Shown: positions 1-64,000 of the stretch, piece after piece
How positions within the stretch are numbered: the stretch's first letter is position 1
How the letters are laid out: every line of letters begins with the position of its first letter
Source of the DNA: a virus
Lineage: Duplodnaviria; Heunggongvirae; Uroviricota; Caudoviricetes
DNA length: 64,000 bases
Direction: 5' to 3' (one strand)
Virus record (IMG/VR): IMGVR_UViG_2718218305_000006
Notes under the pieces: model-generated
Told to the model about the DNA's origin: nothing
Database searches by the model: none
The model's input: only the letters and a program-made list of their open reading frames with translations
Made by a program: the position numbers and the translations under genes

Positions 1-214
1 TTGCTGCGCTTTCTATACCAGGTAATTATGAAGTAATAGTTCTTGGGAATGGTGAGTTTATCGTAATGCCATTGCCATCTGATGTTATTCTGATCAGCAA
101 AGAATCGCATGCGGATTCGGTCAGTTACTTCAGCATTAAAAGAGACTAGATTATAATGCTGTAGTAAAGCCAGCCTGAACAACTGGCGTCTGTCGCACCA
201 TTACGAGGATAGTA

Positions 215-493
215 GTGGTGCATTACAAGAAACTTAACAATTCTGATAATTCAGCCGTCTTTGCCAGCAGGCACGGGCGGTGTTCTCATGCATTCAAATC
301 TGACTGGTTCCAGCATGACCCATGCACTGAAGAACAGGCCGAATGGCTGATTCAGTGCTACCGCAGACGTGGTTACGAGTTTCAGAAAGATCTCAGCTTC
401 GATCGTCGTCACTGGATAATCTCCGCCAGGCTCCCTTATTCCGAACGCCCACCGCGTCCGTCCCGCACATTCCAGCAGCGCATCTGGAGGTAA
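215..493 (+). CDS. hypothetical protein (92 aa) immediately upstream of DUF968 gene
   Basis: ORF ends ..QQRIWR overlapping the next start; same slot and similar C-terminal pattern as 41150..41422 (..RQRVWR) in prophage 2. Confidence 0.35.
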   Translation: MVHYKKLNNSDNSAVFASRHGRCSHAFKSDWFQHDPCTEEQAEWLIQCYRRRGYEFQKDLSFDRRHWIISARLPYSERPPRPSRTFQQRIWR

Positions 494-494
494 C

Positions 495-1559
495 GTGCGG
501 GTATTACTTCGACCTGTTCTGGTACCGGAACTCGGGCTGGTGATCGTTAAGCCGGGCCGTGAATCCATGCCGGTATTCCACAATACCCGGGTACTGGTGG
601 AGCCGGAACCGAAAAGCATGCGTAATCTGCCGTCCGGGGTCGTTCCTGCCGTTCGCCAGCCGCTGGCGGAGGATAAATCATTACTGCCATTTTTCAGCGA
701 CGAACGAGTGATTCGTGCTGCTGGTGGCGCTGGCGCATTGTCTGACTGGTTACTGCGCCATGTTAAATCCTGCCAGTGGCCACACGGTGATTATCACCAC
801 AGTGAAACCGTCATTCACCGTTATGGTACCGGCGCAATGGTGTTGTGCTGGCACTGCGACAACCAGCTGCGCGACCAGACCTCCGAATCACTGGAACATC
901 TGGCTCAACAAAACCTGGCAGCTTGGATGATTGACGTCATACGCCATGCAATGAATGGCTCGCAGGAGCGTGAATTATCTCTGGCTGAATTATCCTGGTG
1001 GGCGGTCCGCAATCAGGTGGCGGACGCGCTACCGGAAGCGGTATTACGTCGTTCGCTGGGGTTGCGTGCGGAAAAAATCCGCTCAATGTACCGTGAAAGC
1101 GACATCGTACCGGGAGAGCAGACCGCCACCGGCATACTGAAGCAGCGCACAAAAAATATTGCGCTACCGCCTCACGTCCACCAGCACCAGCAACAGAACC
1201 CACCACAGGAAAAGACGGTGGTCAGCATTGCCGTTGATCCGGAATCTCCGGCTCAGTATCTCCAGCGCCAGAAACCACAACGGGAAGAGATGCCTGTATA
1301 CACGCGCTGGGTAAAAACGCAGAAATGCATGACATGCGGTAATCAGGCAGATGATCCGCATCACATCATTGGTCATGGACTGGGAGGGATGGGAACAAAG
1401 GCTGATGATTTGTTTGTTATTCCGCTGTGCCGTAAATGCCATAGCGAACTACACGCCGGGGTAAAAGATTTTGAAGAAAAACACGGCAGCCAGCTGTTGT
1501 TGCTGATTCGTTTTTTAATGCACGCGAGAAATTCGGGTGTTCTGAAGTGGAAAGCATAA
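495..1559 (+). CDS. DUF968-family prophage protein (YdfU-like)
   Basis: 354-aa ORF with GTG start and Cys/His-rich C-terminus; sits upstream of rusA-Q; paralogue at 41370..42473. Confidence 0.65.
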   Translation: MRVLLRPVLVPELGLVIVKPGRESMPVFHNTRVLVEPEPKSMRNLPSGVVPAVRQPLAEDKSLLPFFSDERVIRAAGGAGALSDWLLRHVKSCQWPHGDYHHSETVIHRYGTGAMVLCWHCDNQLRDQTSESLEHLAQQNLAAWMIDVIRHAMNGSQERELSLAELSWWAVRNQVADALPEAVLRRSLGLRAEKIRSMYRESDIVPGEQTATGILKQRTKNIALPPHVHQHQQQNPPQEKTVVSIAVDPESPAQYLQRQKPQREEMPVYTRWVKTQKCMTCGNQADDPHHIIGHGLGGMGTKADDLFVIPLCRKCHSELHAGVKDFEEKHGSQLLLLIRFLMHARNSGVLKWKA

Positions 1560-1925
1560 ATGACTGAACGCATAGAATTTGTTTTGCCTTACCCGCCAAC
1601 GGTGAACACTTACTGGCGTCGTCGTGGCAGCACATATTTTGTATCAAAAGCCGGGGAGCGTTATCGCCGGGCAGTGGCGCTTATTGTTCGCCAGCAGCGG
1701 CTGAAATTAAGCCTGTCCGGAAGGTTGGCAATAAAAATTATTGCAGAACCACCGGATAAGCGCCGCCGTGACCTGGACAATATCCTGAAAGCACCACTGG
1801 ATGCGTTGACGCATGCCGGACTTCTCATAGACGACGAGCAGTTTGATGAAATCAATATTGTGCGCGGTCAGCTCGTTCCTGGTGGGCGGCTGGGCGTGAA
1901 GATTTACAAAATTGAGAGTGAGTGA
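1560..1925 (+). CDS. rusA: Holliday junction resolvase RusA
   Basis: 121-aa translation MTERIEFVLPYPPTVNTYWRRRG..DLDNILKAPLDALTHAGLLIDDEQ matches the RusA family; nin-region position. Confidence 0.85.
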   Translation: MTERIEFVLPYPPTVNTYWRRRGSTYFVSKAGERYRRAVALIVRQQRLKLSLSGRLAIKIIAEPPDKRRRDLDNILKAPLDALTHAGLLIDDEQFDEINIVRGQLVPGGRLGVKIYKIESE

Positions 1926-2488
1926 TCGTAAATATGATATACCCGGAAATTACAGGCAAAAGCGGCGAGCATTTACGTCTAAAAACGCTGGAAGCCGTCT
2001 GGATCCAGGGGAAATTACGGATGTGGGGGCGTTGGTCGTATATAGGTGGTAGCAAAACAGGAAATATGTTCAATCAGTTGCTGGCATCCAAAAAACTGAC
2101 AAAAACCGCAATCAATGAAGCCCTGCGTAGAATCAGGGAGTCAGGGATTGATAAACCAGAGCTGGAAGCATTCTTGCGAGAGATGATCGCTGGCAGACAG
2201 AAGAGCTGGTTGTCTCACTGTACTGATGCAGAGGCGTTACGCATTGATGGGGTGATAAGTAAAGCGCTTGCACGTTATCCTGGATTGATTTATATCCTGC
2301 GGCAAAGATACGAAGGGCGGGGGATGAGTAAACGCAAAATGGCTGAATTGTTGAATGAGGTTCACCCTGAGTGGTGTTACGCCACGTGCCGTAATCGCAT
2401 AGATGCGTGGTTGAAAATGGCAGAGTTTATGCTCTATCTGCCGATGCGTGATGCATTCTCTTCCGGGGATCTAAAAACCGTCTGTTGA
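1922..2488 (+). CDS. late-gene antiterminator Q-like protein
   Basis: 188-aa ORF overlapping the rusA stop (GTGA), directly followed by a sigma70-like promoter and terminator; N-terminus shared with 42842..43408. Confidence 0.7.
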   Translation: MIVNMIYPEITGKSGEHLRLKTLEAVWIQGKLRMWGRWSYIGGSKTGNMFNQLLASKKLTKTAINEALRRIRESGIDKPELEAFLREMIAGRQKSWLSHCTDAEALRIDGVISKALARYPGLIYILRQRYEGRGMSKRKMAELLNEVHPEWCYATCRNRIDAWLKMAEFMLYLPMRDAFSSGDLKTVC

Positions 2489-2514
2489 CTCAATCTGTTA
2501 TCCGGGGCTATATT
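2485..2514 (+). promoter_or_regulatory. candidate late promoter pR' (TTGACT-N17-CTATAT)
   Basis: -35 TTGACT overlaps the Q stop codon; 17-bp spacer; -10 CTATAT/TATATT. Confidence 0.45.
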
Positions 2515-2577
2515 CCTCACGCGCCAGCAAAATCTGGCGTCGGGATTAGCACCCCGGATGTTTACGGAGCGATATGA

Positions 2578-2597
2578 GACGCGCCCGCGTCTTTTTT
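2578..2597 (+). terminator. rho-independent terminator (tR'-like)
   Basis: GACGCG-CC-CGCGTC hairpin followed by TTTTTT, about 65 nt downstream of the candidate pR'. Confidence 0.5.
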
Positions 2598-2761
2598 CAT
2601 ATCGTTTGCACAGTCACATTCGCGATTTATGGCGGGCTGTGTGGGGGAGCCGAAAGGCTCGCCGGTTTCCGTACCCGGTAGTGCTAACCCCGCACAGTTC
2701 GCCACCACGATGATTAGCACCTGACGGTGGCGATAATGTCCAAATGTACGGAGTTATCGTT

Positions 2762-3319
2762 ATGACCACTCAGATTTCTGTCGAAACTCTTTCCCCAATT
2801 ACACACAACCAAATTCCCGTTATCACTACCGAGTTACTGGCACAGCTTTACTGTACCGAGATCAACAACATCAAAGTAAATTACACCCGTAATTCCGAGC
2901 GTTTTGTTGAGGGTAAACACTTTTTCAAGGTTGTTGGTGATGAGTTGAAAAATTTGCGGGTTACTTTAAGTAACTCACAAACGCCTGTTTCCCCCAAAAC
3001 CCGCTCCCTCATCCTCTGGACAGAACGAGGCGCAGCCCGTCACGCCAAAATGCTCGAAACCGATCAGGCGTGGGATGTGTTCGAAAAACTGGAAGACTGC
3101 TATTTCAGACAAAAGGATCCGTCAGCGCCAGCTTCATGCCAGAAAAGTTACGACACGCGAGTTCTCTGTTATCAGCGAGGCGGTGTCACTGTTTCCACAA
3201 TTCAGTTGCGGGATGATGATATTGTTATTTCCCTTGAGTCATGGCTGGAACTGGCGAGAGCCAATGGTTGGTTTGTTGTTCGCAGAGATAAACTGGTGGA
3301 AAGGCTGATGCAGCTTTAA
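2762..3319 (+). CDS. ORF6N-domain (antirepressor N-terminal-like) protein
   Basis: GGAG RBS 8 nt upstream of ATG; motifs NSERFVEGKHFF..LWTERGAARHAKML..AWDVFEKLEDCYF resemble the ORF6N/antirepressor N-domain. Confidence 0.5.
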   Translation: MTTQISVETLSPITHNQIPVITTELLAQLYCTEINNIKVNYTRNSERFVEGKHFFKVVGDELKNLRVTLSNSQTPVSPKTRSLILWTERGAARHAKMLETDQAWDVFEKLEDCYFRQKDPSAPASCQKSYDTRVLCYQRGGVTVSTIQLRDDDIVISLESWLELARANGWFVVRRDKLVERLMQL

Positions 3320-3477
3320 AAAAGTTCTTGCAATTTTAGCCATAAACTGCTTCAATTCCGGTACGCTTCGCAAAGCTGTATCGCGAGGCGAACCAAGCGC
3401 ATGAACTTTACCAGAACCCGCCATTGAGCGGGTTTTTTATTGCGGAATTAATTACGGACCGTTATTATTCTGCTCCC

Positions 3478-3553
3478 GGCCCTTTAGCTCAGTGGTGAGA
3501 GCGAGCGACGCATAATCGCCAGGTCGCTGGTTCGAATCCAGTACAACGCGCCA
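3478..3553 (+). pseudogene. chimeric tRNA remnant (tRNA-Ile 5' part, tRNA-Arg 3' acceptor strand)
   Basis: 5' 56 nt near-identical to tRNA-Ile at 44708; 3' ACAACGCGCCA matches tRNA-Arg at 44884; acceptor strands cannot pair; position 33 is G instead of T. Confidence 0.5.
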
Positions 3554-3567
3554 CACTTATTTTCCCT

Positions 3568-3593
3568 GGCTCGCTTTTGCGGGCCTTTTTTTT
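3568..3593 (+). terminator. rho-independent terminator after tRNA remnant
   Basis: GGCTCGC-TTTT-GCGGGCC stem-loop followed by a T8 run. Confidence 0.55.
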
Positions 3594-3659
3594 AAATGTC
3601 TCACAATTCAGGCGGTTGACTGTTGTCTGGTTTGCGGGGAGTTTGTTAAAAGAAACTGG

Positions 3660-3765
3660 CATGGTGAATCCCCCTGTGCGGAGGGGCAATCAGTGAGTAG
3701 GTATATGGGATAATCGCGGATTCAGGTGCTGGTACTGAATTCACCGGGAGGCACCCGGCACCATG
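3660..3765 (+). other. conserved 106-nt structured element upstream of nanS-p (copy 1)
   Basis: Bounded by CATGGTG..CACCATG; internal CCCCTGTGCGGAGGGG hairpin; second copy at 45760..45865. Confidence 0.3.
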
Positions 3766-4032
3766 CAAGAAAAAGAATGTGCATGCAAACATGCCCCTCT
3801 CCGGAGGGGCATTTTTTATGGGTAAAAAATGCCCGAATGGGTTCGGGCAATAGCATGAGATACTGATATTGTTGTGTTGTTATCGTGTGGATTTTAACCA
3901 GGGTTTATCAGGCTGCGCAACTGCGTGGCCTTTTTTCATTTCTTGGGCTGTAGTCCCCGTGTGTCATTCAGGCTTCCGGACTACAGCCCACTCCATATCT
4001 GATTTAATACACTATCCCGGCCGGGAGGAATA

Positions 4033-5979
4033 ATGACATTTAAACATTATGATGTTGTCAGGGCGGCGTCGCCGTCAGACCTTGCTGATGCACTTGCTCA
4101 AAAAATTCGTGAAGGATGGCAACCATACGGCGGGCCGTTTTCTTCGTATACGGATGATGGCGCAGCACTTATTCAGGCGATTGTCGCAGAAGGTGATGTG
4201 AGCACACCTGTTGTGGTGAAGCCGACAGGTGGAGAAGGTGCAGTAATCAGCGCCACCAGAGACCCGGAGTATTACTTTGTTGTGGTTCTGGCGGGGCAGT
4301 CAAACAGCATGGCATATGGTGAAGGCCTTCCGCTGCCGGAGACATATGACCGTCCGGACCCGCGTATTAAGCAGCTGGCGCGCCGCAGTACGGTGACACC
4401 GGGCGGTGCAGCATGCAAATATAACGACATCATTCCGGCGGACCATTGTCTGCATGATGTGCAGGACATGAGCCGCCTTAACCATCCGAAAGCGGACCTG
4501 TCAAAGGGGCAGTACGGTACCGTGGGGCAGGGGCTGCATATTGCCAAAAAACTGCTGCCGTTTATACCGGAGAATGCGGGCATTCTGCTGGTTCCGTGCT
4601 GTCGTGGTGGTTCAGCGTTCACCACCGGAGCTGATGGCACATACAGTGACGCGAGTGGTGCCTCGGAGAATTCAACCCGCTGGGGTGTGGACAAGCCGCT
4701 GTATAAGGACCTTATCGGTCGAACAAAAGCAGCACTGAAGAAGAACCCGAAAAATGTGCTGTTTGCCGTGGTGTGGATGCAGGGGGAATTTGATTTTGAC
4801 GGCACGCCCGGAAATCACGCAGCACAGTTTGGTGCGCTGGTTGATAAATTCCGTGCAGACCTGACGGATATGGCAGGTCAGTGCGTCGGTGGCTCTGCTG
4901 GCGGTGTTCCCTGGATATGTGGAGATACGACGTATTTCTGGAAGCAGAAGAACGAATCCACGTACCAGACGGTGTACGGCAGCTATAAAAACAAAACGGA
5001 AAAGAATATCCATTTCGTACCGTTCATGACCGATGAGAACGGGGTGAATGTGCCGACGAACAAACCGGAAGAAGACCCGGACATTCCGGGTATCGGATAT
5101 TACGGTTCGAAATGGCGTGACAGCTCAGCCACCTGGACGTCACAGGACAGGGCGAGCCATTTCAGCGCCTGGGCACGCCGTGGGATTATTTCCGACCGTC
5201 TGGCAACGGCGATTTTGCGCCATGCGGGAAGAGTGGCGCTAAACGCGGGGGCATCATCGACAGTATCAGAGGTGCGCCCGTCATCGCCTTCCGGTGCAGA
5301 AGCCACAGGCGTCACAACACTGCTCTCTTACCTTGCCAGCGAGTCAGAGGGAAGCCTGAAAGTACAGGGATGGTCAGCCAGTGGCGGCAGGGCAGAAGTG
5401 GTCAGCGATGCGGAGGGAACCGGAGGTAAGGCAGTGAAGCTGACCAAGGAAGCCGGTAAAAGCAGCTGGGTGCTGGAGTACGCCGCGGGCAACGGTGCGG
5501 CTCTGTTACAGAAAGGGGGGCAGATTCGCTGCCGCTTTAAGGTTTCGGGAGCGCTGGCTGCGAACCAGTATGTTATGGCGTTTTACTGGCCGGTATCTTC
5601 ACTGCCACAGGGCGTTGCCCTGACCGGAGACGGGGGGAATAACCTGCTGGCAGCGTTCTACATCCAGACAGATGCAAAAGACCTGAATGTGATGTACCAC
5701 AATGCGAAAGTAGCGACAAACAACCTGAAACTGGGAACCTTTGGCGCATTTGATAACGAATGGCATACGCTGGCTTTCCGCTTTGCCGGGAATAACAGCC
5801 TTCAGGTGACGCCGGTTATTGATGGTCAGGATGGCACACCGTTCACGCTGACGCAGTCACCGGTCAGTGCATTTGCGGCGGATAAACTGCATGTGACAGA
5901 CATTACCAGGAATGCGACTTACCCGGTGCTGATTGACAGCATTGCGGTGGAAGTGAACAACGCGGATGCCGCGGCATGA
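4033..5979 (+). CDS. nanS-p: prophage sialate O-acetylesterase NanS-p (DUF1737 + SGNH/SASA domain)
   Basis: 648 aa; GGAGG RBS; N-terminal MTFKHYDVVRAASPSDLA (DUF1737-like) and VVLAGQSNSMAYGEG SGNH block I; same slot as nanS-p downstream of stx in Stx phages. Confidence 0.8.
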   Translation: MTFKHYDVVRAASPSDLADALAQKIREGWQPYGGPFSSYTDDGAALIQAIVAEGDVSTPVVVKPTGGEGAVISATRDPEYYFVVVLAGQSNSMAYGEGLPLPETYDRPDPRIKQLARRSTVTPGGAACKYNDIIPADHCLHDVQDMSRLNHPKADLSKGQYGTVGQGLHIAKKLLPFIPENAGILLVPCCRGGSAFTTGADGTYSDASGASENSTRWGVDKPLYKDLIGRTKAALKKNPKNVLFAVVWMQGEFDFDGTPGNHAAQFGALVDKFRADLTDMAGQCVGGSAGGVPWICGDTTYFWKQKNESTYQTVYGSYKNKTEKNIHFVPFMTDENGVNVPTNKPEEDPDIPGIGYYGSKWRDSSATWTSQDRASHFSAWARRGIISDRLATAILRHAGRVALNAGASSTVSEVRPSSPSGAEATGVTTLLSYLASESEGSLKVQGWSASGGRAEVVSDAEGTGGKAVKLTKEAGKSSWVLEYAAGNGAALLQKGGQIRCRFKVSGALAANQYVMAFYWPVSSLPQGVALTGDGGNNLLAAFYIQTDAKDLNVMYHNAKVATNNLKLGTFGAFDNEWHTLAFRFAGNNSLQVTPVIDGQDGTPFTLTQSPVSAFAADKLHVTDITRNATYPVLIDSIAVEVNNADAAA

Positions 5980-6115
5980 TAAAAAAAGCCGCCAGTTGCC
6001 TGAGACCTCTGGCGGTGTGAGATTCATGGAGAATCAAGGAAAGATACTACCACTTTCGTCATCGGCATTTTTAAATGAAAACTGTTTACTTAGTCAACAA
6101 TAACGGAAAGAAATT

Positions 6116-6295
6116 ATGACATTTCTGAACCAGTTAATGCTGTACTTCTGTACGGTGGTCTGTGTGCTGTATCTCCTTTCGGGTGGGTACAGGGCCATGC
6201 GTGACTTCTGGCGCAGACAGATTGACAAAAGGGCCGCTGAGAAAATCAGCGCCGGTCAGTCAGCCGGAAGCAAACCCGAAGAGCCGCTCATTTAG
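6116..6295 (+). CDS. small hydrophobic protein (59 aa)
   Basis: ATG with upstream GGAAAG; translation MTFLNQLMLYFCTVVCVLYLLSGG.. has one predicted TM helix; below the ORF-track size cutoff. Confidence 0.3.
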   Translation: MTFLNQLMLYFCTVVCVLYLLSGGYRAMRDFWRRQIDKRAAEKISAGQSAGSKPEEPLI

Positions 6296-6335
6296 CGGCA
6301 ACTTTCTTAATCACACCTTTCGACGAGAAAATCCC

Positions 6336-6608
6336 ATGTCAGAAATTACATCCCTGGTCACTGCAGAGGCAGTGAAGGAAGTCCTGCGCTCTGAAGAAGT
6401 CCTGAGCGCACTGAAACAAAAACTTCGCCATAACCTGGAAGCGCGTCTTGATGCAGAGGTTGATGCCATTCTGGATGAGCTGCTTGGTGTACAGGCAGAG
6501 CCACCGACTGAAGCGGGAGATACCACCGCAGAGAGCGGTGAAGTTCAGCCTGAATCACCGGTCGCCGATGCGACTGAACCTCAACCCGAATCGGTCATGA
6601 TGCTGTAA
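6336..6608 (+). CDS. hypothetical acidic helical protein (90 aa)
   Basis: Internal ATG of ORF 6162..6608; [21 protein letters not shown]..; between nanS-p and holin. Confidence 0.35.
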
Positions 6609-6684
6609 CGGGGAGTCAGGGCCATCAGTAAACAGCTGCTGGCCTTTTTCATGTTGTGAGCTTCCGGATAACGGGAGACGGGGT

Positions 6685-6900
6685 ATGTACCAGATGGAAA
6701 AAATCACAACGGGTGTGTCATACACCACGTCAGCGGTGGGGACGGGATACTGGTTACTGCAGCTGCTGGACAAAGTCTCTCCGTCCCAGTGGGTGGCGAT
6801 AGGTGTGCTGGGGAGTCTGCTGTTTGGCCTGCTGACGTATCTGACTAACCTGTATTTCAAAATTAAAGAGGACCGTCGCAAGGCTGCCCGGGGAGATTAG
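6685..6900 (+). CDS. S: class II holin (phage 21 S-like pinholin), dual-start
   Basis: 71 aa, [10 protein letters not shown].. with two in-frame Met codons (antiholin/holin pattern); resembles phage 21 S holin as recalled. Confidence 0.85.
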
Positions 6901-6903
6901 GTG

Positions 6904-7461
6904 ATGAACCATGAAGAAATGAATCAGCGCTTCAGTCGTCTGGAAAATGAAATTGCTGAACTGAATAAAAAACTGTCGACGCTGATGCCTTCTGAAGATG
7001 AAAAAAAACGCCGCGATGAGCAGTTTGCTGCGTTTGACGATTATTGTCGGAAAGTGATGAGCAGAAATCTCTCAGAGTGTTTCAGTATTCATAATGATAA
7101 TTTCAGTGAGCTGGAATGGGAGTGTAACCGGCCATCCTTTGTTGTATCCGGTGATGCTGGGAAAATAACCATCTCAGAAAATGGAAAAGTAACACCGCCA
7201 TCGCACCAGCATAGTGAGGAGCTCATTGAATTTGCCATTGATTACCTGAAGAACAATAAAAAACAGGGGCTGATGAAGTGCATTGGTCGTTGCATGGGAT
7301 ATCTGCAGATAGCTGCTGAGATTGAAGCGCTGGCCAGTGGTGCGGACAAGGATGCAGTTGTGCGGGAGGCTCTTCTTCGTGAGTTTGACAACCCGCCCTT
7401 TAAAAAAGTGCCGGCTTACTGGTTTCATCCAGGACTGACTTATCTTAAAGGACGTATATAA
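6904..7461 (+). CDS. hypothetical protein inserted between holin and endolysin
   Basis: 185 aa; N-terminal coiled-coil-like segment (ENEIAELNKKLSTL); no family recognised; tightly packed after the holin stop. Confidence 0.5.
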   Translation: MNHEEMNQRFSRLENEIAELNKKLSTLMPSEDEKKRRDEQFAAFDDYCRKVMSRNLSECFSIHNDNFSELEWECNRPSFVVSGDAGKITISENGKVTPPSHQHSEELIEFAIDYLKNNKKQGLMKCIGRCMGYLQIAAEIEALASGADKDAVVREALLREFDNPPFKKVPAYWFHPGLTYLKGRI

Positions 7462-7503
7462 GCTGGCTCGTTATCTGTTGCCGATAAATCCTGATAAATA
7501 TCC

Positions 7504-8037
7504 ATGAACACCAAAATCAAATACGGCCTGTCGGCTGCCGTTCTGGCGCTGATTGCCGCTGGTGCGCCTGCGCCTGACATTCTCGACCAGTTTCTGGATG
7601 AAAAGGAAGGTAACCACACCACGGCATACCGTGATGGTGCGGGTATCTGGACCATCTGCCGAGGTGCCATCATGGTGGATGGTAAGCCTGTGATTCCTGG
7701 CATGAAGCTGTCGAAGGAAAAATGCGACCGGGTTAACGCCATTGAGCGTGATAAGGCGCTGGCATGGGTGGAGAAAAACATCAAAGTGCCACTGACCGAA
7801 CCCCAGAAAGCGGGTATTGCGTCATTCTGTCCTTACAACATTGGCCCAGGTAAGTGTTTCCCGTCGACGTTTTATAAACGAATTAATGCAGGTGATCGCA
7901 GGGGAGCGTGTGAGGCGATTCGCTGGTGGATTAAGGACGGTGGGCGTGATTGCCGCACACGTTCAAATAACTGCTACGGACAGGTTATTCGTCGTGACCA
8001 GGAAAGCGCATTAGCTTGTTGGGGGATAGATCAGTGA
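7504..8037 (+). CDS. R: SAR endolysin (lysozyme R)
   Basis: 177 aa; N-terminal signal-anchor-release segment [16 protein letters not shown] then lysozyme-like domain; near-identical to 48943..49476. Confidence 0.85.
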
Positions 8038-8501
8038 GAAGAGTAACCGCGATTATTTACGCTCTGGTTATCTGCATCATCGTCTGTCTGTTATGGGCTG
8101 TTAATCATTACCGCGATAACGCCATCACCTACAAAGCGCAGCGCGATAAAAAAGCCAGAGAGCTGGAACAGGCGAATGCCACCATTACTGACATGCAGGT
8201 GCGCCAGCGTGATGTTGCTGCGCTCGATGCAAAATACTCGAAGGAATTAGCCGATGCGAGAGCTGAAAATGAAACTCTGCGTGCTGATGTTGCCGCTGGT
8301 CGTAAGCGCCTGCGGATCAACGCCACCTGCCACGGTACCGTGCGTGAAGCCACCGGCACCTCCGGCGTGGATAATGCAACCGGCCCCCGACTGGCAGACA
8401 CCGCTGAACGGGATTATTTCATCCTCAGAGAACGGTTGATGATGATGCAGAAGCAGCTGGAAGGGGCGCAGGAATATATCCGCACTCAGTGTATTAACTA
8501 G
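8034..8501 (+). CDS. Rz: i-spanin Rz
   Basis: GTG start overlapping the R stop; N-terminal TM then coiled-coil; embedded Rz1 in +1 frame. Confidence 0.8.
8269..8439 (+). CDS. Rz1: o-spanin Rz1 (lipoprotein), embedded in Rz
   Basis: [15 protein letters not shown] lipobox followed by a Pro-rich segment, entirely inside Rz. Confidence 0.65.
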
Positions 8502-8524
8502 TATTTTTGTTATCCGGAGAATGC

Positions 8525-8749
8525 ATGAAGAAATTACTGGTAACCGTAAAGCCTTTTCAGGGAACAATTCCGTTCCGTATTTTGCAGCGTGGTCGTGTTC
8601 TTGTTGAAGGTTCGTTCAGTGGTAAATGTACGCAATTACACTCCCGGACCTTTCAGGTGAATGCCACGAATGAAGAGCTAACCGTTGAGTGTACGATGAA
8701 TGCCGCTAAATGCCGCATGGTATCCGCTGCATTACAGCCAGTGTGTTGA
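8525..8749 (+). CDS. hypothetical small protein (74 aa)
   Basis: ATG after a GGAGA RBS; between lysis cassette and terminase; no family recognised. Confidence 0.3.
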   Translation: MKKLLVTVKPFQGTIPFRILQRGRVLVEGSFSGKCTQLHSRTFQVNATNEELTVECTMNAAKCRMVSAALQPVC

Positions 8750-9167
8750 GCGACCTTATTATCCATGCGCGGTATTGTCGCCGTATTCCCGTATTAACAG
8801 AGACCGCAGCCCGACAGGGAGACTCCTCTGCGCGAGTGTGCGGGGATAATCAAAAACGATACACACCGGGGTTTACCGCGTTAACGGAGCGCGGCGTTGT
8901 CCCCTCATGGTCGCTGGTCCGGTGCGATGGTGGAAGAAACCGGACTACATTACAAATGATAACCATTATCATTTTTCGGGTCCTCCTGGTGTGGTGGGCC
9001 TGAACACGGGGCGGGCGGCGCGGAAAAAGGCGCATTTTTTGATTTTTATGGCACCATCACCACCAGTGTAAGTTATTGATATATAGAAAAATAAAAATTT
9101 TTAGTGTCGAATCTGGTTGTTTTTTGTTCATCACTGGTGTGTGTTTACATAATTTTCAGGGGGAGTT

Positions 9168-9644
9168 ATGGATCGTGAATTAAAAAATCTGCATCTGAAT
9201 ATTTCCCAACTGGCCGCATTATCCGGTGCTCATCGACAGACTGTTGCGGCTCGGGTAAAAAACATAAGCCCAGCCGGTGGTCATGAGAGCAATCTCAAAC
9301 TGTACCGACTGACAGATATCCTTGCCGAGCTGATGAAAGCTCCTCTGCCTGTAGATAACGAGGAAATGGATCCTCATGCGCGTAAAGCATGGTACCAGTC
9401 AGAACGTGACCGACTGAAATTTGAGCAGGAAACTGGTCAGCTTGTGCCAGTCAGTGATGTCAGGCGGTCCTTTTCTGTCGTGGTGAAAGCGATAGTTCAG
9501 GTACTGGAAACCTGGCCTGACCGGCTGGAGAGGGACAGGGGGTGGACCGCATCACAACTGAATGAAGTACAGATTGTGGTTGATGAGATCCGCGACACAC
9601 TGGAAAAGGCAGTCATTGACTGTTGTGATGAGGCCGATATGTGA
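9168..9644 (+). CDS. terminase small subunit
   Basis: 158 aa with N-terminal HTH-like segment, immediately upstream of and overlapping the large terminase. Confidence 0.65.
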   Translation: MDRELKNLHLNISQLAALSGAHRQTVAARVKNISPAGGHESNLKLYRLTDILAELMKAPLPVDNEEMDPHARKAWYQSERDRLKFEQETGQLVPVSDVRRSFSVVVKAIVQVLETWPDRLERDRGWTASQLNEVQIVVDEIRDTLEKAVIDCCDEADM

Positions 9645-11764
9645 ATCAGGTGAACGAGAGCCATAGCCGCGCATCCGATATCTGGCGCGAAGTGGCCTCG
9701 CTGTTTCGCCCACCTGGCCGGTTACCAGTAGCGGAAGCCATCAGGCGTTATATGCGGGTTCCACGGGGAGCCAATACTTCCGGTCCGTGGGAGTCATCGC
9801 TGACGCCCTATATGATTGACCCCATTAATACATTATCAGCCCGTGAATATGACGCGGTGGTGTTTGTGGGACCTGCGCGAACCGGGAAAACCGAAGGGCT
9901 GATTGATGGCTGGATTGTGTACGGCATCATCTGTGATCCGGCGGATATGCTGGTGGTGCAGATGACTGAGACGAAGGCGCGTGAGCATTCCAGAACGCGT
10001 CTTTCCAGGACGTTTCGCCACAGTCCGGAGGTCAGCAAGCGCCTCAGTCCTTCCCGTAATGACAACAACGTCCACGATAAAATGTTTCTTGACGGCTCCT
10101 TCCTGAAGATTGGCTGGCCGTCGATCACCGTCTTTTCCTCTTCGGATTACCGTCGTGTGGCGCTGACGGATTATGACCGTTTCCCTGAAAACGTGGACGG
10201 GGAAGGGGATGCCTTCACGCTGGCCTCAAAGCGTACCACCACCTTTATGTCCTCGGGGATGACCCTGGTCGAGAGTTCACCGGGGCGGGATATCACCGAT
10301 ACCAAATGGCGTTGTGGTGGCGCACATGAGGCACCGCCAACAACGGGTATCCTGTCACTGTATAACCGGGGAGACCGCCGCCGGTGGTACTGGCCGTGTC
10401 CGCACTGCGGGGAATATTTTCAGCCGGTGATGGATAACATGACCGGATACCGGAATAACCCGGATTTTGTGGCTGCCGGTCAGGCTGCCCGTCTGATGTG
10501 TCCGCATTGTCGCGGGCTGATTGCCCCTGAGCAGAAACGCGAACTGAATAACCAGGGGATCTGGCTTCGTGAAGGTGAACGGGCGGCGGCGGACGGCAGT
10601 ATCACCGGAACGCCACGAAACTCCCGGATTGCGTCATTTTGGATGGAGGGGCCAGCTGCGGCGTTTCAGACCTGGGAACAACTGATTTTTAAACTGCTGG
10701 CGGCAGAAGAAGAGTATGAGCGAACCGGCAGTGAAGAGACCCTGAAAGCGGTGGTGAACACCGATATCGGACGACCCTATCTGCCCCGTTCAGCCACGGA
10801 ACAGCGTAAAAGTGAACTGCTTGAACAGCGTGCCGAGCCGTTTCCCCGGCGATCTGTGCCGGATGGTGTGCGTTTTATTGAGGCAACGGTTGACGTACAG
10901 GGCGGTAAAAATCGCCGTTTTGTTGTGCAGATCACCGGATACGGAGAGCAGGGGGAACGCTGGATTGTTGATCGCTACAACATCCGGCATTCACTGCGCT
11001 GCAGTCCCAACGGTGAAAGTCTGCCGGTTGATCCGGCGGCATATCCGGAGGACTGGGATTTGTTGCTGACGGATGTGTTCCATAAAACATGGCCGCTGGC
11101 TTCTGATCCGGATGTGCGCATGCGTCTGATGGCCATGGCGGTGGATACGGGAGGGGAAGCCGGGGTGACAGATAACGCCTATCGTTTCTGGCGTCGTTGC
11201 CGGAGTGACGGACTGGGCAACAGGGTGTTTCTGTTCAAGGGGGATGGACTTCGCCGTGACAGGCTGATTAACCGAACCTTCCCGGATAATACCGGCAGAA
11301 GTGCCCGCCGTGCCAGAGCCAGTGGCGATGTCGCGCTGTGGCTGGTTCAGACGGATGCGTTTAAGGATCGTGTAAATAATGCCCTGTGGCGTGACACACC
11401 AGGGCCGAACTATATCCACTTTCCCGACTGGCTGGGGCGGTGGTTTTACGATGAGCTGACCTATGAAGAGCGCGGCAGTGACGGAAAATGGCGAAAACCG
11501 GGCAGGGGCGCTAACGAAGCGTTTGACCTGCTGGTTTATGCGGATGCGCTTGCCGTTCTGCATGGTTACGAAAAGATCCGCTGGCCCTCCGCACCGGACT
11601 GGGCACAGCGGGAAACGTGGCTCGTCTTCCCGCAGGAGCGTTCTGGTGAAACGGTATCCCCGGAACTGACGGCCGGGGCAGAAAAACGCCGTCGCCGGAA
11701 GAAAAAACTGCGGACGGAGCGTGCGGAAGATAATCCATGGATAACATCAGGAGGCTGGTTGTGA
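9641..11764 (+). CDS. terminase large subunit (lambda gpA family)
   Basis: 707 aa; VFVGPARTGKTEG P-loop; overall colinear with lambda A as seen in prophage 2. Confidence 0.9.
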   Translation: MNQVNESHSRASDIWREVASLFRPPGRLPVAEAIRRYMRVPRGANTSGPWESSLTPYMIDPINTLSAREYDAVVFVGPARTGKTEGLIDGWIVYGIICDPADMLVVQMTETKAREHSRTRLSRTFRHSPEVSKRLSPSRNDNNVHDKMFLDGSFLKIGWPSITVFSSSDYRRVALTDYDRFPENVDGEGDAFTLASKRTTTFMSSGMTLVESSPGRDITDTKWRCGGAHEAPPTTGILSLYNRGDRRRWYWPCPHCGEYFQPVMDNMTGYRNNPDFVAAGQAARLMCPHCRGLIAPEQKRELNNQGIWLREGERAAADGSITGTPRNSRIASFWMEGPAAAFQTWEQLIFKLLAAEEEYERTGSEETLKAVVNTDIGRPYLPRSATEQRKSELLEQRAEPFPRRSVPDGVRFIEATVDVQGGKNRRFVVQITGYGEQGERWIVDRYNIRHSLRCSPNGESLPVDPAAYPEDWDLLLTDVFHKTWPLASDPDVRMRLMAMAVDTGGEAGVTDNAYRFWRRCRSDGLGNRVFLFKGDGLRRDRLINRTFPDNTGRSARRARASGDVALWLVQTDAFKDRVNNALWRDTPGPNYIHFPDWLGRWFYDELTYEERGSDGKWRKPGRGANEAFDLLVYADALAVLHGYEKIRWPSAPDWAQRETWLVFPQERSGETVSPELTAGAEKRRRRKKKLRTERAEDNPWITSGGWL

Positions 11765-11973
11765 GCACAGAAGAAGCCAGAGAAATGATACAGCGGTACC
11801 GTGAAGCGGAAATGGCCGTACTGGAGGGAAAGTCTGTCACCTTCAACGGGCAGCAACTGACGCTGGAAAGCCTTTCTCAGATCCGCGCCGGACGTCAGGA
11901 GTGGGAACGCAGGCTTGCCGCGATGGTGAGCCGCAGGCGGGGAAAACCGGGATTTAAACTGGCGAGGTTTTAA
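11737..11973 (+). CDS. head-tail joining protein (gpW-like)
   Basis: 78 aa between terminase and portal; W-like position and size. Confidence 0.6.
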   Translation: MDNIRRLVVSTEEAREMIQRYREAEMAVLEGKSVTFNGQQLTLESLSQIRAGRQEWERRLAAMVSRRRGKPGFKLARF

Positions 11974-13475
11974 TGGCAATTATTGATGATGTGATCGGCG
12001 TGTTTTCCCCCGGGTGGAAAGCAGCCAGACTGCGTTCAAGGGCGTTAATCATGGCCTATGAGGCGGTGAAACCGACCCGGACACATAAAGCCCGGCGGGA
12101 AAATCGCTCTGCTGATCAGCTCAGTAAATACGGTGCGGTTTCCCTGCGGGAGCAGGCCCGTTTTCTGGATATCAATCATGACCTGGTGATTGGTGTGTTT
12201 GACAAGCTGGAAGAGCGGGTGATTGGTGCCAGGGGAATTATTGTGGAGCCTCAGCCATTACGAAAAAACGGGGAAATGGCGGCTGAGCTGGCTGCGGATA
12301 TCCGCCGTTTGTGGGCTGAATGGTCCGTGAGTCCGGATGTGACAGGGCAGTATACCCGTCCTGTGCTTGAACGTTTACTGCTGCGGACCTGGCTGCGGGA
12401 TGGTGAAGTGTTTGCGCAGATGGTCAGTGGTGCGGGAAACGGTCTGGAACGGACGGCGGGAGTGCCATTCTGGCTTGAGGCGATGGAGCCGGATTTTGTT
12501 CCCATGCGCACTGATGAATCCGCCGGACTGAATCAGGGGGTTTTTCTTGATGAGTGGGGAAGACCGAAAAAATATCTGGTTTATAAAAATTATCCGGTCA
12601 GCGGCCGGCAGAGTGATACGAAAGAAATCGCTGCCGGAAAAATGATCCACCTGAAGTTCACTCGTCGTCTGCATCAGACGCGAGGCTCATCCATGTTATC
12701 GGGGGTGCTGATGCGGATCAGTGCCCTTAAGGAGTATGAGGATGCGGAACTGACAGCGGCGCGTATTGCTGCGGCGCTGGGACTGTATATCCGTAAAGGT
12801 GACGGACAGGACTATGAAGATCCGGGGATCAAAGAAACCGAGCGGGAAGTCCATATCACCCCGGGTATTATTTATGACGATTTGCGCAAGGGCGAGGATA
12901 TCGGCATGGTCAAATCTGACCGTCCCAATCCCAACCTTGAAACTTTCCGCAACGGCCAGTTGCGTGCAGTGGCAGCAGGCAGTCGTCTGAGTTTTTCCAG
13001 TGCGGCGCGTAACTATAACGGCACCTACAGCGCCCAGCGGCAGGAGCTGGTCGAGTCCACGGATGGTTACCTGATCCTGCAGGACTGTTTTATTGGCGCG
13101 GTAACCCGCCCGGTGTACCGGACATGGCTGAATATGGTGGTTGCGGCAGGTCTGCTGAAAATTCCGGCGGATGTGGAGATGAAAACGCTATATAACGCGA
13201 CGTATTCCGGTCCGGTGATGCCGTGGATCGACCCGGTTAAGGAAGCTGAAGCCTGGAGAATTCAGATCCGGGGTGGTGCAGCGACAGAATCTGACTGGGT
13301 GCGTGCTGGTGGGCGCAATCCGGATGAGGTCAAACGTCGCCGCAAGGCTGAAATTGATGAAAACAGCAGACTGGGGCTGGTCTTTGATACTGACCCCGTC
13401 AACGACAAAGGAGGCAACAGTGCCGGAACTGAACAACAGCGTCAGCAGGCCACCGACAGCCAGCATGAAGAATAA
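11973..13475 (+). CDS. portal protein
   Basis: 500 aa following the W-like gene; lambda B-like order. Confidence 0.85.
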   Translation: MAIIDDVIGVFSPGWKAARLRSRALIMAYEAVKPTRTHKARRENRSADQLSKYGAVSLREQARFLDINHDLVIGVFDKLEERVIGARGIIVEPQPLRKNGEMAAELAADIRRLWAEWSVSPDVTGQYTRPVLERLLLRTWLRDGEVFAQMVSGAGNGLERTAGVPFWLEAMEPDFVPMRTDESAGLNQGVFLDEWGRPKKYLVYKNYPVSGRQSDTKEIAAGKMIHLKFTRRLHQTRGSSMLSGVLMRISALKEYEDAELTAARIAAALGLYIRKGDGQDYEDPGIKETEREVHITPGIIYDDLRKGEDIGMVKSDRPNPNLETFRNGQLRAVAAGSRLSFSSAARNYNGTYSAQRQELVESTDGYLILQDCFIGAVTRPVYRTWLNMVVAAGLLKIPADVEMKTLYNATYSGPVMPWIDPVKEAEAWRIQIRGGAATESDWVRAGGRNPDEVKRRRKAEIDENSRLGLVFDTDPVNDKGGNSAGTEQQRQQATDSQHEE

Positions 13476-15444
13476 ATCCTGGTTCAGGATGCTGGCGGGT
13501 AGTCAGGGTGAGGCAGATATTTATATTTATGACGAGATTGGTTTCTGGGGAGTTACCGCGAAGCAGTTTGTCAGCGATATGAATGCCCTGGGTGATATCA
13601 CCCACATTAATCTCCATATCAATTCACCGGGTGGCGATGTCTTTGAAGGCATCGCCATTTTTAATGCCCTGAAAAATCAGGGGGCGACCATTACCGTGTA
13701 TGTGGATGGCGTTGCCGCCTCGATGGCATCTGTGATTGCGATGGCCGGTGATACGGTCATTATGCCGGAAAATGCCTTCATGATGATCCATAAGCCATGG
13801 GGATTCAGTGGCGGGGATGCTGAGGATATGCGCAGTTATGCCGATTTGCTGGATAAAGTCGAATCGGTACTGTTGCCAGCCTATGCGCAGAAAACCGGAA
13901 AAACCACCGATGAAATTGCCGCCATGCTGGCGGATGAAACCTGGATGTCCGGTGCCGAATGTCTGGCACACGGATTTGCTGACCAGGTGACACCCGCTGT
14001 TGAGGCAATGGCATGTATTCAGTCAAAACGTACAGAGGAATTTAAAAAGATGCCGGAATCCATCCGAAACATGATTACTCCGCCACGCAACAGTGCCCCG
14101 CGTGATACCACAGTGACAATCCCTGCACCGGCGGTAACAGAACCATCACCGGTACCGGCAGTGTCTGATGAGGCGACCATTCGCGCCCGCGTTATGGCTG
14201 AGCAGAAAGCCCGCATGTCAGGCATTAACGATCTGTTTGCCATGTTCGGTGGTCGCTATCAGACGCTTCAGGCACAGTGCGTGGCTGATCCTGACTGTTC
14301 GCTGGAAATGGCCCGTGAACGTCTGCTGAATGAAATGGGCAAGGAGTCCTCGCCGACCAACAAAAATACACCGGCTCATATTTATGCCGGAAACGGCAAT
14401 TTTGTGGGGGACGGGATCCGCCAGGCGATGCTGGCCCGTGCCGGATTTGAAAATGTCGAGAAGGATAACGCCTATAACGGGATGACCCTGCGTGAATGGG
14501 CTCGCATGTCACTGACGGAGCGCGGTATTGGGGTGGCCAGTTATAACCCCATGCAGATGGTCGGGCTGGCGCTGACGCACAGCACCTCTGATTTTGGCAA
14601 TATTCTGCTGGATGTGTCGAACAAGGGGCTGATCCAGGGCTGGGAGGAATCAGAAGAAACCTTCCAGAAGTGGACCCGTAAGGGACGCCTGTCAGACTTC
14701 AAAACAGCGTATCGCGTGGGGATGGGCGGTTTTGGTTCTCTGCGCCAGGTTCGTGAGGGGGCGGAGTATAAATACATCACCACCTCAGATCGCAAGGAGA
14801 CCATTGCACTGGCCACTTACGGGGAGATTTTCTCCATCACCCGCCAGGCCATTATCAATGATGATCTGAATATGCTGGTGGACGTGCCGATGAAGATGGG
14901 GCGTGCGGCGAAGGCAACGATTGGTGACCTGGTCTACAAGGTGCTGACGGATAACCCGAAACTGTCCGACGGTAAGGCGCTGTTCCATGCCGATCACAAA
15001 AATATTGCCACCGGGGGGATCTCCGTTTCCGGACTGGATGCGGCCCGTCAGATGATGCGCCTGCAGAAAGAAGGCGATCGTGCCCTGAATATCCGTCCGG
15101 CCTTTATGCTGGTACCGGTGGCACTGGAGACGGTGGCGAACCAGACCATCAAATCGGCCAGTGTGAAAGGGGCGGATGCAAACGCCGGTGTCATTAACCC
15201 TATCCAGAACTTTGCTGAGGTGATTGCAGAAGCGCGTCTTGATGCGGCAGACCCGAAAACCTGGTATCTGGCGGCGGCACAGGGCACTGACACCATTGAA
15301 GTGGCCTGGCTGGATGGTGTGGACACGCCATACATTGATCAGCAGGAAGGTTTCACCACTGACGGCATTGCCACAAAAATCCGTATTGATGCCGGAGTGG
15401 CACCACTTGACTGGCGCGGGCTGGTGCGTTCGTCGGTGGCCTGA
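13465..15444 (+). CDS. prohead protease (ClpP/S49-like) fused to major capsid protein
   Basis: Start ATG overlaps the portal stop; INSPGGDVFEGIAIFNAL..MASVIAMAGD serine-protease motifs then capsid-like C-terminal domain. Confidence 0.8.
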   Translation: MKNKSWFRMLAGSQGEADIYIYDEIGFWGVTAKQFVSDMNALGDITHINLHINSPGGDVFEGIAIFNALKNQGATITVYVDGVAASMASVIAMAGDTVIMPENAFMMIHKPWGFSGGDAEDMRSYADLLDKVESVLLPAYAQKTGKTTDEIAAMLADETWMSGAECLAHGFADQVTPAVEAMACIQSKRTEEFKKMPESIRNMITPPRNSAPRDTTVTIPAPAVTEPSPVPAVSDEATIRARVMAEQKARMSGINDLFAMFGGRYQTLQAQCVADPDCSLEMARERLLNEMGKESSPTNKNTPAHIYAGNGNFVGDGIRQAMLARAGFENVEKDNAYNGMTLREWARMSLTERGIGVASYNPMQMVGLALTHSTSDFGNILLDVSNKGLIQGWEESEETFQKWTRKGRLSDFKTAYRVGMGGFGSLRQVREGAEYKYITTSDRKETIALATYGEIFSITRQAIINDDLNMLVDVPMKMGRAAKATIGDLVYKVLTDNPKLSDGKALFHADHKNIATGGISVSGLDAARQMMRLQKEGDRALNIRPAFMLVPVALETVANQTIKSASVKGADANAGVINPIQNFAEVIAEARLDAADPKTWYLAAAQGTDTIEVAWLDGVDTPYIDQQEGFTTDGIATKIRIDAGVAPLDWRGLVRSSVA

Positions 15445-15531
15445 TAACCGCGTTATCACAATCACTGCCCGAAAGGGCTTTTTTTATGCCTGAAAAACAG
15501 CCCCACAGGGGCTGTCCGGAGAAACAGCATT

Positions 15532-15858
15532 ATGGCGAAAAATTTTGTACAGGACGGTACCACCATTGAACTGGTGAATGCCGGAGATCAGACCATCCTG
15601 AGCGGTGCTGCGGTGGTGGTCGGCAGTATGGTGGCCGTGGCCATTACCGATATTCCTGCCGGTGAGGCCGGTGACGGTTTTGCCGAAGGCGTGTTCCTGC
15701 TGCCCAAACAGTCTGCTGACGACATTCAGTCCGGCGCGGTGGTTTATCTGAAGGACGGGGTTGTGCAGCTGGCTGCCGACGGTGCGGTGGCCGCGGGGGT
15801 AGCCTGGGAAAATGCTCCTGCAAACAGCGCCACTGTGGCGGTAAAAATCAATGTCTGA
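15532..15858 (+). CDS. hypothetical head protein (108 aa, Gly/Ala/Val-rich)
   Basis: Position after the capsid gene. Confidence 0.4.
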   Translation: MAKNFVQDGTTIELVNAGDQTILSGAAVVVGSMVAVAITDIPAGEAGDGFAEGVFLLPKQSADDIQSGAVVYLKDGVVQLAADGAVAAGVAWENAPANSATVAVKINV

Positions 15859-16132
15859 TCTGTTTACGCGAATGTGTTGCCGGATGGACGTGGCGACCGT
15901 TCGGATGATGGGCAAACAGGCGGAGATTAACGGCGTCGTGTACGACGTGATGCCGGAGGAAGAGTCCGCGGAGATGGGGGCGCTTTCGGGCAGCCAGTTG
16001 TCACTGGTGGTGTTTTCAGCCCGGTACCGTCCGGCCCGTCATGATGTTGTTGTGTTTGCGGGGCGCACACTGACGGTGACCCGTTATGACACGTACAACG
16101 GTAAACCCCGGATTTTTGTCGAACAGGAATGA
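15851..16132 (+). CDS. putative head-tail adaptor (FII-like position)
   Basis: 93 aa, overlaps neighbours, position before the Z-like gene. Confidence 0.4.
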   Translation: MSDLFTRMCCRMDVATVRMMGKQAEINGVVYDVMPEEESAEMGALSGSQLSLVVFSARYRPARHDVVVFAGRTLTVTRYDTYNGKPRIFVEQE

Positions 16133-16758
16133 GTATGGCAATAAAAGGTCTGGCGCAGGCCATGAAAAATCTGGATGCAATTGATCGCCGTGCCGTTCCC
16201 CGGGCCTCTGCCACGACACTGAACCGCGTGGCGGGGGCCATTATTGCGAAAACGGCCTCTTCAGTTGCCAGGGAGCTGGCCGTTCCCCGTCGTCTTATCC
16301 GTGCCCGCATCCGGTTAAGTCCGGCACGACCGGATAAGGTTTACGCAAAGGTTTACATCAATACCGGCAACCTGCCCGCCATCAAACTGGGGGAGGCCCG
16401 CGTTCGACTTTCCCGCAGAAAACGGAGAAAGAAAGGACAGCGTGCGGCCCTGAAAGGGGGCGGCAGTGTGCTGATTGTGGGGAAAAGACGGATCCCGGAC
16501 GCCTTTATCACCCGGCTGGCTAACGGACGCTGGCATGTGATGCAGCGTATGCCGTGGGCATCATCATCCACCGGCGCGGACAGCAAAGGGAGGCCGAAAC
16601 GCCACCGTCTGCCGATCGAAGTGGTGAAGATTACGACTGCCGGACCGCTGGCAGAAACCTTTGAACGTGAACGGGACCGGATGTACCGGGAAAAATTACC
16701 GGCGCAGATGATGAAAGCCATGACGCATCAGTTACGCCTGGTGCTGAAAAGAAAATGA
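16129..16758 (+). CDS. Z: minor tail protein Z
   Basis: MAIKGL..RLANGRWHVMQR shared with lambda-type Z at 60192. Confidence 0.75.
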   Translation: MSMAIKGLAQAMKNLDAIDRRAVPRASATTLNRVAGAIIAKTASSVARELAVPRRLIRARIRLSPARPDKVYAKVYINTGNLPAIKLGEARVRLSRRKRRKKGQRAALKGGGSVLIVGKRRIPDAFITRLANGRWHVMQRMPWASSSTGADSKGRPKRHRLPIEVVKITTAGPLAETFERERDRMYREKLPAQMMKAMTHQLRLVLKRK

Positions 16759-16770
16759 CTGGGAGGGTGT

Positions 16771-17169
16771 ATGAAACACCGTGAAATACGGGCGGCAGTT
16801 CTGTCTGCCCTGAAAGAAAATATTTCTGAGAGGGTGAGCTGGTTTGACGGTCGCCCGGTTTTTATTGATGAACAGGAACTGCCTGCTGTTGCTGTTTACC
16901 TGACAGATGCGTCTGCTGCTGACGAGTTCGTTGATGAGGGAACCTGGGAGGCGACACTGCATATTGAGGTTTTTCTCAGGGCAAAAGAACCGGACTCGGC
17001 ACTGGATATGTGGATGGAAGAAAAAATTCTTCCTGCGCTGGAGGCAGTTCCCGGGCTCAGTGCATTACTGCTGAAGATGAATCTTCAGGGGTATGACTAC
17101 CGCCGGGATGATGAGTTTATGATGTGGGGATCGGCAGATCTCCTGTGGAAAATTACCTACGAGATGTGA
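16771..17169 (+). CDS. U: tail terminator protein U
   Basis: 132 aa, homologous to 60722..61117 (lambda U pattern ..YDYRRDD..ITYEM). Confidence 0.8.
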
Positions 17170-17176
17170 GGACGAT

Positions 17177-17929
17177 ATGGCAACACCAAATCCCCTTGAG
17201 CCGGTAAAAGGTGCCGGTACCACTCTGTGGGTTTACAACGGCAAGGGTGATGCTTATGCAAACCCGTTGTCAGACGATGACTGGCAGCGACTGGCTAAGG
17301 TGAAGGATCTGACGCCGGGCGAGATGACGGCAGAACCCTACGATGATAACTACCTGGATGATGAAGACGCGGACTGGACCGCGACCGGGCAGGGGCAGAA
17401 GTCTGCAGGAGATACCAGTTTTACGCTGGCCTGGAAACCGGGAGAAGAAGGTCAGAAAGGGCTTATAGGCTGGTTTGAAAGCGGGGATGTGCGGGCCTAT
17501 AAAATCCGTTTCCCAAATGGCACGGTGGATGTGTTCCGTGGCTGGGTCAGCAGTATCGGTAAGGCCGTGACGGCGAAAGAAGTGATCACCCGCACGGTGA
17601 AAGTCACTAACGTGGGCAAACCTTCCGTGGCGGAAGAACGCAGCGAAATTACGCCGGCCACTGCAATTAAGGTGACACCGACATCCGGTACGGTGGCAAA
17701 AGGGAAAACAACCACCCTGACGGTTTCTTTTGAGCCGGAAAGTGCAACCGACAAGACGTTCAGAGCGGTTTCCGCCGATCCGTCGAAAGCCACCATTAGT
17801 GTGAAAGATATGACAATTACGGTAAACGGCGTGGCGACAGGTAAGGTGCAGATCCCTGTGGTGAGCGGAAATGGTCAGTTCGCCGCAGTGGCTGAAGTCA
17901 CCGTTACTGAAGCGGGCGCTGCAGGGTAA
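17177..17929 (+). CDS. V: major tail protein V (with C-terminal Ig-like domain)
   Basis: 250 aa; translation identical to 61125..61877. Confidence 0.9.
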
Positions 17930-17942
17930 ACGGAGGTAATAC

Positions 17943-18365
17943 ATGTTTCTGAAAACAGAACAATTTGAATATAACGGTGTGTCCGTCACGCTTTCCGAAT
18001 TGTCTGCGCTGCAGCGGTTTGATTATATGAAGTTTGTTTCAGACGCAGCACAACAGAAGACAACGAAGCATAATGCCGTGCACATTAACCAGCGATATCT
18101 GGAAACGGCATCCCTGCTTGTGGCGATGTCGCTATGGCATTCCCATTCCCTCAAAGGCACTCTGGCCTCTCCGGAGACAGAGATGCAGCAGATCCGCCGT
18201 GAAGTGATGCTGGGATGGCCTGCTGATGCACTGAATCAGGCAACGAACCGGGTGCTTTATCTTTCAGGTATGCTGGATAACCGGCACGATGCCGATCCTG
18301 AACCAACCGGGAAAGCAGAAGCGACAGAGCCGGTAACATCAAAAAAGCATTCGAAGGTGAGCTGA
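17943..18365 (+). CDS. G: tail assembly chaperone G
   Basis: MFLKTEQFEYNGVSVTLSELSALQR.. lambda G-like; slippery heptamer near the 3' end. Confidence 0.85.
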   Translation: MFLKTEQFEYNGVSVTLSELSALQRFDYMKFVSDAAQQKTTKHNAVHINQRYLETASLLVAMSLWHSHSLKGTLASPETEMQQIRREVMLGWPADALNQATNRVLYLSGMLDNRHDADPEPTGKAEATEPVTSKKHSKVS

Positions 18366-18700
18366 ACTTTGTCCTGAAACTGGCGCGTGAGATGGGGAGA
18401 GCCGACTGGCGCGCCATGCTTGCCGGGATGACATCCACCGAATATGCCGACTGGCGACGTTTTTACTGCACGCATTATTTTCAGGATACCCAGCTGGATA
18501 TGCATTTTTCCGGGCTGACGTACGCCGTACTCAGCCTGTTTTTTTGCGATCCGGATATGCATCCGGCGGATTTCAGCCTGTTCGCTCCGGAGGCAGAGGA
18601 AGGACAGGCGGAGACGCCGGACGAAAATGATGTACTGATGCAGAAGGCGGCGGGCCTCGCCGGTGGAGTCCGTTTCGGGGAGGAGGGAAGGAGGTTGTGA
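18341..18700 (+). CDS. T: T segment of the G-T fusion (reached by -1 frameshift)
   Basis: A AAA AAG heptamer at 18341..18347 in the G frame; -1 frame reads KKAFEGELNFVLKLAREMGRADWRAML.. (lambda T-like) to a stop at 18700. Confidence 0.65.
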   Translation, partial: KKAFEGELNFVLKLAREMGRADWRAMLAGMTSTEYADWRRFYCTHYFQDTQLDMHFSGLTYAVLSLFFCDPDMHPADFSLFAPEAEEGQAETPDENDVLMQKAAGLAGGVRFGEEGRRL

Positions 18701-18734
18701 CAGTTATTGATGGTATCAGAGGACATTTCAGGAG

Positions 18735-21389
18735 GTGACCACGATGGCAGGTAATTTTGCCGATCTGACAGCCGTGCTGACACTGGATTCTGCCCGTTTT
18801 TCTGAAGAGGCAGCGCGGGTAAAAAAAGAGCTGGGTGAAACCAGTGCGCTTGCTGATTTGATGTCCGGGAAAGTCAGTCAGTCTTTCAGAAAACAGGCTG
18901 ATGCTGCTGAGCAGAGTCTGAGCCGACAGGCGCTGGCTGCACAAAAAGCCGGGATATCAGTCGGACAGTATAAGGCTGCCATGCGCACACTGCCCGCACA
19001 GTTCACGGATATTGTCACTCAGCTTGCCGGTGGTCAGAATCCCTTCCTTATCATGCTGCAGCAGGGGGGGCAGATCAGCGATTCATTCGGTGGACCGCTC
19101 AGCCTGCTTACCCTGCTGAAGGAGGAACTTCTCGGGATCAGGGATGCCTCTGAATCATCAGAGGAGTCGCTGTCAGATACGGCAAATGCACTGGCTGAAA
19201 ATGCCCGGAATGCCGGTGAGCTGGGACGATTTATGTCGGTGGCCCGTGTGGCGGCAGGTGGCGGGGTTGCCGTACTGGCCGCGCTTGCTGCCGCCGCCTG
19301 GCAGGCAGAGCAGGCTGACCGGGCCTTATTGCGTTCACTGACCCTGACCGGAGGGGCTGCTGCCACCACAACGGCAGAATTGTGGAAAATGGCCGGGGTG
19401 ATCAGCGATGAAGCCGGTGGTGGTATCAGACAGGCGGCAGAAAATCTGGCCCGTCTGGCAGAAAGCGGGAAATATACCGCCGGGCAGCTACGGATCATGG
19501 GGGAAACCTCTCAGAGATGGCTGCAGACGGTGGGGGACGATGCCGGGAAGGTGGAAAAAGCCTTTGAAGGGATTGCAGCAGATCCGGTGAAGGCGCTGGC
19601 CTCCCTGAATCAGCAGTATAACTTCCTGAGCGTTTCCCAGTTACGCCATATTGATGAGCTTGAGCGCACGAAAGGTAAACAGGCTGCGGTGACGGAGGCG
19701 ATGTCCCTGTTTGCGGATGTCATGAATGCACGTCTGGAGCAACTTGATAAAGCGGCCACGCCGGTGGAAAAAATCTGGGACGATGTTAAAACCTGGACTT
19801 CTGACGCATGGGCATGGATAGGTGATCATACACTGGGGGCACTCAGTCTGATCACTGACGTGGTGGCAGGAACCGTTGAACAGGTGAAGCTGCTGCTTGT
19901 GCAGGGGGATCTGGCGCTGGCTGAATTTATTCAGTCAGCCTGGGAAACGACAAAGAATGTGCCCGGCGTTGGTGCGTTGTTTGGTGAACTGGCAGAAGAG
20001 AACCGCGTATTTATTGAGAAAACAAAACGCGATGAACTGGCGCTGAGAAAATCCATTGCGGAACGGGATGCGCGTATACGCCAGGGGGAAATGGGGTACA
20101 TCAACCGTTCGCGTGCAACAGGCGTCAGCAAAGGTCCGGGGCAGCAGGAAGCCGTCAGCCGTCTGGCTGAAGAGCTGACAGGTAAAAAGCATACATCACC
20201 GAAAACGCGCTCTGCCGGGGAGAGGGAAGAGGAGCAGGCAAGAGAGGCTCTGCTTGCCCTTGAAGCTGAGCTCAGGACGCTGGAAAAACACAGCGGTGCG
20301 AATGAGAAAATCAGCCGGCAGCGCCGTGATTTATGGAAGGCGGAAAGTCAGTATGCGGTCCTGAAAGAGGCTGCCACGAAACGACAGTTATCTGAGCAGG
20401 AAAAATCCCTGCTGGCGCATAAAGACGAGACGCTGGAGTACAAACGCCAGCTGGCTGAGCTGGGCGACAAGGTTGAATACCAGAAACGCCTGAATGAGCT
20501 GGCACAGCAGGCGGTGCGGTTTGAAGAGCAGCAGAGCGCGAAGCAGGCCGCCATCAGCGCAAAAGCCCGCGGTCTCACTGACCGTCAGGCGCAGCGGGAG
20601 TCTGAAGCGCAGCGTCTTCGGGACGTGTACGGTGATAATCCGGCTGCGCTGGCGAAGGCCACATCGGCACTGAAGAACACCTGGTCTGCGGAGGAGCAGC
20701 TTCGTGGAAGCTGGCTGGCCGGGCTGAAGTCCGGCTGGGGGGAGTGGGCGGAAAGTGCGACGGACAGTTTTTCGCAGGTTAAAAGTGCTGCCACGCAGAC
20801 CTTTGACGGTATTGCACAGAATATGGCGGCGATGCTGACCGGTGCAGAGGCAGACTGGCGGGGATTCACCCGTTCGGTGCTGTCCATGATGACAGAAATC
20901 CTGCTTAAACAGGCCATGGTGGGCATTGTCGGGCGTATCGGCAGCGCCATTGGCGGTGCTTTCGGTGGTGGTGCATCTGCTTCCTCGGGGACGGCCATTG
21001 AGGCTGCGGCGGCGAACTTCCATTTCGCGACCGGAGGATTTACGGGGACGGGCGGCAAATATGAGCCTGCGGGGATAGTTCACCGCGGGGAGTTTGTTTT
21101 CACGAAAGAGGCAACCAGCCGGATAGGTGTGGGGAATCTTTACCGTCTGATGCGCGGCTATGCGGAAGGTGGTTATGTGGGTGGTGCCGGAAGTCCGGCG
21201 CAGATGCGGCGGGCGGAAGGTATTAATTTTAATCAGAACAATCACGTGGTGATTCAGAACGACGGCACCAACGGACAGGCGGGGCCGCAGCTGATGAAGG
21301 CGGTGTATGACATGGCCCGCAAGGGGGCGCAGGATGAGCTCCGGCTGCAGTTGCGTGATGGCGGTATGTTATCGGGGAGCGGGCGATGA
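18735..21389 (+). CDS. H: tail tape measure protein H
   Basis: 884 aa; C-terminal half colinear with lambda H (..LWKAESQ..HKDETLEYKRQLA..FHFATGGFTGTGGKYEPAGIVHRGEFVFTKEAT..). Confidence 0.9.
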   Translation: MTTMAGNFADLTAVLTLDSARFSEEAARVKKELGETSALADLMSGKVSQSFRKQADAAEQSLSRQALAAQKAGISVGQYKAAMRTLPAQFTDIVTQLAGGQNPFLIMLQQGGQISDSFGGPLSLLTLLKEELLGIRDASESSEESLSDTANALAENARNAGELGRFMSVARVAAGGGVAVLAALAAAAWQAEQADRALLRSLTLTGGAAATTTAELWKMAGVISDEAGGGIRQAAENLARLAESGKYTAGQLRIMGETSQRWLQTVGDDAGKVEKAFEGIAADPVKALASLNQQYNFLSVSQLRHIDELERTKGKQAAVTEAMSLFADVMNARLEQLDKAATPVEKIWDDVKTWTSDAWAWIGDHTLGALSLITDVVAGTVEQVKLLLVQGDLALAEFIQSAWETTKNVPGVGALFGELAEENRVFIEKTKRDELALRKSIAERDARIRQGEMGYINRSRATGVSKGPGQQEAVSRLAEELTGKKHTSPKTRSAGEREEEQAREALLALEAELRTLEKHSGANEKISRQRRDLWKAESQYAVLKEAATKRQLSEQEKSLLAHKDETLEYKRQLAELGDKVEYQKRLNELAQQAVRFEEQQSAKQAAISAKARGLTDRQAQRESEAQRLRDVYGDNPAALAKATSALKNTWSAEEQLRGSWLAGLKSGWGEWAESATDSFSQVKSAATQTFDGIAQNMAAMLTGAEADWRGFTRSVLSMMTEILLKQAMVGIVGRIGSAIGGAFGGGASASSGTAIEAAAANFHFATGGFTGTGGKYEPAGIVHRGEFVFTKEATSRIGVGNLYRLMRGYAEGGYVGGAGSPAQMRRAEGINFNQNNHVVIQNDGTNGQAGPQLMKAVYDMARKGAQDELRLQLRDGGMLSGSGR

Positions 21390-21715
21390 AAACATTTCGC
21401 TGGAAAGTGAAGCCGGATATGGAGGTGAACTCGCAGCCGTCGGTGCGTGAAGTGCGTTTTGGTGACGGGTACTCACAGCGTATGGCGGCAGGGCTGAATG
21501 CTGACCTGAAAACATACCGTGTGACGCTTTCCGTGACCCGGGAGGAGGCCCGGCATCTGGAAGCGTTCCTGGCAGAGCACGGAGGCTGGAAGGCATTTTT
21601 GTGGAAGCCACCCTATGCATACCGGCAGATAAAGGTGACCTGTGCCGGGTGGTCTGCGCGGGTCGGGATGTTGCGCGTTGAGTTCAGCGCGGAGTTTAAG
21701 CAGGTGGTGAACTGA
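21386..21715 (+). CDS. M: minor tail protein M
   Basis: 109 aa, lambda order after H. Confidence 0.85.
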   Translation: MKTFRWKVKPDMEVNSQPSVREVRFGDGYSQRMAAGLNADLKTYRVTLSVTREEARHLEAFLAEHGGWKAFLWKPPYAYRQIKVTCAGWSARVGMLRVEFSAEFKQVVN

Positions 21716-22413
21716 TGCAGGATATCCACGAAGAAAGTCTTAACGAGTCGGTAAAATCAGAGCAGTCACCGCGGGTGGTGCTCTGGGAAATTGACCTGAC
21801 GGTGCAGGGCGGTGAGCGCTATTTTTTCTGCAATGAGCTGAATGAAAAAGGGGAGGCGGTCACCTGGCAGGGGCGGCAATATCAGGCATACCCGATTGAC
21901 GGCAGTGGCTTTGAGATGAACGGGAAGGGCAGCAGTGCCAGACCGTCGCTGACGGTGTCCAATCTGTTTGGTCTGGTCACCGGGATGGCGGAGGACCTGC
22001 AGAGCCTGGTGGGGGCCACGGTGGTCCGCCGCCGGGTGTATGCCCGTTTTCTGGATGCGGTGAATTTTGTGGCGGGCAATCCGGAAGCGGACCCGGAGCA
22101 GGAGCTGAGCGACCGCTGGGTGGTGGAGCAGATGTCAGAGCTGACGGCCATGACAGCCTCGTTTGTGCTGGCAACACCGACGGAGACGGACGGGGCGCTG
22201 TTTCCTGGTCGCATCATGCTGGCGAACACCTGTATGTGGGATTACCGGGGAGATGAATGCGGGTATAACGGTCCTGCGGTGGCGGATGAGTTCGACAACC
22301 CCACCACGGATATCCGTAAGGACAGATGCAGCAAGTGCATGCGCGGGTGTGAGATGCGCGGCATGGTGGCTAATTTTGGCGGTTTCCTTTCCATTAATAA
22401 ACTTTCGCAGTAA
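21715..22413 (+). CDS. L: minor tail protein L
   Basis: 232 aa with C-terminal Cys cluster, lambda order. Confidence 0.85.
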   Translation: MQDIHEESLNESVKSEQSPRVVLWEIDLTVQGGERYFFCNELNEKGEAVTWQGRQYQAYPIDGSGFEMNGKGSSARPSLTVSNLFGLVTGMAEDLQSLVGATVVRRRVYARFLDAVNFVAGNPEADPEQELSDRWVVEQMSELTAMTASFVLATPTETDGALFPGRIMLANTCMWDYRGDECGYNGPAVADEFDNPTTDIRKDRCSKCMRGCEMRGMVANFGGFLSINKLSQ

Positions 22414-22423
22414 ATCCCGGTTT

Positions 22424-23167
22424 ATGACACAGACTGAATCAGCGATTCTGGCGCATGCCCGGCGGTGTGCGCCTGCGGAGTCGTGCGGCTTCGTGGTGAG
22501 AACGCCGGAGGGGGAGCGGTATATCCCTTGTGTGAATATCTCTGCAGAGCCGGAGGCGTATTTTCGTATTGCACCGGAAGACTGGCTGCGGGCAGAGATG
22601 CAGGGGGAGATTGTGGCACTGGTCCACAGTCATCCCGGTGGTCTGCCCTGGCTGAGCGAGGCCGACCGGCGGCTGCAGATAAAAAGTGCACTGTCCTGGT
22701 GGCTGGTCTGCCGGGGGGACATTCATAAATTCCGCTGTGTGCCACATCTGACAGGACGGCTCTTTGAGCACGGGGTGACGGACTGTTACACGCTGTTCCG
22801 GGATGCATACCATCTGGCGGGGACTGAAATGCCGGATTTTCATCGCGAGGATGACTGGTGGCGCAACGGCCAGAACCTGTACCTGGACAATATGGAGGGA
22901 ACGGGCTTTTACCGGGTGCCCCTGTCCTCTGCACAGGCGGGCGATATTCTGCTGTGCTGCTTTGGTGCTTCGGTACCGAACCATGCCGCCATTTACTGTG
23001 GCAACGGTGAGCTGCTTCACCATCTGCCTGAACAACTGAGTAAACGGGAGAGGTATTCCGAAAAATGGCAACGACGAACGCATTCTGTCTGGCGTCACCG
23101 CCACTGGCACGCATCTGCCTTCACGGGGATTTACAACGATTTGGCCGCCGCCTCAGCCTGTATGTGA
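22424..23167 (+). CDS. K: tail assembly protein K (MPN/NlpC-P60 domains)
   Basis: MTQTESAILAHARRCAPAESCGF..HSHPGG.. lambda K-like; the ORF-track upstream extension is not used. Confidence 0.85.
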   Translation: MTQTESAILAHARRCAPAESCGFVVRTPEGERYIPCVNISAEPEAYFRIAPEDWLRAEMQGEIVALVHSHPGGLPWLSEADRRLQIKSALSWWLVCRGDIHKFRCVPHLTGRLFEHGVTDCYTLFRDAYHLAGTEMPDFHREDDWWRNGQNLYLDNMEGTGFYRVPLSSAQAGDILLCCFGASVPNHAAIYCGNGELLHHLPEQLSKRERYSEKWQRRTHSVWRHRHWHASAFTGIYNDLAAASACM

Positions 23168-23742
23168 ACACGGCAGCGGAAGCCATCCGGGCGCTGTCGT
23201 TACAGGTGCCCGGATTCCGCCGTCAGATGAACGAAGGCTGGTACCAGATACGTATTGCCGGTGATGACACGGCACCGGAGGCGGTGTACGCCCGTCTTCA
23301 CGAACAGCTGGGTGAGGGAACGGTCATCCACATTGTGCCGCGACTGGCCGGGGCCGGAAAGGGTGGACTGCAGATTGTGCTGGGGGCGGCAGCCATCGTG
23401 GGCTCTTTCTTCACTGCCGGGGCATCGATGGCGTTATGGGGTTCAGCCCTGGCAGCCGGTGGTTTTTCTGCCACCACGATGCTGTTTTCTCTGGGGGCCA
23501 GCATGATTCTGGGTGGTGTGGCCCAGATGCTGGCCCCGAAGGCAAAAACACCGGATTACCGCGCAACGGATAACGGCAGACAGAACACGTACTTTTCGTC
23601 ACTGGACAACATGATTGCCCAGGGTAACCCGATGCCGGTGCCTTATGGTGAAATGCTGGTTGGTTCACGACGGATATCCCAGGACATCAGCACCCGTGAT
23701 GAGGGCGGAGACGGGAAAGTGGTGGTTATCGGGCGGGGATGA
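23065..23742 (+). CDS. I: tail assembly protein I
   Basis: 225 aa, ..ARICLHGDLQRFGRR..QNTYFSSLDNM..; overlaps the K 3' end as in lambda. Confidence 0.8.
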   Translation: MATTNAFCLASPPLARICLHGDLQRFGRRLSLYVNTAAEAIRALSLQVPGFRRQMNEGWYQIRIAGDDTAPEAVYARLHEQLGEGTVIHIVPRLAGAGKGGLQIVLGAAAIVGSFFTAGASMALWGSALAAGGFSATTMLFSLGASMILGGVAQMLAPKAKTPDYRATDNGRQNTYFSSLDNMIAQGNPMPVPYGEMLVGSRRISQDISTRDEGGDGKVVVIGRG

Positions 23743-23982
23743 AAATAAAAAAATCCCGCAGAGTTAGCGGAGCTGCGGGAGAGAACGATGAAGATTAACG
23801 TTATGGAGTTATTTTTCAGGCATCAAAAAAGTAACGCAGCGTCATTATTGCGGCTACAGGCAATTGCCGGAAATGTGAAGAGTTTCAGAAATTTTATTCC
23901 GTCATGACACAGGCACCCTCCGGGGTGCCTGTTGTTTTCTGGCATAAACAGATTCAGACATCAGACAGGAGAGGGGGACAGA

Positions 23983-26900
23983 GTGGGTAAAGGGGGCGGC
24001 AAGGGGCACACGCCGGTAGAGGCAAAGGACAATCTTAAGTCCACGCAGATGATGAGCGTGATTGACGCCATTGGTGAAGGGCCGATTGAAGGTCCGGTGA
24101 AGGGGCTGCAGAGTATCCTGGTGAACAAAACCCCGCTGACGGACACGGACGGTAATCCCGTGATACACGGTGTGACCGCGGTCTGGCGTGCCGGGGAGCA
24201 GGAGCAGACACCGCCGGAAGGTTTTGAGTCCTCCGGAGCTGAAACCGCACTGGGCGTGGAAGTGACGAAGGCAAAGCCGGTGACGCGCACCATTACGTCC
24301 GCGAACATTGACCGCCTGCGGGTCACCTTCGGGGTGCAGTCACTGGTGCAGACCACGTCAAAGGGTGACCGAAACCCGACATCCGTCCGCCTGCTGATTC
24401 AGTTACAGCGTAACGGTAACTGGGTGACGGAAAAGGATGTCACCATTAACGGCAAGACAACCTCGCAGTTTCTGGCGTCGGTGATTCTGGATAATCTGCC
24501 TCCCCGTCCTTTTAACATCCGGATGGTCAGGGAGACGGCGGACAGCACCACGGACCAGCTGCAGAATAAGACGCTGTGGTCGTCATACACCGAAATCATC
24601 GATGTGAAACAGTGCTACCCGAACACGGCTATTGTGGGGCTGCAGGTGGATGCGGAGCAGTTCGGCGGCCAGCAGATGACGGTGAACTACCATATCCGCG
24701 GTCGCATCATCCAGGTGCCGTCAAACTATGACCCGGAAAAACGCACGTACAGTGGTATCTGGGACGGTAGCCTGAAACCGGCATACAGCAATAACCCGGC
24801 CTGGTGCCTGTGGGACATGCTGACCCACCCGCGCTACGGAATGGGAAAACGCCTGGGGGCGGCGGATGTGGACAAGTGGGCGCTGTATGCCATTGCGCAG
24901 TACTGCGACCAGATGGTCCCTGATGGTTTCGGGGGCACAGAGCCGCGGATGACCTTTAATGCGTACCTGTCACAACAGCGTAAGGCGTGGGATGTGCTCA
25001 GTGATTTCTGCTCGGCGATGCGCTGTATGCCGGTATGGAACGGCCAGACGCTGACGTTCGTTCAGGACCGCCCGTCGGATGTGGTGTGGCCGTACACCAA
25101 CAGCGATGTGGTGGTGGATGATAACGGCGTGGGGTTTCGCTACAGCTTCAGCGCCCTGAAGGACCGCCACACGGCGGTGGAGGTGAATTACACCGACCCG
25201 CAGAACGGCTGGCAGACCTCCACGGAACTGGTGGAAGACCCGGAAGCCATACTGCGCTACGGGCGCAACCTGCTGAAGATGGATGCGTTCGGCTGCACCA
25301 GTCGCGGTCAGGCCCACCGTGCCGGGCTGTGGGTGATAAAGACCGGACTGCTGGAAACGCAGACGGTGGATTTCACGCTCGGGTCACAGGGGCTGCGTCA
25401 CACACCCGGTGACATTATTGAAATCTGTGATAACGACTATGCCGGGACCATGACCGGCGGACGTATCCTGTCCATCGATGCCGCCAGCCGCACCCTGACG
25501 CTGGACCGTGAGGTGACCCTGCCGGAGACCGGTGCCGCCACGGTGAACCTGATTAACGGCAGCGGTAAGCCGGTGAGTGTGGACATCACCGCACACCCCG
25601 CGCCGGACCGGATACAGGTCAGCACCCTGCCGGATGGCGTGGAGACATACGGTGTGTGGGGGCTCTCCCTGCCGTCACTGCGTCGTCGCCTGTTCCGCTG
25701 TGTCTCCATACGGGAAAACACGGACGGCACCTTTGCCATCACGGCGGTGCAGCACGTACCGGAAAAAGAAGCCATCGTGGATAACGGGGCCAGCTTTGAG
25801 CCGCAGTCAGGCACCCTGAACAGCGTTATTCCACCGGCAGTGCAGCACCTGACGGTGGAGGTGAGCGCGGCTGACGGTCAGTATCTGGCACAGGCGAAAT
25901 GGGACACGCCGCGGGTGGTGAAGGGTGTGCGCTTCAGTCTGCGCCTGACCAGCGGAAGCGGAGAAGACAGCCGTCTGGTGACCACCGCCATCACTGCGGA
26001 TACAGAGCATCGTTTCAGTGGTCTGCCGCCCGGGGAATACACCCTGACAGTCAGGGCAATTAACAGTTATGGCCAGCAGGGCGAACCGGCCACCACCACG
26101 TTCAGGATTAATGCACCTGCGGTACCCGCCACGATTGAGCTGACACCGGGCTATTTTCAGATAACAGCGGTCCCGCGTCTTGCGGTGTATGACCCGACGG
26201 TACAGTTTGAGTTCTGGTTTTCGGAGACAAAAATCGCAGACACATCTCAGGTGGAAACCTCTGCCCGTTATCTGGGGACCGGCAGTCAGTGGAGTGTATC
26301 CGGCCCGCACATTAAGCCCGGGAAGGATTTCTGGTTTTACGTGCGCAGCGTCAACCTGGTGGGGAAATCTGCTTTTGTGGAAGCCAGTGGCCGGGCCAGC
26401 AATGATGCAGAAGGGTATCTGGGGCTGTTTCGGGAAAAAATAGGAAAACTGCATCTGGCTCAGGGGCTGTGGGAGCTGATAGACAACAGCCAGCTTGCGG
26501 ATGAGATGGCGGAGATGAAGACCACCATCACCGAAACCCGCAATGAAATCACACAGACGGTCAGTAAAACGCTGGAAGACCAGAGCGCCACCATACAGCA
26601 GATACAGCGCGTGCAGAAGGACACAAATGATGACCTGGCTGCGCTGTACATGCTGAAGGTTCAAAAAACGAAAGACGGCATTCCCTATGTGGCCGGGATT
26701 GGTGCAGGGATTGAGGATACTGATGGCCAGCCACTGAGCAACATACTGCTGCTGGCTGACCGTATCGCGATGATAAATCCGGAGAGCGGCAACAGCACGC
26801 CGTTATTTGTGGCGCAGGGGAATCAGCTGTTCATGAACGACGTGTTCCTGAAACGACTGTTTGCGGTGAGCATCACGTCATCCGGCAATCCTCCGGCATT

Positions 26901-27459
26901 TTCCCTGACGCCGGACGGGCGACTGACGGCGAAAAATGCGGATATCAGTGGCAGTGTGAATGCGAACTCAGGGACGCTCAACAACGTCACGATTAATGAG
27001 AACTGTCAGATTAAGGGGAAACTGTCAGCCAACCAGATTGAAGGTGATATTGTCAAAACGGTCAGCAAGTCTTTCCCCCGCACGAGCACTTATGCCAGTG
27101 GCACCATCACGGTAAGAATCAGTGATGATCAGAAGTTTGACCGGCAGGTCATGATACCGCCAGTGTTATTCCGCGGTGGTAAGCATGAGAATTTCAACAG
27201 TAATAACCAACAGTCATATTGGTATTCAACCTGCCGGTTAAGAGTGACCCGCAATGGTCAGGAGATTTTTAATCAGTCCACGACGGATGCTCAGGGCGTA
27301 TTTTCCTCAGTTATAGATATGCCTGCCGGACAGGGGACGCTGACACTGACATTCACCGTATCTTCATCAGGAGCGAATAACTGGACACCAACAACCAGTA
27401 TCAGCGATCTGCTGGTTGTGGTGATGAAAAAATCCACAGCAGGTATCAGTATCAGCTGA
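23983..27459 (+). CDS. J: host specificity / central tail fibre protein J
   Basis: GTG start giving [22 protein letters not shown].. (lambda J N-terminus pattern); about 1158 aa. Confidence 0.9.
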
Positions 27460-27525
27460 ATTTTATAACCCATAACGGGCGTCAGAAATGACGCCTTTTT
27501 TATTGCAGAAAAGCGAGAGGTAATT

Positions 27526-28125
27526 ATGCGTAAACTTTATGCCGCCATTTTGTCCGCAGCCATCTGTCTGGCCGTATCCGGTGCGCCTGCATGGGCGTCT
27601 GAACATCAGTCCACGCTGAGCGCGGGCTATCTTCATGCCTCGACGAACGTTTCCGGCAGCGATGATCTGAACGGGATTAACGTGAAATACCGTTATGAGT
27701 TTACGGACACTCTGGGAATGGTGACGTCATTCAGCTATGCAGGAGACAGGAATCGCCAGCTTACCCGTTACAGCGATACCCGCTGGCATGAAGATTCCGT
27801 TCGTAACCGCTGGTTCAGCGTAATGGCGGGGCCGTCTGTGCGCGTGAATGAATGGTTCAGCGCGTATGCGATGGCGGGTGTGGCTTACAGCCGTGTGTCG
27901 ACTTTCTCCGGGGATTATCTCCGCGTAACTGACAACAAGGGGAAAACGCACGACGTGCTGACCGGAAGTGATGACGGTCGCCACAGCAACACGTCTCTGG
28001 CGTGGGGGGCTGGCGTGCAGTTTAACCCGACCGAATCCGTGGCCATTGATATTGCTTATGAAGGCTCCGGCAGTGGCGACTGGCGCACTGACGGTTTCAT
28101 CGTGGGTGTCGGTTATAAGTTCTGA
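27526..28125 (+). CDS. lom: outer membrane protein Lom (Ail/Lom family)
   Basis: Signal peptide [24 protein letters not shown], beta-barrel-like alternating pattern ending ..GVGYKF; position after J. Confidence 0.85.
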
Positions 28126-28152
28126 TTAGCCAGGTAACACAGTGTTATGACA

Positions 28153-28179
28153 GCCCGCCGGTTCAGGCGGGCTTTTTTG
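28153..28179 (+). terminator. rho-independent terminator after lom
   Basis: GCCCGCC-GGTTCA-GGCGGGC followed by TTTTTT. Confidence 0.5.
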
Positions 28180-28189
28180 TGGGGTGAAT

Positions 28190-29503
28190 ATGGCAGTAAA
28201 GATTTCAGGTGTACTGAAAGACGGCACAGGAAAACCGGTAGAGAACTGCACCATTCAACTGAAAGCCAGACGGACCAGCAGCACGGTGGTGGTGAACACG
28301 GTGGCCTCTGAAAATCCGGATGAAGCCGGTCGTTACAGCATGGACGTTGAGTACGGTCAGTACAGCGTCATTCTGTTGGTGGAGGGCTTCCCGCCGTCAC
28401 ATGCCGGGACCATCACCGTGTATGAAGATTCTCAACCCGGTACGCTGAATGATTTTCTCGGTGCCATGTCGGAGGATGACGTCCGGCCGGAGGCACTGCG
28501 CCGTTTTGAACTGATGGTGGAAGAGGTGGCGCGTCACGCTGAGGAGGCGAAGAAGAATGCCGGAGAGGCGGAGACGTCAGCGAGGAATGCCGGCATATCA
28601 GCCAGTCAGGCAGAAGAGAGCGCTGCAAATGCTGACACTTCAGCAGGGGATGCATCGGAGTCAGCCCGGCAGGCGGCAGAAAGTGCAGCCGCTGCAAAGC
28701 AGTCAGAGGAGGCGTCCTCGTCCTCGGCCTCTGCGGCCGCTCAAAAAGCCAGTGAGTCATCACAAAGTGCAGCAGAAGCTGAATTGTCAAGAAAGACGGC
28801 AGAAAGTGCAGCCGGTAATGCAGCCAGGGATGCAACGACCGCAGCAGAAAAAGCCCGGGAGTCAGCAGAAAGCGCACAGTCAGCGGAACAAAGCAGGATA
28901 GCGGCGGAAGAGGCCGTAAACCGAATCCCCACCGTGGTGGGGCCTCCCGGGCCAAAGGGGGAACAGGGTCCCGCGGGTCCTCAGGGGCCGAAGGGAGATA
29001 AAGGAGAGCGTGGCGACACCGGCCCGGCAGGGGCAACCGGTGAACGGGGGCCGGCAGGTGATGCTGGTCCGGCAGGCCCGCCGGGGCCGAAAGGTGACAG
29101 GGGAGAGCGGGGAGAGACCGGTCTGACGGGAAATGCAGGTCCACAGGGTCCAAAGGGAGATACCGGTGCGGCAGGCCCGGCAGGCCCACAGGGACCGAAA
29201 GGAGAAACAGGTGCGGCTGGCCCGGTGGGGGCGACCGGACCTCAGGGACCGAAGGGCGACCCGGGGGAGACGCAAATACGGTTCCGTCTGGGGCCGGGAA
29301 ACATTATTGAGACAAACAGCCATGGCTGGTTCCCGGATACAGATGGCGCACTCATCACCGGACTGACCTTTCTTGACCCCAAAGATGCCACACGGGTTCA
29401 GGGTTTTTTTCAGCATTTGCAGGTCAGGTTTGGTGACGGGCCGTGGCAGGATGTTAAGGGGCTGGATGAAGTGGGCAGTGATACAGGCAGAACAGGAGAA
29501 TGA
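28190..29503 (+). CDS. side tail fibre-like protein with collagen-like Gly-X-Y repeats
   Basis: Ala/Ser/Glu-rich coiled segment then long GPxGxxGxxG triplet run (about 28930..29280). Confidence 0.7.
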
Positions 29504-29506
29504 CAT

Positions 29507-29774
29507 GAACATATTAAAAAAAATTATGCAGCGTCTGTGTGGTTGCGGAAAGCATGATGACCGTGAACACGGGGAGTTACTTACAGCACAGCTGCGACTG
29601 GGACCGGCAGACATCCTGGAGTCAGATGAGAATGGCATTATCCCGGAGCAGGACAGGGTAATCACGCAGGTGGTGATACTGGATGCGGATAAAAAGCAGA
29701 TACAGTGCGTGGTAAGACCGCTGCAAATCCTGCGTGCTGACGGGACGTGGGAAAATATTGGCGGGATGAAGTAA
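29507..29774 (+). CDS. hypothetical protein (88 aa) downstream of tail fibre gene
   Basis: Internal ATG of ORF 29373..29774 just after the fibre stop; [19 protein letters not shown].. Confidence 0.35.
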
Positions 29775-29792
29775 CCCGACAGCTTCACAAAA

Positions 29793-29814
29793 CCGGAGTC
29801 CGGCTCCGGTTTTG
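29793..29814 (+). terminator. rho-independent terminator
   Basis: CCGGAG-TCCGG-CTCCGG hairpin followed by TTTTGTG. Confidence 0.45.
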
Positions 29815-30140
29815 TGTTGCAATGTCCGGGGGATATTTGTTAAGTAGATTGTATTGTATGTAAAGGCAGAGCTCCGAATTTTACTGTTGTAAGTGGGCCT
29901 GGCGGGAATGGTATCGCCAGCATCATTGGCTTGGGTCCAGTAAAAAGAGACGCAGAAAGATGCACAATAGGCACTACGCGTCATGCATGGATTAGGTCGC
30001 TCATTATTTACACAGTACTGCTAAAAAATTATTAAGGAAAGCGCGGCACTTCGTATGTAAGAGCGTGTCGCGGTTGGCTGGTGAACTTTCGATAGTGCGA
30101 GTATTGAATGATTTCCAGCCGTTACCGATTTACGTGTTTA

Positions 30141-30347
30141 TTAGCGAACAAACCACTCGTCAGCAGACTCCCAGGTATCTTTCAGCGTCTCCTGAACAAA
30201 AGTTTTTGCAGAATCTTTATCGGCGGTGCGAGTAACTGAAAGGCCATCGTTGCTGGTGGATTTGATGATCACTTCTACATCGTCATAACGTTTACTGACA
30301 CGTCGCAGCATTTCTTGTTGCAGGGCAGGAACAGAACCTTTTGGCAT
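30141..30347 (-). CDS. DinI-like protein
   Basis: 68-aa product from an internal ATG; C-terminus ..[20 protein letters not shown] resembles the DinI family end (..ILQETWESADDWFV). Confidence 0.6.
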
Positions 30348-30560
30348 TTTGTTGATTTTGGCTGCGGGGTATCTGTGGGGCATATATGGGACATAAAAAG
30401 GCCTCAAATAAACAGCAAAATCGAGATTAGGGATTTTTAGAAAAAATACAACCATCTGAAAAAACTTAGAAAACACCCAAAAACCCACAGAATAGTAAAA
30501 AACATCTATGAATTATGGATTTCAAGAGTCATTCAATCTAACTAATTGATAAATAAAAAA

Positions 30561-31112
30561 TTAACTTTTCATCGCTTCGTTATGGGGCATGGTTGGGGCA
30601 AACTCGCTTAACTGTGTATTTAACAGCGTTACCTGCGCATTATTATTTTCTGACATCCATTTCCCGTACACCTGAAACACCATTTGCGCATCTGCATGGC
30701 CCATCTGGTTTGCAATGAATGCCGGGTTAGCTCCTGCTGTTAACGACCAGCAGGCATAAGTGTGTCTCGACTGATACGATTTGCGATGGCGGATTCCGGC
30801 ACGCTTTACCGCTGCGTCCCACATCTGCCTTATTGAGTCAACGGTAAAATGGTCGCCATAATTTTTTACTTTCGCTGACACTTCAGGTTGAAAAACAAAG
30901 GTACATTTTTGTTTCTCTGTTCTGCCGAATTCTCTGAGGTGAACATCGATGATATGCTCTTTGCTCAGTCTCGTTAGTGCCATCTGACTCCGGAGAGCGT
31001 CGATTGCGGGCTTAATAAGGTGAATCACACGATTGGTTCCCGCCTGTGTTTTTGGTACTGTAAAACGGTCTTTTGCCAGATTTCTTCTGATTATCATTCT
31101 GCCATTGCGCAA
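30561..31112 (-). pseudogene. int: tyrosine integrase remnant, C-terminal catalytic half only
   Basis: ..TVPKTQAGTNRVIHL..SRHTYACWSLTAGANPAFIANQMGHADAQMVFQVYGKWM carries K/H-R-H-Y box residues; in-frame stop 6 codons upstream of the start; arm- and core-binding domains absent. Confidence 0.7.
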
Positions 31113-32338
31113 GATGGTTGCGGTTTTTCTTCATCATTTTCTTCTTCTGTTTCCTGCTTAGCAGACAGTTCGCGGTTAACTTCTTCCAGGATATCTTTTT
31201 CCGGTGTATGTCGTGCAGCAGTGAGAGTTTCCTTGCTGGGGTTCTCGTGATCAGTCTCCGTTAAGTAGGCGTTGATATACCCCTGAAGGCGTCCCGGGTA
31301 GTGATAAAACTCAGGGTGAGCGCTCCGGATAAGTGCAAAAATAGCGGCGCGGGAATAGTCCAGAATACCCGGGGTTGCGCGAAGTGCTGCGGACCATTCT
31401 TTGAACGGACTTTCTCTTTTCAGGACGATTTCTTTTGCGCGACGATAAACGCTGCCCGGAATTTCATAAATATTAAAATCCATCGGAAGTGTGGCTGCTG
31501 CAATCTCCACATCCAGCGTATCGAAGGTGTGTACTAAATTCGGATTGCGATCGGTTTTGTTCCCGCCACCGGCATTTGCACCGGAAGCCGTACGGGTGAT
31601 ACGCGAAACACGATTTCCTTTCATCCACTCTTTTGTCAGCAGACCCCGATCAGTGTAGTCAGCGTCCAGGTATGCCTCGAAAAAAGCAGTTATCAGTCCC
31701 AGGTCTGAATTACCGGGATTAGGGAAAACTTTGTCAGTGTCGCGTACCAGTTTGTGAAGGTCGCGAATCTCCAGCGGGTCGAGCAGCTTTGTTTTGTGAG
31801 AAATGGCCAGGGCAGTAACAGCCGGCAGTTCTTCCGCCCGTGCTATATGTAATGCCTGAAGTTCTTCCCGTGCAACGTGCGTTACTGGTTTTTCGCTGCC
31901 GTGTTGCGCAAGCCAGCGAATGGGCAGCTCCTGACCAGAAACCGGCAGGAGCATATTCTCCTCAATCTCCGTCATGTCTTCGCCGTTGACGTTGGTATTG
32001 TCAGTACTGGCTGGTTTCTCCTGCACGGAGGGAGAGGGCGCGATAAATACCATTGTAATGCCATCTTCCCCGCCTTTTTCGTATCGGTTGCAGAATTCGG
32101 TATCAAACACGCCTTCAGGTGGAAGGTCATTCACAACGGGTAAATGGACGCGAACGGGTTTTTTAAAGTCGTCTTCATCATAATCGTTGTCATCCATTGC
32201 GGTAATGCAGCGGGAGATGGCAACAGATAATTTTTTTGCTGTAGTCCAGTAAAAACCACCTTTAATTCCCAGACGTTTTCTGACTTTGTCATTTTTTGCT
32301 TCGCAATATAGCGCAAATTCTTCTTTATCAGTGCTCAT
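31094..32338 (-). CDS. hypothetical acidic protein (414 aa), ydfE-like position in a Qin-type operon
   Basis: Intact 1245-nt ORF overlapping the integrase remnant by 19 nt in another frame; Asp/Glu-rich stretches; no motif recognised. Confidence 0.55.
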   Translation of the reverse strand: MSTDKEEFALYCEAKNDKVRKRLGIKGGFYWTTAKKLSVAISRCITAMDDNDYDEDDFKKPVRVHLPVVNDLPPEGVFDTEFCNRYEKGGEDGITMVFIAPSPSVQEKPASTDNTNVNGEDMTEIEENMLLPVSGQELPIRWLAQHGSEKPVTHVAREELQALHIARAEELPAVTALAISHKTKLLDPLEIRDLHKLVRDTDKVFPNPGNSDLGLITAFFEAYLDADYTDRGLLTKEWMKGNRVSRITRTASGANAGGGNKTDRNPNLVHTFDTLDVEIAAATLPMDFNIYEIPGSVYRRAKEIVLKRESPFKEWSAALRATPGILDYSRAAIFALIRSAHPEFYHYPGRLQGYINAYLTETDHENPSKETLTAARHTPEKDILEEVNRELSAKQETEEENDEEKPQPSCAMAE

Positions 32339-32430
32339 TGATAAACCTCATTACAGATTTAAGGGTGAACAAATCCCTGCCATTGCTGGCATTTTTAATC
32401 CGTTGGTATGGTGTTAATATGGCTGGAGGG

Positions 32431-32619
32431 TTATCCAGCCGGTGTTTCGTTATTCAGGTACAGCGATACTTTTTTTACCGGGAGGCATTCACCAGAAATT
32501 TTTTGCTCGTCTCTTGCCTGGAGGCAGGATTCTTTACTGGCATAAATTCCGGTAATCACATTCTGTGATTCACCCGTTATAAGAAAAACCGTCATCATCA
32601 GTGCAAATGCTGAAGTCAT
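32431..32619 (-). CDS. YdfD-like small protein with N-terminal hydrophobic segment
   Basis: 62 aa, MTSAFALMMTVFLITG..; ATGA overlap with dicB; position as ydfD in the Qin dicB operon. Confidence 0.5.
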   Translation of the reverse strand: MTSAFALMMTVFLITGESQNVITGIYASKESCLQARDEQKISGECLPVKKVSLYLNNETPAG

Positions 32620-32804
32620 TGACGTTCTCCGAAAATACCAAGTTCAAGAAGAGCAATTCGGGAAAGTATGGAATTATCATTGAGCAGATAAGGCTCATAT
32701 TTCCTCATGTTAATGGCATCTTCAGTAAACTCCCGGTTACTGAGCAGAACACCAATATCAAAACAACCTTCAGACGTATTAACGTTTGGTAATAACGTTT
32801 CCAT
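32616..32804 (-). CDS. dicB: cell division inhibitor DicB-like
   Basis: 62 aa, METLLPNVNTSEGCFDIGVLLSNREFTEDAIN.. matches recalled E. coli DicB N-terminal half; lies just downstream of DicF. Confidence 0.7.
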   Translation of the reverse strand: METLLPNVNTSEGCFDIGVLLSNREFTEDAINMRKYEPYLLNDNSILSRIALLELGIFGERQ

Positions 32805-32973
32805 TATCGCGTCCTCAACAATGAATTTTGTGATGCAGTGCCTGGTGCCTCCAGGTGACGTTAACCAGTTAACAATTAACGCCGGATACAGAGAATCCAC
32901 CCATAACACTGTTTTTGGTTTTAACTGTTCCGCGTGCGCTTAGCCGCATTCACCGCATCACAAAATTCACTTT

Positions 32974-33031
32974 AAAAAGGGCGGCAGAGCAGCCACGGAG
33001 TAAAACTGATACCGCCAAACGTCACCAGAAA
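32974..33031 (-). ncRNA. dicF: DicF small RNA
   Basis: Minus strand reads TTTCTGGTGACGTTTGGCGGTATCAGTTTTACTCCGTGGCTGCTCTGCCGCCCTTTTT, matching recalled DicF with its terminator hairpin. Confidence 0.7.
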
Positions 33032-33368
33032 ATTGATAACAGAGGGCGTTGCAGCGGGGTTGTCACTTAAGCGTATGGTCAACCTGACAACCCGGTGTCC
33101 TCAATGGGGAAGGAATAACCCCGCCATACTTACCGCCGCGCCATTTCGCGGAGTGCCACAACCGGAAGCGCACGTTCGAAGAAATCTAACGACAAGCCTT
33201 CTAAGGGAAAGAGCTTCGCCGTACGCTTTCGCGTTATGCACTGACTTTTCAGGGAAATATCCTTTCAGTAAACTGTCAGTACCGGATTCTTATCCGTGTC
33301 CGGCGCACGACCACACGTGACAGCGTGTTGGTCTCCATTTTTAACCCAGAACCTCAATGGAGGATAAA

Positions 33369-33578
33369 ATGCCAAACAAAAAAAGAAATCCGCTTATTGA
33401 AAAACAGATTGAATGCCTGGTAAATCAACTCAGGCAATCAGGGTTATTAAAAACTCATTCAGAGTTGAGGCTCACAGAATCAGCATTCGACGATAAATTA
33501 AATAATGTCCTTTATAATGGCATTATTGATTTTAATCGTTCTGTTGGTCGCCGCGGCCCTGCTGGTGTTTCCTTATAA
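33369..33578 (+). CDS. hypothetical small protein (69 aa), convergent with dicB operon
   Basis: GGAGG RBS 6 nt upstream of ATG; an overlapping hydrophobic 32-aa ORF (33517..33615) is an alternative. Confidence 0.3.
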   Translation: MPNKKRNPLIEKQIECLVNQLRQSGLLKTHSELRLTESAFDDKLNNVLYNGIIDFNRSVGRRGPAGVSL

Positions 33579-34229
33579 TTACCAGTCAATCCAGAGTGGA
33601 CCGTGTTCAGCGTAAATATAACTGTACACATCCAGATTATATTTGTGGTCTGTTAAGAACAGGCCGCAAATACATGCCGAAGCTTCCAGTGCAGCGGCTC
33701 TGTTACTGAATAACCATGTAGCAACATTCCAGCGTTTTTCTGCATCCCAGTCTTTCTCAAGGCCTGATACCATGAAGAAACCGTTAGTGTTGCCATCAAA
33801 TAATTCTGTTTCCAAATTTTTAAGCAATGCCTGATGGACTCTTGCCAGGTATTCCGCCGGAATTTCGCCACGAATTCTGATGAGATTGTCATAAACAAAC
33901 ATGTTCCCCGCATATGGCGATTTTTCTTTCTTGTTTTTTAAACCAGCATCATGAGCAAACTGATCAATTTCTTCTTCCGTTGGTTTCGTATTGATGTTTT
34001 GCGCTGTCGTTTCTGCAATTTTATTTGCCACACTCTCTGAGTCGTGTTTATTTATAGACGCACAGAAATACAATCCGGTAAACGCATCGCGCACATTACG
34101 AGCCATATTATCAGTGTCTTTTTTCGTTACCGATTCCAATTCAAGTTCGTTCAGACGATGACGAAGTGTGTGTGCTGCAATCTCCTGGATTGAAGGAGGT
34201 AAATCTTTAAATTCCATCGTCAACCTCAT
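33579..34229 (-). CDS. hypothetical protein (216 aa), second gene of the coupled pair beside cI
   Basis: ATG overlaps the stop of the upstream 77-aa gene (TGATG); no family recognised. Confidence 0.6.
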   Translation of the reverse strand: MRLTMEFKDLPPSIQEIAAHTLRHRLNELELESVTKKDTDNMARNVRDAFTGLYFCASINKHDSESVANKIAETTAQNINTKPTEEEIDQFAHDAGLKNKKEKSPYAGNMFVYDNLIRIRGEIPAEYLARVHQALLKNLETELFDGNTNGFFMVSGLEKDWDAEKRWNVATWLFSNRAAALEASACICGLFLTDHKYNLDVYSYIYAEHGPLWIDW

Positions 34230-34462
34230 CAGTCAGTGTTTCTGGCTAACCAGCGACGCGCGCCAGCTTCAGTTTTAAACGTTTTGCTTTTGGTATACGT
34301 CATCGCGGTGAACGTACCGTCCTGGTTGGGGAACACGCCACATACCAGAGATTCGTTGTTGCCAAGATTGAGCGTATCCATGTTGACCTCATTTCCCCTT
34401 AACGCCGGGGTAGCGGAACAAAAACCTGCTGCATAGTTATTAAAGTTGAACCCTGCCGTCAT
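34229..34462 (-). CDS. hypothetical protein (77 aa), first gene downstream of cI
   Basis: Same strand as cI, separated by a 211-bp gap; coupled to the 216-aa gene. Confidence 0.5.
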   Translation of the reverse strand: MTAGFNFNNYAAGFCSATPALRGNEVNMDTLNLGNNESLVCGVFPNQDGTFTAMTYTKSKTFKTEAGARRWLARNTD

Positions 34463-34673
34463 GTTCTTACGCCTCGGGCTGGCTACTTAACCCCTGACCA
34501 CTGCCTGGTAACTCGAAGTATTGCCCTGCATTCTGTGGGGCGGGGTGAGGGAATGAATGAAGTTTAGAAAAACGAACATTTAAGGTCAATGTTTTTTTAT
34601 CAAAACATTTTAAGCAGGCAGCTGTTACGCCATCACTACGATGGCATACAGTTAATCAAATAGATGAGGTTGG

Positions 34674-35312
34674 TTAAATATCTTGTTGAATTTTAAAGCA
34701 TACTCCCAATATGCAAGATAGATCATCCAGCATAATTGAAGGGTAGCGAGGATTCGTGGGGACTAAAAGAATATCCGGCCCTTCTATCTCCAGTTTGCGA
34801 ATGACAGGCGTTGTGGTCCCTTTGGGTAAGGCAAGGACAATATTTCCTGGTTGTACGATTCGATCGGGATCAACAAAAACTGTTGAACCATTTGGGATGG
34901 AAACTCCACCACCAGATGTCGACATACTGTCACTCTCTAGAACAACAGCAAAGGTATTGGCCGGGATTTCTCCGACAAGCTGCACACAAGAGGTTATTGA
35001 GGAATTTTTCATATAATCACTCCAGCTTGCTGCCTGCTGAAGTGATAGTAGCGGAACCGTTTTTATCGGCGGTAAAGATAGATCAAGCGAATCACCTGTA
35101 TTTAACTCTCCTCCATTAAGAAGCCAATTTTCGTTTACTTTCAATATCTTTGCCAGTGAACTTATGTAACGCGAGGACGGCGCTCCTCCACCGTTCATCC
35201 ATTGACTTACGGAGCCTTTTGATGCGCCAGTGGCATTGACAAGGTCTTTGCCTTTCAAGTTTAGCGCATGCATACGTTGGGTTATGCGTTCAGATATTGT
35301 TTGCTTGTTCAT
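34674..35312 (-). CDS. cI: CI-type repressor (HTH + S24 LexA-like peptidase domain)
   Basis: 212 aa; N-terminal HTH (..GASKGSVSQWMNG..) and C-terminal S24-like segment; divergent from cro-like gene. Confidence 0.85.
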   Translation of the reverse strand: MNKQTISERITQRMHALNLKGKDLVNATGASKGSVSQWMNGGGAPSSRYISSLAKILKVNENWLLNGGELNTGDSLDLSLPPIKTVPLLSLQQAASWSDYMKNSSITSCVQLVGEIPANTFAVVLESDSMSTSGGGVSIPNGSTVFVDPDRIVQPGNIVLALPKGTTTPVIRKLEIEGPDILLVPTNPRYPSIMLDDLSCILGVCFKIQQDI

Positions 35313-35403
35313 GTTTTGATTTTAAAACACAGATGGTTTTGTTTCTTGACTTTCTTTGGTTTTGATTATTAAACTTTTGGCGTTCAGTTTTATGGAGCGA
35401 CTC
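35313..35403. promoter_or_regulatory. immunity-region intergenic (divergent pRM/pR with operators, inferred)
   Basis: 91-bp AT-rich spacer between divergent cI and cro-like genes containing TTGACT and partial palindromes. Confidence 0.4.
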
Positions 35404-35646
35404 ATGAAAAAATCAGAAGTATTAGGCTATTTTGGCGGAGTTGTTAAAACAGCCGCCGCTCTAGGAACGTCAAAAACCACAGTCAGCATGTGGGGGGAAG
35501 ACGTTCCGTGGAAATGGGCGTTGCTAATTCAGGCAGTCACTGCCGGGGCGCTCAAATATGAGTTACACATACCGACGGTTGTCATTCCCGATTCTGATCA
35601 TAATCCGCCTTCTAACCAAGGGGGGATTCATGAAAATCAAGCATGA
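35404..35646 (+). CDS. cro: Cro-like DNA-binding protein
   Basis: 80 aa, GGAG RBS, HTH-like ..AAALGTSKTTVSMW..; first rightward gene opposite cI. Confidence 0.65.
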   Translation: MKKSEVLGYFGGVVKTAAALGTSKTTVSMWGEDVPWKWALLIQAVTAGALKYELHIPTVVIPDSDHNPPSNQGGIHENQA

Positions 35647-36055
35647 ACACATCCGCATGGCGATGAATGCCTGGGCGCGTCCTGATGGCGAAAAAGTTCC
35701 GGCAGCTGGAATAACCCAGGCTTATTTTGAGTTGGGTATGACGTTTCCTGAACTGTACGACGACAGCCATCCGGAAGCCCTGGCTCGCAATACCCAGAAA
35801 ATTTTCCGCTGGATAGAGAAAGACACCCCTGATGCAGTTGAAAAAATGCAGGCTCTGTTACCGGCGATCGAAAAGGCAATGCCGCCTCTGCTGGTGGCCC
35901 GTATGCGCAGTCACAGCTCTGAATATTACCGTGAGATCGTCGAACGGAGGGATCGGCTGGTGAAAGATGTGGATGATTTTGTCGCAGCGGCGATCGCCTG
36001 GGGCACCCTGACTAACAGTGGGGGTCAGCCTGGTAATGCTGTTGTCGTGCATTGA
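35630..36055 (+). CDS. CII-like regulator (YdaT family)
   Basis: 141 aa from an internal ATG; position after cro; MKIKHEHIRMAMNAWARPDGEK.. resembles Rac YdaT as recalled. Confidence 0.55.
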   Translation: MKIKHEHIRMAMNAWARPDGEKVPAAGITQAYFELGMTFPELYDDSHPEALARNTQKIFRWIEKDTPDAVEKMQALLPAIEKAMPPLLVARMRSHSSEYYREIVERRDRLVKDVDDFVAAAIAWGTLTNSGGQPGNAVVVH

Positions 36056-36123
36056 CCAACAATATTCATGCCGGATTTCTTCCGGATGTTCGAGGGTAAA
36101 GTTCGGTATCAGAAGAGGTGAGT

Positions 36124-37167
36124 ATGGCTAATGCCTGGCTCAGATTGTGGCATGACATGCCAAATGACCCCAAGTGGCGAACGATTGCCAGGGTATCAGG
36201 ACAGCCAATCGCAACAGTGATGGCAGTGTATATCCATCTTCTGGTGAGCGCGTCACGAAATGTCACGACATGTCACGGCGTGTCACTACGTGGTCACATT
36301 GATGTCACGACGGAAGATTTAGCAAGTGCGCTTGATGTGACGGAAGACGTAATTGATTCAATTTTGCATGCAATGCAGGGGCGGGTTCTGGATGGTGACC
36401 TTATTTCCGGATGGGAAAAACGTCAGGTGCTGAAAGAGGACAATGGTAACGTTTCGCAAACGGCAAAATCCCCGGCAGAGCGCAAGAGAGCGCAGCGGGA
36501 GCGGGAAAAGCTGCGGAAACATAATGCTGATTGTCACGATGAGTCACGACGTGTCACGCATCTGTCACGACAAGTCACGACAGATAAAGATACAGATAAA
36601 GATACAGATACAGAATTAAACCCCACACATAACGCGCGCGAGAGTATTCCGACCAGTGAGTCGAATGGTGCGCCGTTGCAGACAGCCGAACCTGAATACC
36701 TGGACGGCCTGAGCGAACCGATCGGGAAATTTTCGATGACTACTGTCTGGCAGCCGTCGCCGGATTTTCGACAACGGGCAGCAGTGTGGGGTATGGCTCT
36801 GCCTGAGCCGGAATTTACACCTGCTGAGCTTGCCGCATTCCGGGATTACTGGATGGCGGAGGGGAAGGTTTTCACGCAGGTTCAGTGGGAGCAGAAATTT
36901 GCCCGCCACGTGCAGCACGTCAGGGCACAGGTAAAACCAGTCAGCAAGGGGGGAAGCCATGCAGCATCAGGTGGCACGGCATCACGGGCAGTTCAGGAAA
37001 TCCGGGCTGCACGCGAACAGTGGGAACGTGACAACGGATTTATCAGCAACGGAAACGGCCTGGAAGCTGTGGGAGCTCATGGGGGAGGTGTATTCGAACC
37101 GCTGGACTCAGAAGAACGGGGCCGCACCTTCGAAGCTCTGGATTGCCCAGATTGGTGCGATGACTGA
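36124..37167 (+). CDS. replication initiation protein (O-like, DUF1376/YdaU-type) containing origin iterons
   Basis: MANAWLRLWHDMPNDPKWRTIA.. N-terminus; two clusters of GTCACG repeats inside the coding sequence. Confidence 0.7.
   Translation: MANAWLRLWHDMPNDPKWRTIARVSGQPIATVMAVYIHLLVSASRNVTTCHGVSLRGHIDVTTEDLASALDVTEDVIDSILHAMQGRVLDGDLISGWEKRQVLKEDNGNVSQTAKSPAERKRAQREREKLRKHNADCHDESRRVTHLSRQVTTDKDTDKDTDTELNPTHNARESIPTSESNGAPLQTAEPEYLDGLSEPIGKFSMTTVWQPSPDFRQRAAVWGMALPEPEFTPAELAAFRDYWMAEGKVFTQVQWEQKFARHVQHVRAQVKPVSKGGSHAASGGTASRAVQEIRAAREQWERDNGFISNGNGLEAVGAHGGGVFEPLDSEERGRTFEALDCPDWCDD
36250..36312. repeat. iteron cluster 1 (GTCACG repeats at about 10-bp spacing)
   Basis: cgtcacgaaatgtcacgacatgtcacggcgtgtcactacgtggtcacattgatgtcacgac. 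Confidence 0.55.
36532..36615. repeat. iteron cluster 2 plus GATAAAGATACA tandem repeats
   Basis: tgtcacgatgagtcacgacgtgtcacgcatctgtcacgacaagtcacgac then gataaagatacagataaagatacagataca (encodes DKDTDKDTDTE). Confidence 0.5.
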
Positions 37168-37621
37168 ACAGCAAATCCGTCTGGTGTGCCGTCAGTGCAT
37201 GGACCGCTGCCGGGCGGGTGAAACGTGGCCCCCGGACCTGGCTGAGTTTGTTGCGCTGATTTCGGAGAGTGGGGCAAATCCATTTGGTCTTACGGTGGAT
37301 GCCGTGATGGAAGAGTACCGGCGCTGGCGCAATGAATCCTGGCGATACGACGGGAGTGATAAATACCCGTGGCCACAGCCTGTGCTGTACCACATCTGCC
37401 TCGAAATGCGTACCAGAGGGATTGAGCGCCAGATGACGCAAGGTGAGTTAAAACGACTTGCGGAACGGCAACTGACGAAATGGGCAAAGCATGTTGGTAA
37501 CGGGATGAGTGTTCCGCCAGTGCGACGACAACTGGAAGGGGCGAAACACCCGCAAGGGCCAACGCCAATTGAACGGCTGAAACAGGAATACGAACGCCGG
37601 AAGGCAGCTGGTTTTATTTGA
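37160..37621 (+). CDS. replication protein P-like (helicase loader family)
   Basis: ATG overlaps the O-like stop; ..FVALISESGA..KYPWPQPVLYHICL.. parallels lambda P (FVAWCREEA..SYPWKSNAHYWLV); start could instead be 37079. Confidence 0.55.
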   Translation: MTEQQIRLVCRQCMDRCRAGETWPPDLAEFVALISESGANPFGLTVDAVMEEYRRWRNESWRYDGSDKYPWPQPVLYHICLEMRTRGIERQMTQGELKRLAERQLTKWAKHVGNGMSVPPVRRQLEGAKHPQGPTPIERLKQEYERRKAAGFI

Positions 37622-37654
37622 ATCTGAGAAACGATTTTGTCGGAGGAAATATTA

Positions 37655-38371
37655 ATGGAAACCGTATTTGACGCACTGAAAGCACTGAAAAAAGCCTCTT
37701 CACAGGTAGTGGCATCGCGCCTTGGAATCAGCCGCGAAGATGCTGTCAACGAACTGTGGAAACTGAAGCGCCGTGGTGAAGCGGATAACAAGGGGTCGAT
37801 GTGGTGGCTGACTCAGACTGGTGAAAGTGAACCAGTGTCACCGGTACCGAAAGTGACAGCGCAAATGCTGACTGAGGCGATTGAACATCATGGCCCACAA
37901 ACGGCGGATGAGCTGGCACTGATGTTCGGGATTACCTCCCGCCGGGCGAATTCATCACTGGCCATGGCAATCAGCAAAGGGCGTCTGATTCGCGTGAATC
38001 AGGGCGGTAAATTTCGGTACTGCATACCGGGCGCTGATTTACCGGCAGAGCCGAAAGCCGCATCCATAACGGAAACGGATGGTAAAGCCTTTCCTCAGCC
38101 AGCAGGTGTTGCGTTACCAGTCGGGGAAGCGGAAACACAGGAAGAAATAAAAACGGAAAGTGTGGCGGTCACAGTGCAGTCACAGCCGTCGTTCACCAGA
38201 AAGCATCCGGATGGTCTGATTTTACCATCGCTGCATGTGGCTAACCGCGAGCTGCGCCGGGCAAAAGGTCAGGTTCAGAAGTGGGAGCGAGTCTGCGCCG
38301 CGCTGCGGGAGCTGAACAAGTGCCGGGATATTCTCCGGGATATTACCGCCACCAGAGAACAGCAGCGGTGA
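37655..38371 (+). CDS. hypothetical nin-region protein (238 aa)
   Basis: GGAGG RBS; two winged-helix-like segments; no family assigned. Confidence 0.45.
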
Positions 38372-38685
38372 GTGGGTGGAAGACGTGGTGCCGGGCGGAA
38401 ATCATGATACTCCGGCAGTGTGCGGGAACGATGAAGGTAAAAAGCGTTGGCGCACTTATCGGACGAACTGAAGCGGCAGTGAGAACGAAGGCACGGGAGC
38501 TGGGCATCAGCATGATGTTACGTGGTGATTTTCACCCGTCGGCAAAATATTCTCAGCGTGATATTGAGCTGGCGCGGCAACTGCATCAGAGAGGCATGCA
38601 AAGAAGGGAAATTGCCAGAAAATTAGGCATGCCGCTGCGCATAGTGAATAACTACGTTTATTTCGACAGGAGGGTGTCTGCGTGA
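38368..38685 (+). CDS. small HTH DNA-binding protein
   Basis: GTG overlapping the upstream stop; C-terminal ..[32 protein letters not shown].. HTH. Confidence 0.45.
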
Positions 38686-38909
38686 AAATCCTGTATCAGG
38701 ATTACGGCCCGGTGGGGCAGGTGGTTATCAGCAGTACTGTAATGGAGTTTCGGAAGCATAACCGTGTGGTGGATGCTGTGCTGTTAACCTGTCCGGGGAT
38801 ATCGGCGAGTCGTGCAGGTGTGTTTATTATGAAGACGAAATTATATGGCAGTAAGGCGTGGATAAAGAAGGCGTATCGTGTAGCGTTGCAGGAGGTTAAC
38901 AGTGAGTGA
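38682..38909 (+). CDS. hypothetical protein (75 aa)
   Basis: Overlapping operon member in the nin-like region. Confidence 0.4.
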   Translation: MKILYQDYGPVGQVVISSTVMEFRKHNRVVDAVLLTCPGISASRAGVFIMKTKLYGSKAWIKKAYRVALQEVNSE

Positions 38910-39213
38910 AATTAAAGAAATGCCGGTAGTTCGTGACGGATATGGCTACTGGACACATCCTGAATATGAAAAATTCTGTGATGGTCGGGAATATATTTCA
39001 ACGGAAGAGTTTAACGCCTGGATGGAGGAAAATAATCTTCAATACGTCCTCTGCTTCAGAGATGAAGGATGTGCTGACCTTGATGCGTGTGATGCTGATA
39101 TTTCTGCATGGGAACCGGAACGACCAGAGGGCGATGGCTGGTTTATTGGTTCCATTCATGATACGGAAGATGGCCCGGTTTGTGTCTGGTTGCGAAATAA
39201 GGCTGAAGCATAA
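38902..39213 (+). CDS. hypothetical protein (103 aa)
   Basis: Overlapping operon member; acidic, Cys-containing. Confidence 0.4.
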   Translation: MSEIKEMPVVRDGYGYWTHPEYEKFCDGREYISTEEFNAWMEENNLQYVLCFRDEGCADLDACDADISAWEPERPEGDGWFIGSIHDTEDGPVCVWLRNKAEA

Positions 39214-39340
39214 AGGCGATAAACCAACTAACAACTAAATACTGAAGATTTAAATCAGAAACGATTTTTATTAAATCCTTAACCGGAGGGATTCCTGCAC
39301 CCTCAGAACATCAGGAGGCCGCCCGAAAGGGCGGTAAGAA

Positions 39341-39559
39341 ATGAAACATTATTTAGAAAAAAATTACCCACGAAAGAGCAGAACAACAGAGTTTCTGTTT
39401 TTCATTCTGTTTATAGTGTTGATGATACCGATATCCCCGCTATTACTGGTCTGGATAATTGGAAGGACATTTGAACCAGTTATTGAGCTATATACCGATG
39501 TGACATGGGAATCATTCAGCGCACTGCACAATAAAATTAATCCGTATAAGGAAAACTGA
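39341..39559 (+). CDS. small membrane protein (72 aa)
   Basis: Central hydrophobic helix FLFFILFIVLMIPISPLLLVWIIG. Confidence 0.3.
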   Translation: MKHYLEKNYPRKSRTTEFLFFILFIVLMIPISPLLLVWIIGRTFEPVIELYTDVTWESFSALHNKINPYKEN

Positions 39560-39560
39560 T

Positions 39561-40118
39561 ATGAGCACTATTACCAGAGAACGCGCGGAGATTAAATCAT
39601 ACATCACAGGCTTCCTGAGCGACTCGGCGCACGATAACAAGTCTTCAGACAGCCTGCTGGCTAATGTGTTTCGTATCGCGCTGGCATCACTGGAAGCAGA
39701 GCCGATAGCAATGGTAGTGCCTGATGAAATGGATTTGCTTACCTGCCATCTCGACGGTGTAACTAAAACATATGCTGATGGCTGGAACGCCTGCCGCGTC
39801 GCCATGCTTCAGGCCGGAAACTTTCGGGAAAATAAGAATTCGTCAACCAACAATTTTCGGGAAATCTCGGAAACGTCAACCAGATCTCCGATAACTCTGG
39901 ATGGCTGGATAAGCTGTACTGAGCGAATGCCTGAAAAGAGCCAGAACGTGCTTATTTCGATGAATATCGATAGCGAGGCTGGGCCATTAATATATTCCGC
40001 ACGCTATCTCGGAGGCACGTTCCGGCGCGGAGGTATAGCAGTTAGTCCGGGTAATGATCTTAGGCAAGCAACCCACTGGATGTCGCTACCAGAACCGCCG
40101 CAGGAGGTGAATCAATGA
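39561..40118 (+). CDS. DUF551-like prophage protein
   Basis: C-terminal ..DGWISCTERMPE..THWMSLPEPP pattern typical of DUF551 as recalled. Confidence 0.5.
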   Translation: MSTITRERAEIKSYITGFLSDSAHDNKSSDSLLANVFRIALASLEAEPIAMVVPDEMDLLTCHLDGVTKTYADGWNACRVAMLQAGNFRENKNSSTNNFREISETSTRSPITLDGWISCTERMPEKSQNVLISMNIDSEAGPLIYSARYLGGTFRRGGIAVSPGNDLRQATHWMSLPEPPQEVNQ

Positions 40119-40408
40119 CCTGGCCTGAAGCATTCACAACGGTAGGAATTGCGATGGCGGTGGCGCTGGTGGTGTATTCGATTTGCCGCTGGGGATAAAA
40201 ACGGTTTGCGGGAAAAGGATAGTTAAGTAGAATTGCTGCGGGTGCTTGAGGCTATCTGCCTCGGGCATGAACACCAACGGCAGATAGAGAAAAGCCCCAG
40301 TTAACATTACGCGTCCTGCAAGACGCTTAACATTAATCTGAGGCTCAATCCATGCTGAACACATGTAGGTTAGCCTCTTACGTGCCGAAAGGCAAGGAGA
40401 AGCAGGCT

Positions 40409-40564
40409 ATGAAGCAGCAAAAGGCGATGTTAATCGCCCTGATCGTCATCTGTTTAACCGTCATAGTGACGGCACTGGTAACGAGGAAAGACCTCTGCGA
40501 GGTGCGAATCCGAACCGGTCAGACGGAGGTCGCTGTCTTCGTAGACTACGAATCTGAGAAGTAA
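40409..40564 (+). CDS. hok: Hok/Gef-family type I toxin (overlapping mok-like frame from 40352)
   Basis: MKQQKAMLIALIVICLTVIVTALVTRKDLCEVRIRTGQTEVAVFVDYESEK parallels Hok (..LTRKSLCEIRYRDG..EVAAFMAYE..). Confidence 0.7.
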   Translation: MKQQKAMLIALIVICLTVIVTALVTRKDLCEVRIRTGQTEVAVFVDYESEK

Positions 40565-40683
40565 GAGACCAGGCGGGGGAGTAATCTCCCGCCACCTCTG
40601 ATGTGTCAGGCATCCTCAACGCACCCGCGCTTTACCATACTGAAAATGCTGTTTGAATGTTCATCTCTGAAAGAGGACTATGA

Positions 40684-41028
40684 ATGAAAAAGGTATTGAT
40701 TGCAGCACTTATTTCCGGTGTGTCTTTTGGCGCTTTTGCACAGCAGGGTGGTTTCCAGGGGCCAGAAGCAGAGCGTTCAACAGTAGCGCAGGCAAAAGAA
40801 CTGAAGGATGATGCATGGGTTATCCTTGAAGGGAGCATCGTTAAAAAAGTGGGTGATGAACGTTATGAGTTTCGTGACAATAGCGGGACAATTGTCACGG
40901 ATATTGATGACAGCGTATGGGCCGGGCAGAATGTTTCTCCGAAAGACAAAGTAAGAATTGAGGGTGAAATTGATAAAGACCTGAGCAGTGTTGAAGTTGA
41001 TGTAAAGGCACTGAAATTATTAAAGTAA
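40684..41028 (+). CDS. YgiW/YdeI (BOF) family periplasmic OB-fold protein
   Basis: Signal peptide MKKVLIAALISGVSFGAFA then ..ILEGSIVKKVGDERYEFRDNSGTI.. Confidence 0.7.
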   Translation: MKKVLIAALISGVSFGAFAQQGGFQGPEAERSTVAQAKELKDDAWVILEGSIVKKVGDERYEFRDNSGTIVTDIDDSVWAGQNVSPKDKVRIEGEIDKDLSSVEVDVKALKLLK

Positions 41029-41149
41029 CCGCCCCTGCTTGTTAAGCCCGTCTTACTGACGGGTTTTCTGTTTGTACATTCCGGCGTATTGCCTTACAAT
41101 TCGCGCAGTCAGCCTGAACAACTGACACCTGCTGTCACCGGAGAATCCG

Positions 41150-41422
41150 ATGACACAACACATAAAATCCCACAATTCTGAAGCCGACCCGGAAATTAAG
41201 CAGGGGAGGCGTTTTCGTGCGCCTCAGTATGGCTGGTTTCACTATCTGTTCTGTACGATCGATGAGGCAGATATGCTTCAAGAGGCGTATCTGCGTCGCG
41301 GTGTCCGTGTGGAGCGGAGTCTGAACGCTGATCGTCTGACCTGGACCGTTTCTGTATATCTTCCTGTTCGTGCACATCTGCCACGGACACATGCCTGCTA
41401 CCGTCAGCGCGTCTGGAGGTAA
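41150..41422 (+). CDS. hypothetical protein (90 aa) upstream of DUF968 gene
   Basis: Same slot and similar pattern as 215..493. Confidence 0.35.
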   Translation: MTQHIKSHNSEADPEIKQGRRFRAPQYGWFHYLFCTIDEADMLQEAYLRRGVRVERSLNADRLTWTVSVYLPVRAHLPRTHACYRQRVWR

Positions 41423-42473
41423 TGTGCGGGTATTACTTCGACCTGTTCTGGTTCCGGAACTCGGGCTGGTGGTCCTTAAGCCCGGTCGTGAATCATTGCC
41501 AGTTTTTCATCGCGGCAGGGTGCTGGTGGAGCCGGAACCGAAAAACATGCGGGCGCTGCCATCTGGAGCGGTTCCTGCTGTTCGCCAGCCGCTGGCGGAA
41601 GATAAATCACTGCTGCCATTTTTCAGCGATGAGCGGGTGATTCGTGCAGCTGGCGGCGCTGGTGCACTGTCTGACTGGTTATTACGTCACGTGAAATCCT
41701 GCCAGTGGCCACACGGCGATTATCATCACAGCGAAACCGTTATTCACAGTTACGGTGCTGGCGCAATGGTGTTGTGCTGGCACTGCGACAACCAGCTGCG
41801 CGACCAGACCTCCGAATCACTTGAGCAACTTACTCAACAAAATCTGACAGCCTGGATGATTGACGTCATACGCCATGTAATGAATGGCACGCAGGAGCGG
41901 GAATTATCGCTGGCTGAATTATCCTGGTGGGCAGTCTGCAATCAGGTGGTGGACGCATTACCTGAGGCAGTATCGCGTCGCTCTCTGGGATTACCGGCGG
42001 AAAAAATCCGCTCCGTATACCGTGAAAGCGACATCATACCGGGAGAACAGACCGCCACCAGCATACTGAAGCAGCGCACAAAAAATATTGCGCTACCGCC
42101 TCACACCCACCAGCAACAGAACCCACCACAGGAAAAGACGGTGGTCAGCATTGCCGTTGATCCGGAGTCTCCGGAATCCTTCATGAAACGACCTAAACGT
42201 CGCCGCTGGGTAAATGAGAAATACACACGCTGGGTAAAGACACAGCCGTGTGCGTGTTGTGGTAAGCCAGCGGACGATCCTCATCATCTGATTGGTCATG
42301 GTCAGGGCGGAATGGGAACAAAATCCCACGATATTTTCACGCTACCGCTGTGTCGGGAGCATCACAACGAGCTTCATGCGGATCCGCTGGCGTTCGAAGA
42401 AAAGCATGGTTCCCAGGTTGATTTAATTTTTCGTTTTCTTGATCACGCCTTTGCAACCGGCGTGCTCGGGTAA
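41370..42473 (+). CDS. DUF968-family prophage protein (YdfU-like)
   Basis: 367 aa; long stretches identical to 495..1559. Confidence 0.65.
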   Translation: MHICHGHMPATVSASGGNVRVLLRPVLVPELGLVVLKPGRESLPVFHRGRVLVEPEPKNMRALPSGAVPAVRQPLAEDKSLLPFFSDERVIRAAGGAGALSDWLLRHVKSCQWPHGDYHHSETVIHSYGAGAMVLCWHCDNQLRDQTSESLEQLTQQNLTAWMIDVIRHVMNGTQERELSLAELSWWAVCNQVVDALPEAVSRRSLGLPAEKIRSVYRESDIIPGEQTATSILKQRTKNIALPPHTHQQQNPPQEKTVVSIAVDPESPESFMKRPKRRRWVNEKYTRWVKTQPCACCGKPADDPHHLIGHGQGGMGTKSHDIFTLPLCREHHNELHADPLAFEEKHGSQVDLIFRFLDHAFATGVLG

Positions 42474-42485
42474 AAGAGGTTACTG

Positions 42486-42791
42486 ATGCGTATAGAGTTT
42501 GTTTTGCCTTACCCGCCGACGGTGAACACCTACTGGCGACGTCGTGGCAGCACATATTTTGTATCAAAAGCCGGTGAGCGTTATCGCCGGGATGTGGCAC
42601 TTATTGTTCGCCAGCAGCGGCTGAAATTAAACCTGTCCGGAAGGCTGGCGATAAAGATTATTGCAGAGCCACCGGATAAGCGCCGTCGTGACCTGGACAA
42701 TATCCTGAAAGCACCACTGGATGCGCTGACGCATGCCGGACTTCTCATAGACGACGAGCAGTTTGATGAAATCAATATTGTGCGCGGCTAG
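42486..42791 (+). CDS. rusA: RusA resolvase, truncated by premature TAG
   Basis: Identical to the copy-1 N-terminus up to ..EINIVRG then TAG where copy 1 has CAG; downstream frame still encodes ..LVSGGRLGVKIYKIESE. Confidence 0.75.
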   Translation: MRIEFVLPYPPTVNTYWRRRGSTYFVSKAGERYRRDVALIVRQQRLKLNLSGRLAIKIIAEPPDKRRRDLDNILKAPLDALTHAGLLIDDEQFDEINIVRG

Positions 42792-42841
42792 CTCGTTTCT
42801 GGTGGGCGGCTGGGCGTGAAGATTTACAAAATTGAAAGTGA

Positions 42842-43408
42842 GTGAGCATAAATATGATATACCCGGAAATTACAGGCAAAAGCGGTGAGCATTTACGCCT
42901 GAAAACGCTGGAAAGTGTCTGGATCCAGGGGAAACTGCGTATGTGGGGGCGTTGGTCGTATATTGGCGACGGTAAGACGGGAAATATGTTCAACCAATTA
43001 CTGACCTCTAAAAAGCTGACAAAAACGGCAATTAACGAGGCGCTCCGGAGGATGAAAAAAGCGGGTCTGGACAAACCTGAACTTGAGGCTTTTTTGCGGG
43101 ATATGATCAACGGCAATCAAAAAAGCTGGCTGGCACATTGTACCGATTCAGAGGCGTTAATAATCGATAGGGTTATTGGTGAAGTACTGGCAGGTTATCC
43201 CGGGCTGCTCAATGTTCTGAGTCAGCGTTATGTGGGGCGGGGGATGACTAAGCGCAAAATGGCTGAATTGCTGAATGATGCACATCCGGAATGGAGTTTA
43301 AGAACCTGTGAAAGACGCATTGAGCATTGGCTAAAGGTGGCAGAATTTATTTTGTACAAACCAATGGTTATGGCTTTTGGTATAGAGAAAAAAGTTATTG
43401 CTTTTTGA
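42842..43408 (+). CDS. late-gene antiterminator Q-like protein
   Basis: 188 aa; N-terminal two-thirds near-identical to 1922..2488, C-terminus diverged; followed by conserved element and terminator. Confidence 0.75.
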   Translation: MSINMIYPEITGKSGEHLRLKTLESVWIQGKLRMWGRWSYIGDGKTGNMFNQLLTSKKLTKTAINEALRRMKKAGLDKPELEAFLRDMINGNQKSWLAHCTDSEALIIDRVIGEVLAGYPGLLNVLSQRYVGRGMTKRKMAELLNDAHPEWSLRTCERRIEHWLKVAEFILYKPMVMAFGIEKKVIAF

Positions 43409-43487
43409 CGTAAAAACTGCTTCAATTCCGGTAAGCTTCGCAAAGCTGTACCGCGAGGCGAATAGCAGACATGGACATTTGAAAGAG

Positions 43488-43509
43488 CCCGCTTTTTGCG
43501 GGTTTTTTT
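43488..43509 (+). terminator. rho-independent terminator (tR'-like)
   Basis: CCCGC-TTTTT-GCGGG followed by a T7 run about 80 nt after Q. Confidence 0.5.
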
Positions 43510-43632
43510 ATGACTGAAAAACGGCACGGGGCGTTAAACGCGCTGGTGGTTGCTAATACCGGTCTTTCAACTTGCTGGCTTTTTCGACAAGAGTTATTGG
43601 TATGTCACGTTAACCGGAAAAGGGAAAAAGAC

Positions 43633-43830
43633 ATGCTAAAACAGCAGGATATGACAGAAACCGCCAGAGTGGTGTTTAATGAATTAAGCGTTACCGAACC
43701 GGCGACAGTCGGGGAGATTGCGCAGAATACTTACCTTTCACGCGAACGCTGCCAGTTAATACTGACCCAGCTGGTTATGGCGGGTCTGGCAGACTATCAG
43801 TGCGGTTGTTACAGACGCATTCAGTCCTGA
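43633..43830 (+). CDS. small hypothetical protein (65 aa), possible winged-helix
   Basis: Internal ATG with purine-rich RBS; ..TVGEIAQNTYLSRERCQLILTQLVMAG.. Confidence 0.35.
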   Translation: MLKQQDMTETARVVFNELSVTEPATVGEIAQNTYLSRERCQLILTQLVMAGLADYQCGCYRRIQS

Positions 43831-43965
43831 AGGCTTTTTATTTGTGGTAAATGGGCGGCTGGTGGGGGGGGCGGCACCTGTCAGTCCTTTGCTTATGTGT
43901 TGATGATAATTTACCTTTTGGGGCTATAATTGAGCTAACCAATTGCTAATGAAAGTAAAATTATA

Positions 43966-44679
43966 ATGGCTGTTGTCTGTTCAGTTATCATGGTTTGCTC
44001 CCCAATTAATATTTTTCTTGAAAAGGATACGTTGTCACTTAAGCCAGGCTCAGTCGTTCTGGCCACCAAATGCATCAGGGAGCTTTTCCTTATGCATTAT
44101 GGCAAAGTTAAAATTGTCGATATAAGCGAATCCGTCGTAAGTCAATATCTGGAAAGTCAGCATAAGCTGACGAGGACTCGTCTGACTGACATTCCGCTTT
44201 ACCTGTTGCTGGAACCCAACAATCCTGCGTTGGCTGCGGCTTTAATTACCAGCCAGGGATTTTCCGGAGAGGTCACGGATATGTTTCTTATGATGGCCTG
44301 CCTGTCTCTGTTTGAAACAGATGAACGGATGTCATTGTTTTTAAGTGGATGTTTATCCAGCATAAGTGCCAAAGTCAGGGCGATAATTCAGACAGATATA
44401 TCAGCAAGCTGGACGCTTGGTGCGATTGCTCTACAGTTGCATATGAGTGAGAGTTTGTTAAAGACAAAACTGAAAAATGAAGGGGGCATGTTCAGTCGCT
44501 TGTTGCTGGAAGAGCGGATGCGTGTTGCTGTAAATATGTTATGTTCCCGGTATGGATATGGACAGGCTGTAGCAGAAAAATGTGGTTATTCAAGCCGGTC
44601 CTACTTTATTTCTGTATTTCACCGCTATTATGGCTTCCCGCCAGACAGATATGTATCCAGGCAAGGGCTTGATTATTGA
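43966..44679 (+). CDS. AraC-family transcriptional regulator
   Basis: C-terminal AraC HTH (..SWTLGAIALQLHMSESLLKTKLK..RSYFISVFHRYYGFPP); located between Q and the tRNA genes. Confidence 0.7.
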   Translation: MAVVCSVIMVCSPINIFLEKDTLSLKPGSVVLATKCIRELFLMHYGKVKIVDISESVVSQYLESQHKLTRTRLTDIPLYLLLEPNNPALAAALITSQGFSGEVTDMFLMMACLSLFETDERMSLFLSGCLSSISAKVRAIIQTDISASWTLGAIALQLHMSESLLKTKLKNEGGMFSRLLLEERMRVAVNMLCSRYGYGQAVAEKCGYSSRSYFISVFHRYYGFPPDRYVSRQGLDY

Positions 44680-44707
44680 TTTTCATCTGATTATTATTTT
44701 TTGGCTC

Positions 44708-44783
44708 GGCCCTTTAGCTCAGTGGTGAGAGCGAGCGACTCATAATCGCCAGGTCGCTGGTTCAAATCCAGCAAGGGCCACCA
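44708..44783 (+). tRNA. tRNA with CAT anticodon (ileZ-like tRNA-Ile2 or tRNA-Met)
   Basis: Cloverleaf: acceptor GGCCCTT/AAGGGCC, anticodon loop CTCATAA, T-loop GGTTCAAATCC, 3' CCA encoded. Confidence 0.8.
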
Positions 44784-44790
44784 TCACAAA

Positions 44791-44870
44791 CCGCCATTAG
44801 CTTATCAGGAAGAGCAGACGACACCATAACAGGGTTGTTGGTGCGGGGCCGGGTCCCCGATGGCGGTCCA
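44791..44870 (+). other. degenerate tRNA-like element between the two tRNAs
   Basis: Perfect 7-bp acceptor pairing CCGCCAT/ATGGCGG, D-stem and CGGGG/CCCCG T-stem, but 6-nt T-loop and no standard 7-nt anticodon loop. Confidence 0.25.
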
Positions 44871-44883
44871 TTATCGGTATTCT

Positions 44884-44960
44884 GCGTTGTTAGCTCAGCC
44901 GGACAGAGCAATTGCCTTCTAAGCAATCGGTCAGTGGTTCGACTCCACTACAACGCGCCA
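44884..44960 (+). tRNA. tRNA-Arg (anticodon TCT, argO-like)
   Basis: Acceptor GCGTTGT/ACAACGC, anticodon loop CTTCTAA, T-loop GGTTCGACTCC, CCA encoded. Confidence 0.85.
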
Positions 44961-44973
44961 CACTTATTTTCCA

Positions 44974-44997
44974 GGCTCGCTTCGGCGGGCCTTTTTT
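44974..44997 (+). terminator. rho-independent terminator after tRNA-Arg
   Basis: GGCTCGC-TTCG-GCGGGCC followed by TTTTTT. Confidence 0.55.
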
Positions 44998-45129
44998 GTA
45001 TCTGCGCCACGCCCGGCGCATACCAACCACAGAGCCTTTCGGGGGTGAGCTTACGGAGTGGTCAGTGTGACTTTCTCTGTGGGCAGATCGCTCCCGGGCG
45101 TTGGCTCACCCACCCAAAGGAACGTCACG

Positions 45130-45561
45130 ATGTTTGGAATCTTCAAAAAGAAAACCCGCAGAGCGGCAACGGAAATTAAAAAGTTTGAAAAACGCGATCT
45201 GGCACAGGTGGTGATTAACGCCGCATACCTGGTGGCCTGTGCAGATGGTGAATGTGAGGCATCCGAGAAAGCGAAGATCGAACAGGTACTGCGTAATCAG
45301 CCTGCGCTGTCCGCGTTTACGTCAGAAATTAATGCGATTAGCGCAACCATTATCGGTCAGCTGGATACGAACTTTAAAACTGGTCGTCGTGCGGCGTTAC
45401 GTGAGATTGAGGATGTGAAACACGATACGCGTGAAGCGGAAGATGTGCTGGATGTGGCGGTGGCCATTGCGGAGGCAGACGGCGAAATTGAGCCGGAAGA
45501 GCGCAAGGTGCTGGAAGAGATTGCCGGTGTTCTGGGTCTTCGTCTGGAGAATCACCTGTGA
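45130..45561 (+). CDS. TerB-like domain protein
   Basis: 143 aa from an internal ATG; paired ..ACADGECEASEKAKIEQVL.. and ..IAEADGEIEPEERKVLEEIAGVLGL.. motifs typical of TerB-like proteins. Confidence 0.5.
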   Translation: MFGIFKKKTRRAATEIKKFEKRDLAQVVINAAYLVACADGECEASEKAKIEQVLRNQPALSAFTSEINAISATIIGQLDTNFKTGRRAALREIEDVKHDTREAEDVLDVAVAIAEADGEIEPEERKVLEEIAGVLGLRLENHL

Positions 45562-45725
45562 CGGTAAAACTGCGCCTGGCTGTGGCTGCACTCCTGCTGT
45601 TTCTGGTGGTGATGGTGGATTTCACCAGCAGAATCATGTCGGTGCTGGCGGATGGGGTGCTGGTCTGCGGCATTGTGGTATTGCTGTGGCCGGTGATAAA
45701 AAGAAACAGCCTGCATAATGCTTGA
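45558..45725 (+). CDS. small membrane protein (55 aa), GTG start overlapping TerB-like stop
   Basis: VTVKLRLAVAALLLFLVVMVDF..VLVCGIVVLLWPV, two hydrophobic helices; below the ORF-track cutoff. Confidence 0.3.
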   Translation: MTVKLRLAVAALLLFLVVMVDFTSRIMSVLADGVLVCGIVVLLWPVIKRNSLHNA

Positions 45726-45759
45726 TTTTTTTGTTTGCTGTTTATTAAAAACACTTCTG

Positions 45760-45865
45760 CATGGTGAATCCCCCTGTGCGGAGGGGCGATCAGCAACCAG
45801 GTATATGGGATAATCGCGGATTCAGGTGCTGATACTGAATTCACCGGGAGGCACCCGGCACCATG
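45760..45865 (+). other. conserved 106-nt structured element upstream of nanS-p (copy 2)
   Basis: Same termini CATGGTG..CACCATG and core as 3660..3765, with a cluster of substitutions in the middle. Confidence 0.3.
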
Positions 45866-46038
45866 CTTTGCCACAAAAGTGTTGTTTCTGTTTTTCTCAA
45901 ACTATCATCGTTATCCCTTTATTTCCGGCTGCGCATGGCGCGGCTTTTTTTTACGACCAGCCACTGGCAGATGGTCATCCTGTGATTTGATTCCGGTTCC
46001 GGCTTTTTAACTCTGTTCCTGTACACGGGAGAAATTCG

Positions 46039-47889
46039 ATGTCGATTAAACATTATGATGTTGTCAGGGCGGCGTCGCCGTCAGACCTTGCGGAAAAGCT
46101 GACACACAAACTGAAAGAGGGCTGGCAGCCGTTTGGTAGTCCGGTGGCCATAACCCCTTATACCCTGATGCAGGCGATTACAGCAGAAGGTGATGTGGTG
46201 GTCAGTGGTGCAACTGAGCCGGATTGGTACTACGTCATCGTACTGGCCGGGCAGTCCAATGCCATGGCTTACGGTGAAGGGCTTCCGCTGCCGGATTCAT
46301 ACGATGCTCCGGATCCGCGCATTAAACAGCTGGCGCGCCGCAGTACAGTGACGCCGGGTGGGGCTGCCTGCAGATATAACGATATTATTCCGGCCGACCA
46401 CTGCCTGCATGATGTGCAGGATATGAGTACGCTGAATCATCCGAAGGCAGACCTGAGCAAAGGGCAGTACGGCTGTGTCGGCCAGGGGTTACATATTGCC
46501 AAAAAACTGCTCCCGTATATCCCGAATAACGCGGGGATCCTGCTGGTACCATGCTGTCGTGGTGGTTCGGCATTTACCCAGGGCGCGGAGGGGATATTCA
46601 GCGAGTCCACGGGGGCCAGCCAGGATTCGGCGCGCTGGGGTGTGGGTAAACCGTTATATCAGGACCTGATTGCGCGCACCAAAGCTGCATTACAGAAGAA
46701 CCCGAAAAATGTGTTGCTGGCGGTGTGCTGGATGCAGGGAGAGTTTGACATGAGCGCCGCCACCCACGCACAGCAACCTGCGCTGTTTACAGCCATGCTG
46801 ACACAGTTTCGTGCTGACCTCTCCGTGTTTAACGCGCAGTGCCATGGTGGCAGTGCTGCAGATGTGCCGTGGATTTGTGGTGACACGACGTATTACTGGA
46901 AAAATACATACGCTACCCAGTACGACACCGTGTACGGCGGGTATAAAAACAGGGAGAGTGAGGGCGTTTATTTTGTGCCCTTCATGACAGACGGTAACGG
47001 CGTCAATACCGCCACTAACGCGCCGGCAGAAGATCCGGATATTCCGGCATCAGGATATTACGGTGCGGCATCGAGAACGAATGGAAACCAGGTATCATCA
47101 AACCGCCCGACACATTTCAGTTCATGGGCGCGCAGGAGCATTATTCCGGATCGTCTGGCAACCGCTATTCTGAACGCAGCCGGGCGCACCTCAGCCTTCA
47201 TCAGTGGTAAGGCACCGGAAATCAAACCCTCGCCCGGCGGCAACACGCCATCGGGTCCGTCTGCAGATACGTCCGTTCGCACAATCTCCCTGCTGCCGGC
47301 AGCCGGAGAGGCTGCTGCGCAGGGCTGGAGCATTAAGGATGGCGGAATTCAGTTGTCAGATGGTGTATTTAAGATCACCAGGCAGAGCAATAAAACCTGG
47401 TCCCTGACGCATCCGGTGGATGACGCAATTACCCTGCTGACACAGGGCGGCAGACTGACCTGTAAGTTCCGCCTGTCAGGCGCACTGACCAACAATCAGT
47501 TCGGGCTGGGGATTTATCTGTATACGGACGCTCCCGTTCCTGATGGTGTGGCGATGACGGGTACCGGTAATCCGTTCCTGATGTCGTACTTCACTCAGAC
47601 CACTGACGGCAGAGTGAATCTGATGCATCACAGGAAAGCCGGAAACACGAAGCTGGGGGAGTTCGGCGATTACGGTAACGACTGGCAGACGCTGGAGCTG
47701 GTGTTCACCGCCGGCAGTGCCACGGTTACTCCGAAACTGAATGGAGTGGCTGGCCCGGCATTCCAGGTTATAAAAGACAGTCTGACACTGGGACTGAATG
47801 CGCTGACGCTGACGGATGTTACAAAAAATGCAGCGTATGGCGTTGAGATAGAAAGTCTGATGCTGGAGATAAATGCACCGGCAGCATAA
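46039..47889 (+). CDS. nanS-p: prophage sialate O-acetylesterase NanS-p paralogue
   Basis: 616 aa; MSIKHYDVVRAASPSDLA.. and VIVLAGQSNAMAYGEG; catalytic domain highly similar to 4033..5979, C-terminal domain diverged. Confidence 0.8.
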   Translation: MSIKHYDVVRAASPSDLAEKLTHKLKEGWQPFGSPVAITPYTLMQAITAEGDVVVSGATEPDWYYVIVLAGQSNAMAYGEGLPLPDSYDAPDPRIKQLARRSTVTPGGAACRYNDIIPADHCLHDVQDMSTLNHPKADLSKGQYGCVGQGLHIAKKLLPYIPNNAGILLVPCCRGGSAFTQGAEGIFSESTGASQDSARWGVGKPLYQDLIARTKAALQKNPKNVLLAVCWMQGEFDMSAATHAQQPALFTAMLTQFRADLSVFNAQCHGGSAADVPWICGDTTYYWKNTYATQYDTVYGGYKNRESEGVYFVPFMTDGNGVNTATNAPAEDPDIPASGYYGAASRTNGNQVSSNRPTHFSSWARRSIIPDRLATAILNAAGRTSAFISGKAPEIKPSPGGNTPSGPSADTSVRTISLLPAAGEAAAQGWSIKDGGIQLSDGVFKITRQSNKTWSLTHPVDDAITLLTQGGRLTCKFRLSGALTNNQFGLGIYLYTDAPVPDGVAMTGTGNPFLMSYFTQTTDGRVNLMHHRKAGNTKLGEFGDYGNDWQTLELVFTAGSATVTPKLNGVAGPAFQVIKDSLTLGLNALTLTDVTKNAAYGVEIESLMLEINAPAA

Positions 47890-48336
47890 TAAAAAAAGCC
47901 AGCGACTGACCTGAAAAAGAAGACGCTGGCTAAAAGGCCTTATATGTTTGTAGAGACTTATTTTTCACAGACAGCAATGATGCCTGTCAATATATTATCA
48001 ATATGCGGATTGTTTCAGTTACAGATGCTTTATTAAGGAAAAAAACAGCCAGCACTGACTTTCGGTGGAGAGGTGCTGGCTCAAAAGGATAGATGTACTT
48101 CACATGTTGCTTCTATATGGCAGTACATTTTCTGACAGACAGTGACGGATGTTGTCAAGATATTGTGTCATTTATAACCTGAATCGGGGGAGGCCGGAAT
48201 GTTATCTGGCATTTTTAGCAGAGCCTGAATGCCATAATCACGGCTCCCGGCGTTGGCCGTCAGTGGGTGACACTGGCGGCTTTTTTGTTTTCCTTTACTT
48301 TCATTTTCTGTCGGCGGTGACGGAGACATACATCAG

Positions 48337-48543
48337 ATGGAAAAAATCACAACGGGTGTGTCATACACCACGTCAGCGGTGGGGACGGGATACTGGTTAC
48401 TGCAGCTGCTGGACAAAGTCTCTCCGTCCCAGTGGGTGGCGATAGGCGTGCTGGGGAGTCTGCTGTTTGGGCTGCTGACATATCTGACGAACCTGTATTT
48501 CAAGATTAAAGAAGACCGGCGTAAGGCGGCGCGGGGAGAGTAA
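48337..48543 (+). CDS. S: class II holin (S-like), single start
   Basis: 68 aa MEKITTG..; the upstream in-frame Met codon seen in copy 1 is ATA here. Confidence 0.85.
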
Positions 48544-48547
48544 AGTG

Positions 48548-48892
48548 ATGAAGAAAAAATACGAACTGGTTGTTAAAGGGATAAATAATTACCCGGATAA
48601 GATTACTGTTACTGTGGCACTGGAAATTGGTGGGTATCCGTCACTGTTGTTGCCAGATGTGGCGATTAGTCTTGACCGTACTGAAGGTGCCACGCTGGAG
48701 TTTTACGAAGCTGAGGCGAAAAAGCAGGCGAAGCAGTTTTTCATGGATGTTGCTGCCGGGTTATGTGAAGGGGATGGTCCGTTACCGGAAAAGCGTCCCG
48801 TAATTTTAGAGGCGCAGGATGTGTTGATAACCTACAGAGGAAAACTACCGGGAATAATTACGGGTTCTCTGAAGACTCCACCGCTGGCCTGA
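48548..48892 (+). CDS. hypothetical protein inserted between holin and endolysin
   Basis: 114 aa, unrelated to the copy-1 insert at the same slot; no family recognised. Confidence 0.45.
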   Translation: MKKKYELVVKGINNYPDKITVTVALEIGGYPSLLLPDVAISLDRTEGATLEFYEAEAKKQAKQFFMDVAAGLCEGDGPLPEKRPVILEAQDVLITYRGKLPGIITGSLKTPPLA

Positions 48893-48942
48893 AGACTTAA
48901 CATATCCAGGGATTTGAAATCGATAAACCCTGATAAATATCC

Positions 48943-49476
48943 ATGAACGCAAAAATCAGATACGGCCTGTCGGCTGCCGTTCTGGCGCTGATTGGTGCAG
49001 GGGCGTCTGCGCCTGAAATCCTCGACCAGTTTCTGGATGAAAAGGAAGGTAACCACACCACAGCATACCGTGATGGTGCGGGTATCTGGACCATCTGCCG
49101 TGGAGCCACCCGGGTGGATGGTAAGCCTGTTATTCCTGGCATGAAGCTGTCGAAGGAAAAATGCGACCGGGTTAACGCCATTGAGCGTGATAAGGCGCTG
49201 GCATGGGTGGAGAAAAACATCAGAGTGCCACTGACCGAACCCCAGAAAGCGGGGATTGCGTCATTCTGTCCGTACAACATTGGCCCCGGTAAGTGTTTCC
49301 CGTCGACGTTTTACAGACGGATTAATGCAGGAGATCGAAAAGGTGCCTGCGAAGCTATTCGCTGGTGGATTAAGGACGGTGGCAGGGACTGCCGTATTCG
49401 CTCAAATAACTGTTACGGTCAGGTATCCCGTCGTGACCAGGAGAGCGCGCTGGCGTGCTGGGGAATCGACAGATAA
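48943..49476 (+). CDS. R: SAR endolysin (lysozyme R)
   Basis: 177 aa, near-identical to 7504..8037. Confidence 0.85.
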   Translation: MNAKIRYGLSAAVLALIGAGASAPEILDQFLDEKEGNHTTAYRDGAGIWTICRGATRVDGKPVIPGMKLSKEKCDRVNAIERDKALAWVEKNIRVPLTEPQKAGIASFCPYNIGPGKCFPSTFYRRINAGDRKGACEAIRWWIKDGGRDCRIRSNNCYGQVSRRDQESALACWGIDR

Positions 49477-49746
49477 GCAGAATATTTTGCTGAAAAATGC
49501 GGTTTGCTTACATGGACGGATAACACGAAATCCTGCAAATTGGCAAAATGTAAGTGAATAAAGTCAAAACAGTTGTTTAACACTCAGGCACCGTAATGAT
49601 GCCTTTGTCATTTCTGCGCATCTCACGCGCATCTCACAACACAGAACCTTTCAGGATGACCCTTGAGGATACCGGTTTGGCTGTCGGTGCCTTTCTGTGG
49701 GCTGGATTCCTGTGAGACAAGGTTCATCACTAAAAGGAAATAACCG

Positions 49747-50316
49747 ATGAATATGATGGCCGTGCCGTTTCACGGCAACTCTCTTTATGTAGTTAACCAT
49801 AATGGCGAACCATACGTTCCCATGAAACCTGTCGTTGCGGGGATGGGGCTGGCCTGGCAATCACAGTTGGCTAAGTTAAGACAGCGTTTTGCGTCAACTA
49901 TAACGGAAATCGTTATGGTTGCTGAGGATGGGAAACAACGCAATATGGTGTCCATGCCACTTCGAAAACTTGCCGGCTGGCTACAAACCATTAATCCCAA
50001 CAAAGTAAAACCCGAAATCCGCGATAAGGTCATCCGGTATCAGGAAGAGTGCGACGATGTTCTTTACGAGTACTGGACGAAGGGTTTTGTCGTTAATCCC
50101 CGTAAAATGAGCGTGATGGAAGAACTCAACCAGGCTTGTGCTGACATGAAACGGGATAAAAACATTGCCAGTGTGTTTGCTACCGGGCTGAATGAGTGGA
50201 AACAGGTTAAAGCCGCGCATGTATCAAAAATCCGTACGCTGGTAAATGAAGCGAATATGCTGATTGATTTTGTCCTGGCTGATACAGGCAAAGGGAAAAT
50301 AACAAAGGCGGATTGA
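49747..50316 (+). CDS. phage antirepressor-like protein (AntA/P22 AR N-terminal type)
   Basis: ..VPFHGNSLYVVNHNGEPYVPMKPVVAGMGLAWQSQLAKL.. antirepressor N-domain pattern; inserted between R and Rz. Confidence 0.6.
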   Translation: MNMMAVPFHGNSLYVVNHNGEPYVPMKPVVAGMGLAWQSQLAKLRQRFASTITEIVMVAEDGKQRNMVSMPLRKLAGWLQTINPNKVKPEIRDKVIRYQEECDDVLYEYWTKGFVVNPRKMSVMEELNQACADMKRDKNIASVFATGLNEWKQVKAAHVSKIRTLVNEANMLIDFVLADTGKGKITKAD

Positions 50317-50462
50317 TGGGGTGGCTAATGATATCAGATAAACTCATAACGCTGGTGAAGAGCCTCTGTGTACTTGTCGGCATTTCATTTTCACTAATGC
50401 TGGTTGCTCTTTTTCTTTCCATGGCCTGGATGGCGTTGACTTCGGCAGGGCTGGTGGGGTGA
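50316..50462 (+). CDS. small membrane protein (48 aa)
   Basis: ATG overlaps the antirepressor stop (TGATG) and its stop overlaps the Rz GTG; MGWLMISDKLITLVKSLCVLVGISFSLMLVALFLSMAWMALTSAGLVG. Confidence 0.25.
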   Translation: MGWLMISDKLITLVKSLCVLVGISFSLMLVALFLSMAWMALTSAGLVG

Positions 50463-50932
50463 GCATAAACCGAATGCTTTCCGCGTTTACCGTTATTCTG
50501 CTGGTGGTCTGTGGTGCGCTTAGTCTGGGGCTGAATCATTACCGCGATAACGCCATAACCTACAAAGAGCAGCGCGATAAAAAAGTCAGTGAGCTGGAGC
50601 TGGCAAATGCAACCATTACTGATATGCAGCAGCGCCAGCGTGATGTTGCTGCACTTGATGCCAGATACTCGAGGGAATTAGCTGATGCGAGAGCTGAAAA
50701 TGAAACTCTGCGTGCTGATGTTGCCGCTGGTCGTAAGCGCCTGCGCATCAACGCCAACTGTCCAGGCTCCTTGCGTAAAGCCCCCATCACCTCCGGCGTG
50801 GATAATGCAACCGGTCCCCGACTGGCAGAAGCCGCTGAACGGGATTATTTCATCCTCAGAGAACGGCTGATGGCAATGCAGAAGCAACTGGAAGGAGCAC
50901 AGGAATATATCCGTACCCAGTGTATACCGTGA
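50459..50932 (+). CDS. Rz: i-spanin Rz
   Basis: 157 aa, homologous to 8034..8501. Confidence 0.8.
   Translation: MSINRMLSAFTVILLVVCGALSLGLNHYRDNAITYKEQRDKKVSELELANATITDMQQRQRDVAALDARYSRELADARAENETLRADVAAGRKRLRINANCPGSLRKAPITSGVDNATGPRLAEAAERDYFILRERLMAMQKQLEGAQEYIRTQCIP
50700..50870 (+). CDS. Rz1: o-spanin Rz1, embedded in Rz
   Basis: [15 protein letters not shown] lipobox, embedded in the +1 frame. Confidence 0.65.
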   Translation: MKLCVLMLPLVVSACASTPTVQAPCVKPPSPPAWIMQPVPDWQKPLNGIISSSENG

Positions 50933-51395
50933 TGTTTTGTTACGAAGGTGTTACCGGTAACGTTAAGGTAATTTAACAAAGAGTCAGTTCCGGACTTTAT
51001 AGTGTGCTCAGTTCATGGCCAAAAACGATTTCTGTGATAAATATTTTGAATATTATTTACAGGTAAATGGAGTGGGGCACATGGATAGAAATATTACAAT
51101 AGAGTATGAAGTATATGCCCGTATTGTATGGGCAGAGAAGGCAAAAACATGGTAATTCCGTGTGTTGCCATGATACCTGACTGGCAGAATTGTTGTTTGG
51201 TTTTGAGTATATAGTCAGCGTCTTTTGTTCGGTAATTGCTCTTTCAATTAAAATGCCAGATATGATTTGCTTTTCTTTGTTGTTTAGTTTTTTTGTATAT
51301 TATTTTTATTGTTTTTATATAATTAGTTTTTTATTGTTGTCTTATTAAGGACGGTAAATTCAGGATGGCAGTCTGTAGATAAACGGAGGTTACTT

Positions 51396-51710
51396 ATGCT
51401 ACATGATCACCTGGCAGAATGTCTGGAGAAAAAAGGACTGTACCGGAGAGCAGCTGAACGATGGGCAAAAGTGATGGTACAGCTAAGTGATGACCAGAAA
51501 AGAAAAGTGGCGGCACAGAAACGAGCAGAGTGTTTGCGTAAGGCGCGCCGGACTCCGGTTTCACCGGTGAACCTGACCGAAATAAAACAAGCGGTCAACA
51601 GACTACATTCTGAGTTGGGAATGGGATTTGAAGAGCGGCGGGTATTCCGACGATATAAAGGGACAGGAGAACAGAATACGTCCGGAAACGCGCGGTCAAA
51701 AAAATGCTAA
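51396..51710 (+). CDS. PerC-family transcriptional activator (Pch-like)
   Basis: 104 aa, ..LAECLEKKGLYRRAAERWAKVM.. resembles PerC/Pch; preceded by a very AT-rich tract. Confidence 0.55.
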   Translation: MLHDHLAECLEKKGLYRRAAERWAKVMVQLSDDQKRKVAAQKRAECLRKARRTPVSPVNLTEIKQAVNRLHSELGMGFEERRVFRRYKGTGEQNTSGNARSKKC

Positions 51711-51791
51711 AAAATATCTGAGAGCGTTATTGCCTGTTACCATAAGAAAAAGCGACTTTAGTGGTCGCTTTTTGTGTCATATATAAGTCGT

Positions 51792-52016
51792 TTAAGTAAA
51801 CCTGTCTGAACAGGTTCTCTGGTCGTGTTTGTCTTTGTTGGGTACAAATTGAGAATATTTTTCATTAATTAATCTTCTTCTGCAGGCTTCAATAACCCAC
51901 GCTGAAAAATTTCCTGAACCTTTCAGATCAAGAGCGATGTTAATTTGTTCAATCATCTGGTTTGGAAATCGGATGTTGCGGGTTGTTGTTCTGCGGGTTC
52001 TGTTCTTTGATGACAT
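51792..52016 (-). CDS. YlcI/YnfO-family small protein (DUF3950-like)
   Basis: ..KNRTRRTTTRNIRFPNQMIEQINIALDLKGSGNFSAWVIEACRRRL.. matches recalled DLP12 YlcI. Confidence 0.5.
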   Translation of the reverse strand: MSSKNRTRRTTTRNIRFPNQMIEQINIALDLKGSGNFSAWVIEACRRRLINEKYSQFVPNKDKHDQRTCSDRFT

Positions 52017-52149
52017 AATGTTGCCCCATATTCAGTGTTGCTGATTTGTATTATCTGAAGTTGCTTTTACGTTAATTTGATGCAGATCAATTAATACGAT
52101 ACCTGCGTCATAATTGATTATTTGACGTGGTTTGATGGCGTAGATGCAC

Positions 52150-52400
52150 GTTGTGACATGTAGATGATAATTATTATCATTTTGCGGGTCCTTTCCGGCG
52201 ATCCGACCGGTTACGGGGCGGCGACCTCGCGGGTTTTCGCTATTTATGAAAATTTTCCGGGGAAAATCATGTCGGTACTTCTCGAACATAACTATTTGTT
52301 TTTTCTAATATCGAATCCGTAAAGGTCCGACATGAAAACGCCTGAAAAAGTCATTTTCGGGCACTTTCATGTCGGACCCTGTATTTGTTGTGAGACTGTT
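52150..52400. other. cos: lambda-type cos site (cosN with 12-nt cohesive end at 52206..52217, plus cosB)
   Basis: GGGCGGCGACCTCGCGGGTTTTCGCTATTTATGAAAATTTTCCGG matches the lambda left end; 197 nt upstream of Nu1. Confidence 0.65.
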
Positions 52401-52402
52401 TC

Positions 52403-52922
52403 ATGAAGGTTAATAAAAAGAAACTTGCCGAAATTTTCAACGTGGATCCGCGAACGATTGAACGCTGGCAGTCTCAGGGGCTCCCTTGCGTCTCCGGAGG
52501 TGGTAAGGGCGTTGAATCTGTATTTGATACCGCCACGGCAATTCAGTGGTATGCGCAGAGGGAAGCTGATATCGAAAATGAAAAACTCCGTAAAGAGGTT
52601 GAGGATTACAGGGCTGCCAGCGAGGCAGATCTCCAGCCTGGGACTATTGAGTACGAACGCCATCGACTTACGCGTGCGCAGGCTGACGCCCAGGAGCTGA
52701 AGAATGCCAGAGACTCCGCAGAAGTGGTGGAAACCGCATTCTGTACTTTCGTGCTGTCACGGATCGCAGGTGAAATTGCCAGTATTCTTGACGGGATCCC
52801 TCTCTCAGTACAGCGGCGTTTTCCGGAACTGGAAAACCGACATGTTGATTTCCTGAAACGGGATATTATCAAAGCCATGAACAAAGCAGCCGCGCTGGAT
52901 GAACTGATACCGGGGTTGCTGA

Positions 52923-52948
<26 letters not shown>
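52403..52948 (+). CDS. nu1: terminase small subunit Nu1
   Basis: 181 aa, [28 protein letters not shown].. near-identical to lambda Nu1 as recalled. Confidence 0.9.
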
Positions 52949-56629
<3,681 letters not shown>

Positions 56630-56649
<20 letters not shown>

Positions 56650-57949
56650 TCTCCCGCATATTGCCAGCATGGCTTTTAATGAGCCGCTGATGCTTGAACC
56701 CGCCTATGCGCGGGTTTTCTTTTGTGCGCTTGCAGGCCAGCTTGGGATCAGCCGCCTGACGGATGCAGTATCCGGCGACAGCCTGACTGCCGGAGAGGCA
56801 CCCGCGGCGCTGGCGTTATCCGGTGATGATGACGGACCACGACAGGCCCGGAGTTATCAGGTCATGAACGGCATCGCCGTGCTGCCGGTGTCCGGTACGC
56901 TGGTCAGCCGGACGCGGGCGCTGCAGCCGTATTCGGGAATGACCGGTTACAACGGCATTATCGCCCGTCTGCAACAGGCTGCCAGCGATCCGATGGTGGA
57001 CGGCATTCTGCTCGATATGGACACACCGGGCGGGATGGTGGCGGGAGCATTTGACTGTGCTGACATCATCGCCCGTGTGCGAGACATAAAACCGGTATGG
57101 GCGCTGGCCAACGACATGAACTGCAGTGCAGGTCAGCTGCTTGCCAGCGCCGCCTCCCGGCGTCTGGTCACGCAGACCGCCCGGACAGGCTCCATCGGCG
57201 TCATGATGGCTCACAGTAATTACGGTGCTGCCCTGGAGAAACAGGGCGTGGAAATCACGCTGATTTACAGCGGCAGCCATAAGGTGGATGGCAACCCCTA
57301 CAGCCATCTACCGGGTGATGTCCGGGAAACACTGCAGTCCCGGATGGATGCAACCCGCCGGATGTTTGCGCAGAAGGTGTCGGCATATACCGGCCTGTCC
57401 GTGCAGGCTGTGCTGGATACCGAGGCTGCAGTGTACAGCGGTCAGGAGGCCATTGATGCCGGACTGGCTGATGAACTTGTCAACAGCACCGATGCGATCA
57501 CCGTTATGCGTGATGCACTGGATGCACGTAAATCCCGTCTCTCAGGAGGGCGAATGACCAAAGAGACTCAATCAACAACTGTTTCAGCCACTGCTTCGCA
57601 GGCTGACGTTACTGGCGTGGTGCCAGCGACGGAGGGCGAAAACGCCAGCGCGGCGCAGCCGGACGTGAACGCGCAGATCACCGCTGCGGTTGCGGCAGAA
57701 AACAGCCGCATTATGGGGATCCTCAACTGTGAGGAGGCTCACGGACGCGAAGAACAGGCCCGCGTGCTGGCAGAAACCCCCGGTATGACCGTGGAAACGG
57801 CCCGCCGCATTCTGGCCGCAGCACCACAGAGTGCACAGGCGCGCAGTGATACTGCGCTGGATCGTCTGATGCAGGGGGCACCGGCACCGCTGGCTGCAGG
57901 TAACCCGGCATCTGATGCCGTTAACGATTTGCTGAACACACCAGTGTAA
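56630..57949 (+). CDS. C: head protease / minor capsid protein C (with nested scaffold Nu3 frame)
   Basis: GTG start giving VTAELRNLPHIASMAFNEPLML.. (lambda C), 439 aa. Confidence 0.85.
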
Positions 57950-57958
57950 GGGATGTTT

Positions 57959-58291
57959 ATGACGAGCAAAGAAACCTTTACCCATTACCAGCCGCTGGGC
58001 AACAGTGACCCGGCTCATACCGCAACCGCGCCCGGCGGATTGAGTGCGAAAGCGCCTGCAATGACCCCGCTGATGCTGGACACCTCCAGCCGTAAGCTGG
58101 TTGCGTGGGATGGCACCACCGACGGTGCTGCCGTTGGCATTCTTGCGGTTGCTGCTGACCAGACCAGCACCACGCTGACGTTCTACAAGTCCGGCACGTT
58201 CCGTTATGAGGATGTGCTCTGGCCGGAGGCTGCCAGCGACGAGACGAAAAAACGGACCGCGTTTGCCGGAACGGCAATCAGCATCGTTTAA
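57959..58291 (+). CDS. D: head decoration protein D
   Basis: 110 aa [27 protein letters not shown].. lambda gpD. Confidence 0.9.
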
Positions 58292-58346
58292 CCTGACCCT
58301 TCATCACTAAAGGCCGCCTGTGCGGCTTTTTTTACGGGATTTTTTT

Positions 58347-59372
58347 ATGTCGATGTACACAACCGCCCAACTGCTGGCGGCAAATGAGCAGAAATTTAAG
58401 TTTGATCCGCTGTTTCTGCGTCTCTTTTTCCGTGAGAGCTATCCCTTCACCACGGAGAAAGTCTATCTCTCACAAATTCCGGGACTGGTAAACATGGCGC
58501 TGTACGTTTCGCCGATTGTTTCCGGTGAGGTTATCCGTTCCCGTGGCGGCTCCACCTCTGAATTTACGCCGGGATATGTCAAGCCGAAGCATGAAGTGAA
58601 TCCGCAGATGACCCTGCGTCGCCTGCCGGATGAAGATCCGCAGAATCTGGCGGACCCGGCTTACCGCCGCCGTCGCATCATCATGCAGAACATGCGTGAC
58701 GAAGAGCTGGCCATTGCTCAGGTCGAAGAGATGCAGGCAGTTTCTGCCGTGCTCAAGGGCAAATACACCATGACCGGTGAAGCCTTCGATCCGGTTGAGG
58801 TGGATATGGGCCGCAGTGCGGCGAACAACATCACGCAGTCCGGCGGCACGGAGTGGAGCAAGCGTGACAAGTCCACGTATGACCCGACCGACGATATCGA
58901 AGCCTACGCGCTGAACGCCAGCGGCGTGGTGAATATCATCGTGTTTGACCCGAAAGGCTGGGCGCTGTTCCGTTCCTTCAAAGCCGTCAGGGAGAAGCTG
59001 GATACCCGTCGCGGCTCTCATTCCGAACTGGAGACAGCGGTAAAAGACCTGGGCAAAGCGGTGTCTTATAAGGGAATGTATGGCGATGTGGCCATCGTCG
59101 TGTATTCCGGACAGTACGTGGAAAACGGCGTCAAAAAGAACTTCCTGCCGGACAACACGATGGTGCTGGGGAACACTCAGGCACGCGGTCTGCGCACCTA
59201 TGGCTGCATTCAGGATGCGGACGCACAGCGCGAAGGCATTAACGCCTCTGCCCGTTACCCGAAAAACTGGGTGACCACCGGCGATCCGGCGCGTGAGTTC
59301 ACCATGATTCAGTCAGCACCGCTGATGCTGCTGGCTGACCCTGATGAGTTCGTGTCCGTACAACTGGCGTAA
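58347..59372 (+). CDS. E: major capsid protein E
   Basis: 341 aa MSMYTTAQLLAANEQKFKFDPLFLRLFF.. lambda gpE. Confidence 0.9.
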   Translation: MSMYTTAQLLAANEQKFKFDPLFLRLFFRESYPFTTEKVYLSQIPGLVNMALYVSPIVSGEVIRSRGGSTSEFTPGYVKPKHEVNPQMTLRRLPDEDPQNLADPAYRRRRIIMQNMRDEELAIAQVEEMQAVSAVLKGKYTMTGEAFDPVEVDMGRSAANNITQSGGTEWSKRDKSTYDPTDDIEAYALNASGVVNIIVFDPKGWALFRSFKAVREKLDTRRGSHSELETAVKDLGKAVSYKGMYGDVAIVVYSGQYVENGVKKNFLPDNTMVLGNTQARGLRTYGCIQDADAQREGINASARYPKNWVTTGDPAREFTMIQSAPLMLLADPDEFVSVQLA

Positions 59373-59413
59373 TCATGGCCCTTCGGGGCCATTGTTTTTC
59401 TGTGGAGGAGTCC

Positions 59414-59812
59414 ATGACGAAAGATGAACTGATTGCCCGTCTCCGCTCGCTGGGTGAACAACTGAACCGTGATGTCAGCCTGACGGGGACGAAAGAAGAA
59501 CTGGCGCTCCGTGTGGCAGAGCTGGAAGAGGAGCTTGATGACACGGATGAAACTGCCGGTCAGGACACCCCTCTCAGCCGGGAAAATGTGCTGACCGGAC
59601 ATGAAAATGAGGTGGGATCAGCGCAGCCGGATACCGTGATTCTGGATACGTCTGAACTGGTCACGGTCGTGGCACTGGTGAAGCTGCATACTGATGCACT
59701 TCACGTCACGCGGGATGAACCTGTGGCATTTGTGCTGCCGGGAACGGCGTTTCGTGTCTCTGCCGGTGTGGCAGCCGAAATGACAGAGCGCGGCCTGGCC
59801 AGAATGCAATAA
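59414..59812 (+). CDS. FI: DNA packaging protein FI
   Basis: 132 aa MTKDELIARLRSLGEQLNRDVSLTGTKEEL.. lambda FI. Confidence 0.85.
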   Translation: MTKDELIARLRSLGEQLNRDVSLTGTKEELALRVAELEEELDDTDETAGQDTPLSRENVLTGHENEVGSAQPDTVILDTSELVTVVALVKLHTDALHVTRDEPVAFVLPGTAFRVSAGVAAEMTERGLARMQ

Positions 59813-59823
59813 CGGGAGGCGCT

Positions 59824-60177
59824 GTGGCTGATTTCGATAACCTGTTCGATGCTGCCATTGCCCGCGCCGATGAAACGATACGCGGGTACATGGGAACGTC
59901 AGCCACCATGACATCCGGTGAGCGGTCCGGCGCAGTAATACGTGGTGTTTTTGATGACCCTGAAAATATCAGCTATGCCGGACAGGGCGTGCGCGTTGAA
60001 GGCTCCAGCCCGTCCCTGTTTGTCCGGACTGATGATGTGCGGCAACTGCGGCGTGGTGACACGCTGACCATTAACGGCGAGATGTTCTGGGTGGACCGTG
60101 TTTCTCCGGATGACGGAGGGAGTTGTTATCTCTGGCTCAACCGTGGGCAACCACCGGCAGTTAACCGGCGACGATAA
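59824..60177 (+). CDS. FII: head-tail joining protein FII
   Basis: 117 aa MADFDNLFDAAIARADETIRGYMG.. lambda FII. Confidence 0.85.
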   Translation: MADFDNLFDAAIARADETIRGYMGTSATMTSGERSGAVIRGVFDDPENISYAGQGVRVEGSSPSLFVRTDDVRQLRRGDTLTINGEMFWVDRVSPDDGGSCYLWLNRGQPPAVNRRR

Positions 60178-60191
60178 ACGCAGGGTGAATT

Positions 60192-60725
60192 ATGGCGATA
60201 AAAGGGCTTGATCAGGCGATTGAAAATCTGAGCCGGGTTCGTAAAAACGCCATTCCGGCGGCTTCAGCAATGGCCATTAACCGCGTGGCCACAACGGCGA
60301 TTAATCAGTCTTCATCACAGGTTGCCCGGGAGACAAAGGTACGCCGGAAACTGGTAAAGGAACGGTCCAGACTGAAACGGGCCACGGTCAGAAATCCGAA
60401 TGCCAGAATTATCGTTAAACGCGGTGATCTCCCTGTGATTAAGCTGGGGATCAGGATGCTGGGCCGTCGTCCGGACAGCATACTTAAAGCTGGTCAGCAT
60501 CGGTATCAGCGGGCATTTATCCAGCGATTAAAAAATGGTCGCTGGCATGTCATGCAGCGTGTGGCCGGGAAAAACCGTTACCCCATTGATGTGGTGAAAA
60601 TCCCGATGGCGGCCCCACTGAAACAGGCGTTTGATGAGAATATTGACCGTATCCGGCGTGAACGTCTGCCCGGAGAACTGGCATACGCGCTGAAACAACA
60701 ACTTAGGATTGCGATAAAACGATGA
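60192..60725 (+). CDS. Z: minor tail protein Z
   Basis: 177 aa, lambda order. Confidence 0.85.
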   Translation: MAIKGLDQAIENLSRVRKNAIPAASAMAINRVATTAINQSSSQVARETKVRRKLVKERSRLKRATVRNPNARIIVKRGDLPVIKLGIRMLGRRPDSILKAGQHRYQRAFIQRLKNGRWHVMQRVAGKNRYPIDVVKIPMAAPLKQAFDENIDRIRRERLPGELAYALKQQLRIAIKR

Positions 60726-61117
60726 AACATACTGATATCCGTGCGGCAGTGCTGGATGCACTGGAGCTGCATGAACACGGGGCGACGCTGTTTGATGGTC
60801 GCCCCGTTGTTTTTGACGAAGAGGATTTTCCGGCCGTCGCGGTTTATCTGACGGATGCAGAGTATACCGGTGAAGAGCTGGATGCAGATACCTGGCGGGC
60901 CACACTGCATATTGAGGTGTTTTTACCGGCACAGGTACCGGATTCGGAGCTTGATCAGTGGATGGAAAGCCGGATTTATCCGGCGGTGACTGCGATCCCG
61001 GCACTGGCAGACCTGATTACGACGATGGTTACGCAGGGCTATGAGTATCGTCGTGATGACGATATGGCGTTATGGAGTTCTGCGGATCTGACTTATTCCA
61101 TTACATACGAGATGTGA
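60722..61117 (+). CDS. U: tail terminator protein U
   Basis: 131 aa, lambda order. Confidence 0.85.
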
Positions 61118-61124
61118 GGACGAT

Positions 61125-61877
61125 ATGGCAACACCAAATCCCCTTGAGCCGGTAAAAGGTGCCGGTACCACTCTGTGGGTTTACAACGGCAAGGGTGATG
61201 CTTATGCAAACCCGTTGTCAGACGATGACTGGCAGCGACTGGCTAAGGTGAAGGATCTGACGCCGGGCGAGATGACGGCAGAACCCTACGATGATAACTA
61301 CCTGGATGATGAAGACGCGGACTGGACCGCGACCGGGCAGGGGCAGAAGTCTGCAGGAGATACCAGTTTTACGCTGGCCTGGAAACCGGGAGAAGAAGGT
61401 CAGAAAGGGCTTATAGGCTGGTTTGAAAGCGGGGATGTGCGGGCCTATAAAATCCGTTTCCCAAATGGCACGGTGGATGTGTTCCGTGGCTGGGTCAGCA
61501 GTATCGGTAAGGCCGTGACGGCGAAAGAAGTGATCACCCGCACGGTGAAAGTCACTAACGTGGGCAAACCTTCCGTGGCGGAAGAACGCAGCGAAATTAC
61601 GCCGGCCACTGCAATTAAGGTGACACCGACATCCGGTACGGTGGCAAAAGGGAAAACAACCACCCTGACTGTTTCTTTTGAGCCGGAAAGTGCAACCGAC
61701 AAGACGTTCAGAGCGGTTTCCGCCGATCCGTCGAAAGCCACCATTAGTGTGAAAGATATGACAATTACGGTAAACGGCGTGGCGACAGGTAAGGTGCAGA
61801 TCCCTGTGGTGAGCGGAAATGGTCAGTTCGCCGCAGTGGCTGAAGTCACCGTTACTGAAGCGGGCGCTGCAGGGTAA
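61125..61877 (+). CDS. V: major tail protein V
   Basis: 250 aa, identical translation to 17177..17929. Confidence 0.9.
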
Positions 61878-61890
61878 ACGGAGGTAATAC

Positions 61891-62313
61891 ATGTTTCTGA
61901 AAACAGAACAATTTGAATATAACGGTGTGTCCGTCACGCTTTCCGAATTGTCTGCGCTGCAGCGGTTTGATTATATAAAGTTTGTTTCAGACGCAGAACA
62001 ACAGGAGACAACGAAGCATGATGTCGTGCACATTAACCAGCGATATCTGGAAACGGCATCCCTGCTTGTGGCGATGTCGCTATGGCATTCCCATTCCCTC
62101 AAAGGCACTCTGGCCTCTCCGGAGACAGAGATGCAGCAGATCCGCCGTGAAGTGATGCTGGGATGGCCTGCTGATGCACTGAATCAGGCAACGAACCGGG
62201 TGCTTTATCTTTCAGGTATGCTGGATAACCGGCACGATGCCGATCCTGAACAAACCGGTAAAGCAGAAGCGACTGAGTCGGTAACATCAAAAAAGCATTC
62301 GAAGGCGAGCTGA
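61891..62313 (+). CDS. G: tail assembly chaperone G
   Basis: 140 aa, near-identical to 17943..18365. Confidence 0.85.
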   Translation: MFLKTEQFEYNGVSVTLSELSALQRFDYIKFVSDAEQQETTKHDVVHINQRYLETASLLVAMSLWHSHSLKGTLASPETEMQQIRREVMLGWPADALNQATNRVLYLSGMLDNRHDADPEQTGKAEATESVTSKKHSKAS

Positions 62314-62753
62314 ACTTTGTCCTGAAACTGGCGCGAGAGATGGGGAGACCCGACTGGCGCGCCATGCTTGCCGGGATGACATCCACCGAATATGCCGACT
62401 GGCGACGTTTTTACTGCACGCATTATTTTCAGGATACCCAACTGGACGCTCATTTTTCCGGGCTGATGTACGCCGTACTCAGCCTGTTTTTTGGCGATCC
62501 GGATATGCATCCGGCGGATTTCAGTCTGCTTGCTCCAGCGTGTGAGGAAGAGCAGACGGAGATGCCGGACGAGGAAGAAATGCTGATGCAGAAAGCGACA
62601 GGAGTTGCCGGAGGCGTCCGGTTCGGAGGGGACGGAGGGCGCGATATTTCACCTTCTGCGGATGTGGTGGATGTCAGCGAGGATGATGTTGCATTAATGA
62701 TGGCTTCAGCGGGGATTTCCGGAGGTGTGAGATATGTCCCAGCCAGCGGGTGA
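62289..62753 (+). CDS. T: T segment of the G-T fusion (reached by -1 frameshift)
   Basis: A AAA AAG heptamer at 62289..62295; -1 frame continues with the T-like sequence to 62753. Confidence 0.65.
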   Translation, partial: KKAFEGELNFVLKLAREMGRPDWRAMLAGMTSTEYADWRRFYCTHYFQDTQLDAHFSGLMYAVLSLFFGDPDMHPADFSLLAPACEEEQTEMPDEEEMLMQKATGVAGGVRFGGDGGRDISPSADVVDVSEDDVALMMASAGISGGVRYVPASG

Positions 62754-64000
62754 TCTGGTTATTGATTTGAGTCTGGATGCGGCCCGGTTTGATGAACAGA
62801 TGGCCCGGGTACGCCGTCATTTTTCCAGTCTGGAGGCGGATGCCAGAAAAACCGCCAGTACTGTTGAACAGGGGCTGAGCCGACAGGCGCTGGCGGCACA
62901 AAAAGCCGGGATATCAGTCGGACAGTATAAGGCTGCCATGCGCACACTGCCCGCACAGTTCACGGATATTGTCACTCAGCTTGCCGGTGGTCAGAATCCC
63001 TTCCTTATCATGCTGCAGCAGGGGGGGCAGATCAGCGATTCATTCGGTGGACCGCTCAGCCTGCTTACCCTGCTGAAGGAGGAACTTCTCGGGATCAGGG
63101 ATGCCTCTGAATCATCAGAGGAGTCGCTGTCAGATACGGCAAATGCACTGGCTGAAAATGCCCGGAATGCCGGTGAGCTGGGACGATTTATGTCGGTGGC
63201 CCGTGTGGCGGCAGGTGGCGGGGTTGCCGTACTGGCCGCGCTTGCTGCCGCCGCCTGGCAGGCAGAGCAGGCTGACCGGGCCTTATTGCGTTCACTGATC
63301 CTGACCGGAGGGGCGGCTGCCACCACAACGGCAGAATTGTGGAAAATGGCCGGGGTGATCAGCGATGAAGCCGGTGGTGGTATCAGACAGGCGGCAGAAA
63401 ATCTGGCCCGTCTGGCAGAAAGCGGGAAATATACCGCCGGGCAGCTACGGATCATGGGGGAAACCTCTCAGAGATGGCTGCAGACGGTGGGGGACGATGC
63501 CGGGAAGGTGGAAAAAGCCTTTGAAGGGATTGCAGCAGATCCGGTGAAGGCGCTGGCCTCCCTGAATCAGCAGTATAACTTCCTGAGCGTTTCCCAGTTA
63601 CGCCATATTGATGAGCTTGAGCGCACGAAAGGTAAACAGGTTGCGGTGACGGAGGCGATGTCCCTGTTTGCGGATGTCATGAATGCACGTCTGGAGCAAC
63701 TTGATAAAGCGGCCACGCCGGTGGAAAAAATCTGGGACGATGTTAAAACCTGGACTTCTGACGCATGGGCATGGATAGGTGATCATACACTGGGGGCACT
63801 CAGTCTGATCACTGACGTGGTGGCCGGAACCGTTGAACAAGTGAAGCTGCTGCTTGTGCAGGGGGATCTGGCGCTGGCTGAATTTATTCAGTCAGCCTGG
63901 GAAACGACAAAGAATGTGCCCGGCGTTGGTGCGTTGTTTGGTGAACTGGCAGAAGAGAACCGCGTATTTATTGAGAAAACAAAACGCGATGAACTGGCGC
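62734..64000 (+). CDS. H: tail tape measure protein H (5' part, runs off the window)
   Basis: ATG at 62734 giving MSQPAGDLVIDLSLDAARFDEQMARVRRHF.. (lambda H N-terminus); no stop before the window end. Confidence 0.85.
   Translation, partial: MSQPAGDLVIDLSLDAARFDEQMARVRRHFSSLEADARKTASTVEQGLSRQALAAQKAGISVGQYKAAMRTLPAQFTDIVTQLAGGQNPFLIMLQQGGQISDSFGGPLSLLTLLKEELLGIRDASESSEESLSDTANALAENARNAGELGRFMSVARVAAGGGVAVLAALAAAAWQAEQADRALLRSLILTGGAAATTTAELWKMAGVISDEAGGGIRQAAENLARLAESGKYTAGQLRIMGETSQRWLQTVGDDAGKVEKAFEGIAADPVKALASLNQQYNFLSVSQLRHIDELERTKGKQVAVTEAMSLFADVMNARLEQLDKAATPVEKIWDDVKTWTSDAWAWIGDHTLGALSLITDVVAGTVEQVKLLLVQGDLALAEFIQSAWETTKNVPGVGALFGELAEENRVFIEKTKRDELA

Follow-up and report, generated by a model that had tools for sequence, protein, structure and literature searches.

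The modular mosaicism of lambdoid phages is reportedly rooted in Botstein's modular theory and in the work of Juhala et al. in 2000 and of Hendrix. The closest described system to the locus analysed here is the tandem pair of prophages Sp12 and Sp11 in Escherichia coli O157:H7 Sakai, together with the compound prophage of UK O157 isolates at the same locus; Sp12 is described as the same as, or a homologue of, CP-933P in EDL933 (PMC8630535). Spontaneous Sp11-Sp12 deletions are attributed to Chen et al. 2013 (AEM 79:1934) in passages of PMC7430833 and PMC8743559, and a 50-kb indel via homologous recombination has been described in an Sp11/Sp12-like compound prophage (PMC7645076). Further reports concern a deletion between adjacent prophages with its ends in direct repeats (PMC7430833) and prophage-flanked rearrangements via homologous recombination (PMC8743559). 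Work on prophage-mediated chromosomal rearrangements in O157 by Iguchi et al. 2006 (Gene 372:199) and by Fitzgerald et al. 2021 (PMC8743559) deals mainly with inversions between distant inverted copies.

We analysed a stretch of 64,000 nucleotides (the window), which comprises two distinct lambdoid prophages arranged in tandem, head-to-tail and both on the plus strand, in an O157-type E. coli chromosome (Table 1). The second of these is Sp11, as indicated by colinear near-identity (12 mismatches and no gaps in 33,761 nt over window positions 30240–64000) and by the same defects in the window and in Sakai: an int fragment of 183 aa matching ECs_2217 and an Exonuc_VIII fragment matching ECs_2216. 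The assignment was made on 30240–64000, with the rightmost 12.3 kb of Sp11 falling outside the window. Pfam matches identified truncated int and exoVIII, lambda-type Nu1/A/E head genes and pchB, and an exact lambda cosN 12-mer is found at 52216–52227. The orientation and the boundary are also those of Sakai: its Sp11 annotation starts at the match to window position 30523, and the right boundary of prophage 1 coincides with the annotated Sp12/Sp11 boundary.

Prophage 1 occupies the chromosomal slot held by Sp12 in Sakai, but the phage itself differs. Its assignment as Sp12 was rejected, as the head and the V-G-T-H region are different (Sp12 exhibits a 717-nt V and a 3,243-nt H); what the two have in common is limited to their position and the far right end (dinI), and neither the nleG genes nor the IS elements found at the right end of Sp12 are present in prophage 1. 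The best matches to window positions 1–25000 do not include Sakai, with the top match (96.9% over 93%) coming from another strain. Prophage 1 is 98.1% identical to the Stx2a prophage of O157:H- 493/89 over 3737–27017 and 97.8% identical to prophage 1 of O157:H7 Z885 over 8095–29849. Prophage 1 does not qualify as a Stx-converting phage, since a search for stx from the Q-like gene (1922–2488) to nanS-p (4033–5979) revealed only an ORF6N-domain ORF and tRNA-like fragments; the likeness to the 493/89 phage starts at 3737, downstream of its stx2B. The tandem junction (27000–37000) is found at a coverage of at least 80% in 13 complete genomes. Among 5,426 complete E. coli genomes none carries the entire arrangement; Z885 comes nearest at the junction, with an extra 1,417-bp nleC cassette that prophage 1 does not have. 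In common with the Sakai pair and the UK compound prophage, the window pair displays long direct repeats between neighbours, at a locus with reported deletions by homologous recombination. The shared segments are different: the Sakai pair shares the tRNA-nanS-p-lysis region (6.2 kb, 96.8%) and the J region (87–93%) but not V-G-T-H, whilst the window pair shares a block from V through the tail fibre.

Table 1. Positions in the window of the two prophages, the segments they share and associated features.
Feature	Coordinates	Strand	Content and partner
Prophage 1	1–30522	+	Lambdoid; left end cut off by window start; DUF1441/gpA-type terminase, ClpP-major capsid fusion head
Prophage 2 (Sp11 of O157:H7 Sakai)	30523–64000	+	Right part cut off by window end
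Early-late junction module	476–2378	+	DUF968 495–1559, rusA 1560–1925, Q-like DUF1133 1922–2488; partner 41405–43298
Lysis genes	6685–8501	+	Holin 6685–6900, endolysin R 7504–8037, Rz 8034–8501; partners holin 48337–48543, R 48943–49476, Rz 50474–50932
Repeat block A, copy 1	17152–18535	+	Last 18 nt of U, V 17177–17929, G 17943–18365, 5' two-thirds of T frame
Repeat block A, copy 2	61100–62483	+	Sp11 V 61125–61877, G 61891–62313, 5' part of T
A AAA AAG heptamer, predicted -1 programmed frameshift site	18341–18347	+	16 nt before G stop codon
Diverged cassette	18536–18903	+	T C-terminus, T/H junction, first ~55 codons of H; partner 62484–62860
Repeat block B, copy 1	18904–20043	+	H from codon ~57 on; partner 62861–64000, cut by window end
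Probable repeat continuation in prophage 1	20044–29842	+	Rest of H, M, L, K, I, J, lom, tail fibre; partner beyond window end

Repeats were identified by self-blastn and an identity profile of the window, using shuffled sequences as control: exact repeats reach a length of 564 bp, compared to a maximum of 14–18 bp in 20 shuffles, and the identity between the copies is thus far beyond chance. The direct repeats between the prophages exhibit an offset of 43,948–43,957 bp, confirming that they lie tens of kb apart in the same orientation. Block A begins abruptly at a gene boundary (17152–17158, 19–25 nt before the start of V), where identity jumps from ~60% to 100%; the U proteins of the two prophages are identical at only 78 of 132 aa. 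Its copies are ~99% identical, differing at 19 of 1,378 nt and matching without interruption over 564, 306 and 227 bp, and copy 2 is identical to ECs_2169–2167 of Sakai Sp11. The Pfam content of the block (Phage_TTP_12 with Big_2, Phage_TAC_2, Phage_tail_T) and the tape-measure gene directly downstream characterise a lambda-like tail module (U-V-G/GT-H): V is a lambda V-type major tail tube protein (Phage_TTP_12, E = 1e-68; C-terminal Big_2), G the tail chaperone (Phage_TAC_2, 1.6e-34), followed by the T domain in the -1 frame (Phage_tail_T, 1.4e-12), and the H ORF (18735–21389) encodes the tape-measure protein (TMP_2, 1.2e-45; Tape_meas_lam_C, 2.1e-20).

The original prediction, which held the V proteins to be identical and G, the T segment and the 5' part of H to be near-identical, was correct for V and G. 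The sole DNA difference in V is a synonymous G/T at 17722, and G is 97.6% identical in DNA with 10 nt and 8 aa differences (132 of 140 aa). In case of T, it applies to the 5' part, whose beginning is identical between copies (like H from 18904 on, the G-T frameshift region shows 99–100% identity), but not to the C-terminal part, which diverges from ~18536 and is 35 aa shorter in copy 1 than in copy 2. H shows the reverse arrangement: the first ~55 codons are diverged with indels, and near-identity (99.1%) holds from codon ~57. The cassette that interrupts the repeat displays about 45–70% identity with indels, with values of 40–81% in the identity profile, and its copy 1 form recurs in ASU11, in VT1-Sakai and in numerous Stx phages. 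Beyond it, the copies of block B differ by 10 mismatches without gaps (exact runs of 403 and 325 bp). The end of the near-identical segments, placed at 19650 by the original prediction, is meaningless as an end, since identity continues past this point to the window end for copy 2, corresponding to 20043.

For Sp11 beyond position 64000 we used Sakai Sp11 as a proxy. Prophage 1 matches it at 96.5% over 18904–29089 and at 92% over 29066–29842, and against the whole of Sp11 it exhibits 128 exact runs of at least 25 bp with a sum of 11.8 kb, the longest being 573 bp at 20109. By this proxy, the repeat probably spans ~12.7 kb in all, from V through M-L-K-I-J-lom and the tail fibre.

A frameshift between G and T is said to be conserved in lambda-like tails, according to Xu, Hendrix and Duda in 2004, and by analogy we take A AAA AAG to be the G-T frameshift site of both copies (62289–62295 in copy 2). 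The T frame corresponds to the G frame -1 and is open only from 18302 in copy 1 and from 62277 in copy 2 (equivalent to 18329), so that the shift must fall between 18329 and 18365. GGGAAAG, the lambda slippery site, was rejected as a candidate: it is present in copy 1 only, where it is out of phase, and it precedes the point at which the T frame of copy 2 opens. The predicted G-T fusions would comprise 135 + 117 aa in copy 1 and 135 + 152 aa in copy 2, and the T segment would thus not be a separate gene.

Near-identity had also been claimed for DUF968, rusA, Q, the holin, R and Rz, and this did not hold, with identities of only 73–90% in DNA. The early-late junction modules are 81.6% identical over 1,910 nt, with DUF968 at 78.9% nt and 80.5% aa, rusA at 78.7% nt overall (94% over a shared 300 nt) and the Q-like DUF1133 at 72.5% nt and 72.9% aa. 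Self-blastn matched the lysis blocks at 94%, 89.8% and 89.3%; the genes themselves display 90.3% nt for the holin, 89.2% nt and 92.7% aa for R and 82.9% nt and 76.8% aa for Rz, and the genes in between differ.

Over the 2,518 nt of the near-identical blocks, the two copies were set against five further alleles. Copy 1 differs at a single position from the prophage of O55:H7 USDA5905 (0 in block A, 1 in block B), at 2 from phage ASU11 of O80:H2 (1+1) and at 10 from VT1-Sakai, yet at 29 from its own neighbour (19+10), which is the most distant of the compared alleles. The proposal that the two prophages are recent mosaics of each other is not supported: copy 1 is closer to alleles of other serotypes than to its neighbour, which indicates that both drew the module from a common circulating pool. 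The tail module is indeed widespread, being present in 3,636 of 5,426 complete E. coli genomes in up to 8 places per genome, with a best match of at least 99% in 384 records of the survey. It is 99.4–99.9% identical in ASU11, VT1-Sakai (Sp15), CP-1639 and several Stx2a/Stx2d phages, including Stx2a phages at yecE, with the same U-V-G-T-H genes and the short T form, and the V protein (WP_000235090.1) is annotated alike in 493/89, Z885 and USDA5905. The difference is that here the module belongs to a prophage without stx and recurs 44 kb further downstream, in the neighbour.

The alternative that gene conversion within this chromosome homogenised V-G-T-H regions of the neighbours that were once different is improbable, even though V with its single synonymous difference and the long exact runs speak for such concerted evolution. 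Z885 offers a further argument in its favour, as copy 1 of that strain is closer to Sp11 (18 differences) than is copy 1 of the window (29) and shares with Sp11 the patch 18029–18076, and some exchange of patches among alleles clearly occurs somewhere: the variable sites form a patchwise, reticulate pattern in which VT1-Sakai and Z885 agree with Sp11 at 18029–18076 but with copy 1 at 18304–18311. Conversion in place was, however, rejected in the comparison of allele distances, with the neighbour as the farthest allele, and again in a test for import into Sp11: 2 of the 12 differences between the Sp11 of the window and that of Sakai have a homologous position in copy 1, and only 1 of the 12 carries the copy 1 base. 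Copy 2 is moreover identical to Sakai Sp11, although the neighbouring Sp12 of Sakai has an unrelated V-H region.

It is less probable still that the arrangement results from assembly, be it one prophage duplicated or two unlinked prophages misjoined via their shared repeats. Such repeats are known to misassemble in O157 genomes: stx phages are described as highly similar in draft assemblies in a passage of PMC4587872, and reads were falsely mapped to homologous prophage regions (PMC7645076). The exact nleC-less junction was also found in no complete RefSeq E. coli genome, its halves each being matched by sequences that overlap by 676 bp. Against this stand the unrelated heads (a ClpP-capsid fusion versus the lambda E type), different terminases and early regions, the dissimilar U proteins and the 29 differing sites between the copies, which also diverge in the T/H cassette. 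Throughout the repeat, prophage 1 keeps colinearity with 493/89, Z885, ASU11 and VT1-Sakai, as does prophage 2 with Sakai Sp11 over 33.8 kb, and the tandem junction recurs in the complete genomes mentioned above, with Sakai possessing its own tandem Sp12-Sp11 pair. A duplication artefact is thus very unlikely, since the copies are non-identical, the head modules unrelated and each prophage colinear with independently sequenced genomes.

Very probably, then, two different tandem lambda-like prophages share a widely circulating tail-module allele that was joined to each by modular recombination, giving rise to direct repeats. A lambda-type tail module, at least 99% identical among many EHEC lambdoid and Stx phages, would have been drawn from this pool and come to lie next to unrelated head modules through the mosaic recombination typical of lambdoid phages, with the joints probably lying shortly before V begins and at the diverged T/H cassette. 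The abrupt transition at a gene boundary, a diverged cassette between near-identical flanks and reticulate alleles resemble lambdoid mosaicism with no difference in kind. The outcome is a direct repeat of probably ~12.7 kb with copies ~44 kb apart, a region that short-read assemblers are unable to resolve, in line with the anticipated assembly trouble.

The minimal efficient processing segment for recombination is ~25–30 bp. All repeats are direct, and the exact runs in the window (564, 403, 325 and 306 bp), well in excess of this length, make them a suitable recombination substrate; an inflection at 74 bp is cited in PMC7430833. Inverted repeats of at least 100 nt are absent from the window, and the direct orientation of the copies predicts deletions, duplications or excised circles rather than inversions. 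The expectation that the repeats can drive deletions is therefore upheld, in agreement with the deletions published for the Sp11-Sp12 locus, whilst that of inversions is not. The homologous prophage segments studied by Iguchi et al. 2006 and Fitzgerald et al. 2021 are likewise recombination substrates; the window pair, being direct, would instead undergo deletion, duplication or excision. For an inversion to arise, a copy in the opposite orientation would be required at another chromosomal site. No Chi site was found inside the V-H repeat; over the whole window Chi is strand-biased (15 versus 3). The mechanism that we infer at the repeat is a crossover by RecA or a phage recombinase, which would remove a single 44-kb unit, so that a hybrid prophage remains. 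There is a slim chance that the repeats also offer the integrase-defective Sp11, supposedly trapped in the chromosome, an Int-independent exit as a potentially packageable hybrid phage: recombination at any point of the V-to-fibre repeat would free a circle of ~43.95 kb, containing the complete early, replication, lysis, cos and head genes of Sp11 (pchB included) and the tail genes of prophage 1. The geometry gives a lambda-sized circle, and the viability of such a hybrid phage is speculation. In principle, the formation of hybrid phages when prophages recombine with one another is already on record for O157 (PMC2669165).

The shared tail block of these tandem prophages is real but ordinary, as such sharing is already established for O157 prophages; what the window adds is local, namely the module that is shared (V through fibre) and the different, stx-less phage in the Sp12 slot. 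Its significance is practical rather than conceptual: a direct repeat of ~12.7 kb accounts for collapse or misjoining in short-read assemblies and for mis-mapping that confounds SNP typing, and it is a likely hotspot for 44-kb deletions, which would take with them the early, lysis and head genes of Sp11, pchB among them, together with the tail genes of prophage 1.

Self-comparison of the 64-kb window returned 12 direct matches, in colinear order, that link its two halves at an offset of 40–44 kb, and no inverted repeats of at least 100 nt, with both lambdoid prophages lying in the same orientation. Positions 30240–64000 are colinear with the O157:H7 Sakai genome (12 mismatches, no gaps in 33,761 nt) and prophage 2 shares with Sakai Sp11 a truncated integrase, a truncated exoVIII, lambda-type Nu1/A/E head genes and pchB. 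Identification of prophage 1 as Sp12, the neighbour of Sp11 in Sakai, was rejected given its DUF1441/gpA terminase and ClpP-capsid fusion head. Its late region exhibits 98% identity to two other prophages, the Stx2a prophage of O157:H- 493/89 and the one that precedes Sp11 in O157:H7 Z885; prophage 1 itself contains no stx genes. The right end of prophage 1, from a dinI-like gene up to the prophage boundary (30038–30522), matches the right end of Sakai Sp11 at 97.7%, and thus right-end and att-proximal sequence is common to both prophages. Fragments at 3462–3594, between Q and nanS-p, are 88–91% similar to the Sp11 tRNA genes (compare 44708–44783 and 44884–44960); ARAGORN calls no tRNA in this interval, which looks like a decayed tRNA cluster, and whilst related phages carry tRNAs and stx2 at this position, prophage 1 has no stx there. 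The CAT-anticodon tRNA at 44708–44783 is called Met by ARAGORN and ileZ in the Sakai annotation.

Features of the tandem prophages; identities are DNA identities between copy 1 (prophage 1) and copy 2 (prophage 2)
Feature	Prophage 1	Prophage 2	Description
Prophage 1	1-30522		right end exactly at Sakai Sp12 end
Prophage 2		30523-64000	Sp11 of E. coli O157:H7 Sakai
Block A	17152-18535	61100-62483	near-identical
V	17177-17929	61125-61877	proteins identical
G	17943-18365		10 nucleotide and 8 amino-acid differences
A AAA AAG heptamer	18341-18347	62289-62295	16 nt ahead of G stop
T/H diverged cassette	18536-18903	62484-62860	T C-terminus (35 aa shorter in copy 1), T/H junction, first ~55 codons of H
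Block B	18904-20043	62861-64000	99.1%, up to where the window end cuts copy 2
DUF968			79%
rusA			79% overall; 94% over common 300 nt
Q-like DUF1133			72.5%
Holin			90%
R			89%
Rz			83%
cosN 12-mer		52216-52227	exact lambda match

The finding that V, G, the T segment and the 5' part of H are near-identical between the prophages was partly confirmed: this is the case for V, G, the 5' part of T and H from 18904 onwards, but not for the T C-terminus or the opening ~55 codons of H, where identity drops from about 18536 to 40–81% with indels. The original prediction had extended the claim to DUF968, rusA, Q, the holin, R and Rz, yet these early and lysis genes are clearly diverged (72.5–90% overall). 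Its start, 17177, is the ATG of V, whilst its end at 19650 is arbitrary, as identity runs on to 20043. Near-identity sets in abruptly at 17152–17158, within the last codons of U; upstream of this point the U proteins agree at only 78 of 132 residues and the DNA is down to about 50–70% identity. Exact repeats reach 564 bp, compared with maxima of 14–18 bp in 20 shuffles of the window. The V genes differ at a single synonymous base (17722); the differences in G lie in two short patches, 18029–18076 and 18304–18358.

In order to follow the repeat past 64000, Sakai Sp11 was used as a stand-in because it is almost identical to the Sp11 of the window. Prophage 1 aligns to the Sakai Sp11 H-M-L-K-I-J-lom-fibre region at 96.5% over 18904–29089 and at 92% over 29066–29842, and shares with this proxy 128 exact runs of at least 25 bp (11.8 kb in total), 18 of them at least 200 bp and the longest 573 bp. 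From these alignments we infer a direct repeat of ~12.7 kb spanning the whole tail module, of which the original prediction had just the first 2.9 kb in view.

Pfam matches in the tail block comprise lambda U, the V tail tube protein with a C-terminal Ig-like domain, the G chaperone, the T domain and a lambda-type tape-measure protein. T does not form a gene of its own: it is read in the -1 frame relative to G, and this frame opens no earlier than 18302 in copy 1 and the position equivalent to 18329 in copy 2. A programmed G/G-T frameshift is reportedly conserved in lambda-like tails (Xu, Hendrix and Duda 2004), and the heptamer in both copies together with the -1 T frame matches such an arrangement as a predicted site. 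RefSeq labels this T in related genomes as an incomplete pseudogene, a label that probably stems from T being produced solely through frameshifting and from its occurrence as a short variant; the mitomycin-C-induced phage ASU11 carries the same short variant as copy 1.

Repeats of this kind cause assembly problems, as originally proposed, but it is very unlikely that the arrangement is itself a duplication artefact of assembly: the heads, terminases and early regions of the prophages are unrelated, the common blocks differ at 29 sites in addition to the differing T/H cassette, either prophage can be aligned colinearly through the repeat with genomes that were sequenced independently, and the junction region is found at a coverage of at least 80% in 13 complete genomes. 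A 1,417-bp cassette of Z885 that holds the T3SS effector gene nleC is absent from the window, with a clean breakpoint at 29848–29849 and a 2-nt overlap. The exact nleC-less junction of the prophage 1 right end and Sp11 int occurs in no complete RefSeq E. coli genome; each half is matched separately, the two matches overlapping by 676 bp. Linkage of the two prophages in this strain is as read from the assembly.

Of the 5,426 complete E. coli genomes compared, 3,636 have a match to block A, in up to 8 places per genome, with a best match of at least 99% in 384 records, and 17152–20043 is 99.4–99.9% identical in ASU11 (host O80:H2), VT1-Sakai, CP-1639 and several Stx2a and Stx2d phages. Counted over the near-identical blocks (2,518 nt), copy 1 differs at 1 site from an O55:H7 prophage, at 2 from ASU11, at 10 from VT1-Sakai and at 29 from copy 2, its own neighbour and the most distant of the alleles examined. 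Copy 2 is identical to Sakai Sp11, the Sp12 next to it in that strain is unrelated in V-H, and the window Sp11 carries the base of copy 1 at just one of its 12 differences from Sakai. Therefore, the prophages are not recent mosaics of each other as had been suggested; rather, in each of them a widely circulating tail module is combined with a different head module, as in classical lambdoid mosaicism. VT1-Sakai and Z885 exhibit Sp11 bases at 18029–18076 and those of copy 1 at 18304–18311, and such mixed patches indicate short-patch exchange and patchwise reticulation among the alleles of the pool. Six of the 12 window-Sakai differences cluster within 1.3 kb of the holin-endolysin region (48312–49569), with the base of prophage 1 at one only; this cluster may stem from conversion by a further prophage of the genome, outside the window.

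Homologous recombination between the direct repeats would delete ~43.95 kb and leave a hybrid prophage, with a circle or a duplication as the reciprocal product. Because the repeats are direct, these outcomes are predicted from their geometry and the literature, and not the inversions also proposed, for which the chromosome would have to hold a copy in inverted orientation elsewhere. The earlier interpretation is thus supported for deletions, for which there are published cases: a 50-kb indel between two isolates from one patient was ascribed to homologous recombination in an Sp11/Sp12-homologous compound prophage (PMC7645076), and DNA between direct repeats was lost from adjacent prophages in a bovine strain series (PMC7430833, which refers to Chen et al. 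2013 on Sp11-Sp12 deletions arising spontaneously in Sakai). Large prophage-flanked rearrangements by homologous recombination are described for O157 (PMC8743559, where Iguchi et al. 2006 is also cited). How the lambdoid Sakai prophages resemble one another, and which defects Sp11 and Sp12 carry, is described in PMC2669165. In Sakai, Sp12 and Sp11 have in common a 6.2-kb stretch (96.8%) spanning tRNA, nanS-p and lysis genes and about 8 kb of the J region (87–93%), but not V-G-T-H; recombination substrates at this locus therefore vary between strains. The whole window contains 15 copies of Chi (GCTGGTGG) on the + strand and 3 on the - strand (chance expectation about 1 per strand), none of them inside the V-H repeat.

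The cosN 12-mer (GGGCGGCGACCT) precedes the Nu1 start (52403) by 176 nt, a distance in keeping with a lambda-type cos, and the cos sites of the two prophages probably differ, since the small terminase of prophage 1 is a different one (DUF1441). A crossover in the repeat would yield a ~44-kb circle uniting the Sp11 early, replication, lysis, cos and head genes with the tail genes of prophage 1; judged by geometry, this could conceivably let an otherwise locked-in Sp11 escape without Int, the least ordinary of the readings and an idea that is not new in principle. The repeat is a real, ordinary and already known feature, its deletion behaviour having been published both for the Sp11/Sp12 locus and for O157 generally.

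What the first reader, a model, noticed from the sequence alone, without database searches (positions are those of the whole stretch)
30561..32338. Integrase reduced to its catalytic C-terminal half, overlapped by an intact 414-aa acidic ORF
The int-like frame keeps K/H-R-H-Y box residues but has an in-frame stop 6 codons upstream of its start and lacks the whole N-terminal half, so prophage 2 is probably excision-defective. The preceding 414-aa ORF overlaps it by 19 nt in another frame and is not integrase-like. It sits where ydfE sits in the Qin-type dicB operon, but I cannot assign a function.
Basis: partly seen in the sequence, partly recalled or inferred. Interest (0 to 1): 0.55.

Follow-up and report, generated by a model that had tools for sequence, protein, structure and literature searches.

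The report
Deletion scar in O157 prophage Sp11
A single 2.3-kb deletion in a defective E. coli O157:H7 prophage (Sakai Sp11) fused the front half of an exonuclease gene to the back end of the integrase gene and removed the excisionase; both remnants are already annotated as pseudogenes, so this is ordinary prophage decay.

Summary
A 183-codon integrase-like frame (30561-31112, minus strand) is overlapped by 19 nt by a 414-codon ORF (31094-32338, minus strand).

The 414-aa ORF is not an intact gene of unknown function. It is the first 413 residues of an 820-aa ExoVIII/RecE-type exonuclease, cut off before its nuclease domain.

An intact relative (E. coli 2003-3014) has the order dicB, DUF1482, exonuclease, xis, int. 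The window lacks 2,321 bp of that stretch, with the junction at 31098/31099. The missing DNA covers:
- the exonuclease C-terminal 406 aa;
- all of xis;
- integrase residues 1-253, which include the arm-binding domain, the core-binding domain and catalytic Arg I.

The locus matches Sakai prophage Sp11 pseudogenes ECs_2216 and ECs_2217 with one mismatch in 1,778 nt. The same junction occurs in 224 of 5,426 complete E. coli genomes, so it is not a sequencing error.

Asadulghani et al. 2009 already listed Sp11 as having Int disrupted, Xis absent and ExoVIII disrupted. Their attP PCR screen of all Sakai prophages, run with and without mitomycin C, did not list Sp11 among the nine that circularised.

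K-12 ydfE shows no direct similarity to the 414-aa ORF. It is the 5' remnant of another variant of the same exonuclease class.

Verdict: already known, low interest.

The parts
30561..31098 (-). 3' remnant of the intQ-type tyrosine integrase gene. It covers codons 254-431 of a 431-aa integrase plus the stop, and corresponds to Sakai pseudogene ECs_2217. It retains K269, R364/H365, H387 and Y397. It lacks the arm-binding domain, the core-binding domain and Arg I (R235).
   Evidence: Window 30376-31106 aligns with the int region of L002 at 95.8% identity. Pfam domains of the intact integrase are, the Tn1549 Int alignment and the residue mapping. The fragment is 94% identical to K-12 intQ. Sakai and PGAP both annotate it as a pseudogene.
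31094..31112 (-). Fusion junction, with the breakpoint at 31098/31099. The exonuclease frame runs 2 codons into or past the junction (E414, then TGA at 31094-31096). The apparent TTG 'start' of the int frame (31110-31112) lies in exonuclease-derived DNA and has no Shine-Dalgarno sequence upstream.
Evidence: Three-way alignment of the window with the int side and the exo side of L002. Only imperfect microhomology is present (TCAT..CCATT).
31099..32338 (-). 5' remnant of an ExoVIII/RecE-type exonuclease gene. It covers residues 1-413, equivalent to residues 1-414 of the 820-aa intact relative, and corresponds to Sakai pseudogene ECs_2216. It contains the Pfam Exonuc_VIII N-terminal region and no nuclease domain. 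It has its own ATG and a GAGG ribosome-binding site.
   Evidence: Pfam PF06630, E = 1.6e-34. NCBIfam NF007259 gives 619.6 bits against a 1269 cut-off and covers model positions 1-409 of 877. The ORF is 57% identical to Rac RecE residues 50-397. Window 31098-33000 is 99.4% identical to L002 at the DNA level, and the protein alignment shows 3 substitutions and one 1-aa indel.
30523..30560 (.). Short spacer between the int stop codon and the prophage 2 / prophage 1 boundary. This is the Sp11/Sp12 border in Sakai, which maps to window 30522/30523.
   Evidence: The Sakai feature table places the Sp11 end at 2204088. Homology to the left end of Sp11 itself stops at window 30526.
32432..33030 (-). 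Upstream genes of the same early-left (dicB-type) operon: DicF sRNA (32979-33030), dicB (32617-32805) and a DUF1482/ydfD-like gene (32432-32620). The exonuclease remnant would be transcribed as part of this unit.
   Evidence: Rfam DicF, 75 bits. PGAP annotation of the identical TW14359 locus, mapped through.

Best explanation
The locus is a deletion scar at the integrase end of a defective lambdoid prophage, Sp11 of E. coli O157:H7.

The ancestral arrangement on the early-left operon was dicF, dicB, ydfD-like gene, an 820-aa ExoVIII-type exonuclease, xis, and a 431-aa intQ-type int. One 2,321-bp deletion joined nucleotide ~1,243 of the exonuclease gene to codon 254 of int. No IS remains at the junction and there is only a few bases of imperfect microhomology, so illegitimate recombination is the inferred cause.

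The joint is out of frame. The exonuclease frame therefore stops two codons later, which produces the 414-aa ORF. The int frame is left with no real start, which explains the 19-nt 'overlap'.

The deletion removed three things:
- the exonuclease's Rv2179c-like DEDDh nuclease domain;
- the whole excisionase gene;
- the integrase's arm-binding domain, core-binding domain and first catalytic arginine.

Both remnants are therefore pseudogenes, and the prophage cannot excise by itself.

Shown here: the missing segment, the junction, the domain losses, and near-identity to the Sakai pseudogenes. Shown in the literature: Sp11 was not among the prophages that gave circular forms. Inferred: the deletion mechanism, and that the 414-aa product, if made, has no activity.
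For: - ORFs and the 19-nt overlap are confirmed.
- The intact reference L002 shows the order dicB, DUF1482, exonuclease (820 aa), xis (83 aa), int (431 aa).
- Window 30376-31106 aligns with L002 5877-6607, and window 31098-33000 aligns with L002 8920-10825, so about 2.3 kb is absent.
- Domains of the intact proteins: exonuclease has Exonuc_VIII at residues 57-189 and an Rv2179c-like domain at 639-810. Integrase has Arm-DNA-bind_2 at 9-71, weak sub-threshold matches to SAM-like core-binding models at about 85-190, and the Phage_integrase domain at 206-397. xis is DUF1233.
- Arg I (R235) lies upstream of breakpoint residue 254.
- The 414-aa ORF matches Rac RecE residues 50-397 at 57% identity. 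It covers only positions 1-409 of 877 in the NCBIfam ExoVIII model and scores below the cut-off.
- The Sakai record annotates ECs_2216 ('exonuclease') and ECs_2217 ('integrase') as pseudogenes at the Sp11 end. The 1,778-nt span differs from the window by one base, at 31810.
- PGAP annotates the pair the same way in TW14359.
- A junction-spanning 70-mer is present in 224 of 5,426 complete genomes; the others match only one half of it.
- Some strains carry an additional IS1203 insertion in the int remnant, which shows no constraint on it.
- PMC2669165 reports Int disrupted in Sp3, Sp11 and Sp12, lists Xis as '-' for Sp11, and finds the ExoVIII-type system intact only in Sp10. Circular forms were found for nine prophages, and Sp11 was not one of them.
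Against: - Nothing contradicts the deletion model.
- The exonuclease remnant still has an ATG, a good ribosome-binding site and an open 414-codon frame, so a truncated protein could be made. Its inactivity is inferred only from the missing nuclease domain.
- The deletion mechanism is not proven. The microhomology is short and imperfect.
- The window's neighbouring prophage differs from Sakai Sp12. Published excision data from Sakai may therefore not carry over fully if that neighbour supplies Int and Xis in trans.
Confidence: 0.95

Rival explanations
1. The 414-aa ORF is a functional stand-alone gene. In this reading, the N-terminal RecE-like module is expressed from the dicB operon and kept because it does something useful without a nuclease domain.
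For: The ORF has its own ATG, a GAGG ribosome-binding site 8 nt upstream and an uninterrupted frame. PHROGs holds a family of about 348 profile positions (phrog_6528, 'exonuclease') that matches residues 1-332 end to end, so short versions of this module exist in phage collections.
Against: The frame ends exactly at a deletion junction, two codons into foreign out-of-frame DNA. The copies listed are 100% identical, so an open frame is expected from recent descent and says nothing about selection. No activity has been shown here for this region on its own, and from general knowledge it is dispensable for RecE exonuclease and recombination activity. Both the curated Sakai record and PGAP call it a pseudogene.
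Confidence: 0.05
2. It is a sequencing or assembly artefact. A frameshift or a collapsed repeat hides a full-length integrase.
For: Prophage regions of O157:H7 are repeat-rich and were misassembled in early genomes. The window's left half has no exact match among complete genomes.
Against: The difference from the intact form is a clean loss of 2,321 bp, not a 1-2 nt indel. The identical junction 70-mer occurs in 224 independently assembled complete genomes, including Sakai.
Confidence: 0.01
3. The prophage can still be mobilised despite the scar, because a co-resident prophage with an intact intQ-type Int and Xis acts in trans on its att sites. The neighbouring tandem prophage is one candidate.
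For: Intact integrases 99% identical to the remnant exist in other strains, including some O157:H7 strains next to a similar neighbouring prophage. The spacer between the int stop and the prophage boundary, which would hold the att site, is retained. The Sakai study documents extensive complementation between prophages (PMC2669165).
Against: In Sakai, Sp11 was not among the prophages that gave circular forms, with or without mitomycin C. The neighbour's int lies outside the window, so its state here is unknown. In Sakai the Int of Sp12 is also disrupted.
Confidence: 0.1

Closest known systems
E. coli O157:H7 Sakai prophage Sp11, pseudogenes ECs_2216 (exonuclease) and ECs_2217 (integrase)
   Same: This is the same locus. 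Coordinates and lengths match (1,245-bp exonuclease remnant). There is one mismatch in 1,778 nt, and window 30240-64000 is 99.96-99.98% identical to Sp11.
   Different: The adjacent prophage in the window is not Sakai Sp12. Its tail region is only about 97% identical, and the NleG effector and IS cluster is absent.
Intact dicB / DUF1482 / exonuclease / xis / int module of Qin-site lambdoid prophages (for example E. coli 2003-3014, NZ_CP101292.1)
   Same: Gene order is the same, with 99.4% DNA identity on the exonuclease side and 95.8% on the int side.
   Different: The window lacks 2,321 bp covering the 3' half of the exonuclease gene, xis and the 5' 59% of int.
RecE (exonuclease VIII) of the K-12 Rac prophage
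   Same: The 414-aa ORF is 57% identical to RecE residues 50-397, and the intact relative is 62% identical through RecE residue ~592. Both match Pfam Exonuc_VIII.
   Different: In the intact relative, RecE's own C-terminal nuclease domain is replaced by an Rv2179c-like DEDDh 3'-5' exonuclease domain. Neither nuclease domain is present in the window. There is no recT next to it.
K-12 Qin prophage ydfE - IS2E remnant - intQ
   Same: It occupies the same slot after dicB and ydfD. The integrase remnant is 94% identical to the window's fragment. ydfE is likewise a 5' remnant of a large phage exonuclease (phrog_2082 positions 1-257 of 823).
   Different: This is an independent decay event. It is IS2-associated, intQ keeps about 399 codons, and YdfE has no BLASTP similarity to the 414-aa ORF because it carries a different N-terminal module.

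Membership tests
Tyrosine recombinase / phage integrase (Pfam PF00589, lambda Int-like) | Complete catalytic set Arg I - Lys - His/x - Arg II - His - Tyr | tested here: not met
   K269, R364/H365, H387 and Y397 are retained. Arg I (R235, motif TGIRPGEL) lies upstream of the breakpoint at residue 254. The Pfam match covers only profile positions 52-165, against 4-165 in the intact protein.
Tyrosine recombinase / phage integrase (Pfam PF00589, lambda Int-like) | N-terminal arm-binding and core-binding (SAM-like) domains | tested here: not met
   The intact relative has Arm-DNA-bind_2 at residues 9-71 and weak, sub-threshold matches to SAM-like models at about 85-190. All of these residues fall within the deleted segment.
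Tyrosine recombinase / phage integrase (Pfam PF00589, lambda Int-like) | A genuine translation start for the reading frame | tested here: not met
   The only start is a TTG lying in exonuclease-derived DNA. There is no Shine-Dalgarno sequence, and in-frame stops lie six codons upstream.
Exodeoxyribonuclease VIII / RecE family (NCBIfam NF007259; Pfam PF06630) | N-terminal Exonuc_VIII region | tested here: met
   PF06630, E = 1.6e-34, residues 57-189. The ORF is 57% identical to RecE residues 50-397.
Exodeoxyribonuclease VIII / RecE family (NCBIfam NF007259; Pfam PF06630) | Full-length match above the curated cut-off | tested here: not met
   619.6 bits against a cut-off of 1269. The match covers model positions 1-409 of 877 only.
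Exodeoxyribonuclease VIII / RecE family (NCBIfam NF007259; Pfam PF06630) | A C-terminal nuclease domain (RecE-type, or Rv2179c-like DEDDh in this sub-lineage) | tested here: not met
   The intact relative has PF16473 at residues 639-810. The window ORF ends at residue 414 and has no such hit.
K-12 YdfE | Sequence homology to YdfE | tested here: not met
   BLASTP of the 414-aa ORF against YdfE gives only an 11-residue hit at E = 2.1. The two hit non-overlapping parts of phrog_2082.
K-12 YdfE | Same position, immediately downstream of dicB and ydfD and upstream of int | tested here: met
   K-12 annotation compared with the window and TW14359 annotation.
Sakai prophage Sp11 (ECs_2216 / ECs_2217) | Near-identity of sequence and of the deletion junction | tested here: met
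   One mismatch in 1,778 nt. The junction 70-mer is 100% identical in NC_002695.2. Flanking DNA is 99.96-99.98% identical.

The most novel reading that the evidence does not exclude
The truncated 414-aa RecE-like N-terminal fragment is translated from the dicB operon and has a function of its own. The N-terminal region of ExoVIII-type proteins could, for example, be a separable protein-binding or regulatory module that O157:H7 has kept after losing the nuclease.
Probability: 0.05. Interest if true: 0.3.

Novelty: already known. Interest (0 to 1): 0.07.

Why it matters
It matters little beyond correct annotation. The scar explains why Sp11 is fixed in the O157:H7 chromosome, and it is a clean clonal marker: one junction shared by 224 complete genomes. 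It also shows that the same gene slot (exonuclease, xis, int) has decayed independently in K-12 Qin through IS2 and in O157 Sp11 through a plain deletion. The defect and its consequence were already described for Sakai in 2009.

Tried and rejected
- **Homology of the 414-aa ORF to K-12 YdfE.** BLASTP found nothing significant. Only positional equivalence holds, plus a shared PHROG family over non-overlapping parts.
- **A frameshift hiding a full-length integrase.** Rejected. 2,321 bp are absent and the junction recurs in 224 genomes.
- **An IS-mediated deletion.** No IS sequence is present at the junction in the window. The IS1203 seen in some strains is a later insertion inside the int remnant.
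- **Other RNA elements in the locus.** The Rfam scan of 29500-35500 found only DicF.
- **An exact source genome for the whole window.** None of 5,426 complete genomes matches the left prophage above about 98%.
- **Searches not run.** I did not run the large protein-database searches or structure prediction. Annotated genomes and the literature already settled what the locus is.

Full report
**1. Observation**

One is 30561..31112 (-), 183 aa, with a TTG start. The other is 31094..32338 (-), 414 aa, with an ATG start. They share 19 nt (31094-31112) in different frames.

Translation upstream of the TTG shows two in-frame stops six codons before it. The 183-aa frame passes the Pfam Phage_integrase cut-off but covers only profile positions 52-165 of 172.

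**2. What the 414-aa ORF is**

It is not an orphan.
- It matches Pfam Exonuc_VIII (PF06630, E = 1.6e-34).
- It matches the NCBIfam exodeoxyribonuclease VIII equivalog over model positions 1-409 of 877, at 619.6 bits, below the 1269-bit cut-off.
- It matches PHROG 'exonuclease' families.
- It is 57% identical to residues 50-397 of K-12 Rac RecE.

It is therefore the N-terminal part of an ExoVIII-type protein and has no nuclease domain.

**3. The intact form and the deletion**

Megablast against 5,426 complete E. coli genomes showed that the integrase side and the exonuclease side each have many relatives. Only about 222 genomes hold them fused as in the window.

Strain 2003-3014 (locus L002) carries the intact arrangement: dicB, DUF1482, an 820-aa exonuclease, an 83-aa excisionase and a 431-aa integrase. 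Window 30376-31106 aligns with L002 5877-6607, and window 31098-33000 aligns with L002 8920-10825. The base-level three-way alignment puts the breakpoint at window 31098/31099. Only imperfect microhomology (TCAT..CCATT) is present and there is no IS sequence. The window therefore lacks 2,321 bp of the intact module.

Pfam on the intact proteins shows what was lost:
- the exonuclease's Rv2179c-like DEDDh 3'-5' exonuclease domain (residues 639-810);
- the whole DUF1233 excisionase;
- the integrase's Arm-DNA-bind_2 domain (9-71), the region giving weak, sub-threshold SAM-like core-binding matches (about 85-190), and the start of the catalytic domain.

The first catalytic arginine is R235, in the motif TGIRPGEL. 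It aligns with the TGLRISEL motif of Tn1549 Int. It lies upstream of the first retained residue, M254. Even the catalytic domain is therefore incomplete.

The joint is out of frame. The exonuclease frame reads one junction codon (E414) and then stops. The TTG that opens the int-like ORF lies in exonuclease-derived DNA and has no ribosome-binding site. This explains the 19-nt 'overlap'.

**4. Identity with a known locus**

Window 30240-64000 is 99.96-99.98% identical to prophage Sp11 of E. coli O157:H7 Sakai. The Sakai record annotates exactly these two frames as pseudogenes: ECs_2216 'exonuclease' (1,245 bp) and ECs_2217 'integrase'. They lie at the Sp11 end that abuts Sp12. The 1,778-nt span differs from the window at one base, 31810. 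PGAP annotates the pair in TW14359 as 'RecE family exodeoxyribonuclease, missing C-terminus' and 'tyrosine-type recombinase/integrase, missing N-terminus'.

A 70-nt probe spanning the junction is found in 224 of 5,426 complete genomes; the named hits listed are O157:H7 or O157. Other genomes match only one half of it. This rules out a sequencing artefact and indicates a single inherited event. In some strains an IS1203 has since landed in the int remnant.

**5. Literature**

Asadulghani et al. 2009 (PMC2669165) re-annotated all 18 Sakai prophages.
- Int is disrupted in Sp3, Sp11 and Sp12.
- Their table lists Xis as absent for Sp11.
- ExoVIII-type recombination genes are present in seven prophages and intact only in Sp10.
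- They predicted that Sp11 could not excise.
- attP PCR was run on all prophages with and without mitomycin C. It detected circular DNA for nine prophages, and Sp11 was not among them.

**6. ydfE and intQ**

In K-12 Qin the slot after dicB and ydfD holds the ydfE pseudogene, an IS2E remnant and the intQ pseudogene. The window's int fragment is 94% identical to IntQ. YdfE has no BLASTP similarity to the 414-aa ORF.

PHROGs adds a nuance. YdfE matches positions 1-257 of an 823-position exonuclease family (phrog_2082). The window ORF matches positions 245-378 of the same family. ydfE is thus the 5' remnant of a variant with a different N-terminal module.

**7. Mechanism and rivals**

Best explanation (0.95): a single out-of-frame 2.3-kb deletion created two pseudogenes and removed xis, leaving Sp11 unable to excise on its own. 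The deletion mechanism, illegitimate recombination at weak microhomology, is inferred.

Rivals:
- The 414-aa fragment is a functional stand-alone protein (0.05). It keeps an ATG and a GAGG ribosome-binding site. However, it ends at the scar, and with the listed copies 100% identical an open frame says nothing about selection.
- Sequencing or assembly artefact (0.01). Refuted.
- Trans-mobilisation by another intQ-type Int and Xis (0.1). This is conceivable because the neighbouring prophage in this window is not Sakai Sp12 and its int lies outside the window.

**8. Verdict**

The feature is already annotated and published. Novelty: already known. Interest is low.

Noticed in passing
window 1-29842 and 29775-30141: The left-hand prophage (late and tail genes) has no match above about 98% in 5,426 complete E. 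coli genomes, although the right-hand prophage is 99.97% Sakai Sp11. Between the tail-fibre C-terminal gene (ends 29774) and the DinI-like gene (30142-30384) there are only about 370 bp. Sakai Sp12 and TW14359 carry about 6 kb of NleG effector genes and IS elements (IS629, ISEc8, IS256 remnant) at that position.
   Followed up: partly
window 32979-33030 (-): A DicF sRNA gene (Rfam RF00039, 75 bits, full length) lies upstream of dicB (32617-32805) and a DUF1482/ydfD-like gene (32432-32620). This confirms a Qin-type dicB operon in Sp11.
   Followed up: yes
L002 7701-10163 (intact relative); window 31099-32338: The intact 820-aa exonuclease is a domain-swap variant of RecE. Its RecE-like N-terminal ~620 aa are 62% identical to Rac RecE. 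They are joined to an Rv2179c-like DEDDh 3'-5' exonuclease domain in place of RecE's own C-terminal nuclease, and there is no adjacent recT.
   Followed up: partly
L004 6079-8709 (K-12 Qin ydfE - IS2E - intQ): K-12 ydfE is the 5' remnant of another N-terminal variant of the same large phage exonuclease class (phrog_2082 positions 1-257 of 823). The same exonuclease-xis-int slot has therefore decayed independently in Qin through IS2 and in Sp11 through a clean deletion.
   Followed up: partly
L006 1662-3526 (O157:H7 strain 7636 and six others): A subset of O157:H7 genomes carries an extra IS1203/IS629 insertion that splits the integrase remnant. This is further decay of the same scar.
   Followed up: partly
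window 30142-30384 (-): A DinI-like gene (Pfam DinI, E = 3.6e-17) sits at the extreme end of the left prophage, just before the prophage boundary at about 30523. The left end of Sp11 itself carries a 97.5% identical copy, consistent with tandem prophages of the same att specificity.
   Followed up: partly

Follow-up and report, generated by a model that had tools for sequence, protein, structure and literature searches.

The minus strand of the window (the entire 64,000-nt stretch of DNA analysed) carries, between a prophage repressor gene and the remnant of an integrase gene, a DicF small RNA followed by a dicB gene and a ydfD-like gene. The features of this region, listed from right to left, are:

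35359..35374, degenerate third copy of the operator
35312..35329, second exact operator palindrome, between the repressor and cro
34674..35312, minus strand, prophage repressor of 212 aa with a DicA/434/P22-c2-like HTH and an S24 (LexA/lambda cI) peptidase domain
34590..34607, operator palindrome TGTTTT-N6-AAAACA abutting the promoter
34589..34561, minus strand, candidate leftward promoter TTGACC-17-TAAACT (promoter scan)
34229..34462, minus strand, ydfA-like gene (DUF1391), which opens the operon (Pfam PF07151, 102 bits)
33579..34229, minus strand, 216-aa gene of unknown function (phrog_2151, 489.6 bits)
33040..33309, minus strand, conserved non-coding leader of the DicF precursor (K-12 identity, fold)
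32979..33031, minus strand, DicF sRNA, 53-nt form (Rfam RF00039, K-12 identity)
32820..32971, minus strand, structured dicF-dicB spacer (predicted fold, STnc100-like)
32616..32804, minus strand, dicB, 62 aa, homologue of the MinC-dependent division inhibitor (Pfam PF05358, NCBIfam NF049927)
32431..32619, minus strand, ydfD-like gene (DUF1482), 62 aa (Pfam PF07358, phrog_1092)
32378..32391, minus strand, small hairpin TGCCAGCAATGGCA between ydfD and recE' (terminator-like match)
31094..32338, minus strand, recE' remnant, coding for the N-terminal half of exodeoxyribonuclease VIII; the nuclease domain is missing
30561..31112, minus strand, int' remnant, C-terminal part of a tyrosine integrase

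Using Rfam, we found that model RF00039 matches 33030..32979 along its full length (model positions 1-52 of 52), with 75.0 bits against a gathering score of 48 and an E-value of 1e-14 over the whole window. The 53-nt form known from K-12 corresponds to 33031..32979 and is followed by TTTTT at 32978..32974; this run and the GC stem GGCGG.../...CCGCC make up an intrinsic terminator, according to both the terminator scan and the predicted fold. Of the 53 nucleotides of this form, 52 are identical to K-12 dicF, and the original prediction of a near-exact DicF with its terminator holds at the position given. The sole change, A39G (window position 32993), replaces an inner-stem U-A pair by U-G, and the predicted fold is the same in both alleles (-15.4 kcal/mol in the window versus -15.9 kcal/mol in K-12). 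The two alleles give one and the same predicted DicF-ftsZ duplex, in which position 39 stays unpaired inside an interior loop, and the substitution is predicted to be neutral for this duplex. The duplex energy, -38.5 kcal/mol for the O157 and K-12 alleles alike, is no better than that of shuffled sRNAs (-36.8 +/- 4.3) and is therefore uninformative on DicF targeting. Both target-pairing sequences, 5' and 3', are as in the characterised K-12 RNA. DicF carries no annotation in the RefSeq records examined.

The two ORFs downstream of DicF proved to be divergent alleles of the proteins that had been proposed for them, DicB and an overlapping YdfD. The dicB ORF starts with ATG, 8 nt downstream of a GAGGA, and its product matches the Pfam DicB family PF05358 (125.5 bits, cutoff 27) and the NCBIfam CellDivInhibDicB model NF049927 (114.2 bits, cutoff 100), in each case over positions 1-62 of 62; PGAP annotates it as dicB (WP_000449175.1). 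It shares 39 of 62 residues (63%) with K-12 DicB, and residues 36-62 diverge from the K-12 protein. The N-terminal segment required for DicB activity (the first ~13 residues, L5) is intact, reading METLLPNVNTSEG in the window versus MKTLLPNVNTSEG in K-12, with L5 kept and a K2E change. In published mutants of position 2 (K2A, K2G and K2R), the residue type there was not critical, and K-12 DicB lacking 12-20 C-terminal residues showed weakened activity (PMC4967827).

The start of the ydfD-like gene overlaps the dicB stop as ATGA, an arrangement that predicts translational coupling to dicB. Its product (RefSeq WP_000199475.1, DUF1482) matches Pfam PF07358 with 56.3 bits (cutoff 25) and phrog_1092 with 116.5 bits, while no NCBIfam model matched this ORF; 27 of its 62 residues (44%) are identical to K-12 YdfD. 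Both cysteines, C32 and C45, which have been described as conserved in YdfD (PMC8835842), align with K-12, and the hydrophobic N-terminal segment is present (MTSAFALMMTVFLITG versus MNSAFVLVLTVFLVSG). The protein is one residue shorter than K-12 YdfD at the C-terminus; in K-12 YdfD, losing one terminal residue abolishes lysis (PMC8835842). Beyond the gene, the hairpin at 32378..32391 is identical in K-12, for which a transcript ending after ydfD has been reported (PMC10448788), and it possibly marks the end of the ydfA-to-ydfD transcript.

The sequence further downstream amends the earlier picture of the operon. The recE' product matches NCBIfam NF007259 at positions 1-409 of 877, scoring 619.6 bits where a full-length match needs 1269, as well as phrog_607 (positions 1-402 of 883) and Pfam Exonuc_VIII; the RecE assignment is based on these profile matches, and PGAP records a RecE pseudogene lacking its C-terminus. 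The int' product covers positions 52-165 of 172 of the Pfam Phage_integrase profile and 106-253 of 301 of phrog_216, and is recorded by PGAP as lacking its N-terminus. Among the minus-strand ORFs from the repressor to int, comprising the annotated genes and seven small ORFs, we found no homologue of N, Xis or Bet/RecT. Thus, the scanned ORFs include none of the genes that define a lambda-type pL operon (N, Exo/Bet and Xis); a truncated RecE of the Rac type is their sole recombination gene. The original prediction that exo/bet, xis and N are all missing consequently stands, among the ORFs scanned, for N, Xis and Bet/RecT and fails for the exonuclease, of which 409 of 877 model positions remain.

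Because recE' lies directly downstream of the module, and given the gene order in K-12 and in prophage PPompW, a more intact relative found in records of Stx2a phages (Stx2_14040 and others), the dicB module is placed ahead of a recombination gene of the Rac type, both belonging to one leftward operon. The proposal that the module takes the place of a recombination operon is thus not borne out. PPompW has the order dicA - ydfC - [dicF] - dicB - DUF1482 - exonuclease - xisE - intE. It resembles the window in the leader, DicF, the spacer, dicB and the DUF1482 gene, which are 93% identical over 880 nt, and it carries the window's DicB and YdfD alleles; it differs in having a DicA-type repressor and ydfC, as well as xisE, intE and a near-full-length, though frameshifted, exonuclease in its downstream part. 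These downstream genes represent what the window has lost: the missing xis and nuclease domain reflect a deletion that also truncated int, and not another type of operon. Comparing the window's recE' and int' with the exonuclease, xis and int of PPompW by blastn revealed no nucleotide similarity beyond 32344, so the extent of the deletion cannot be mapped in that way.

At the other end of the operon, residues 13-204 of the repressor align with full-length lambda cI (3bdn), including the dyad Ser (ESDSM) and Lys (IRKL). Pfam Peptidase_S24 scores 48.5 bits and HTH_3 falls below threshold, while the NCBIfam DicA model covers residues 1-71. The predicted scissile site is Ala-Ala instead of the Ala-Gly of lambda cI, which leaves SOS inducibility uncertain. 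RefSeq calls this repressor as a 112-aa fragment; the 212-aa cI-like ORF is intact. Exact copies of the operator palindrome occur only twice in the 64 kb, at 34590..34607 and 35312..35329. The candidate promoter with its abutting operator, 34561..34607, is the equivalent of dicBp. The first gene behind it corresponds to K-12 ydfA, which is likewise annotated DUF1391, and has its PGAP start at 34381. The 216-aa gene that follows matched no Pfam or NCBIfam model.

The RNA between these genes and dicB is highly conserved. A block at 32700..33309, extending from 280 nt upstream of DicF to about codon 35 of dicB, is 93% identical to K-12, whereas the genes on either side differ. Folding of 33330..32780 gives a structure more stable than those of shuffled sequences (z = -4.9), and one predicted helix, 33137-33118 :: 33001-32980, pairs part of the leader with the 3' half of DicF. 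In K-12, RNase III cuts upstream to give a 190-nt DicF species (PMC10448788). With permissive E-values over 32300..34700, Rfam returned no match for the leader upstream of DicF; matches to ceN53, tsr32 and the L2 leader in this interval had E-values of about 1 and were dismissed as chance. The small minus-strand ORFs in the leader and at the promoter, which had either no match or PHROG 'unknown function' matches, were rejected as genes and treated as non-coding.

In the spacer, a predicted 21-bp helix (32971-32951 :: 32840-32820) closes around three hairpins. The published 72-nt DicF consists of the 53-nt form plus 19 nt (PMC9438474); its 3' end maps onto the 5' strand of this helix, which sits where the published RNase III site maps (PMC9438474, PMC10448788). 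The modelled structure makes the spacer a probable RNase III substrate. STnc100 (Rfam RF02076) matched the spacer with 34.7 bits (E 2.8e-5), below the gathering score of 47, and the shared fold shows compensatory changes in 13 of 30 pairs, with 93.8% of cells pairing versus 35-45% in slid controls. On the basis of these compensatory changes and the sub-threshold score, the spacer resembles STnc100 and is not a qualifying member of that family.

Comparison with the K-12 Qin operon (ydfABC-dicF-dicB-ydfD-ydfE) showed that the repressor, promoter, DUF1391 gene, leader, DicF, dicB, ydfD, exonuclease remnant and int remnant are shared, in the same orientation and on the same strand, with the same ATGA coupling of dicB and ydfD. 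The truncated recE-like exonuclease also has its counterpart in Qin, where it is annotated as an 'exonuclease' pseudogene. A Qin-type cell-division-inhibition module made up of DicF, dicB and a ydfD-like gene was therefore correctly recognized, the gene order matching K-12 Qin from the repressor to the int remnant. The differences lie in the individual parts. The window repressor has 212 aa and an S24 domain, whereas DicA is described by a 135-position HTH-only model; the slot of ydfB/ydfC is occupied by the phrog_2151 gene, with a 73-aa ORF on the opposite strand; DicB residues 36-62 and much of YdfD diverge; and the exonuclease remnant is free of IS2. Thus, neither the DicA-type repressor that characterizes Qin (HTH only, relieved by an antirepressor) nor ydfB/ydfC is found in the window.

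Copies of the same module lie in prophages of E. coli O157:H7. The window differs from strain Z885 by a single mismatch in 6.1 kb. The 1.2 kb around the module is 100% identical to strain TR01, where it occurs in 7 places, although outside the module the window differs from TR01 and Z885 is closer. Matches to this 1.2 kb were found in 4743 of 5426 complete E. coli genomes, at a median of 2 places per genome, and at least 80% of its length is present in 935 genomes of that set. Multiple dicBF copies have been described in the O157 Sakai and EDL933 prophages CP-933O/M/P (PMC5069750), and a review reports four dicF copies in EHEC strains, with roles in pchA and stx2 regulation (PMC7873438). The window represents one of these O157:H7 copies (CP-933O/M/P of EDL933; Sakai Sp prophages): its module shows no differences from them, and the same RefSeq proteins are annotated (WP_000449175.1 for DicB, WP_000199475.1 for DUF1482). 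Other O157 strains have nleC or a nleG7/IS block just beyond the prophage end, which is absent from the window's strain.

We conclude with high confidence that a defective lambdoid E. coli O157:H7 prophage carries, at this locus, a copy of the dicBF early-left operon. What was observed is which parts are present, that they are intact, how they are ordered and how far they are conserved, along with the operator, promoter and RNA structures. This explanation is preferred because the scores of DicF, DicB and DUF1482 exceed curated thresholds, order and sequence are conserved, the ORFs are intact, a promoter-like site is present, the exact operator palindrome recurs in the cI/cro region and the precursor is strongly structured.

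For the expression, processing and activity of these alleles, we infer the following course. Leftward transcription would start at the repressor-controlled promoter beside the cI-like gene and cross the ydfA-like gene, the 216-aa gene and then the long structured leader. A fraction of it would terminate at the DicF terminator, and RNase E together with RNase III would trim the precursor to 53-nt DicF and longer forms, while read-through transcripts would deliver dicB and the coupled ydfD-like gene. By analogy with K-12 and EHEC, DicF with Hfq would pair with the ftsZ ribosome-binding site, xylR, pykA and manX, and in EHEC with pchA, thereby lowering FtsZ and retuning metabolism and virulence genes. 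As in K-12, DicB may bind MinC and bring it to the septal ring, so that division is blocked, and the YdfD homologue may act as a small lysis protein, the K-12 protein working through IspG.

Points against this explanation are the defective state of the prophage, in which int and recE are truncated, and the divergence of DicB 36-62 and most of YdfD from the tested K-12 proteins. Together with the absence of xis, the non-canonical cleavage site of the repressor and the presence of several further copies per O157 genome (7 places in TR01), the truncations and the divergence of YdfD and of the C-terminal half of DicB would also suit a silent relic, that is, a copy which is never derepressed or whose proteins are inactive, and which adds nothing beyond the other dicF copies. 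We consider this very unlikely: DicF, DicB and DUF1482 are intact and full-length against their family models, neither the promoter nor the operators are damaged, many O157 isolates carry the sequence in identical or near-identical form (at least 80% of the 1.2 kb in 935 genomes), and K-12 dicBF, which also resides in a defective prophage, shows expression in stationary phase and in part of the cell population.

A different view grants that the proteins are active and places their main selected role in superinfection protection, with DicB blocking ManYZ-dependent DNA entry, and in virulence and metabolic tuning by DicF. K-12 DicB is reported to guard against lambda-like phages via ManYZ (PMC6832061), DicF acts in EHEC as an activator of pchA and a repressor of stx2A (PMC7873438), and the distinct C-terminal allele of DicB could change its choice of partner. 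Such a role is compatible with the dicBF operon explanation and does not exclude it, and conservation covers the N-terminal DicB segment on which division inhibition and MinC binding depend; as the main selected role, we regard it as unlikely.

As dicBF copies in O157:H7 prophages have already been published, the locus is known and ordinary, and the mechanisms of DicF, DicB and YdfD have been described experimentally in K-12 or EHEC, which leaves little discovery value. Its use for annotation lies in DicF, the full 212-aa repressor and the recE remnant, and the allele differences (the cI-like repressor with its peptidase domain, the DicB C-terminus and YdfD) bear on the regulation of the several dicF copies in EHEC.

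The non-coding RNA reaches beyond dicBF operons. The leader block 33162..33040 also occurs in Stx2c phages, in cdtI and in the leader of P1 ban, and the spacer fold resembles the P1/P7 ban leader too. Shigella phage POCJ13 and phiSTEC1589-Stx1c share the same spacer RNA and have a DicF-like terminator hairpin in the same leftward-operon position; unlike in the window, the 5' arm of DicF is missing from this hairpin RNA, whose score against the DicF model stays under the threshold (35.6 bits in phiSTEC1589, no match in POCJ13), and the next gene codes for an FtsZ inhibitor of the KilR type (NCBIfam NF008465, 155 bits, cutoff 92) instead of DicB. The same RNA thus precedes unrelated division inhibitors, DicB or KilR, across phages. 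A tentative reading, which we hold to be somewhat less likely than not, is that the non-coding part of the locus is a mobile, modular RNA cassette and not just a spacer. Its three parts would be a leader of ~120 nt, a terminator-hairpin sRNA (DicF or a variant) and a three-hairpin element of ~150 nt; the last, with a long RNase III-type helix predicted to close it, resembles in fold the STnc100/PasD sRNAs and the P1/P7 ban leader. If true, this would point to a shared device for RNA processing through which the expression of toxic genes is gated. The fold shared with STnc100 and P1/P7 ban, and the exchange of DicB for KilR behind the same RNA, provide modest leads for the evolution of phage sRNAs.

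By every sequence criterion tested, the minus-strand module at 33031..32431 belongs to DicF, DicB and DUF1482/YdfD. This module, already known, is part of a Qin-like operon in an O157:H7 prophage. The original prediction of a DicF sRNA followed by dicB-like and ydfD-like genes was right to the exact coordinates, with Rfam, Pfam and NCBIfam scores all above their cutoffs and none close to chance level.

Features of the operon, its control region and its downstream remnants (window coordinates)
35312..35329, exact operator copy (TGTTTT-N6-AAAACA) in the gap between repressor and cro
35312..34674, minus, repressor, 212 aa; N-terminus like DicA, 434 cI and P22 c2, C-terminus an S24 peptidase domain
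34590..34607, exact operator copy at the promoter, abutting the -35 box
34589..34561, minus, promoter-like site, TTGACC-17-TAAACT
34462..34229, minus, ydfA-like DUF1391 gene (Pfam)
34229..33579, minus, 216-aa gene of unknown function (phrog_2151), in place of ydfB/ydfC
about 550 nt, minus, non-coding leader between the 216-aa gene and DicF
33031..32431, minus, DicF, spacer, dicB and ydfD (profile matches), comprising the next three
33030..32979, minus, DicF sRNA (Rfam RF00039, 75.0 bits against a gathering score of 48, E 1e-14, full model)
32804..32616, minus, dicB, 62 aa, ATG start with GAGGA upstream
32619..32431, minus, ydfD-like gene (Pfam DUF1482, 56.3 bits, cutoff 25; phrog_1092 match)
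32391..32378, minus, small conserved hairpin downstream of ydfD
32338..31094, minus, recE remnant (RecE model, phrog_607)
31112..30561, minus, int remnant downstream of the recE remnant

Searching the entire 64-kb window with Rfam at curated thresholds returned a single DicF. From the sequence, the 53-nt form of K-12 maps to 33031..32979, with the terminator U-run following at 32978..32974. The dicB product matches the DicB models of Pfam (entire length, 125.5 bits, cutoff 27) and NCBIfam (114.2 bits, cutoff 100), and an ATGA overlap joins the end of dicB to the start of the ydfD-like gene. In RefSeq, the dicB product WP_000449175.1 is named 'cell division inhibition protein DicB' and that of the ydfD-like gene, WP_000199475.1, 'DUF1482 family protein'; DicF is without annotation in the RefSeq records of the region.

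We retrieved the K-12 Qin region and aligned it to the window. Positions 33309..32700, which begin about 280 nt before DicF and end around codon 35 of dicB, are 93% identical to K-12, with an almost identical dicF-dicB spacer, and similarity then collapses within dicB. Relative to K-12, DicF differs by one base, DicB is identical at 39/62 residues (near-same over residues 1-35, divergent over 36-62) and the YdfD homologue at 27/62. The DicB N-terminal segment and L5, reported to be important (PMC4967827), are present in the window allele, as are both conserved YdfD cysteines, likewise reported to be important (PMC8835842). The divergent C-terminal parts of both are not dispensable in the K-12 proteins. 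The DicF substitution, A39G at 32993, changes an inner-stem U-A pair of the Rfam structure to U-G. Both alleles share the same predicted fold (-15.4 versus -15.9 kcal/mol) and an identical predicted duplex with ftsZ, in which position 39 is unpaired; the energy of this duplex is not better than that of shuffled RNAs, so the test serves only as a neutrality check of A39G.

RNA from 33330 to 32780 folds far better than shuffled versions (z = -4.9). Two helices are predicted, and both fit the K-12 processing data: in one, the 3' half of DicF pairs with 33137-33118 of the leader, and the other is a perfect 21-bp helix between 32971-32951 and 32840-32820. The RNase III cut reported to give a 72-nt DicF (53 + 19 nt; PMC9438474) falls within the 21-bp helix, and the 190-nt DicF species of K-12 (PMC10448788) starts in the leader.

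The ORF after ydfD matches the exodeoxyribonuclease VIII (RecE) model at positions 1-409 of 877 and phrog_607 at 1-402/883, and PGAP calls it a RecE pseudogene without its C-terminus. Thus, the earlier reading that no exo gene was present was not borne out, although among the ORFs scanned N, Xis and Bet are indeed absent, as is a RecT homologue. K-12 Qin carries the same kind of recE remnant. The more intact prophage PPompW has the same DicB and YdfD alleles as the window (93% identity over 880 nt), arranged as dicB - DUF1482 - exonuclease - xisE - intE. Together, the profile match, the Qin remnant and the PPompW order place the dicB module and a Rac-type recombination gene in a single operon, with the module upstream. 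A deletion has removed recE's nuclease half from the window, along with xis and the 5' portion of int. At the recE'/int' junction (31105..31153), six single bases (five T, one C) present in the window and in O157:H7 strain Z885 are absent from strain TR01, and in TR01 PGAP treats the integrase remnant as frameshifted. The leftward operon also contains an opposite-strand ORF of 73 aa (33357..33578, plus; phrog_4274, unknown function; 'hypothetical protein' in PGAP), located after the 216-aa gene and before the DicF leader, and a promoter-like site is present at 33341..33370 (plus).

Compared with Qin, the window module differs in repressor type, upstream genes and the alleles of both proteins. 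The repressor aligns with full-length lambda cI over residues 13-204, including the HTH and the catalytic Ser and Lys. DicA of Qin, in contrast, has no peptidase domain; this copy of dicBF may therefore respond to DNA damage, although this is uncertain because the predicted autocleavage site reads Ala-Ala at the lambda Ala-Gly position. In O157 genomes with identical DNA, RefSeq/PGAP calls only the C-terminal 112 aa of the repressor ('LexA family protein').

All parts of the module are intact, conserved and in canonical order, and a repressor-type operator lies at the promoter-like site, its exact palindrome occurring only twice in the 64 kb. [quoted passage not shown] DicF with Hfq would then repress ftsZ and metabolic mRNAs and, in EHEC, activate pchA. 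Read-through would produce two proteins: DicB, which would bring MinC to the division ring, and a homologue of YdfD, in K-12 a lysis protein acting on IspG.

The only part of these findings that might be new concerns a possible RNA cassette. The dicF-dicB spacer (32820..32971, minus) gives a sub-threshold match to Rfam STnc100 (34.7 bits versus 47, E 2.8e-5), of which the window holds two full copies (3630..3823 and 45730..45902, both plus). The same core, again below threshold, occurs in the ban-operon leaders of P7 (L005 1501-1616, 43 bits) and P1 (L006 2844-2964, 37.8 bits). All five sequences share a fold of three hairpins closed by a long helix. Its consensus has 30 pairs, 13 with compensatory changes, and 93.8% of cells pair as against 35-45% with slid partners, in a sample of five sequences from two or three lineages whose structure was derived from the same alignment; this covariation is suggestive of a shared fold, not proof. 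A 2026 preprint links STnc100 to PasD sRNAs and leaves DicF unmentioned.

Directly upstream of DicF lies a leader block of about 120 nt (33162..33040, minus) that matches no Rfam family. Further copies of it occur in Stx2c phages, cdtI, Ayreon and others (88.6%), in Salmonella phage F1055, and in the P1 ban leader (78.6%; L006 1501-1595), with additional copies at L007 2501-2623 and L009 401-520. Each copy is followed by a different terminator hairpin, and compensatory changes include GUUGUCA/UGACAAC versus GUUGCCA/UGGCAAC. In Shigella phage POCJ13 (L010 680-1094) and phage phiSTEC1589-Stx1c (L011 770-1224), the gene that follows a DicF-like hairpin and this spacer RNA encodes not DicB but a KilR-type inhibitor of FtsZ (NCBIfam NF008465, 155 bits), which is mis-annotated in phiSTEC1589 as 'cell division protein FtsZ'.

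E. coli O157:H7 strain TR01 matches the 1.2 kb surrounding the module at 100% identity, and 30100..36200 differs from strain Z885 by a single base. Among 5426 complete E. coli genomes, 4743 matched the 1.2 kb (median 2 places per genome, maximum 10), with at least 80% of it covered in 935. EHEC strains are reported to carry four dicF copies acting on pchA and stx2A (review, PMC7873438).

Elsewhere in the window, about 280 bp (29842..30126) separate the tail-fibre end of the first prophage from the DinI/int' end of the second, whereas this junction in TR01 and Z885 holds nleG7 with IS elements (5.8 kb) or nleC (1.4 kb). A long stretch of the tail-fibre protein (28184..29503, plus) consists of collagen-like G-x-x repeats. 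Further Rfam matches at curated thresholds were a c4-a1b1/isrK/C4 antisense cluster (2508..2709), a weak tRNA-like match (3484..3543), an AgvB sRNA abutting STnc100 (3824..3885, minus), sok by a Hok gene (40240..40414) and two tRNAs (44708..44957). These tRNAs are followed by a TerB-like ORF and by the second STnc100, an arrangement resembling the P7 ban-operon leader, which also has tRNAs, terB and an STnc100-like element but with the element upstream of terB.

Follow-up and report, generated by a model that had tools for sequence, protein, structure and literature searches.

The window that we analysed, by which we mean the whole stretch of 64,000 nucleotides (64 kb), carries on its minus strand a gene for a cI-like repressor of 212 aa (34674–35312), with an N-terminal HTH and a C-terminal LexA/S24 autopeptidase domain (Pfam Peptidase_S24, 8e-13; HTH_3, 2e-4; PHROG 4, transcriptional repressor, 5e-40), and, downstream on the same strand, ydfA (34229–34381), a 212-aa orphan gene (33579–34217), the DicF sRNA (32979–33030; Rfam RF00039, 75 bits for a gathering score of 48, E 1e-15), dicB (32616–32804; 62 aa in the PGAP model), and a ydfD-like DUF1482 gene (32431–32619; Pfam PF07358, 2.9e-15). 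Between the 212-aa gene and DicF, a gene for a basic protein of 69 aa lies convergently on the plus strand (33369–33578). The maximal dicB ORF of 97 aa (to 32909) is an over-extension, the Pfam DicB match covering its residues 36–97 (2.7e-36). The initial annotation had described the DicF, dicB, and ydfD-like unit as of the Qin type, with which description the Rfam and Pfam matches, all on one strand, agree; as judged in silico, a dicBF-type early-left operon of a Qin-like STEC prophage begins at this locus, which prophage is probably cryptic.

The Qin dicBF operon of K-12 (dicA, dicBp-ydfA-ydfB-ydfC-dicF-dicB-ydfD) shares with this locus the order of ydfA, the DicF leader, DicF, dicB, and ydfD, at 88–93% nucleotide identity, as well as a promoter, here a candidate, just 3′ of the repressor gene and toxic division inhibitors at the 3′ end (PMC5069750; PMC10448788). 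The two operons differ in their repressors, a cI of the LexA/S24 type at this locus and DicA in Qin, and in that the 212-aa and the convergent 69-aa genes replace ydfB and ydfC: the homology to K-12 stops at 34238 and restarts at 33309, at which place the K-12 Qin holds those two genes. The earlier proposal of an accessory slot beside the repressor in the early-left operon is supported. Neither the 212-aa nor the 69-aa protein showed similarity to YdfB or YdfC.

Two of the gene models required correction. The minus-strand ORFs of 77 aa (34229–34462) and 216 aa (33579–34229) on which the initial annotation had been built are present, the TGA of the former and the ATG of the latter sharing one base; nevertheless, the statement that neither product had a recognisable domain held for the 216-aa ORF alone. 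The 77-aa ORF matched Pfam PF07151 (DUF1391) over residues 29–75 with 102.1 bits, for a cut-off of 27.3 (E 1.2e-29), and from Met28 onward was 88% identical to K-12 YdfA; the nucleotide homology to K-12 begins ~40 nt before the Met28 ATG and includes the Shine–Dalgarno sequence, and PGAP models a protein of 50 aa. From the beginning of the DUF1391 match at residue 29, the start of the K-12 homology, and the PGAP model, we consequently place the ydfA orthologue at 34229–34381, so that the 77-aa ORF (to 34462) is probably an over-extension with a wrong maximal-ORF start, and the gap from cI amounts to 292 bp, the 211 bp given before being valid for the maximal ORF only. This routine gene of the dicBF operon, named in the initial annotation itself among the lambdoid early genes whose homology would speak against an accessory pair, belongs to the backbone; it was found in 4400 of the 5426 E. 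coli genomes, whether or not these carried the 212-aa gene, and in Qin, mEp460, and Rac it occupies the same position among the first genes 3′ of the repressor.

The 216-aa ORF, for its part, matched PHROG 2151 (designated Ybl81 in some sources) with an E of 1.9e-147 from ORF residue 5 onward and over the full length of the profile, positions 1–212. All relatives begin with MEFKDLP or MQFKDLP, and the PGAP model is likewise of 212 aa, with a GAGG 6 nt 5′ of its ATG; the profile start, the N-termini of the relatives, the PGAP model, and the GAGG thus define the gene as 33579–34217. As read from the sequence, that start probably lies 11 nt after the ydfA stop, in a close-packed arrangement without overlap, the 216-aa maximal-ORF start being probably wrong, so that the TGATG overlap would involve an ATG further upstream, at which translation probably does not begin. 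The translational coupling that had been postulated through that overlap is accordingly unsupported, the start codons involved being probably unused and the real start being 11 nt past the stop. The PHROG 2151 family comprises at least 120 clusters of 65–100% identity, from Escherichia plus one Salmonella cluster. When compared with copies 85–89% identical, dN/dS was 0.16–0.27 for ydfA, 0.27–0.45 for the 212-aa gene, and 0.07–0.23 for the 69-aa gene; all three are real coding genes, and the latter two are under purifying selection.

Between the repressor gene and ydfA, we found in silico a consensus-like promoter together with an operator in common with the cI/cro region: a pL/dicBp-type candidate, TTGACC-17-TAAACT (34561–34589, minus strand), directly upstream of whose −35 hexamer lies a candidate OL-type operator, the perfect palindrome TGTTTT-N6-AAAACA (34590–34607; TGTTTTTTTATCAAAACA). 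In the whole 64 kb window the perfect palindrome occurs only there and at 35312–35329, in the cI/cro intergenic region, and with at most one mismatch it yields three matches versus a chance expectation of 0.26. The cro-side promoter, TTGACT-18-TAAACT (35346–35375), has hexamers of the same types as the pL candidate, and the PWM scores were 13.8 for the pL and 13.6 for the pR candidate. In the K-12 Qin, dicBp is a DicA-repressed analogue of pL (PMC5069750; PMC10448788). Because the pL-type promoter in the cI gap adjoins an operator, ydfA and the 212-aa gene would open a repressor-controlled early-left operon and would not be part of the cI transcript; and because the hexamers abut a perfect operator, the default expectation is an expression upon derepression, as with dicBp in Qin (PMC10448788). 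Whether pRM or pL served these genes had been held to be undecidable from the sequence, a question on which the sequence does bear through the candidate promoter at 34589–34561, abutting as it does an operator that is also present in the cI/cro region. A rexAB-like module co-transcribed with cI was likewise considered and rejected in view of the candidate promoter and operator in the gap, and no Pfam match to RexA or RexB was obtained.

The 69-aa gene, which is absent from the initial annotation, corresponds to the PGAP CDS WP_001133037.1 and to PHROG 4274 (1.4e-51); its stop codon directly abuts that of the 212-aa gene, and its start is preceded by a strong Shine–Dalgarno sequence, GGAGGA (33359–33364). 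The product is hydrophilic and soluble by prediction, with a GRAVY of −0.53 and a sequence devoid of hydrophobic segments. The PWM scan returned no convincing promoter for this gene, the top-scoring site overlapping the start codon and the next being weak; as a weak candidate we may point to TTTTCA-17-TAAACT (33246–33274, plus strand), which scored 9.6 versus the 13.6–13.8 of pR and pL and is located in the backbone conserved among the cassette types A, B, C, and E described below.

Searches of Pfam, NCBIfam, and PADLOC with the three proteins and with six other cassette proteins gave DUF1391, in ydfA, as the sole match, the rest being sub-threshold noise (P33MONOX, ROS_MUCR, Cas11a, IraP), and in PADLOC-DB v2 none of the 77-, 212-, and 69-aa proteins had a match with an E of 1 or less. 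The exclusion or anti-defence function suggested in the initial annotation thus found no counterpart among known defence systems upon the PADLOC check of the locus. Neither the 212-aa nor the 69-aa protein had a credible match among the solved structures in the PDB, and in the latter no known exclusion, toxin, or DNA- or RNA-binding domain or family was found. A Noc/ParB likeness of the 212-aa family, based on a weak PDB profile match (E 0.036), vanished with a profile of the N-terminal module only and was discarded as due to chance. The domain searches recognised no trafficking or secretion domain in the two convergent genes, and the arrangement has neither the co-directional bicistronic operon nor the recognisable toxin fold or antitoxin DNA-binding domain by which type II toxin–antitoxin systems are defined. 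In the literature on Ybl81 and on DUF1391 we found no report on function.

In the AF2 models the 212-aa protein consists of an N-terminal helical module (residues 1–55; 34053–34217, minus strand), an acidic linker modelled with low confidence (residues 56–97; 33927–34052, minus strand), and a C-terminal domain that we call CTD-A (residues 98–212; 33582–33926, minus strand). The protein is a chimera: a conserved N-terminal helical hairpin and a disordered acidic linker are followed by an orphan acidic α/β domain, whose invariant residues are mostly hydrophobic or structural, with the exception of FDG..NG. In 80 IMG/VR loci, the MEFKDLP N-module of ~50 aa was found to carry at least six unrelated C-termini, the N alleles and C types being reshuffled among those loci; and HMMER, run exhaustively against 1.84 billion representatives, returned 49 matches only, nearly all of them to the N-module alone. 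By eye, the N-module bore no evident resemblance to the YdaG of Rac.

The DNA comparison with the loci of types C and E delimited a swappable cassette core, consisting of the linker, CTD-A, and the body of the 69-aa gene (33375–34068), in that the homology stops at 34010 or 34069 and restarts at 33374 or 33381. The core is flanked by DNA of the shared backbone, which at one end codes for the N-module and at the other supplies the small gene with its RBS and ATG. In types A, C, and E the small genes have in common the start context 'ATGGAGGATAAAATG', with the same RBS and ATG surroundings, and their expression signals therefore belong to the backbone. Similarly, since the N-module is shared backbone, only the portion from codon ~50–69 onward of the 212-aa gene can be regarded as cargo; the earlier view of an inserted gene accordingly stands for most of its length, except for the N-terminal module. 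In the Qin-type loci, a type-specific convergent ORF comes after each of the C-types A, B, C, and E, either abutting or overlapping the 3′ end.

The association of CTD-A with the 69-aa gene is close. Among complete E. coli genomes, the latter had 744 occurrences, spread over 597 genomes, and CTD-A had 751, spread over 600, the two being found together at 744 of those 751 places; likewise, the small gene was found in 31 of the 33 CTD-A loci that were fetched. In Salmonella, a CTD-A of 30–40% identity is joined to another N-module, which in some cases comes with an HTH_3 domain and in others does not, in a backbone with a P2-like int/repressor/cox and C4 RNA that is devoid of DicF and dicB and has no ydfA beside CTD-A. 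In that backbone too a convergent homologue of the 69-aa gene is encountered (42–52% identity, E 1e-11 to 1e-24), which overlaps the 3′ end of the CTD-A gene by 11–53 nt; and at one locus the small gene is followed, ~50 nt further on, by a strong antisense terminator, which points to a transcription unit of its own. In both genera the charges are complementary, with a pI of 4.6–4.9 for CTD-A and of 9.4–9.9 for the small protein. This cross-genus pairing is the strongest single result in favor of a cognate pair, and it displaces the earlier pairing of the 77- with the 216-aa product, in that CTD-A travels with the 69-aa gene and not with ydfA. The co-occurrence extends across genera, and we infer that function rather than linkage is its cause; with low confidence, we predict the 69-aa protein to be the partner of CTD-A, the two being cognate and oppositely regulated. 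In 50,697 phage genomes searched by tblastn, neither CTD-A nor the small protein had a match.

A precedent for the position of the small gene is offered by the Rac prophage, in which an opposite-strand gene, sieB, also comes right after the DUF1391 gene (ydaF), ahead of an sRNA and of FtsZ-inhibitor genes; there sieB overlaps the ydaF 3′ end by 4 nt, while here the 3′ ends abut. SieB, however, is a membrane protein of 162 aa, whereas the 69-aa protein is soluble, basic, unrelated in sequence, and without a Pfam match that would indicate SieB homology; nor does Rac have an N-module/variable-C gene opposite to sieB.

The reading that we prefer, and which as a whole we put forward tentatively, is that of a cognate pair under opposite regulation that would confer self-immunity. 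According to this model the lysogen would produce the small protein, with the help of the gene's own weak promoter and the conserved RBS, and the protein would serve as a factor in exclusion or regulation, its gene being placed where Rac carries the convergent superinfection-exclusion gene sieB. The pL-type promoter under the cI operator would drive ydfA, the 212-aa gene, DicF, dicB, and ydfD, so that upon cI cleavage the pL transcription, in running antisense through the small gene, would silence it and simultaneously yield the 212-aa protein, whose CTD-A might then bind and neutralise the small protein, by which means the prophage's own early programme would be unblocked. The role of the constant N-module would be to tether or present the C-domain, whatever cassette this comes from, and the alternative cassettes (types B, C, E, and G) would represent other specificities of one scheme. 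A broader proposal is distinctly more speculative and, in our estimation, doubtful: that Qin- and Rac-type prophages of Escherichia and Salmonella possess a hitherto undescribed polymorphic two-gene system with a small lysogen-made effector and an induction-made neutralising domain on a constant N-terminal adaptor, the many interchangeable cassettes of which (types A, B, C, E, G, and others) would constitute exclusion groups, sparing self and same-cassette kin.

Defence genes with self-immunity are known in the lambdoid and Gifsy immunity regions (PMC13043305; PMC8585504; PMC12724215). Like the present pair, BstA/aba, RemAIN with RemI, HepS, GiPD474, and the SieB/Esc of P22 are variable accessory genes beside a lambdoid or Gifsy repressor region, and for them as well a blocker made in the lysogen must spare its own prophage (PMC8585504; PMC13043305; PMC12724215). 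Those systems nevertheless have no sequence or fold relationship to the pair, as judged from the negative PADLOC and Pfam searches, and an architecture of domain fusion plus convergent gene is not described there.

Alternatively, the two genes might be independent morons that became adjacent between recombination-prone backbone segments with no functional interaction, the convergent slot collecting lysogen-expressed genes and the N-module gene tolerating a 3′ replacement, a possibility that we consider rather unlikely. The convergent slot of other loci does harbor unrelated genes, among them a 2TM SLATT-like ORF, a coiled-coil/Zn-ribbon ORF, and, in Rac, sieB; C-type D is inconsistent, different ORFs following it in different loci; PA2 gp25, the Stx-phage relative, lacks a convergent partner; and one locus (L041) has lost the small gene alone, all of which would be in keeping with such independence. 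The A pair, however, has outlived a 50–70% protein divergence, the replacement of the N-module, and the move to a different backbone, and throughout has kept its 3′-to-3′ abutting or overlapping geometry, apart from the joint occurrence in E. coli already mentioned. With respect to the contents of that slot, the 2TM convergent ORFs of 148–155 aa were also considered as SLATT effectors, an assignment having as its sole support a PADLOC RTasSLATT match with an E of 0.025, and which we do not regard as established.

The polarity might also be the reverse, CTD-A, delivered on the constant N-module, being an early-lytic toxin or weapon against the host or competing co-resident prophages and the 69-aa protein a constitutive antidote by which lysogens would be protected against a leaky pL, which we judge to be unlikely. 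In pore-forming colicin operons an immunity gene lies on the opposite strand between the SOS-induced toxin gene and the lysis gene. With the loci of colicins and polymorphic toxins in general, the present one shares a constant N-terminal part with alternative C-terminal domains, of which the MEFKDLP module carries at least six, and an adjacent small gene specific for the C-type, as in types A, B, C, and E, the A pair being cross-genus; it differs from them in that the searches revealed neither a known toxin domain nor a known immunity domain and in that the products are phage early-operon proteins. Further points in favor of the toxin and antidote are the control of the operon by a LexA-like repressor, the division inhibitors and lysis gene (dicF, dicB, ydfD) at its end, the complementary charges of CTD-A and the small protein, and the one locus (L040) where the big gene is frameshifted and the small one intact, the order of decay to be expected if the toxin is lost first. 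Against these points stand the lack in CTD-A of a toxin-like fold or catalytic motif, the antisense passage of pL transcription through the antidote gene at just the moment when the toxin would be made, and the alleles with an intact CTD-A and a deleted small gene, which are not rare (e.g., clusters of 110 and 33 member sequences) and are difficult to reconcile with a strictly required antidote.

An operon-regulatory role, in which the 69-aa protein would bind nucleic acid and, together with convergent transcription, damp the lysogen read-through into dicF/dicB, while CTD-A, as an ACT-like oligomerisation or sensor domain, would titrate the small protein on induction, seems to us improbable in both of its parts. 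In the Salmonella relatives, CTD-A is fused to a cI/Cro-type HTH. The small protein matches no DNA- or RNA-binding family, many alternative cassettes would have no obvious reason under a purely regulatory role, and, because the Salmonella loci with the same pair lack DicF and dicB, the pair cannot be specific to the control of dicBF. Finally, the initial interpretation of the 77- and 216-aa ORFs as a translationally coupled, rexAB-like defence or anti-defence module, possibly expressed with cI, drew on their adjacency on the cI strand, on the TGATG, and on the want of a known domain in the larger protein, but is largely refuted by the identity of the 77-aa ORF as the backbone ydfA and is made highly improbable by the real starts 11 nt apart, the candidate cI-operator-controlled promoter between cI and ydfA, the lack of a PADLOC match, the pairing of CTD-A with the 69-aa gene, and the Salmonella loci without an adjoining ydfA.

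[quoted passage not shown] The locus displays a recurring design that is not known to have been described, in which an early-operon gene keeps its N-module and swaps the C-terminal domain together with the facing small gene, and E. coli and Salmonella have at least one such pair in common, conserved although the phage backbones differ. If, as in the self-immunity model, the pair were a cognate effector and neutraliser, prophage self/non-self systems would gain a new class, one whose specificities are swappable, and a function would be assigned to PHROG families 2151, 4274, 1363, 10348, 4987, and 10133, which at present have none; were the notion of exclusion groups also to hold, a prophage would block unrelated or competing co-resident phages and spare same-cassette kin. 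Should the pair not be cognate, the gene models are still corrected and the genes placed in the dicBF operon.

The constant-N/alternative-C principle was also observed in the Salmonella N-module family. In the search for a further cognate pair common to both genera, type C was compared with a Salmonella locus (L090): the C-termini of the big proteins had no detectable similarity and the small proteins were weakly similar, at 27% identity and a pairwise E of 5e-6.

The two minus-strand open reading frames that the initial annotation placed after the repressor gene, of 77 codons (34229–34462) and 216 codons (33579–34229), are both present, the TGA of the first and the ATG of the second having one base in common. 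The surroundings that it named had also been described correctly. A cI-like repressor of 212 amino acids with HTH and LexA/S24 peptidase domains (34674–35312, minus) lies upstream on the same strand, and the larger frame is followed downstream by DicF (75 bits in Rfam, where the gathering score is 48), dicB, a ydfD-like gene (DUF1482), a truncated recE, and part of an integrase. The statement that neither protein carried a recognizable domain fails for the shorter one, which by its sequence is an over-extended YdfA: Pfam DUF1391 matches residues 29–75 (E 1.2e-29); identity to K-12 YdfA is 88% from Met28; and the nucleotide homology with K-12 starts some 40 nt upstream of the Met28 ATG, taking in the Shine–Dalgarno sequence AAGGGGAAATGAGG. 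In the PGAP models ydfA encodes 50 amino acids (34229–34381, minus) and the larger gene 212 (33579–34217, minus), the latter with GAGG 6 nt 5' of its ATG. All the relatives of this protein begin with MEFKDLP or MQFKDLP, and PHROG 2151 matches the 216-aa frame from residue 5 (E 1.9e-147). The true start would thus lie 11 nt after the ydfA stop, so that the genes are probably close-packed, the ATG in the TGATG overlap is likely unused, and the case for translational coupling is weak. With one gene being the already known ydfA, the starts mis-set, and the coupling doubtful, half of that earlier finding is ordinary. Nevertheless, the locus holds a real, conserved, and uncharacterized two-gene module that is worth experiments, formed by the 212-aa gene and a convergent gene for 69 amino acids. 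Purifying selection acts on all three genes, with dN/dS values of 0.16–0.27 for ydfA, 0.27–0.45 for the 212-aa gene, and 0.07–0.23 for the 69-aa gene. Many chromosomes of E. coli O157:H7 and O121 match the segment 33300–34700 at 100% identity; at least 80% of it is present in 541 of the 5426 complete E. coli genomes, and some part, mostly ydfA, in 4400 of them.

In the gap between cI and ydfA we located a pL-type promoter candidate (TTGACC-17-TAAACT; 34589–34561, minus), whose −35 side adjoins the palindrome TGTTTTTTTATCAAAACA (34590–34607). The pattern TGTTTT-N6-AAAACA occurs perfectly at one other site in the 64 kb window, within the cI/cro intergenic region (35312–35329) and beside the cro-side promoter TTGACT-18-TAAACT; with at most one mismatch, three matches were observed in the window versus 0.26 expected by chance. 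The pL and pR candidates have the same hexamer types and the same operator, as in the classical pL/pR design, and a putative repressor-controlled promoter for the early-left operon was in this way identified in silico. The K-12 Qin counterpart, dicBp, is repressed by DicA and acts as a pL analog (PMC5069750; PMC10448788). From these likenesses, the default expectation is that ydfA and the 212-aa gene would be expressed on derepression rather than with cI. The choice between pRM and pL, which had been considered undecidable from sequence, is accordingly tilted toward a pL-type promoter, although this indication comes from sequence and some read-through from cI is possible, since no canonical terminator was found 3' of cI in the gap. 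Both candidates (34561–34607 and 35312–35375) combine an upstream perfect operator, a −35 TTGAC(C/T), and a −10 TAAACT, each −10 sitting inside a second, degenerate copy of the operator (TGTTCG..TAAACT and GGTTTT..TAAACT). The cro-side genes (35356–36055, plus) encode a P22_Cro-type and a YdaT_toxin-domain protein in maximal frames overlapping by about 90 nt, an arrangement resembling ydaS/ydaT of Rac. The 212-aa cI of the window is intact; in O157:H7 strain TR01, which is 99.9% identical to the window over 10.6 kb with eight gap openings, the PGAP annotation has just a C-terminal "LexA family protein" of 112 aa (L001, 7375–7713), so the repressor may be frameshifted in some O157 strains.

Homology to K-12 Qin covers 34419–34238 (ydfA) and 33309–32700 (the DicF leader, DicF, and dicB); the operon is thus of the Qin dicBF type save for the ydfB/ydfC slot, whose place is taken by the intervening stretch, and neither the 212-aa nor the 69-aa protein resembles YdfB or YdfC. 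By sequence, the 212-aa protein is chimeric. Its first ~50 residues, the N-module, recur in PHROGs 1363, 9419, 6937, and 33007, and also in Stx-phage, mEp460, and PPompW prophage proteins with unrelated C-termini. Among 80 IMG/VR loci, at least six unrelated C-terminal parts were found on this module—type A, that of the window; B, in proteins of 135 aa; C, 112 or 119 aa; D, 124 aa; E, 186 aa; and F, 147 aa, in Stx phages—with type G (121 aa, mEp460) counted beside them, and N-module alleles and C-terminal types were recombined in several combinations. When the DNA was compared with loci of types C and E, one junction fell at about codons 50–69 of the 212-aa gene (at 34069 or 34010) and the other at 33374 or 33381, just past the start codon of the opposite-strand gene. 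The cassette occurs next to LexA-type as well as DicA-type repressors. The N-module was modeled as a helical hairpin (residues 8–24 and 32–55, pLDDT 70–79) followed by an acidic low-confidence linker; for the C-terminal domain of type A (CTD-A, residues 98–212), pooled E. coli and Salmonella sequences gave a confident model (pLDDT 78.5, pTM 0.73, core 85–93) of topology β-β-α-β-β-α-β. The modularity of the protein was shown in silico; the earlier notion of inserted cargo holds for the part of the 212-aa gene past about codons 50–69, but not for the shared N-module.

The 69-aa gene, which had escaped the initial annotation, is a PGAP CDS (33369–33578, plus; PHROG 4274, E 1.4e-51) with a strong GGAGGA Shine–Dalgarno sequence, and abuts the 212-aa gene stop codon against stop codon. 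In Qin-type loci, types A, B, C, and E each have their own unrelated convergent frame abutting or overlapping the 3' end of the big gene, type D being inconsistent in that its convergent frames differ between loci; all these frames fall in recognized PHROG families. Since upstream DNA, RBS, and ATG (ATGGAGGATAAAATG) are common to the type A, C, and E convergent genes, the expression signals belong to the backbone and the gene bodies alone to the cassette. The best promoter candidate for the 69-aa gene, TTTTCA-17-TAAACT (33246–33274, plus), is weak; the top-scoring sigma-70-like site, TTAACC-18-TAAAAT (33341–33370, plus), cannot serve the annotated start because its −10 overlaps the RBS and start codon. 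A small hairpin, ACACG-TGACAG-CGTGT (33316–33334), also precedes the gene; in type C and some type E loci its loop is inverted (CTGTCA) and its stem kept. Other loci carry further convergent accessory genes in the same slot. A protein of 148–155 aa with two predicted TM helices (PHROG 6315) lies some +79 to +525 past the type D gene in L068, L075, and L082, and in L089 (1877–2344, minus) just upstream of a 69-aa-protein homolog on the same strand; it is possibly a membrane effector, the sole hint being a weak PADLOC RTasSLATT match (E 0.025).

The convergent pairing of CTD-A with the small protein, and its conservation, were likewise shown in silico. The 69-aa gene was found at 744 sites, spread over 597 complete E. 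coli genomes; for the segment coding for CTD-A, the figures are 751 sites and 600 genomes. An exhaustive search with HMMER through 1.84 billion protein representatives returned 49 hits only, and outside the E. coli family CTD-A was confined to two Salmonella architectures, in which a different N-module (MFNVKRNG...), either accompanied by a cI/Cro-type HTH_3 or lacking one, precedes CTD-A at 30–40% identity. There the backbone runs integrase, HTH repressor, Phage_Cox, and CTD-A gene, with a C4 antisense RNA; DicF was not found in it. Every Salmonella CTD-A gene is then followed by a convergent gene for 64–69 aa, the 3' ends overlapping by 11–53 nt, whose product is clearly a homolog of the 69-aa protein (42–52% identity, E 1e-11 to 1e-24) with the same SGLLK and RRGxPAG motifs; at one such locus a strong terminator hairpin lies about 50 nt past the small-gene stop, on the small-gene strand. 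L090, also from Salmonella, joins the same N-module as the CTD-A relatives to another C-terminus and has a different convergent frame. As the pairing persists in another backbone and with another N-module, the conserved unit is CTD-A plus the small protein. The small gene accompanied CTD-A in 31 of the 33 loci fetched, the exceptions being a contig end and a 162-bp small-gene deletion (L041). L041 encodes another convergent protein (3799–4434, minus; ~172–211 aa, PHROG 1244), which combines a coiled coil with a C-terminus that is Cys-rich and resembles a Zn ribbon. The Salmonella elements L089, L090, and L091 are mosaics of a "Derepression" family protein, a P2-like int/repressor/cox switch, and lambdoid recE plus DUF1627, their C4-type RNAs (Rfam 73–75 bits) lying at 4273–4360, 3853–3940, and 7918–8005, respectively.

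No terminator was found between the facing 212-aa and 69-aa genes, and transcription from pL can reach dicF and dicB only by crossing the small gene in antisense; therefore, expression of the two facing genes should be mutually exclusive. Lysogens would produce the small protein, whereas the 212-aa protein would be made after repressor loss. The interpretation that we tentatively favor, possible though short of probable, is that the small protein acts as a lysogen-expressed exclusion or regulatory factor, and that CTD-A, which the constant N-module presents, would be made at induction as its cognate neutralizer. We prefer this because of the convergent accessory genes at other loci, because in Rac the matching slot is occupied by the convergent superinfection-exclusion gene sieB, which immediately follows the DUF1391 gene ydaF and overlaps it by 4 nt, and because lambdoid and Gifsy immunity regions carry defense genes requiring self-immunity (PMC8585504; PMC13043305; PMC12724215). 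Against it stand the weak small-gene promoter candidate and the natural alleles with CTD-A but without the small gene. That the two genes are independent morons, joined by mere linkage, is rather unlikely, the pair recurring across genera. We likewise regard as unlikely the reverse polarity, in which CTD-A would be the toxin and the small protein the antidote. Colicin operons do have immunity genes on the opposite strand, and the locus resembles polymorphic toxin/immunity loci in its constant N-terminus, variable C-terminus, and cognate small gene, yet unlike them it contains no recognizable toxin domain. A regulatory pair serving the operon appears improbable. The coupled ydfA/216-aa unit originally proposed may practically be set aside, since it is CTD-A and the small protein, and not ydfA and the 212-aa gene, that are kept together across genera.

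Compared with known systems, the locus agrees with SieB in position alone and fell outside PADLOC defense systems, rexAB, and type II toxin–antitoxin systems; our literature search yielded nothing on the orphan PHROG families of the 212-aa and 69-aa proteins. We conclude that it is a variable accessory cassette of the lambdoid immunity/early-left region, whose design of domain swapping with a convergent partner is undescribed. The element itself is probably cryptic; its left arm (30561–32338) is decayed, with recE cut to a 414-aa frame and the integrase to a 183-aa fragment, and is followed in strain TR01 by IS66 and IS256 elements. Across the intergenic leader between DicF and dicB, Rfam gives a match below threshold to STnc100, an sRNA family of Salmonella (32772–32981, minus; 34.7 bits, the gathering score being 47; E 8e-5).
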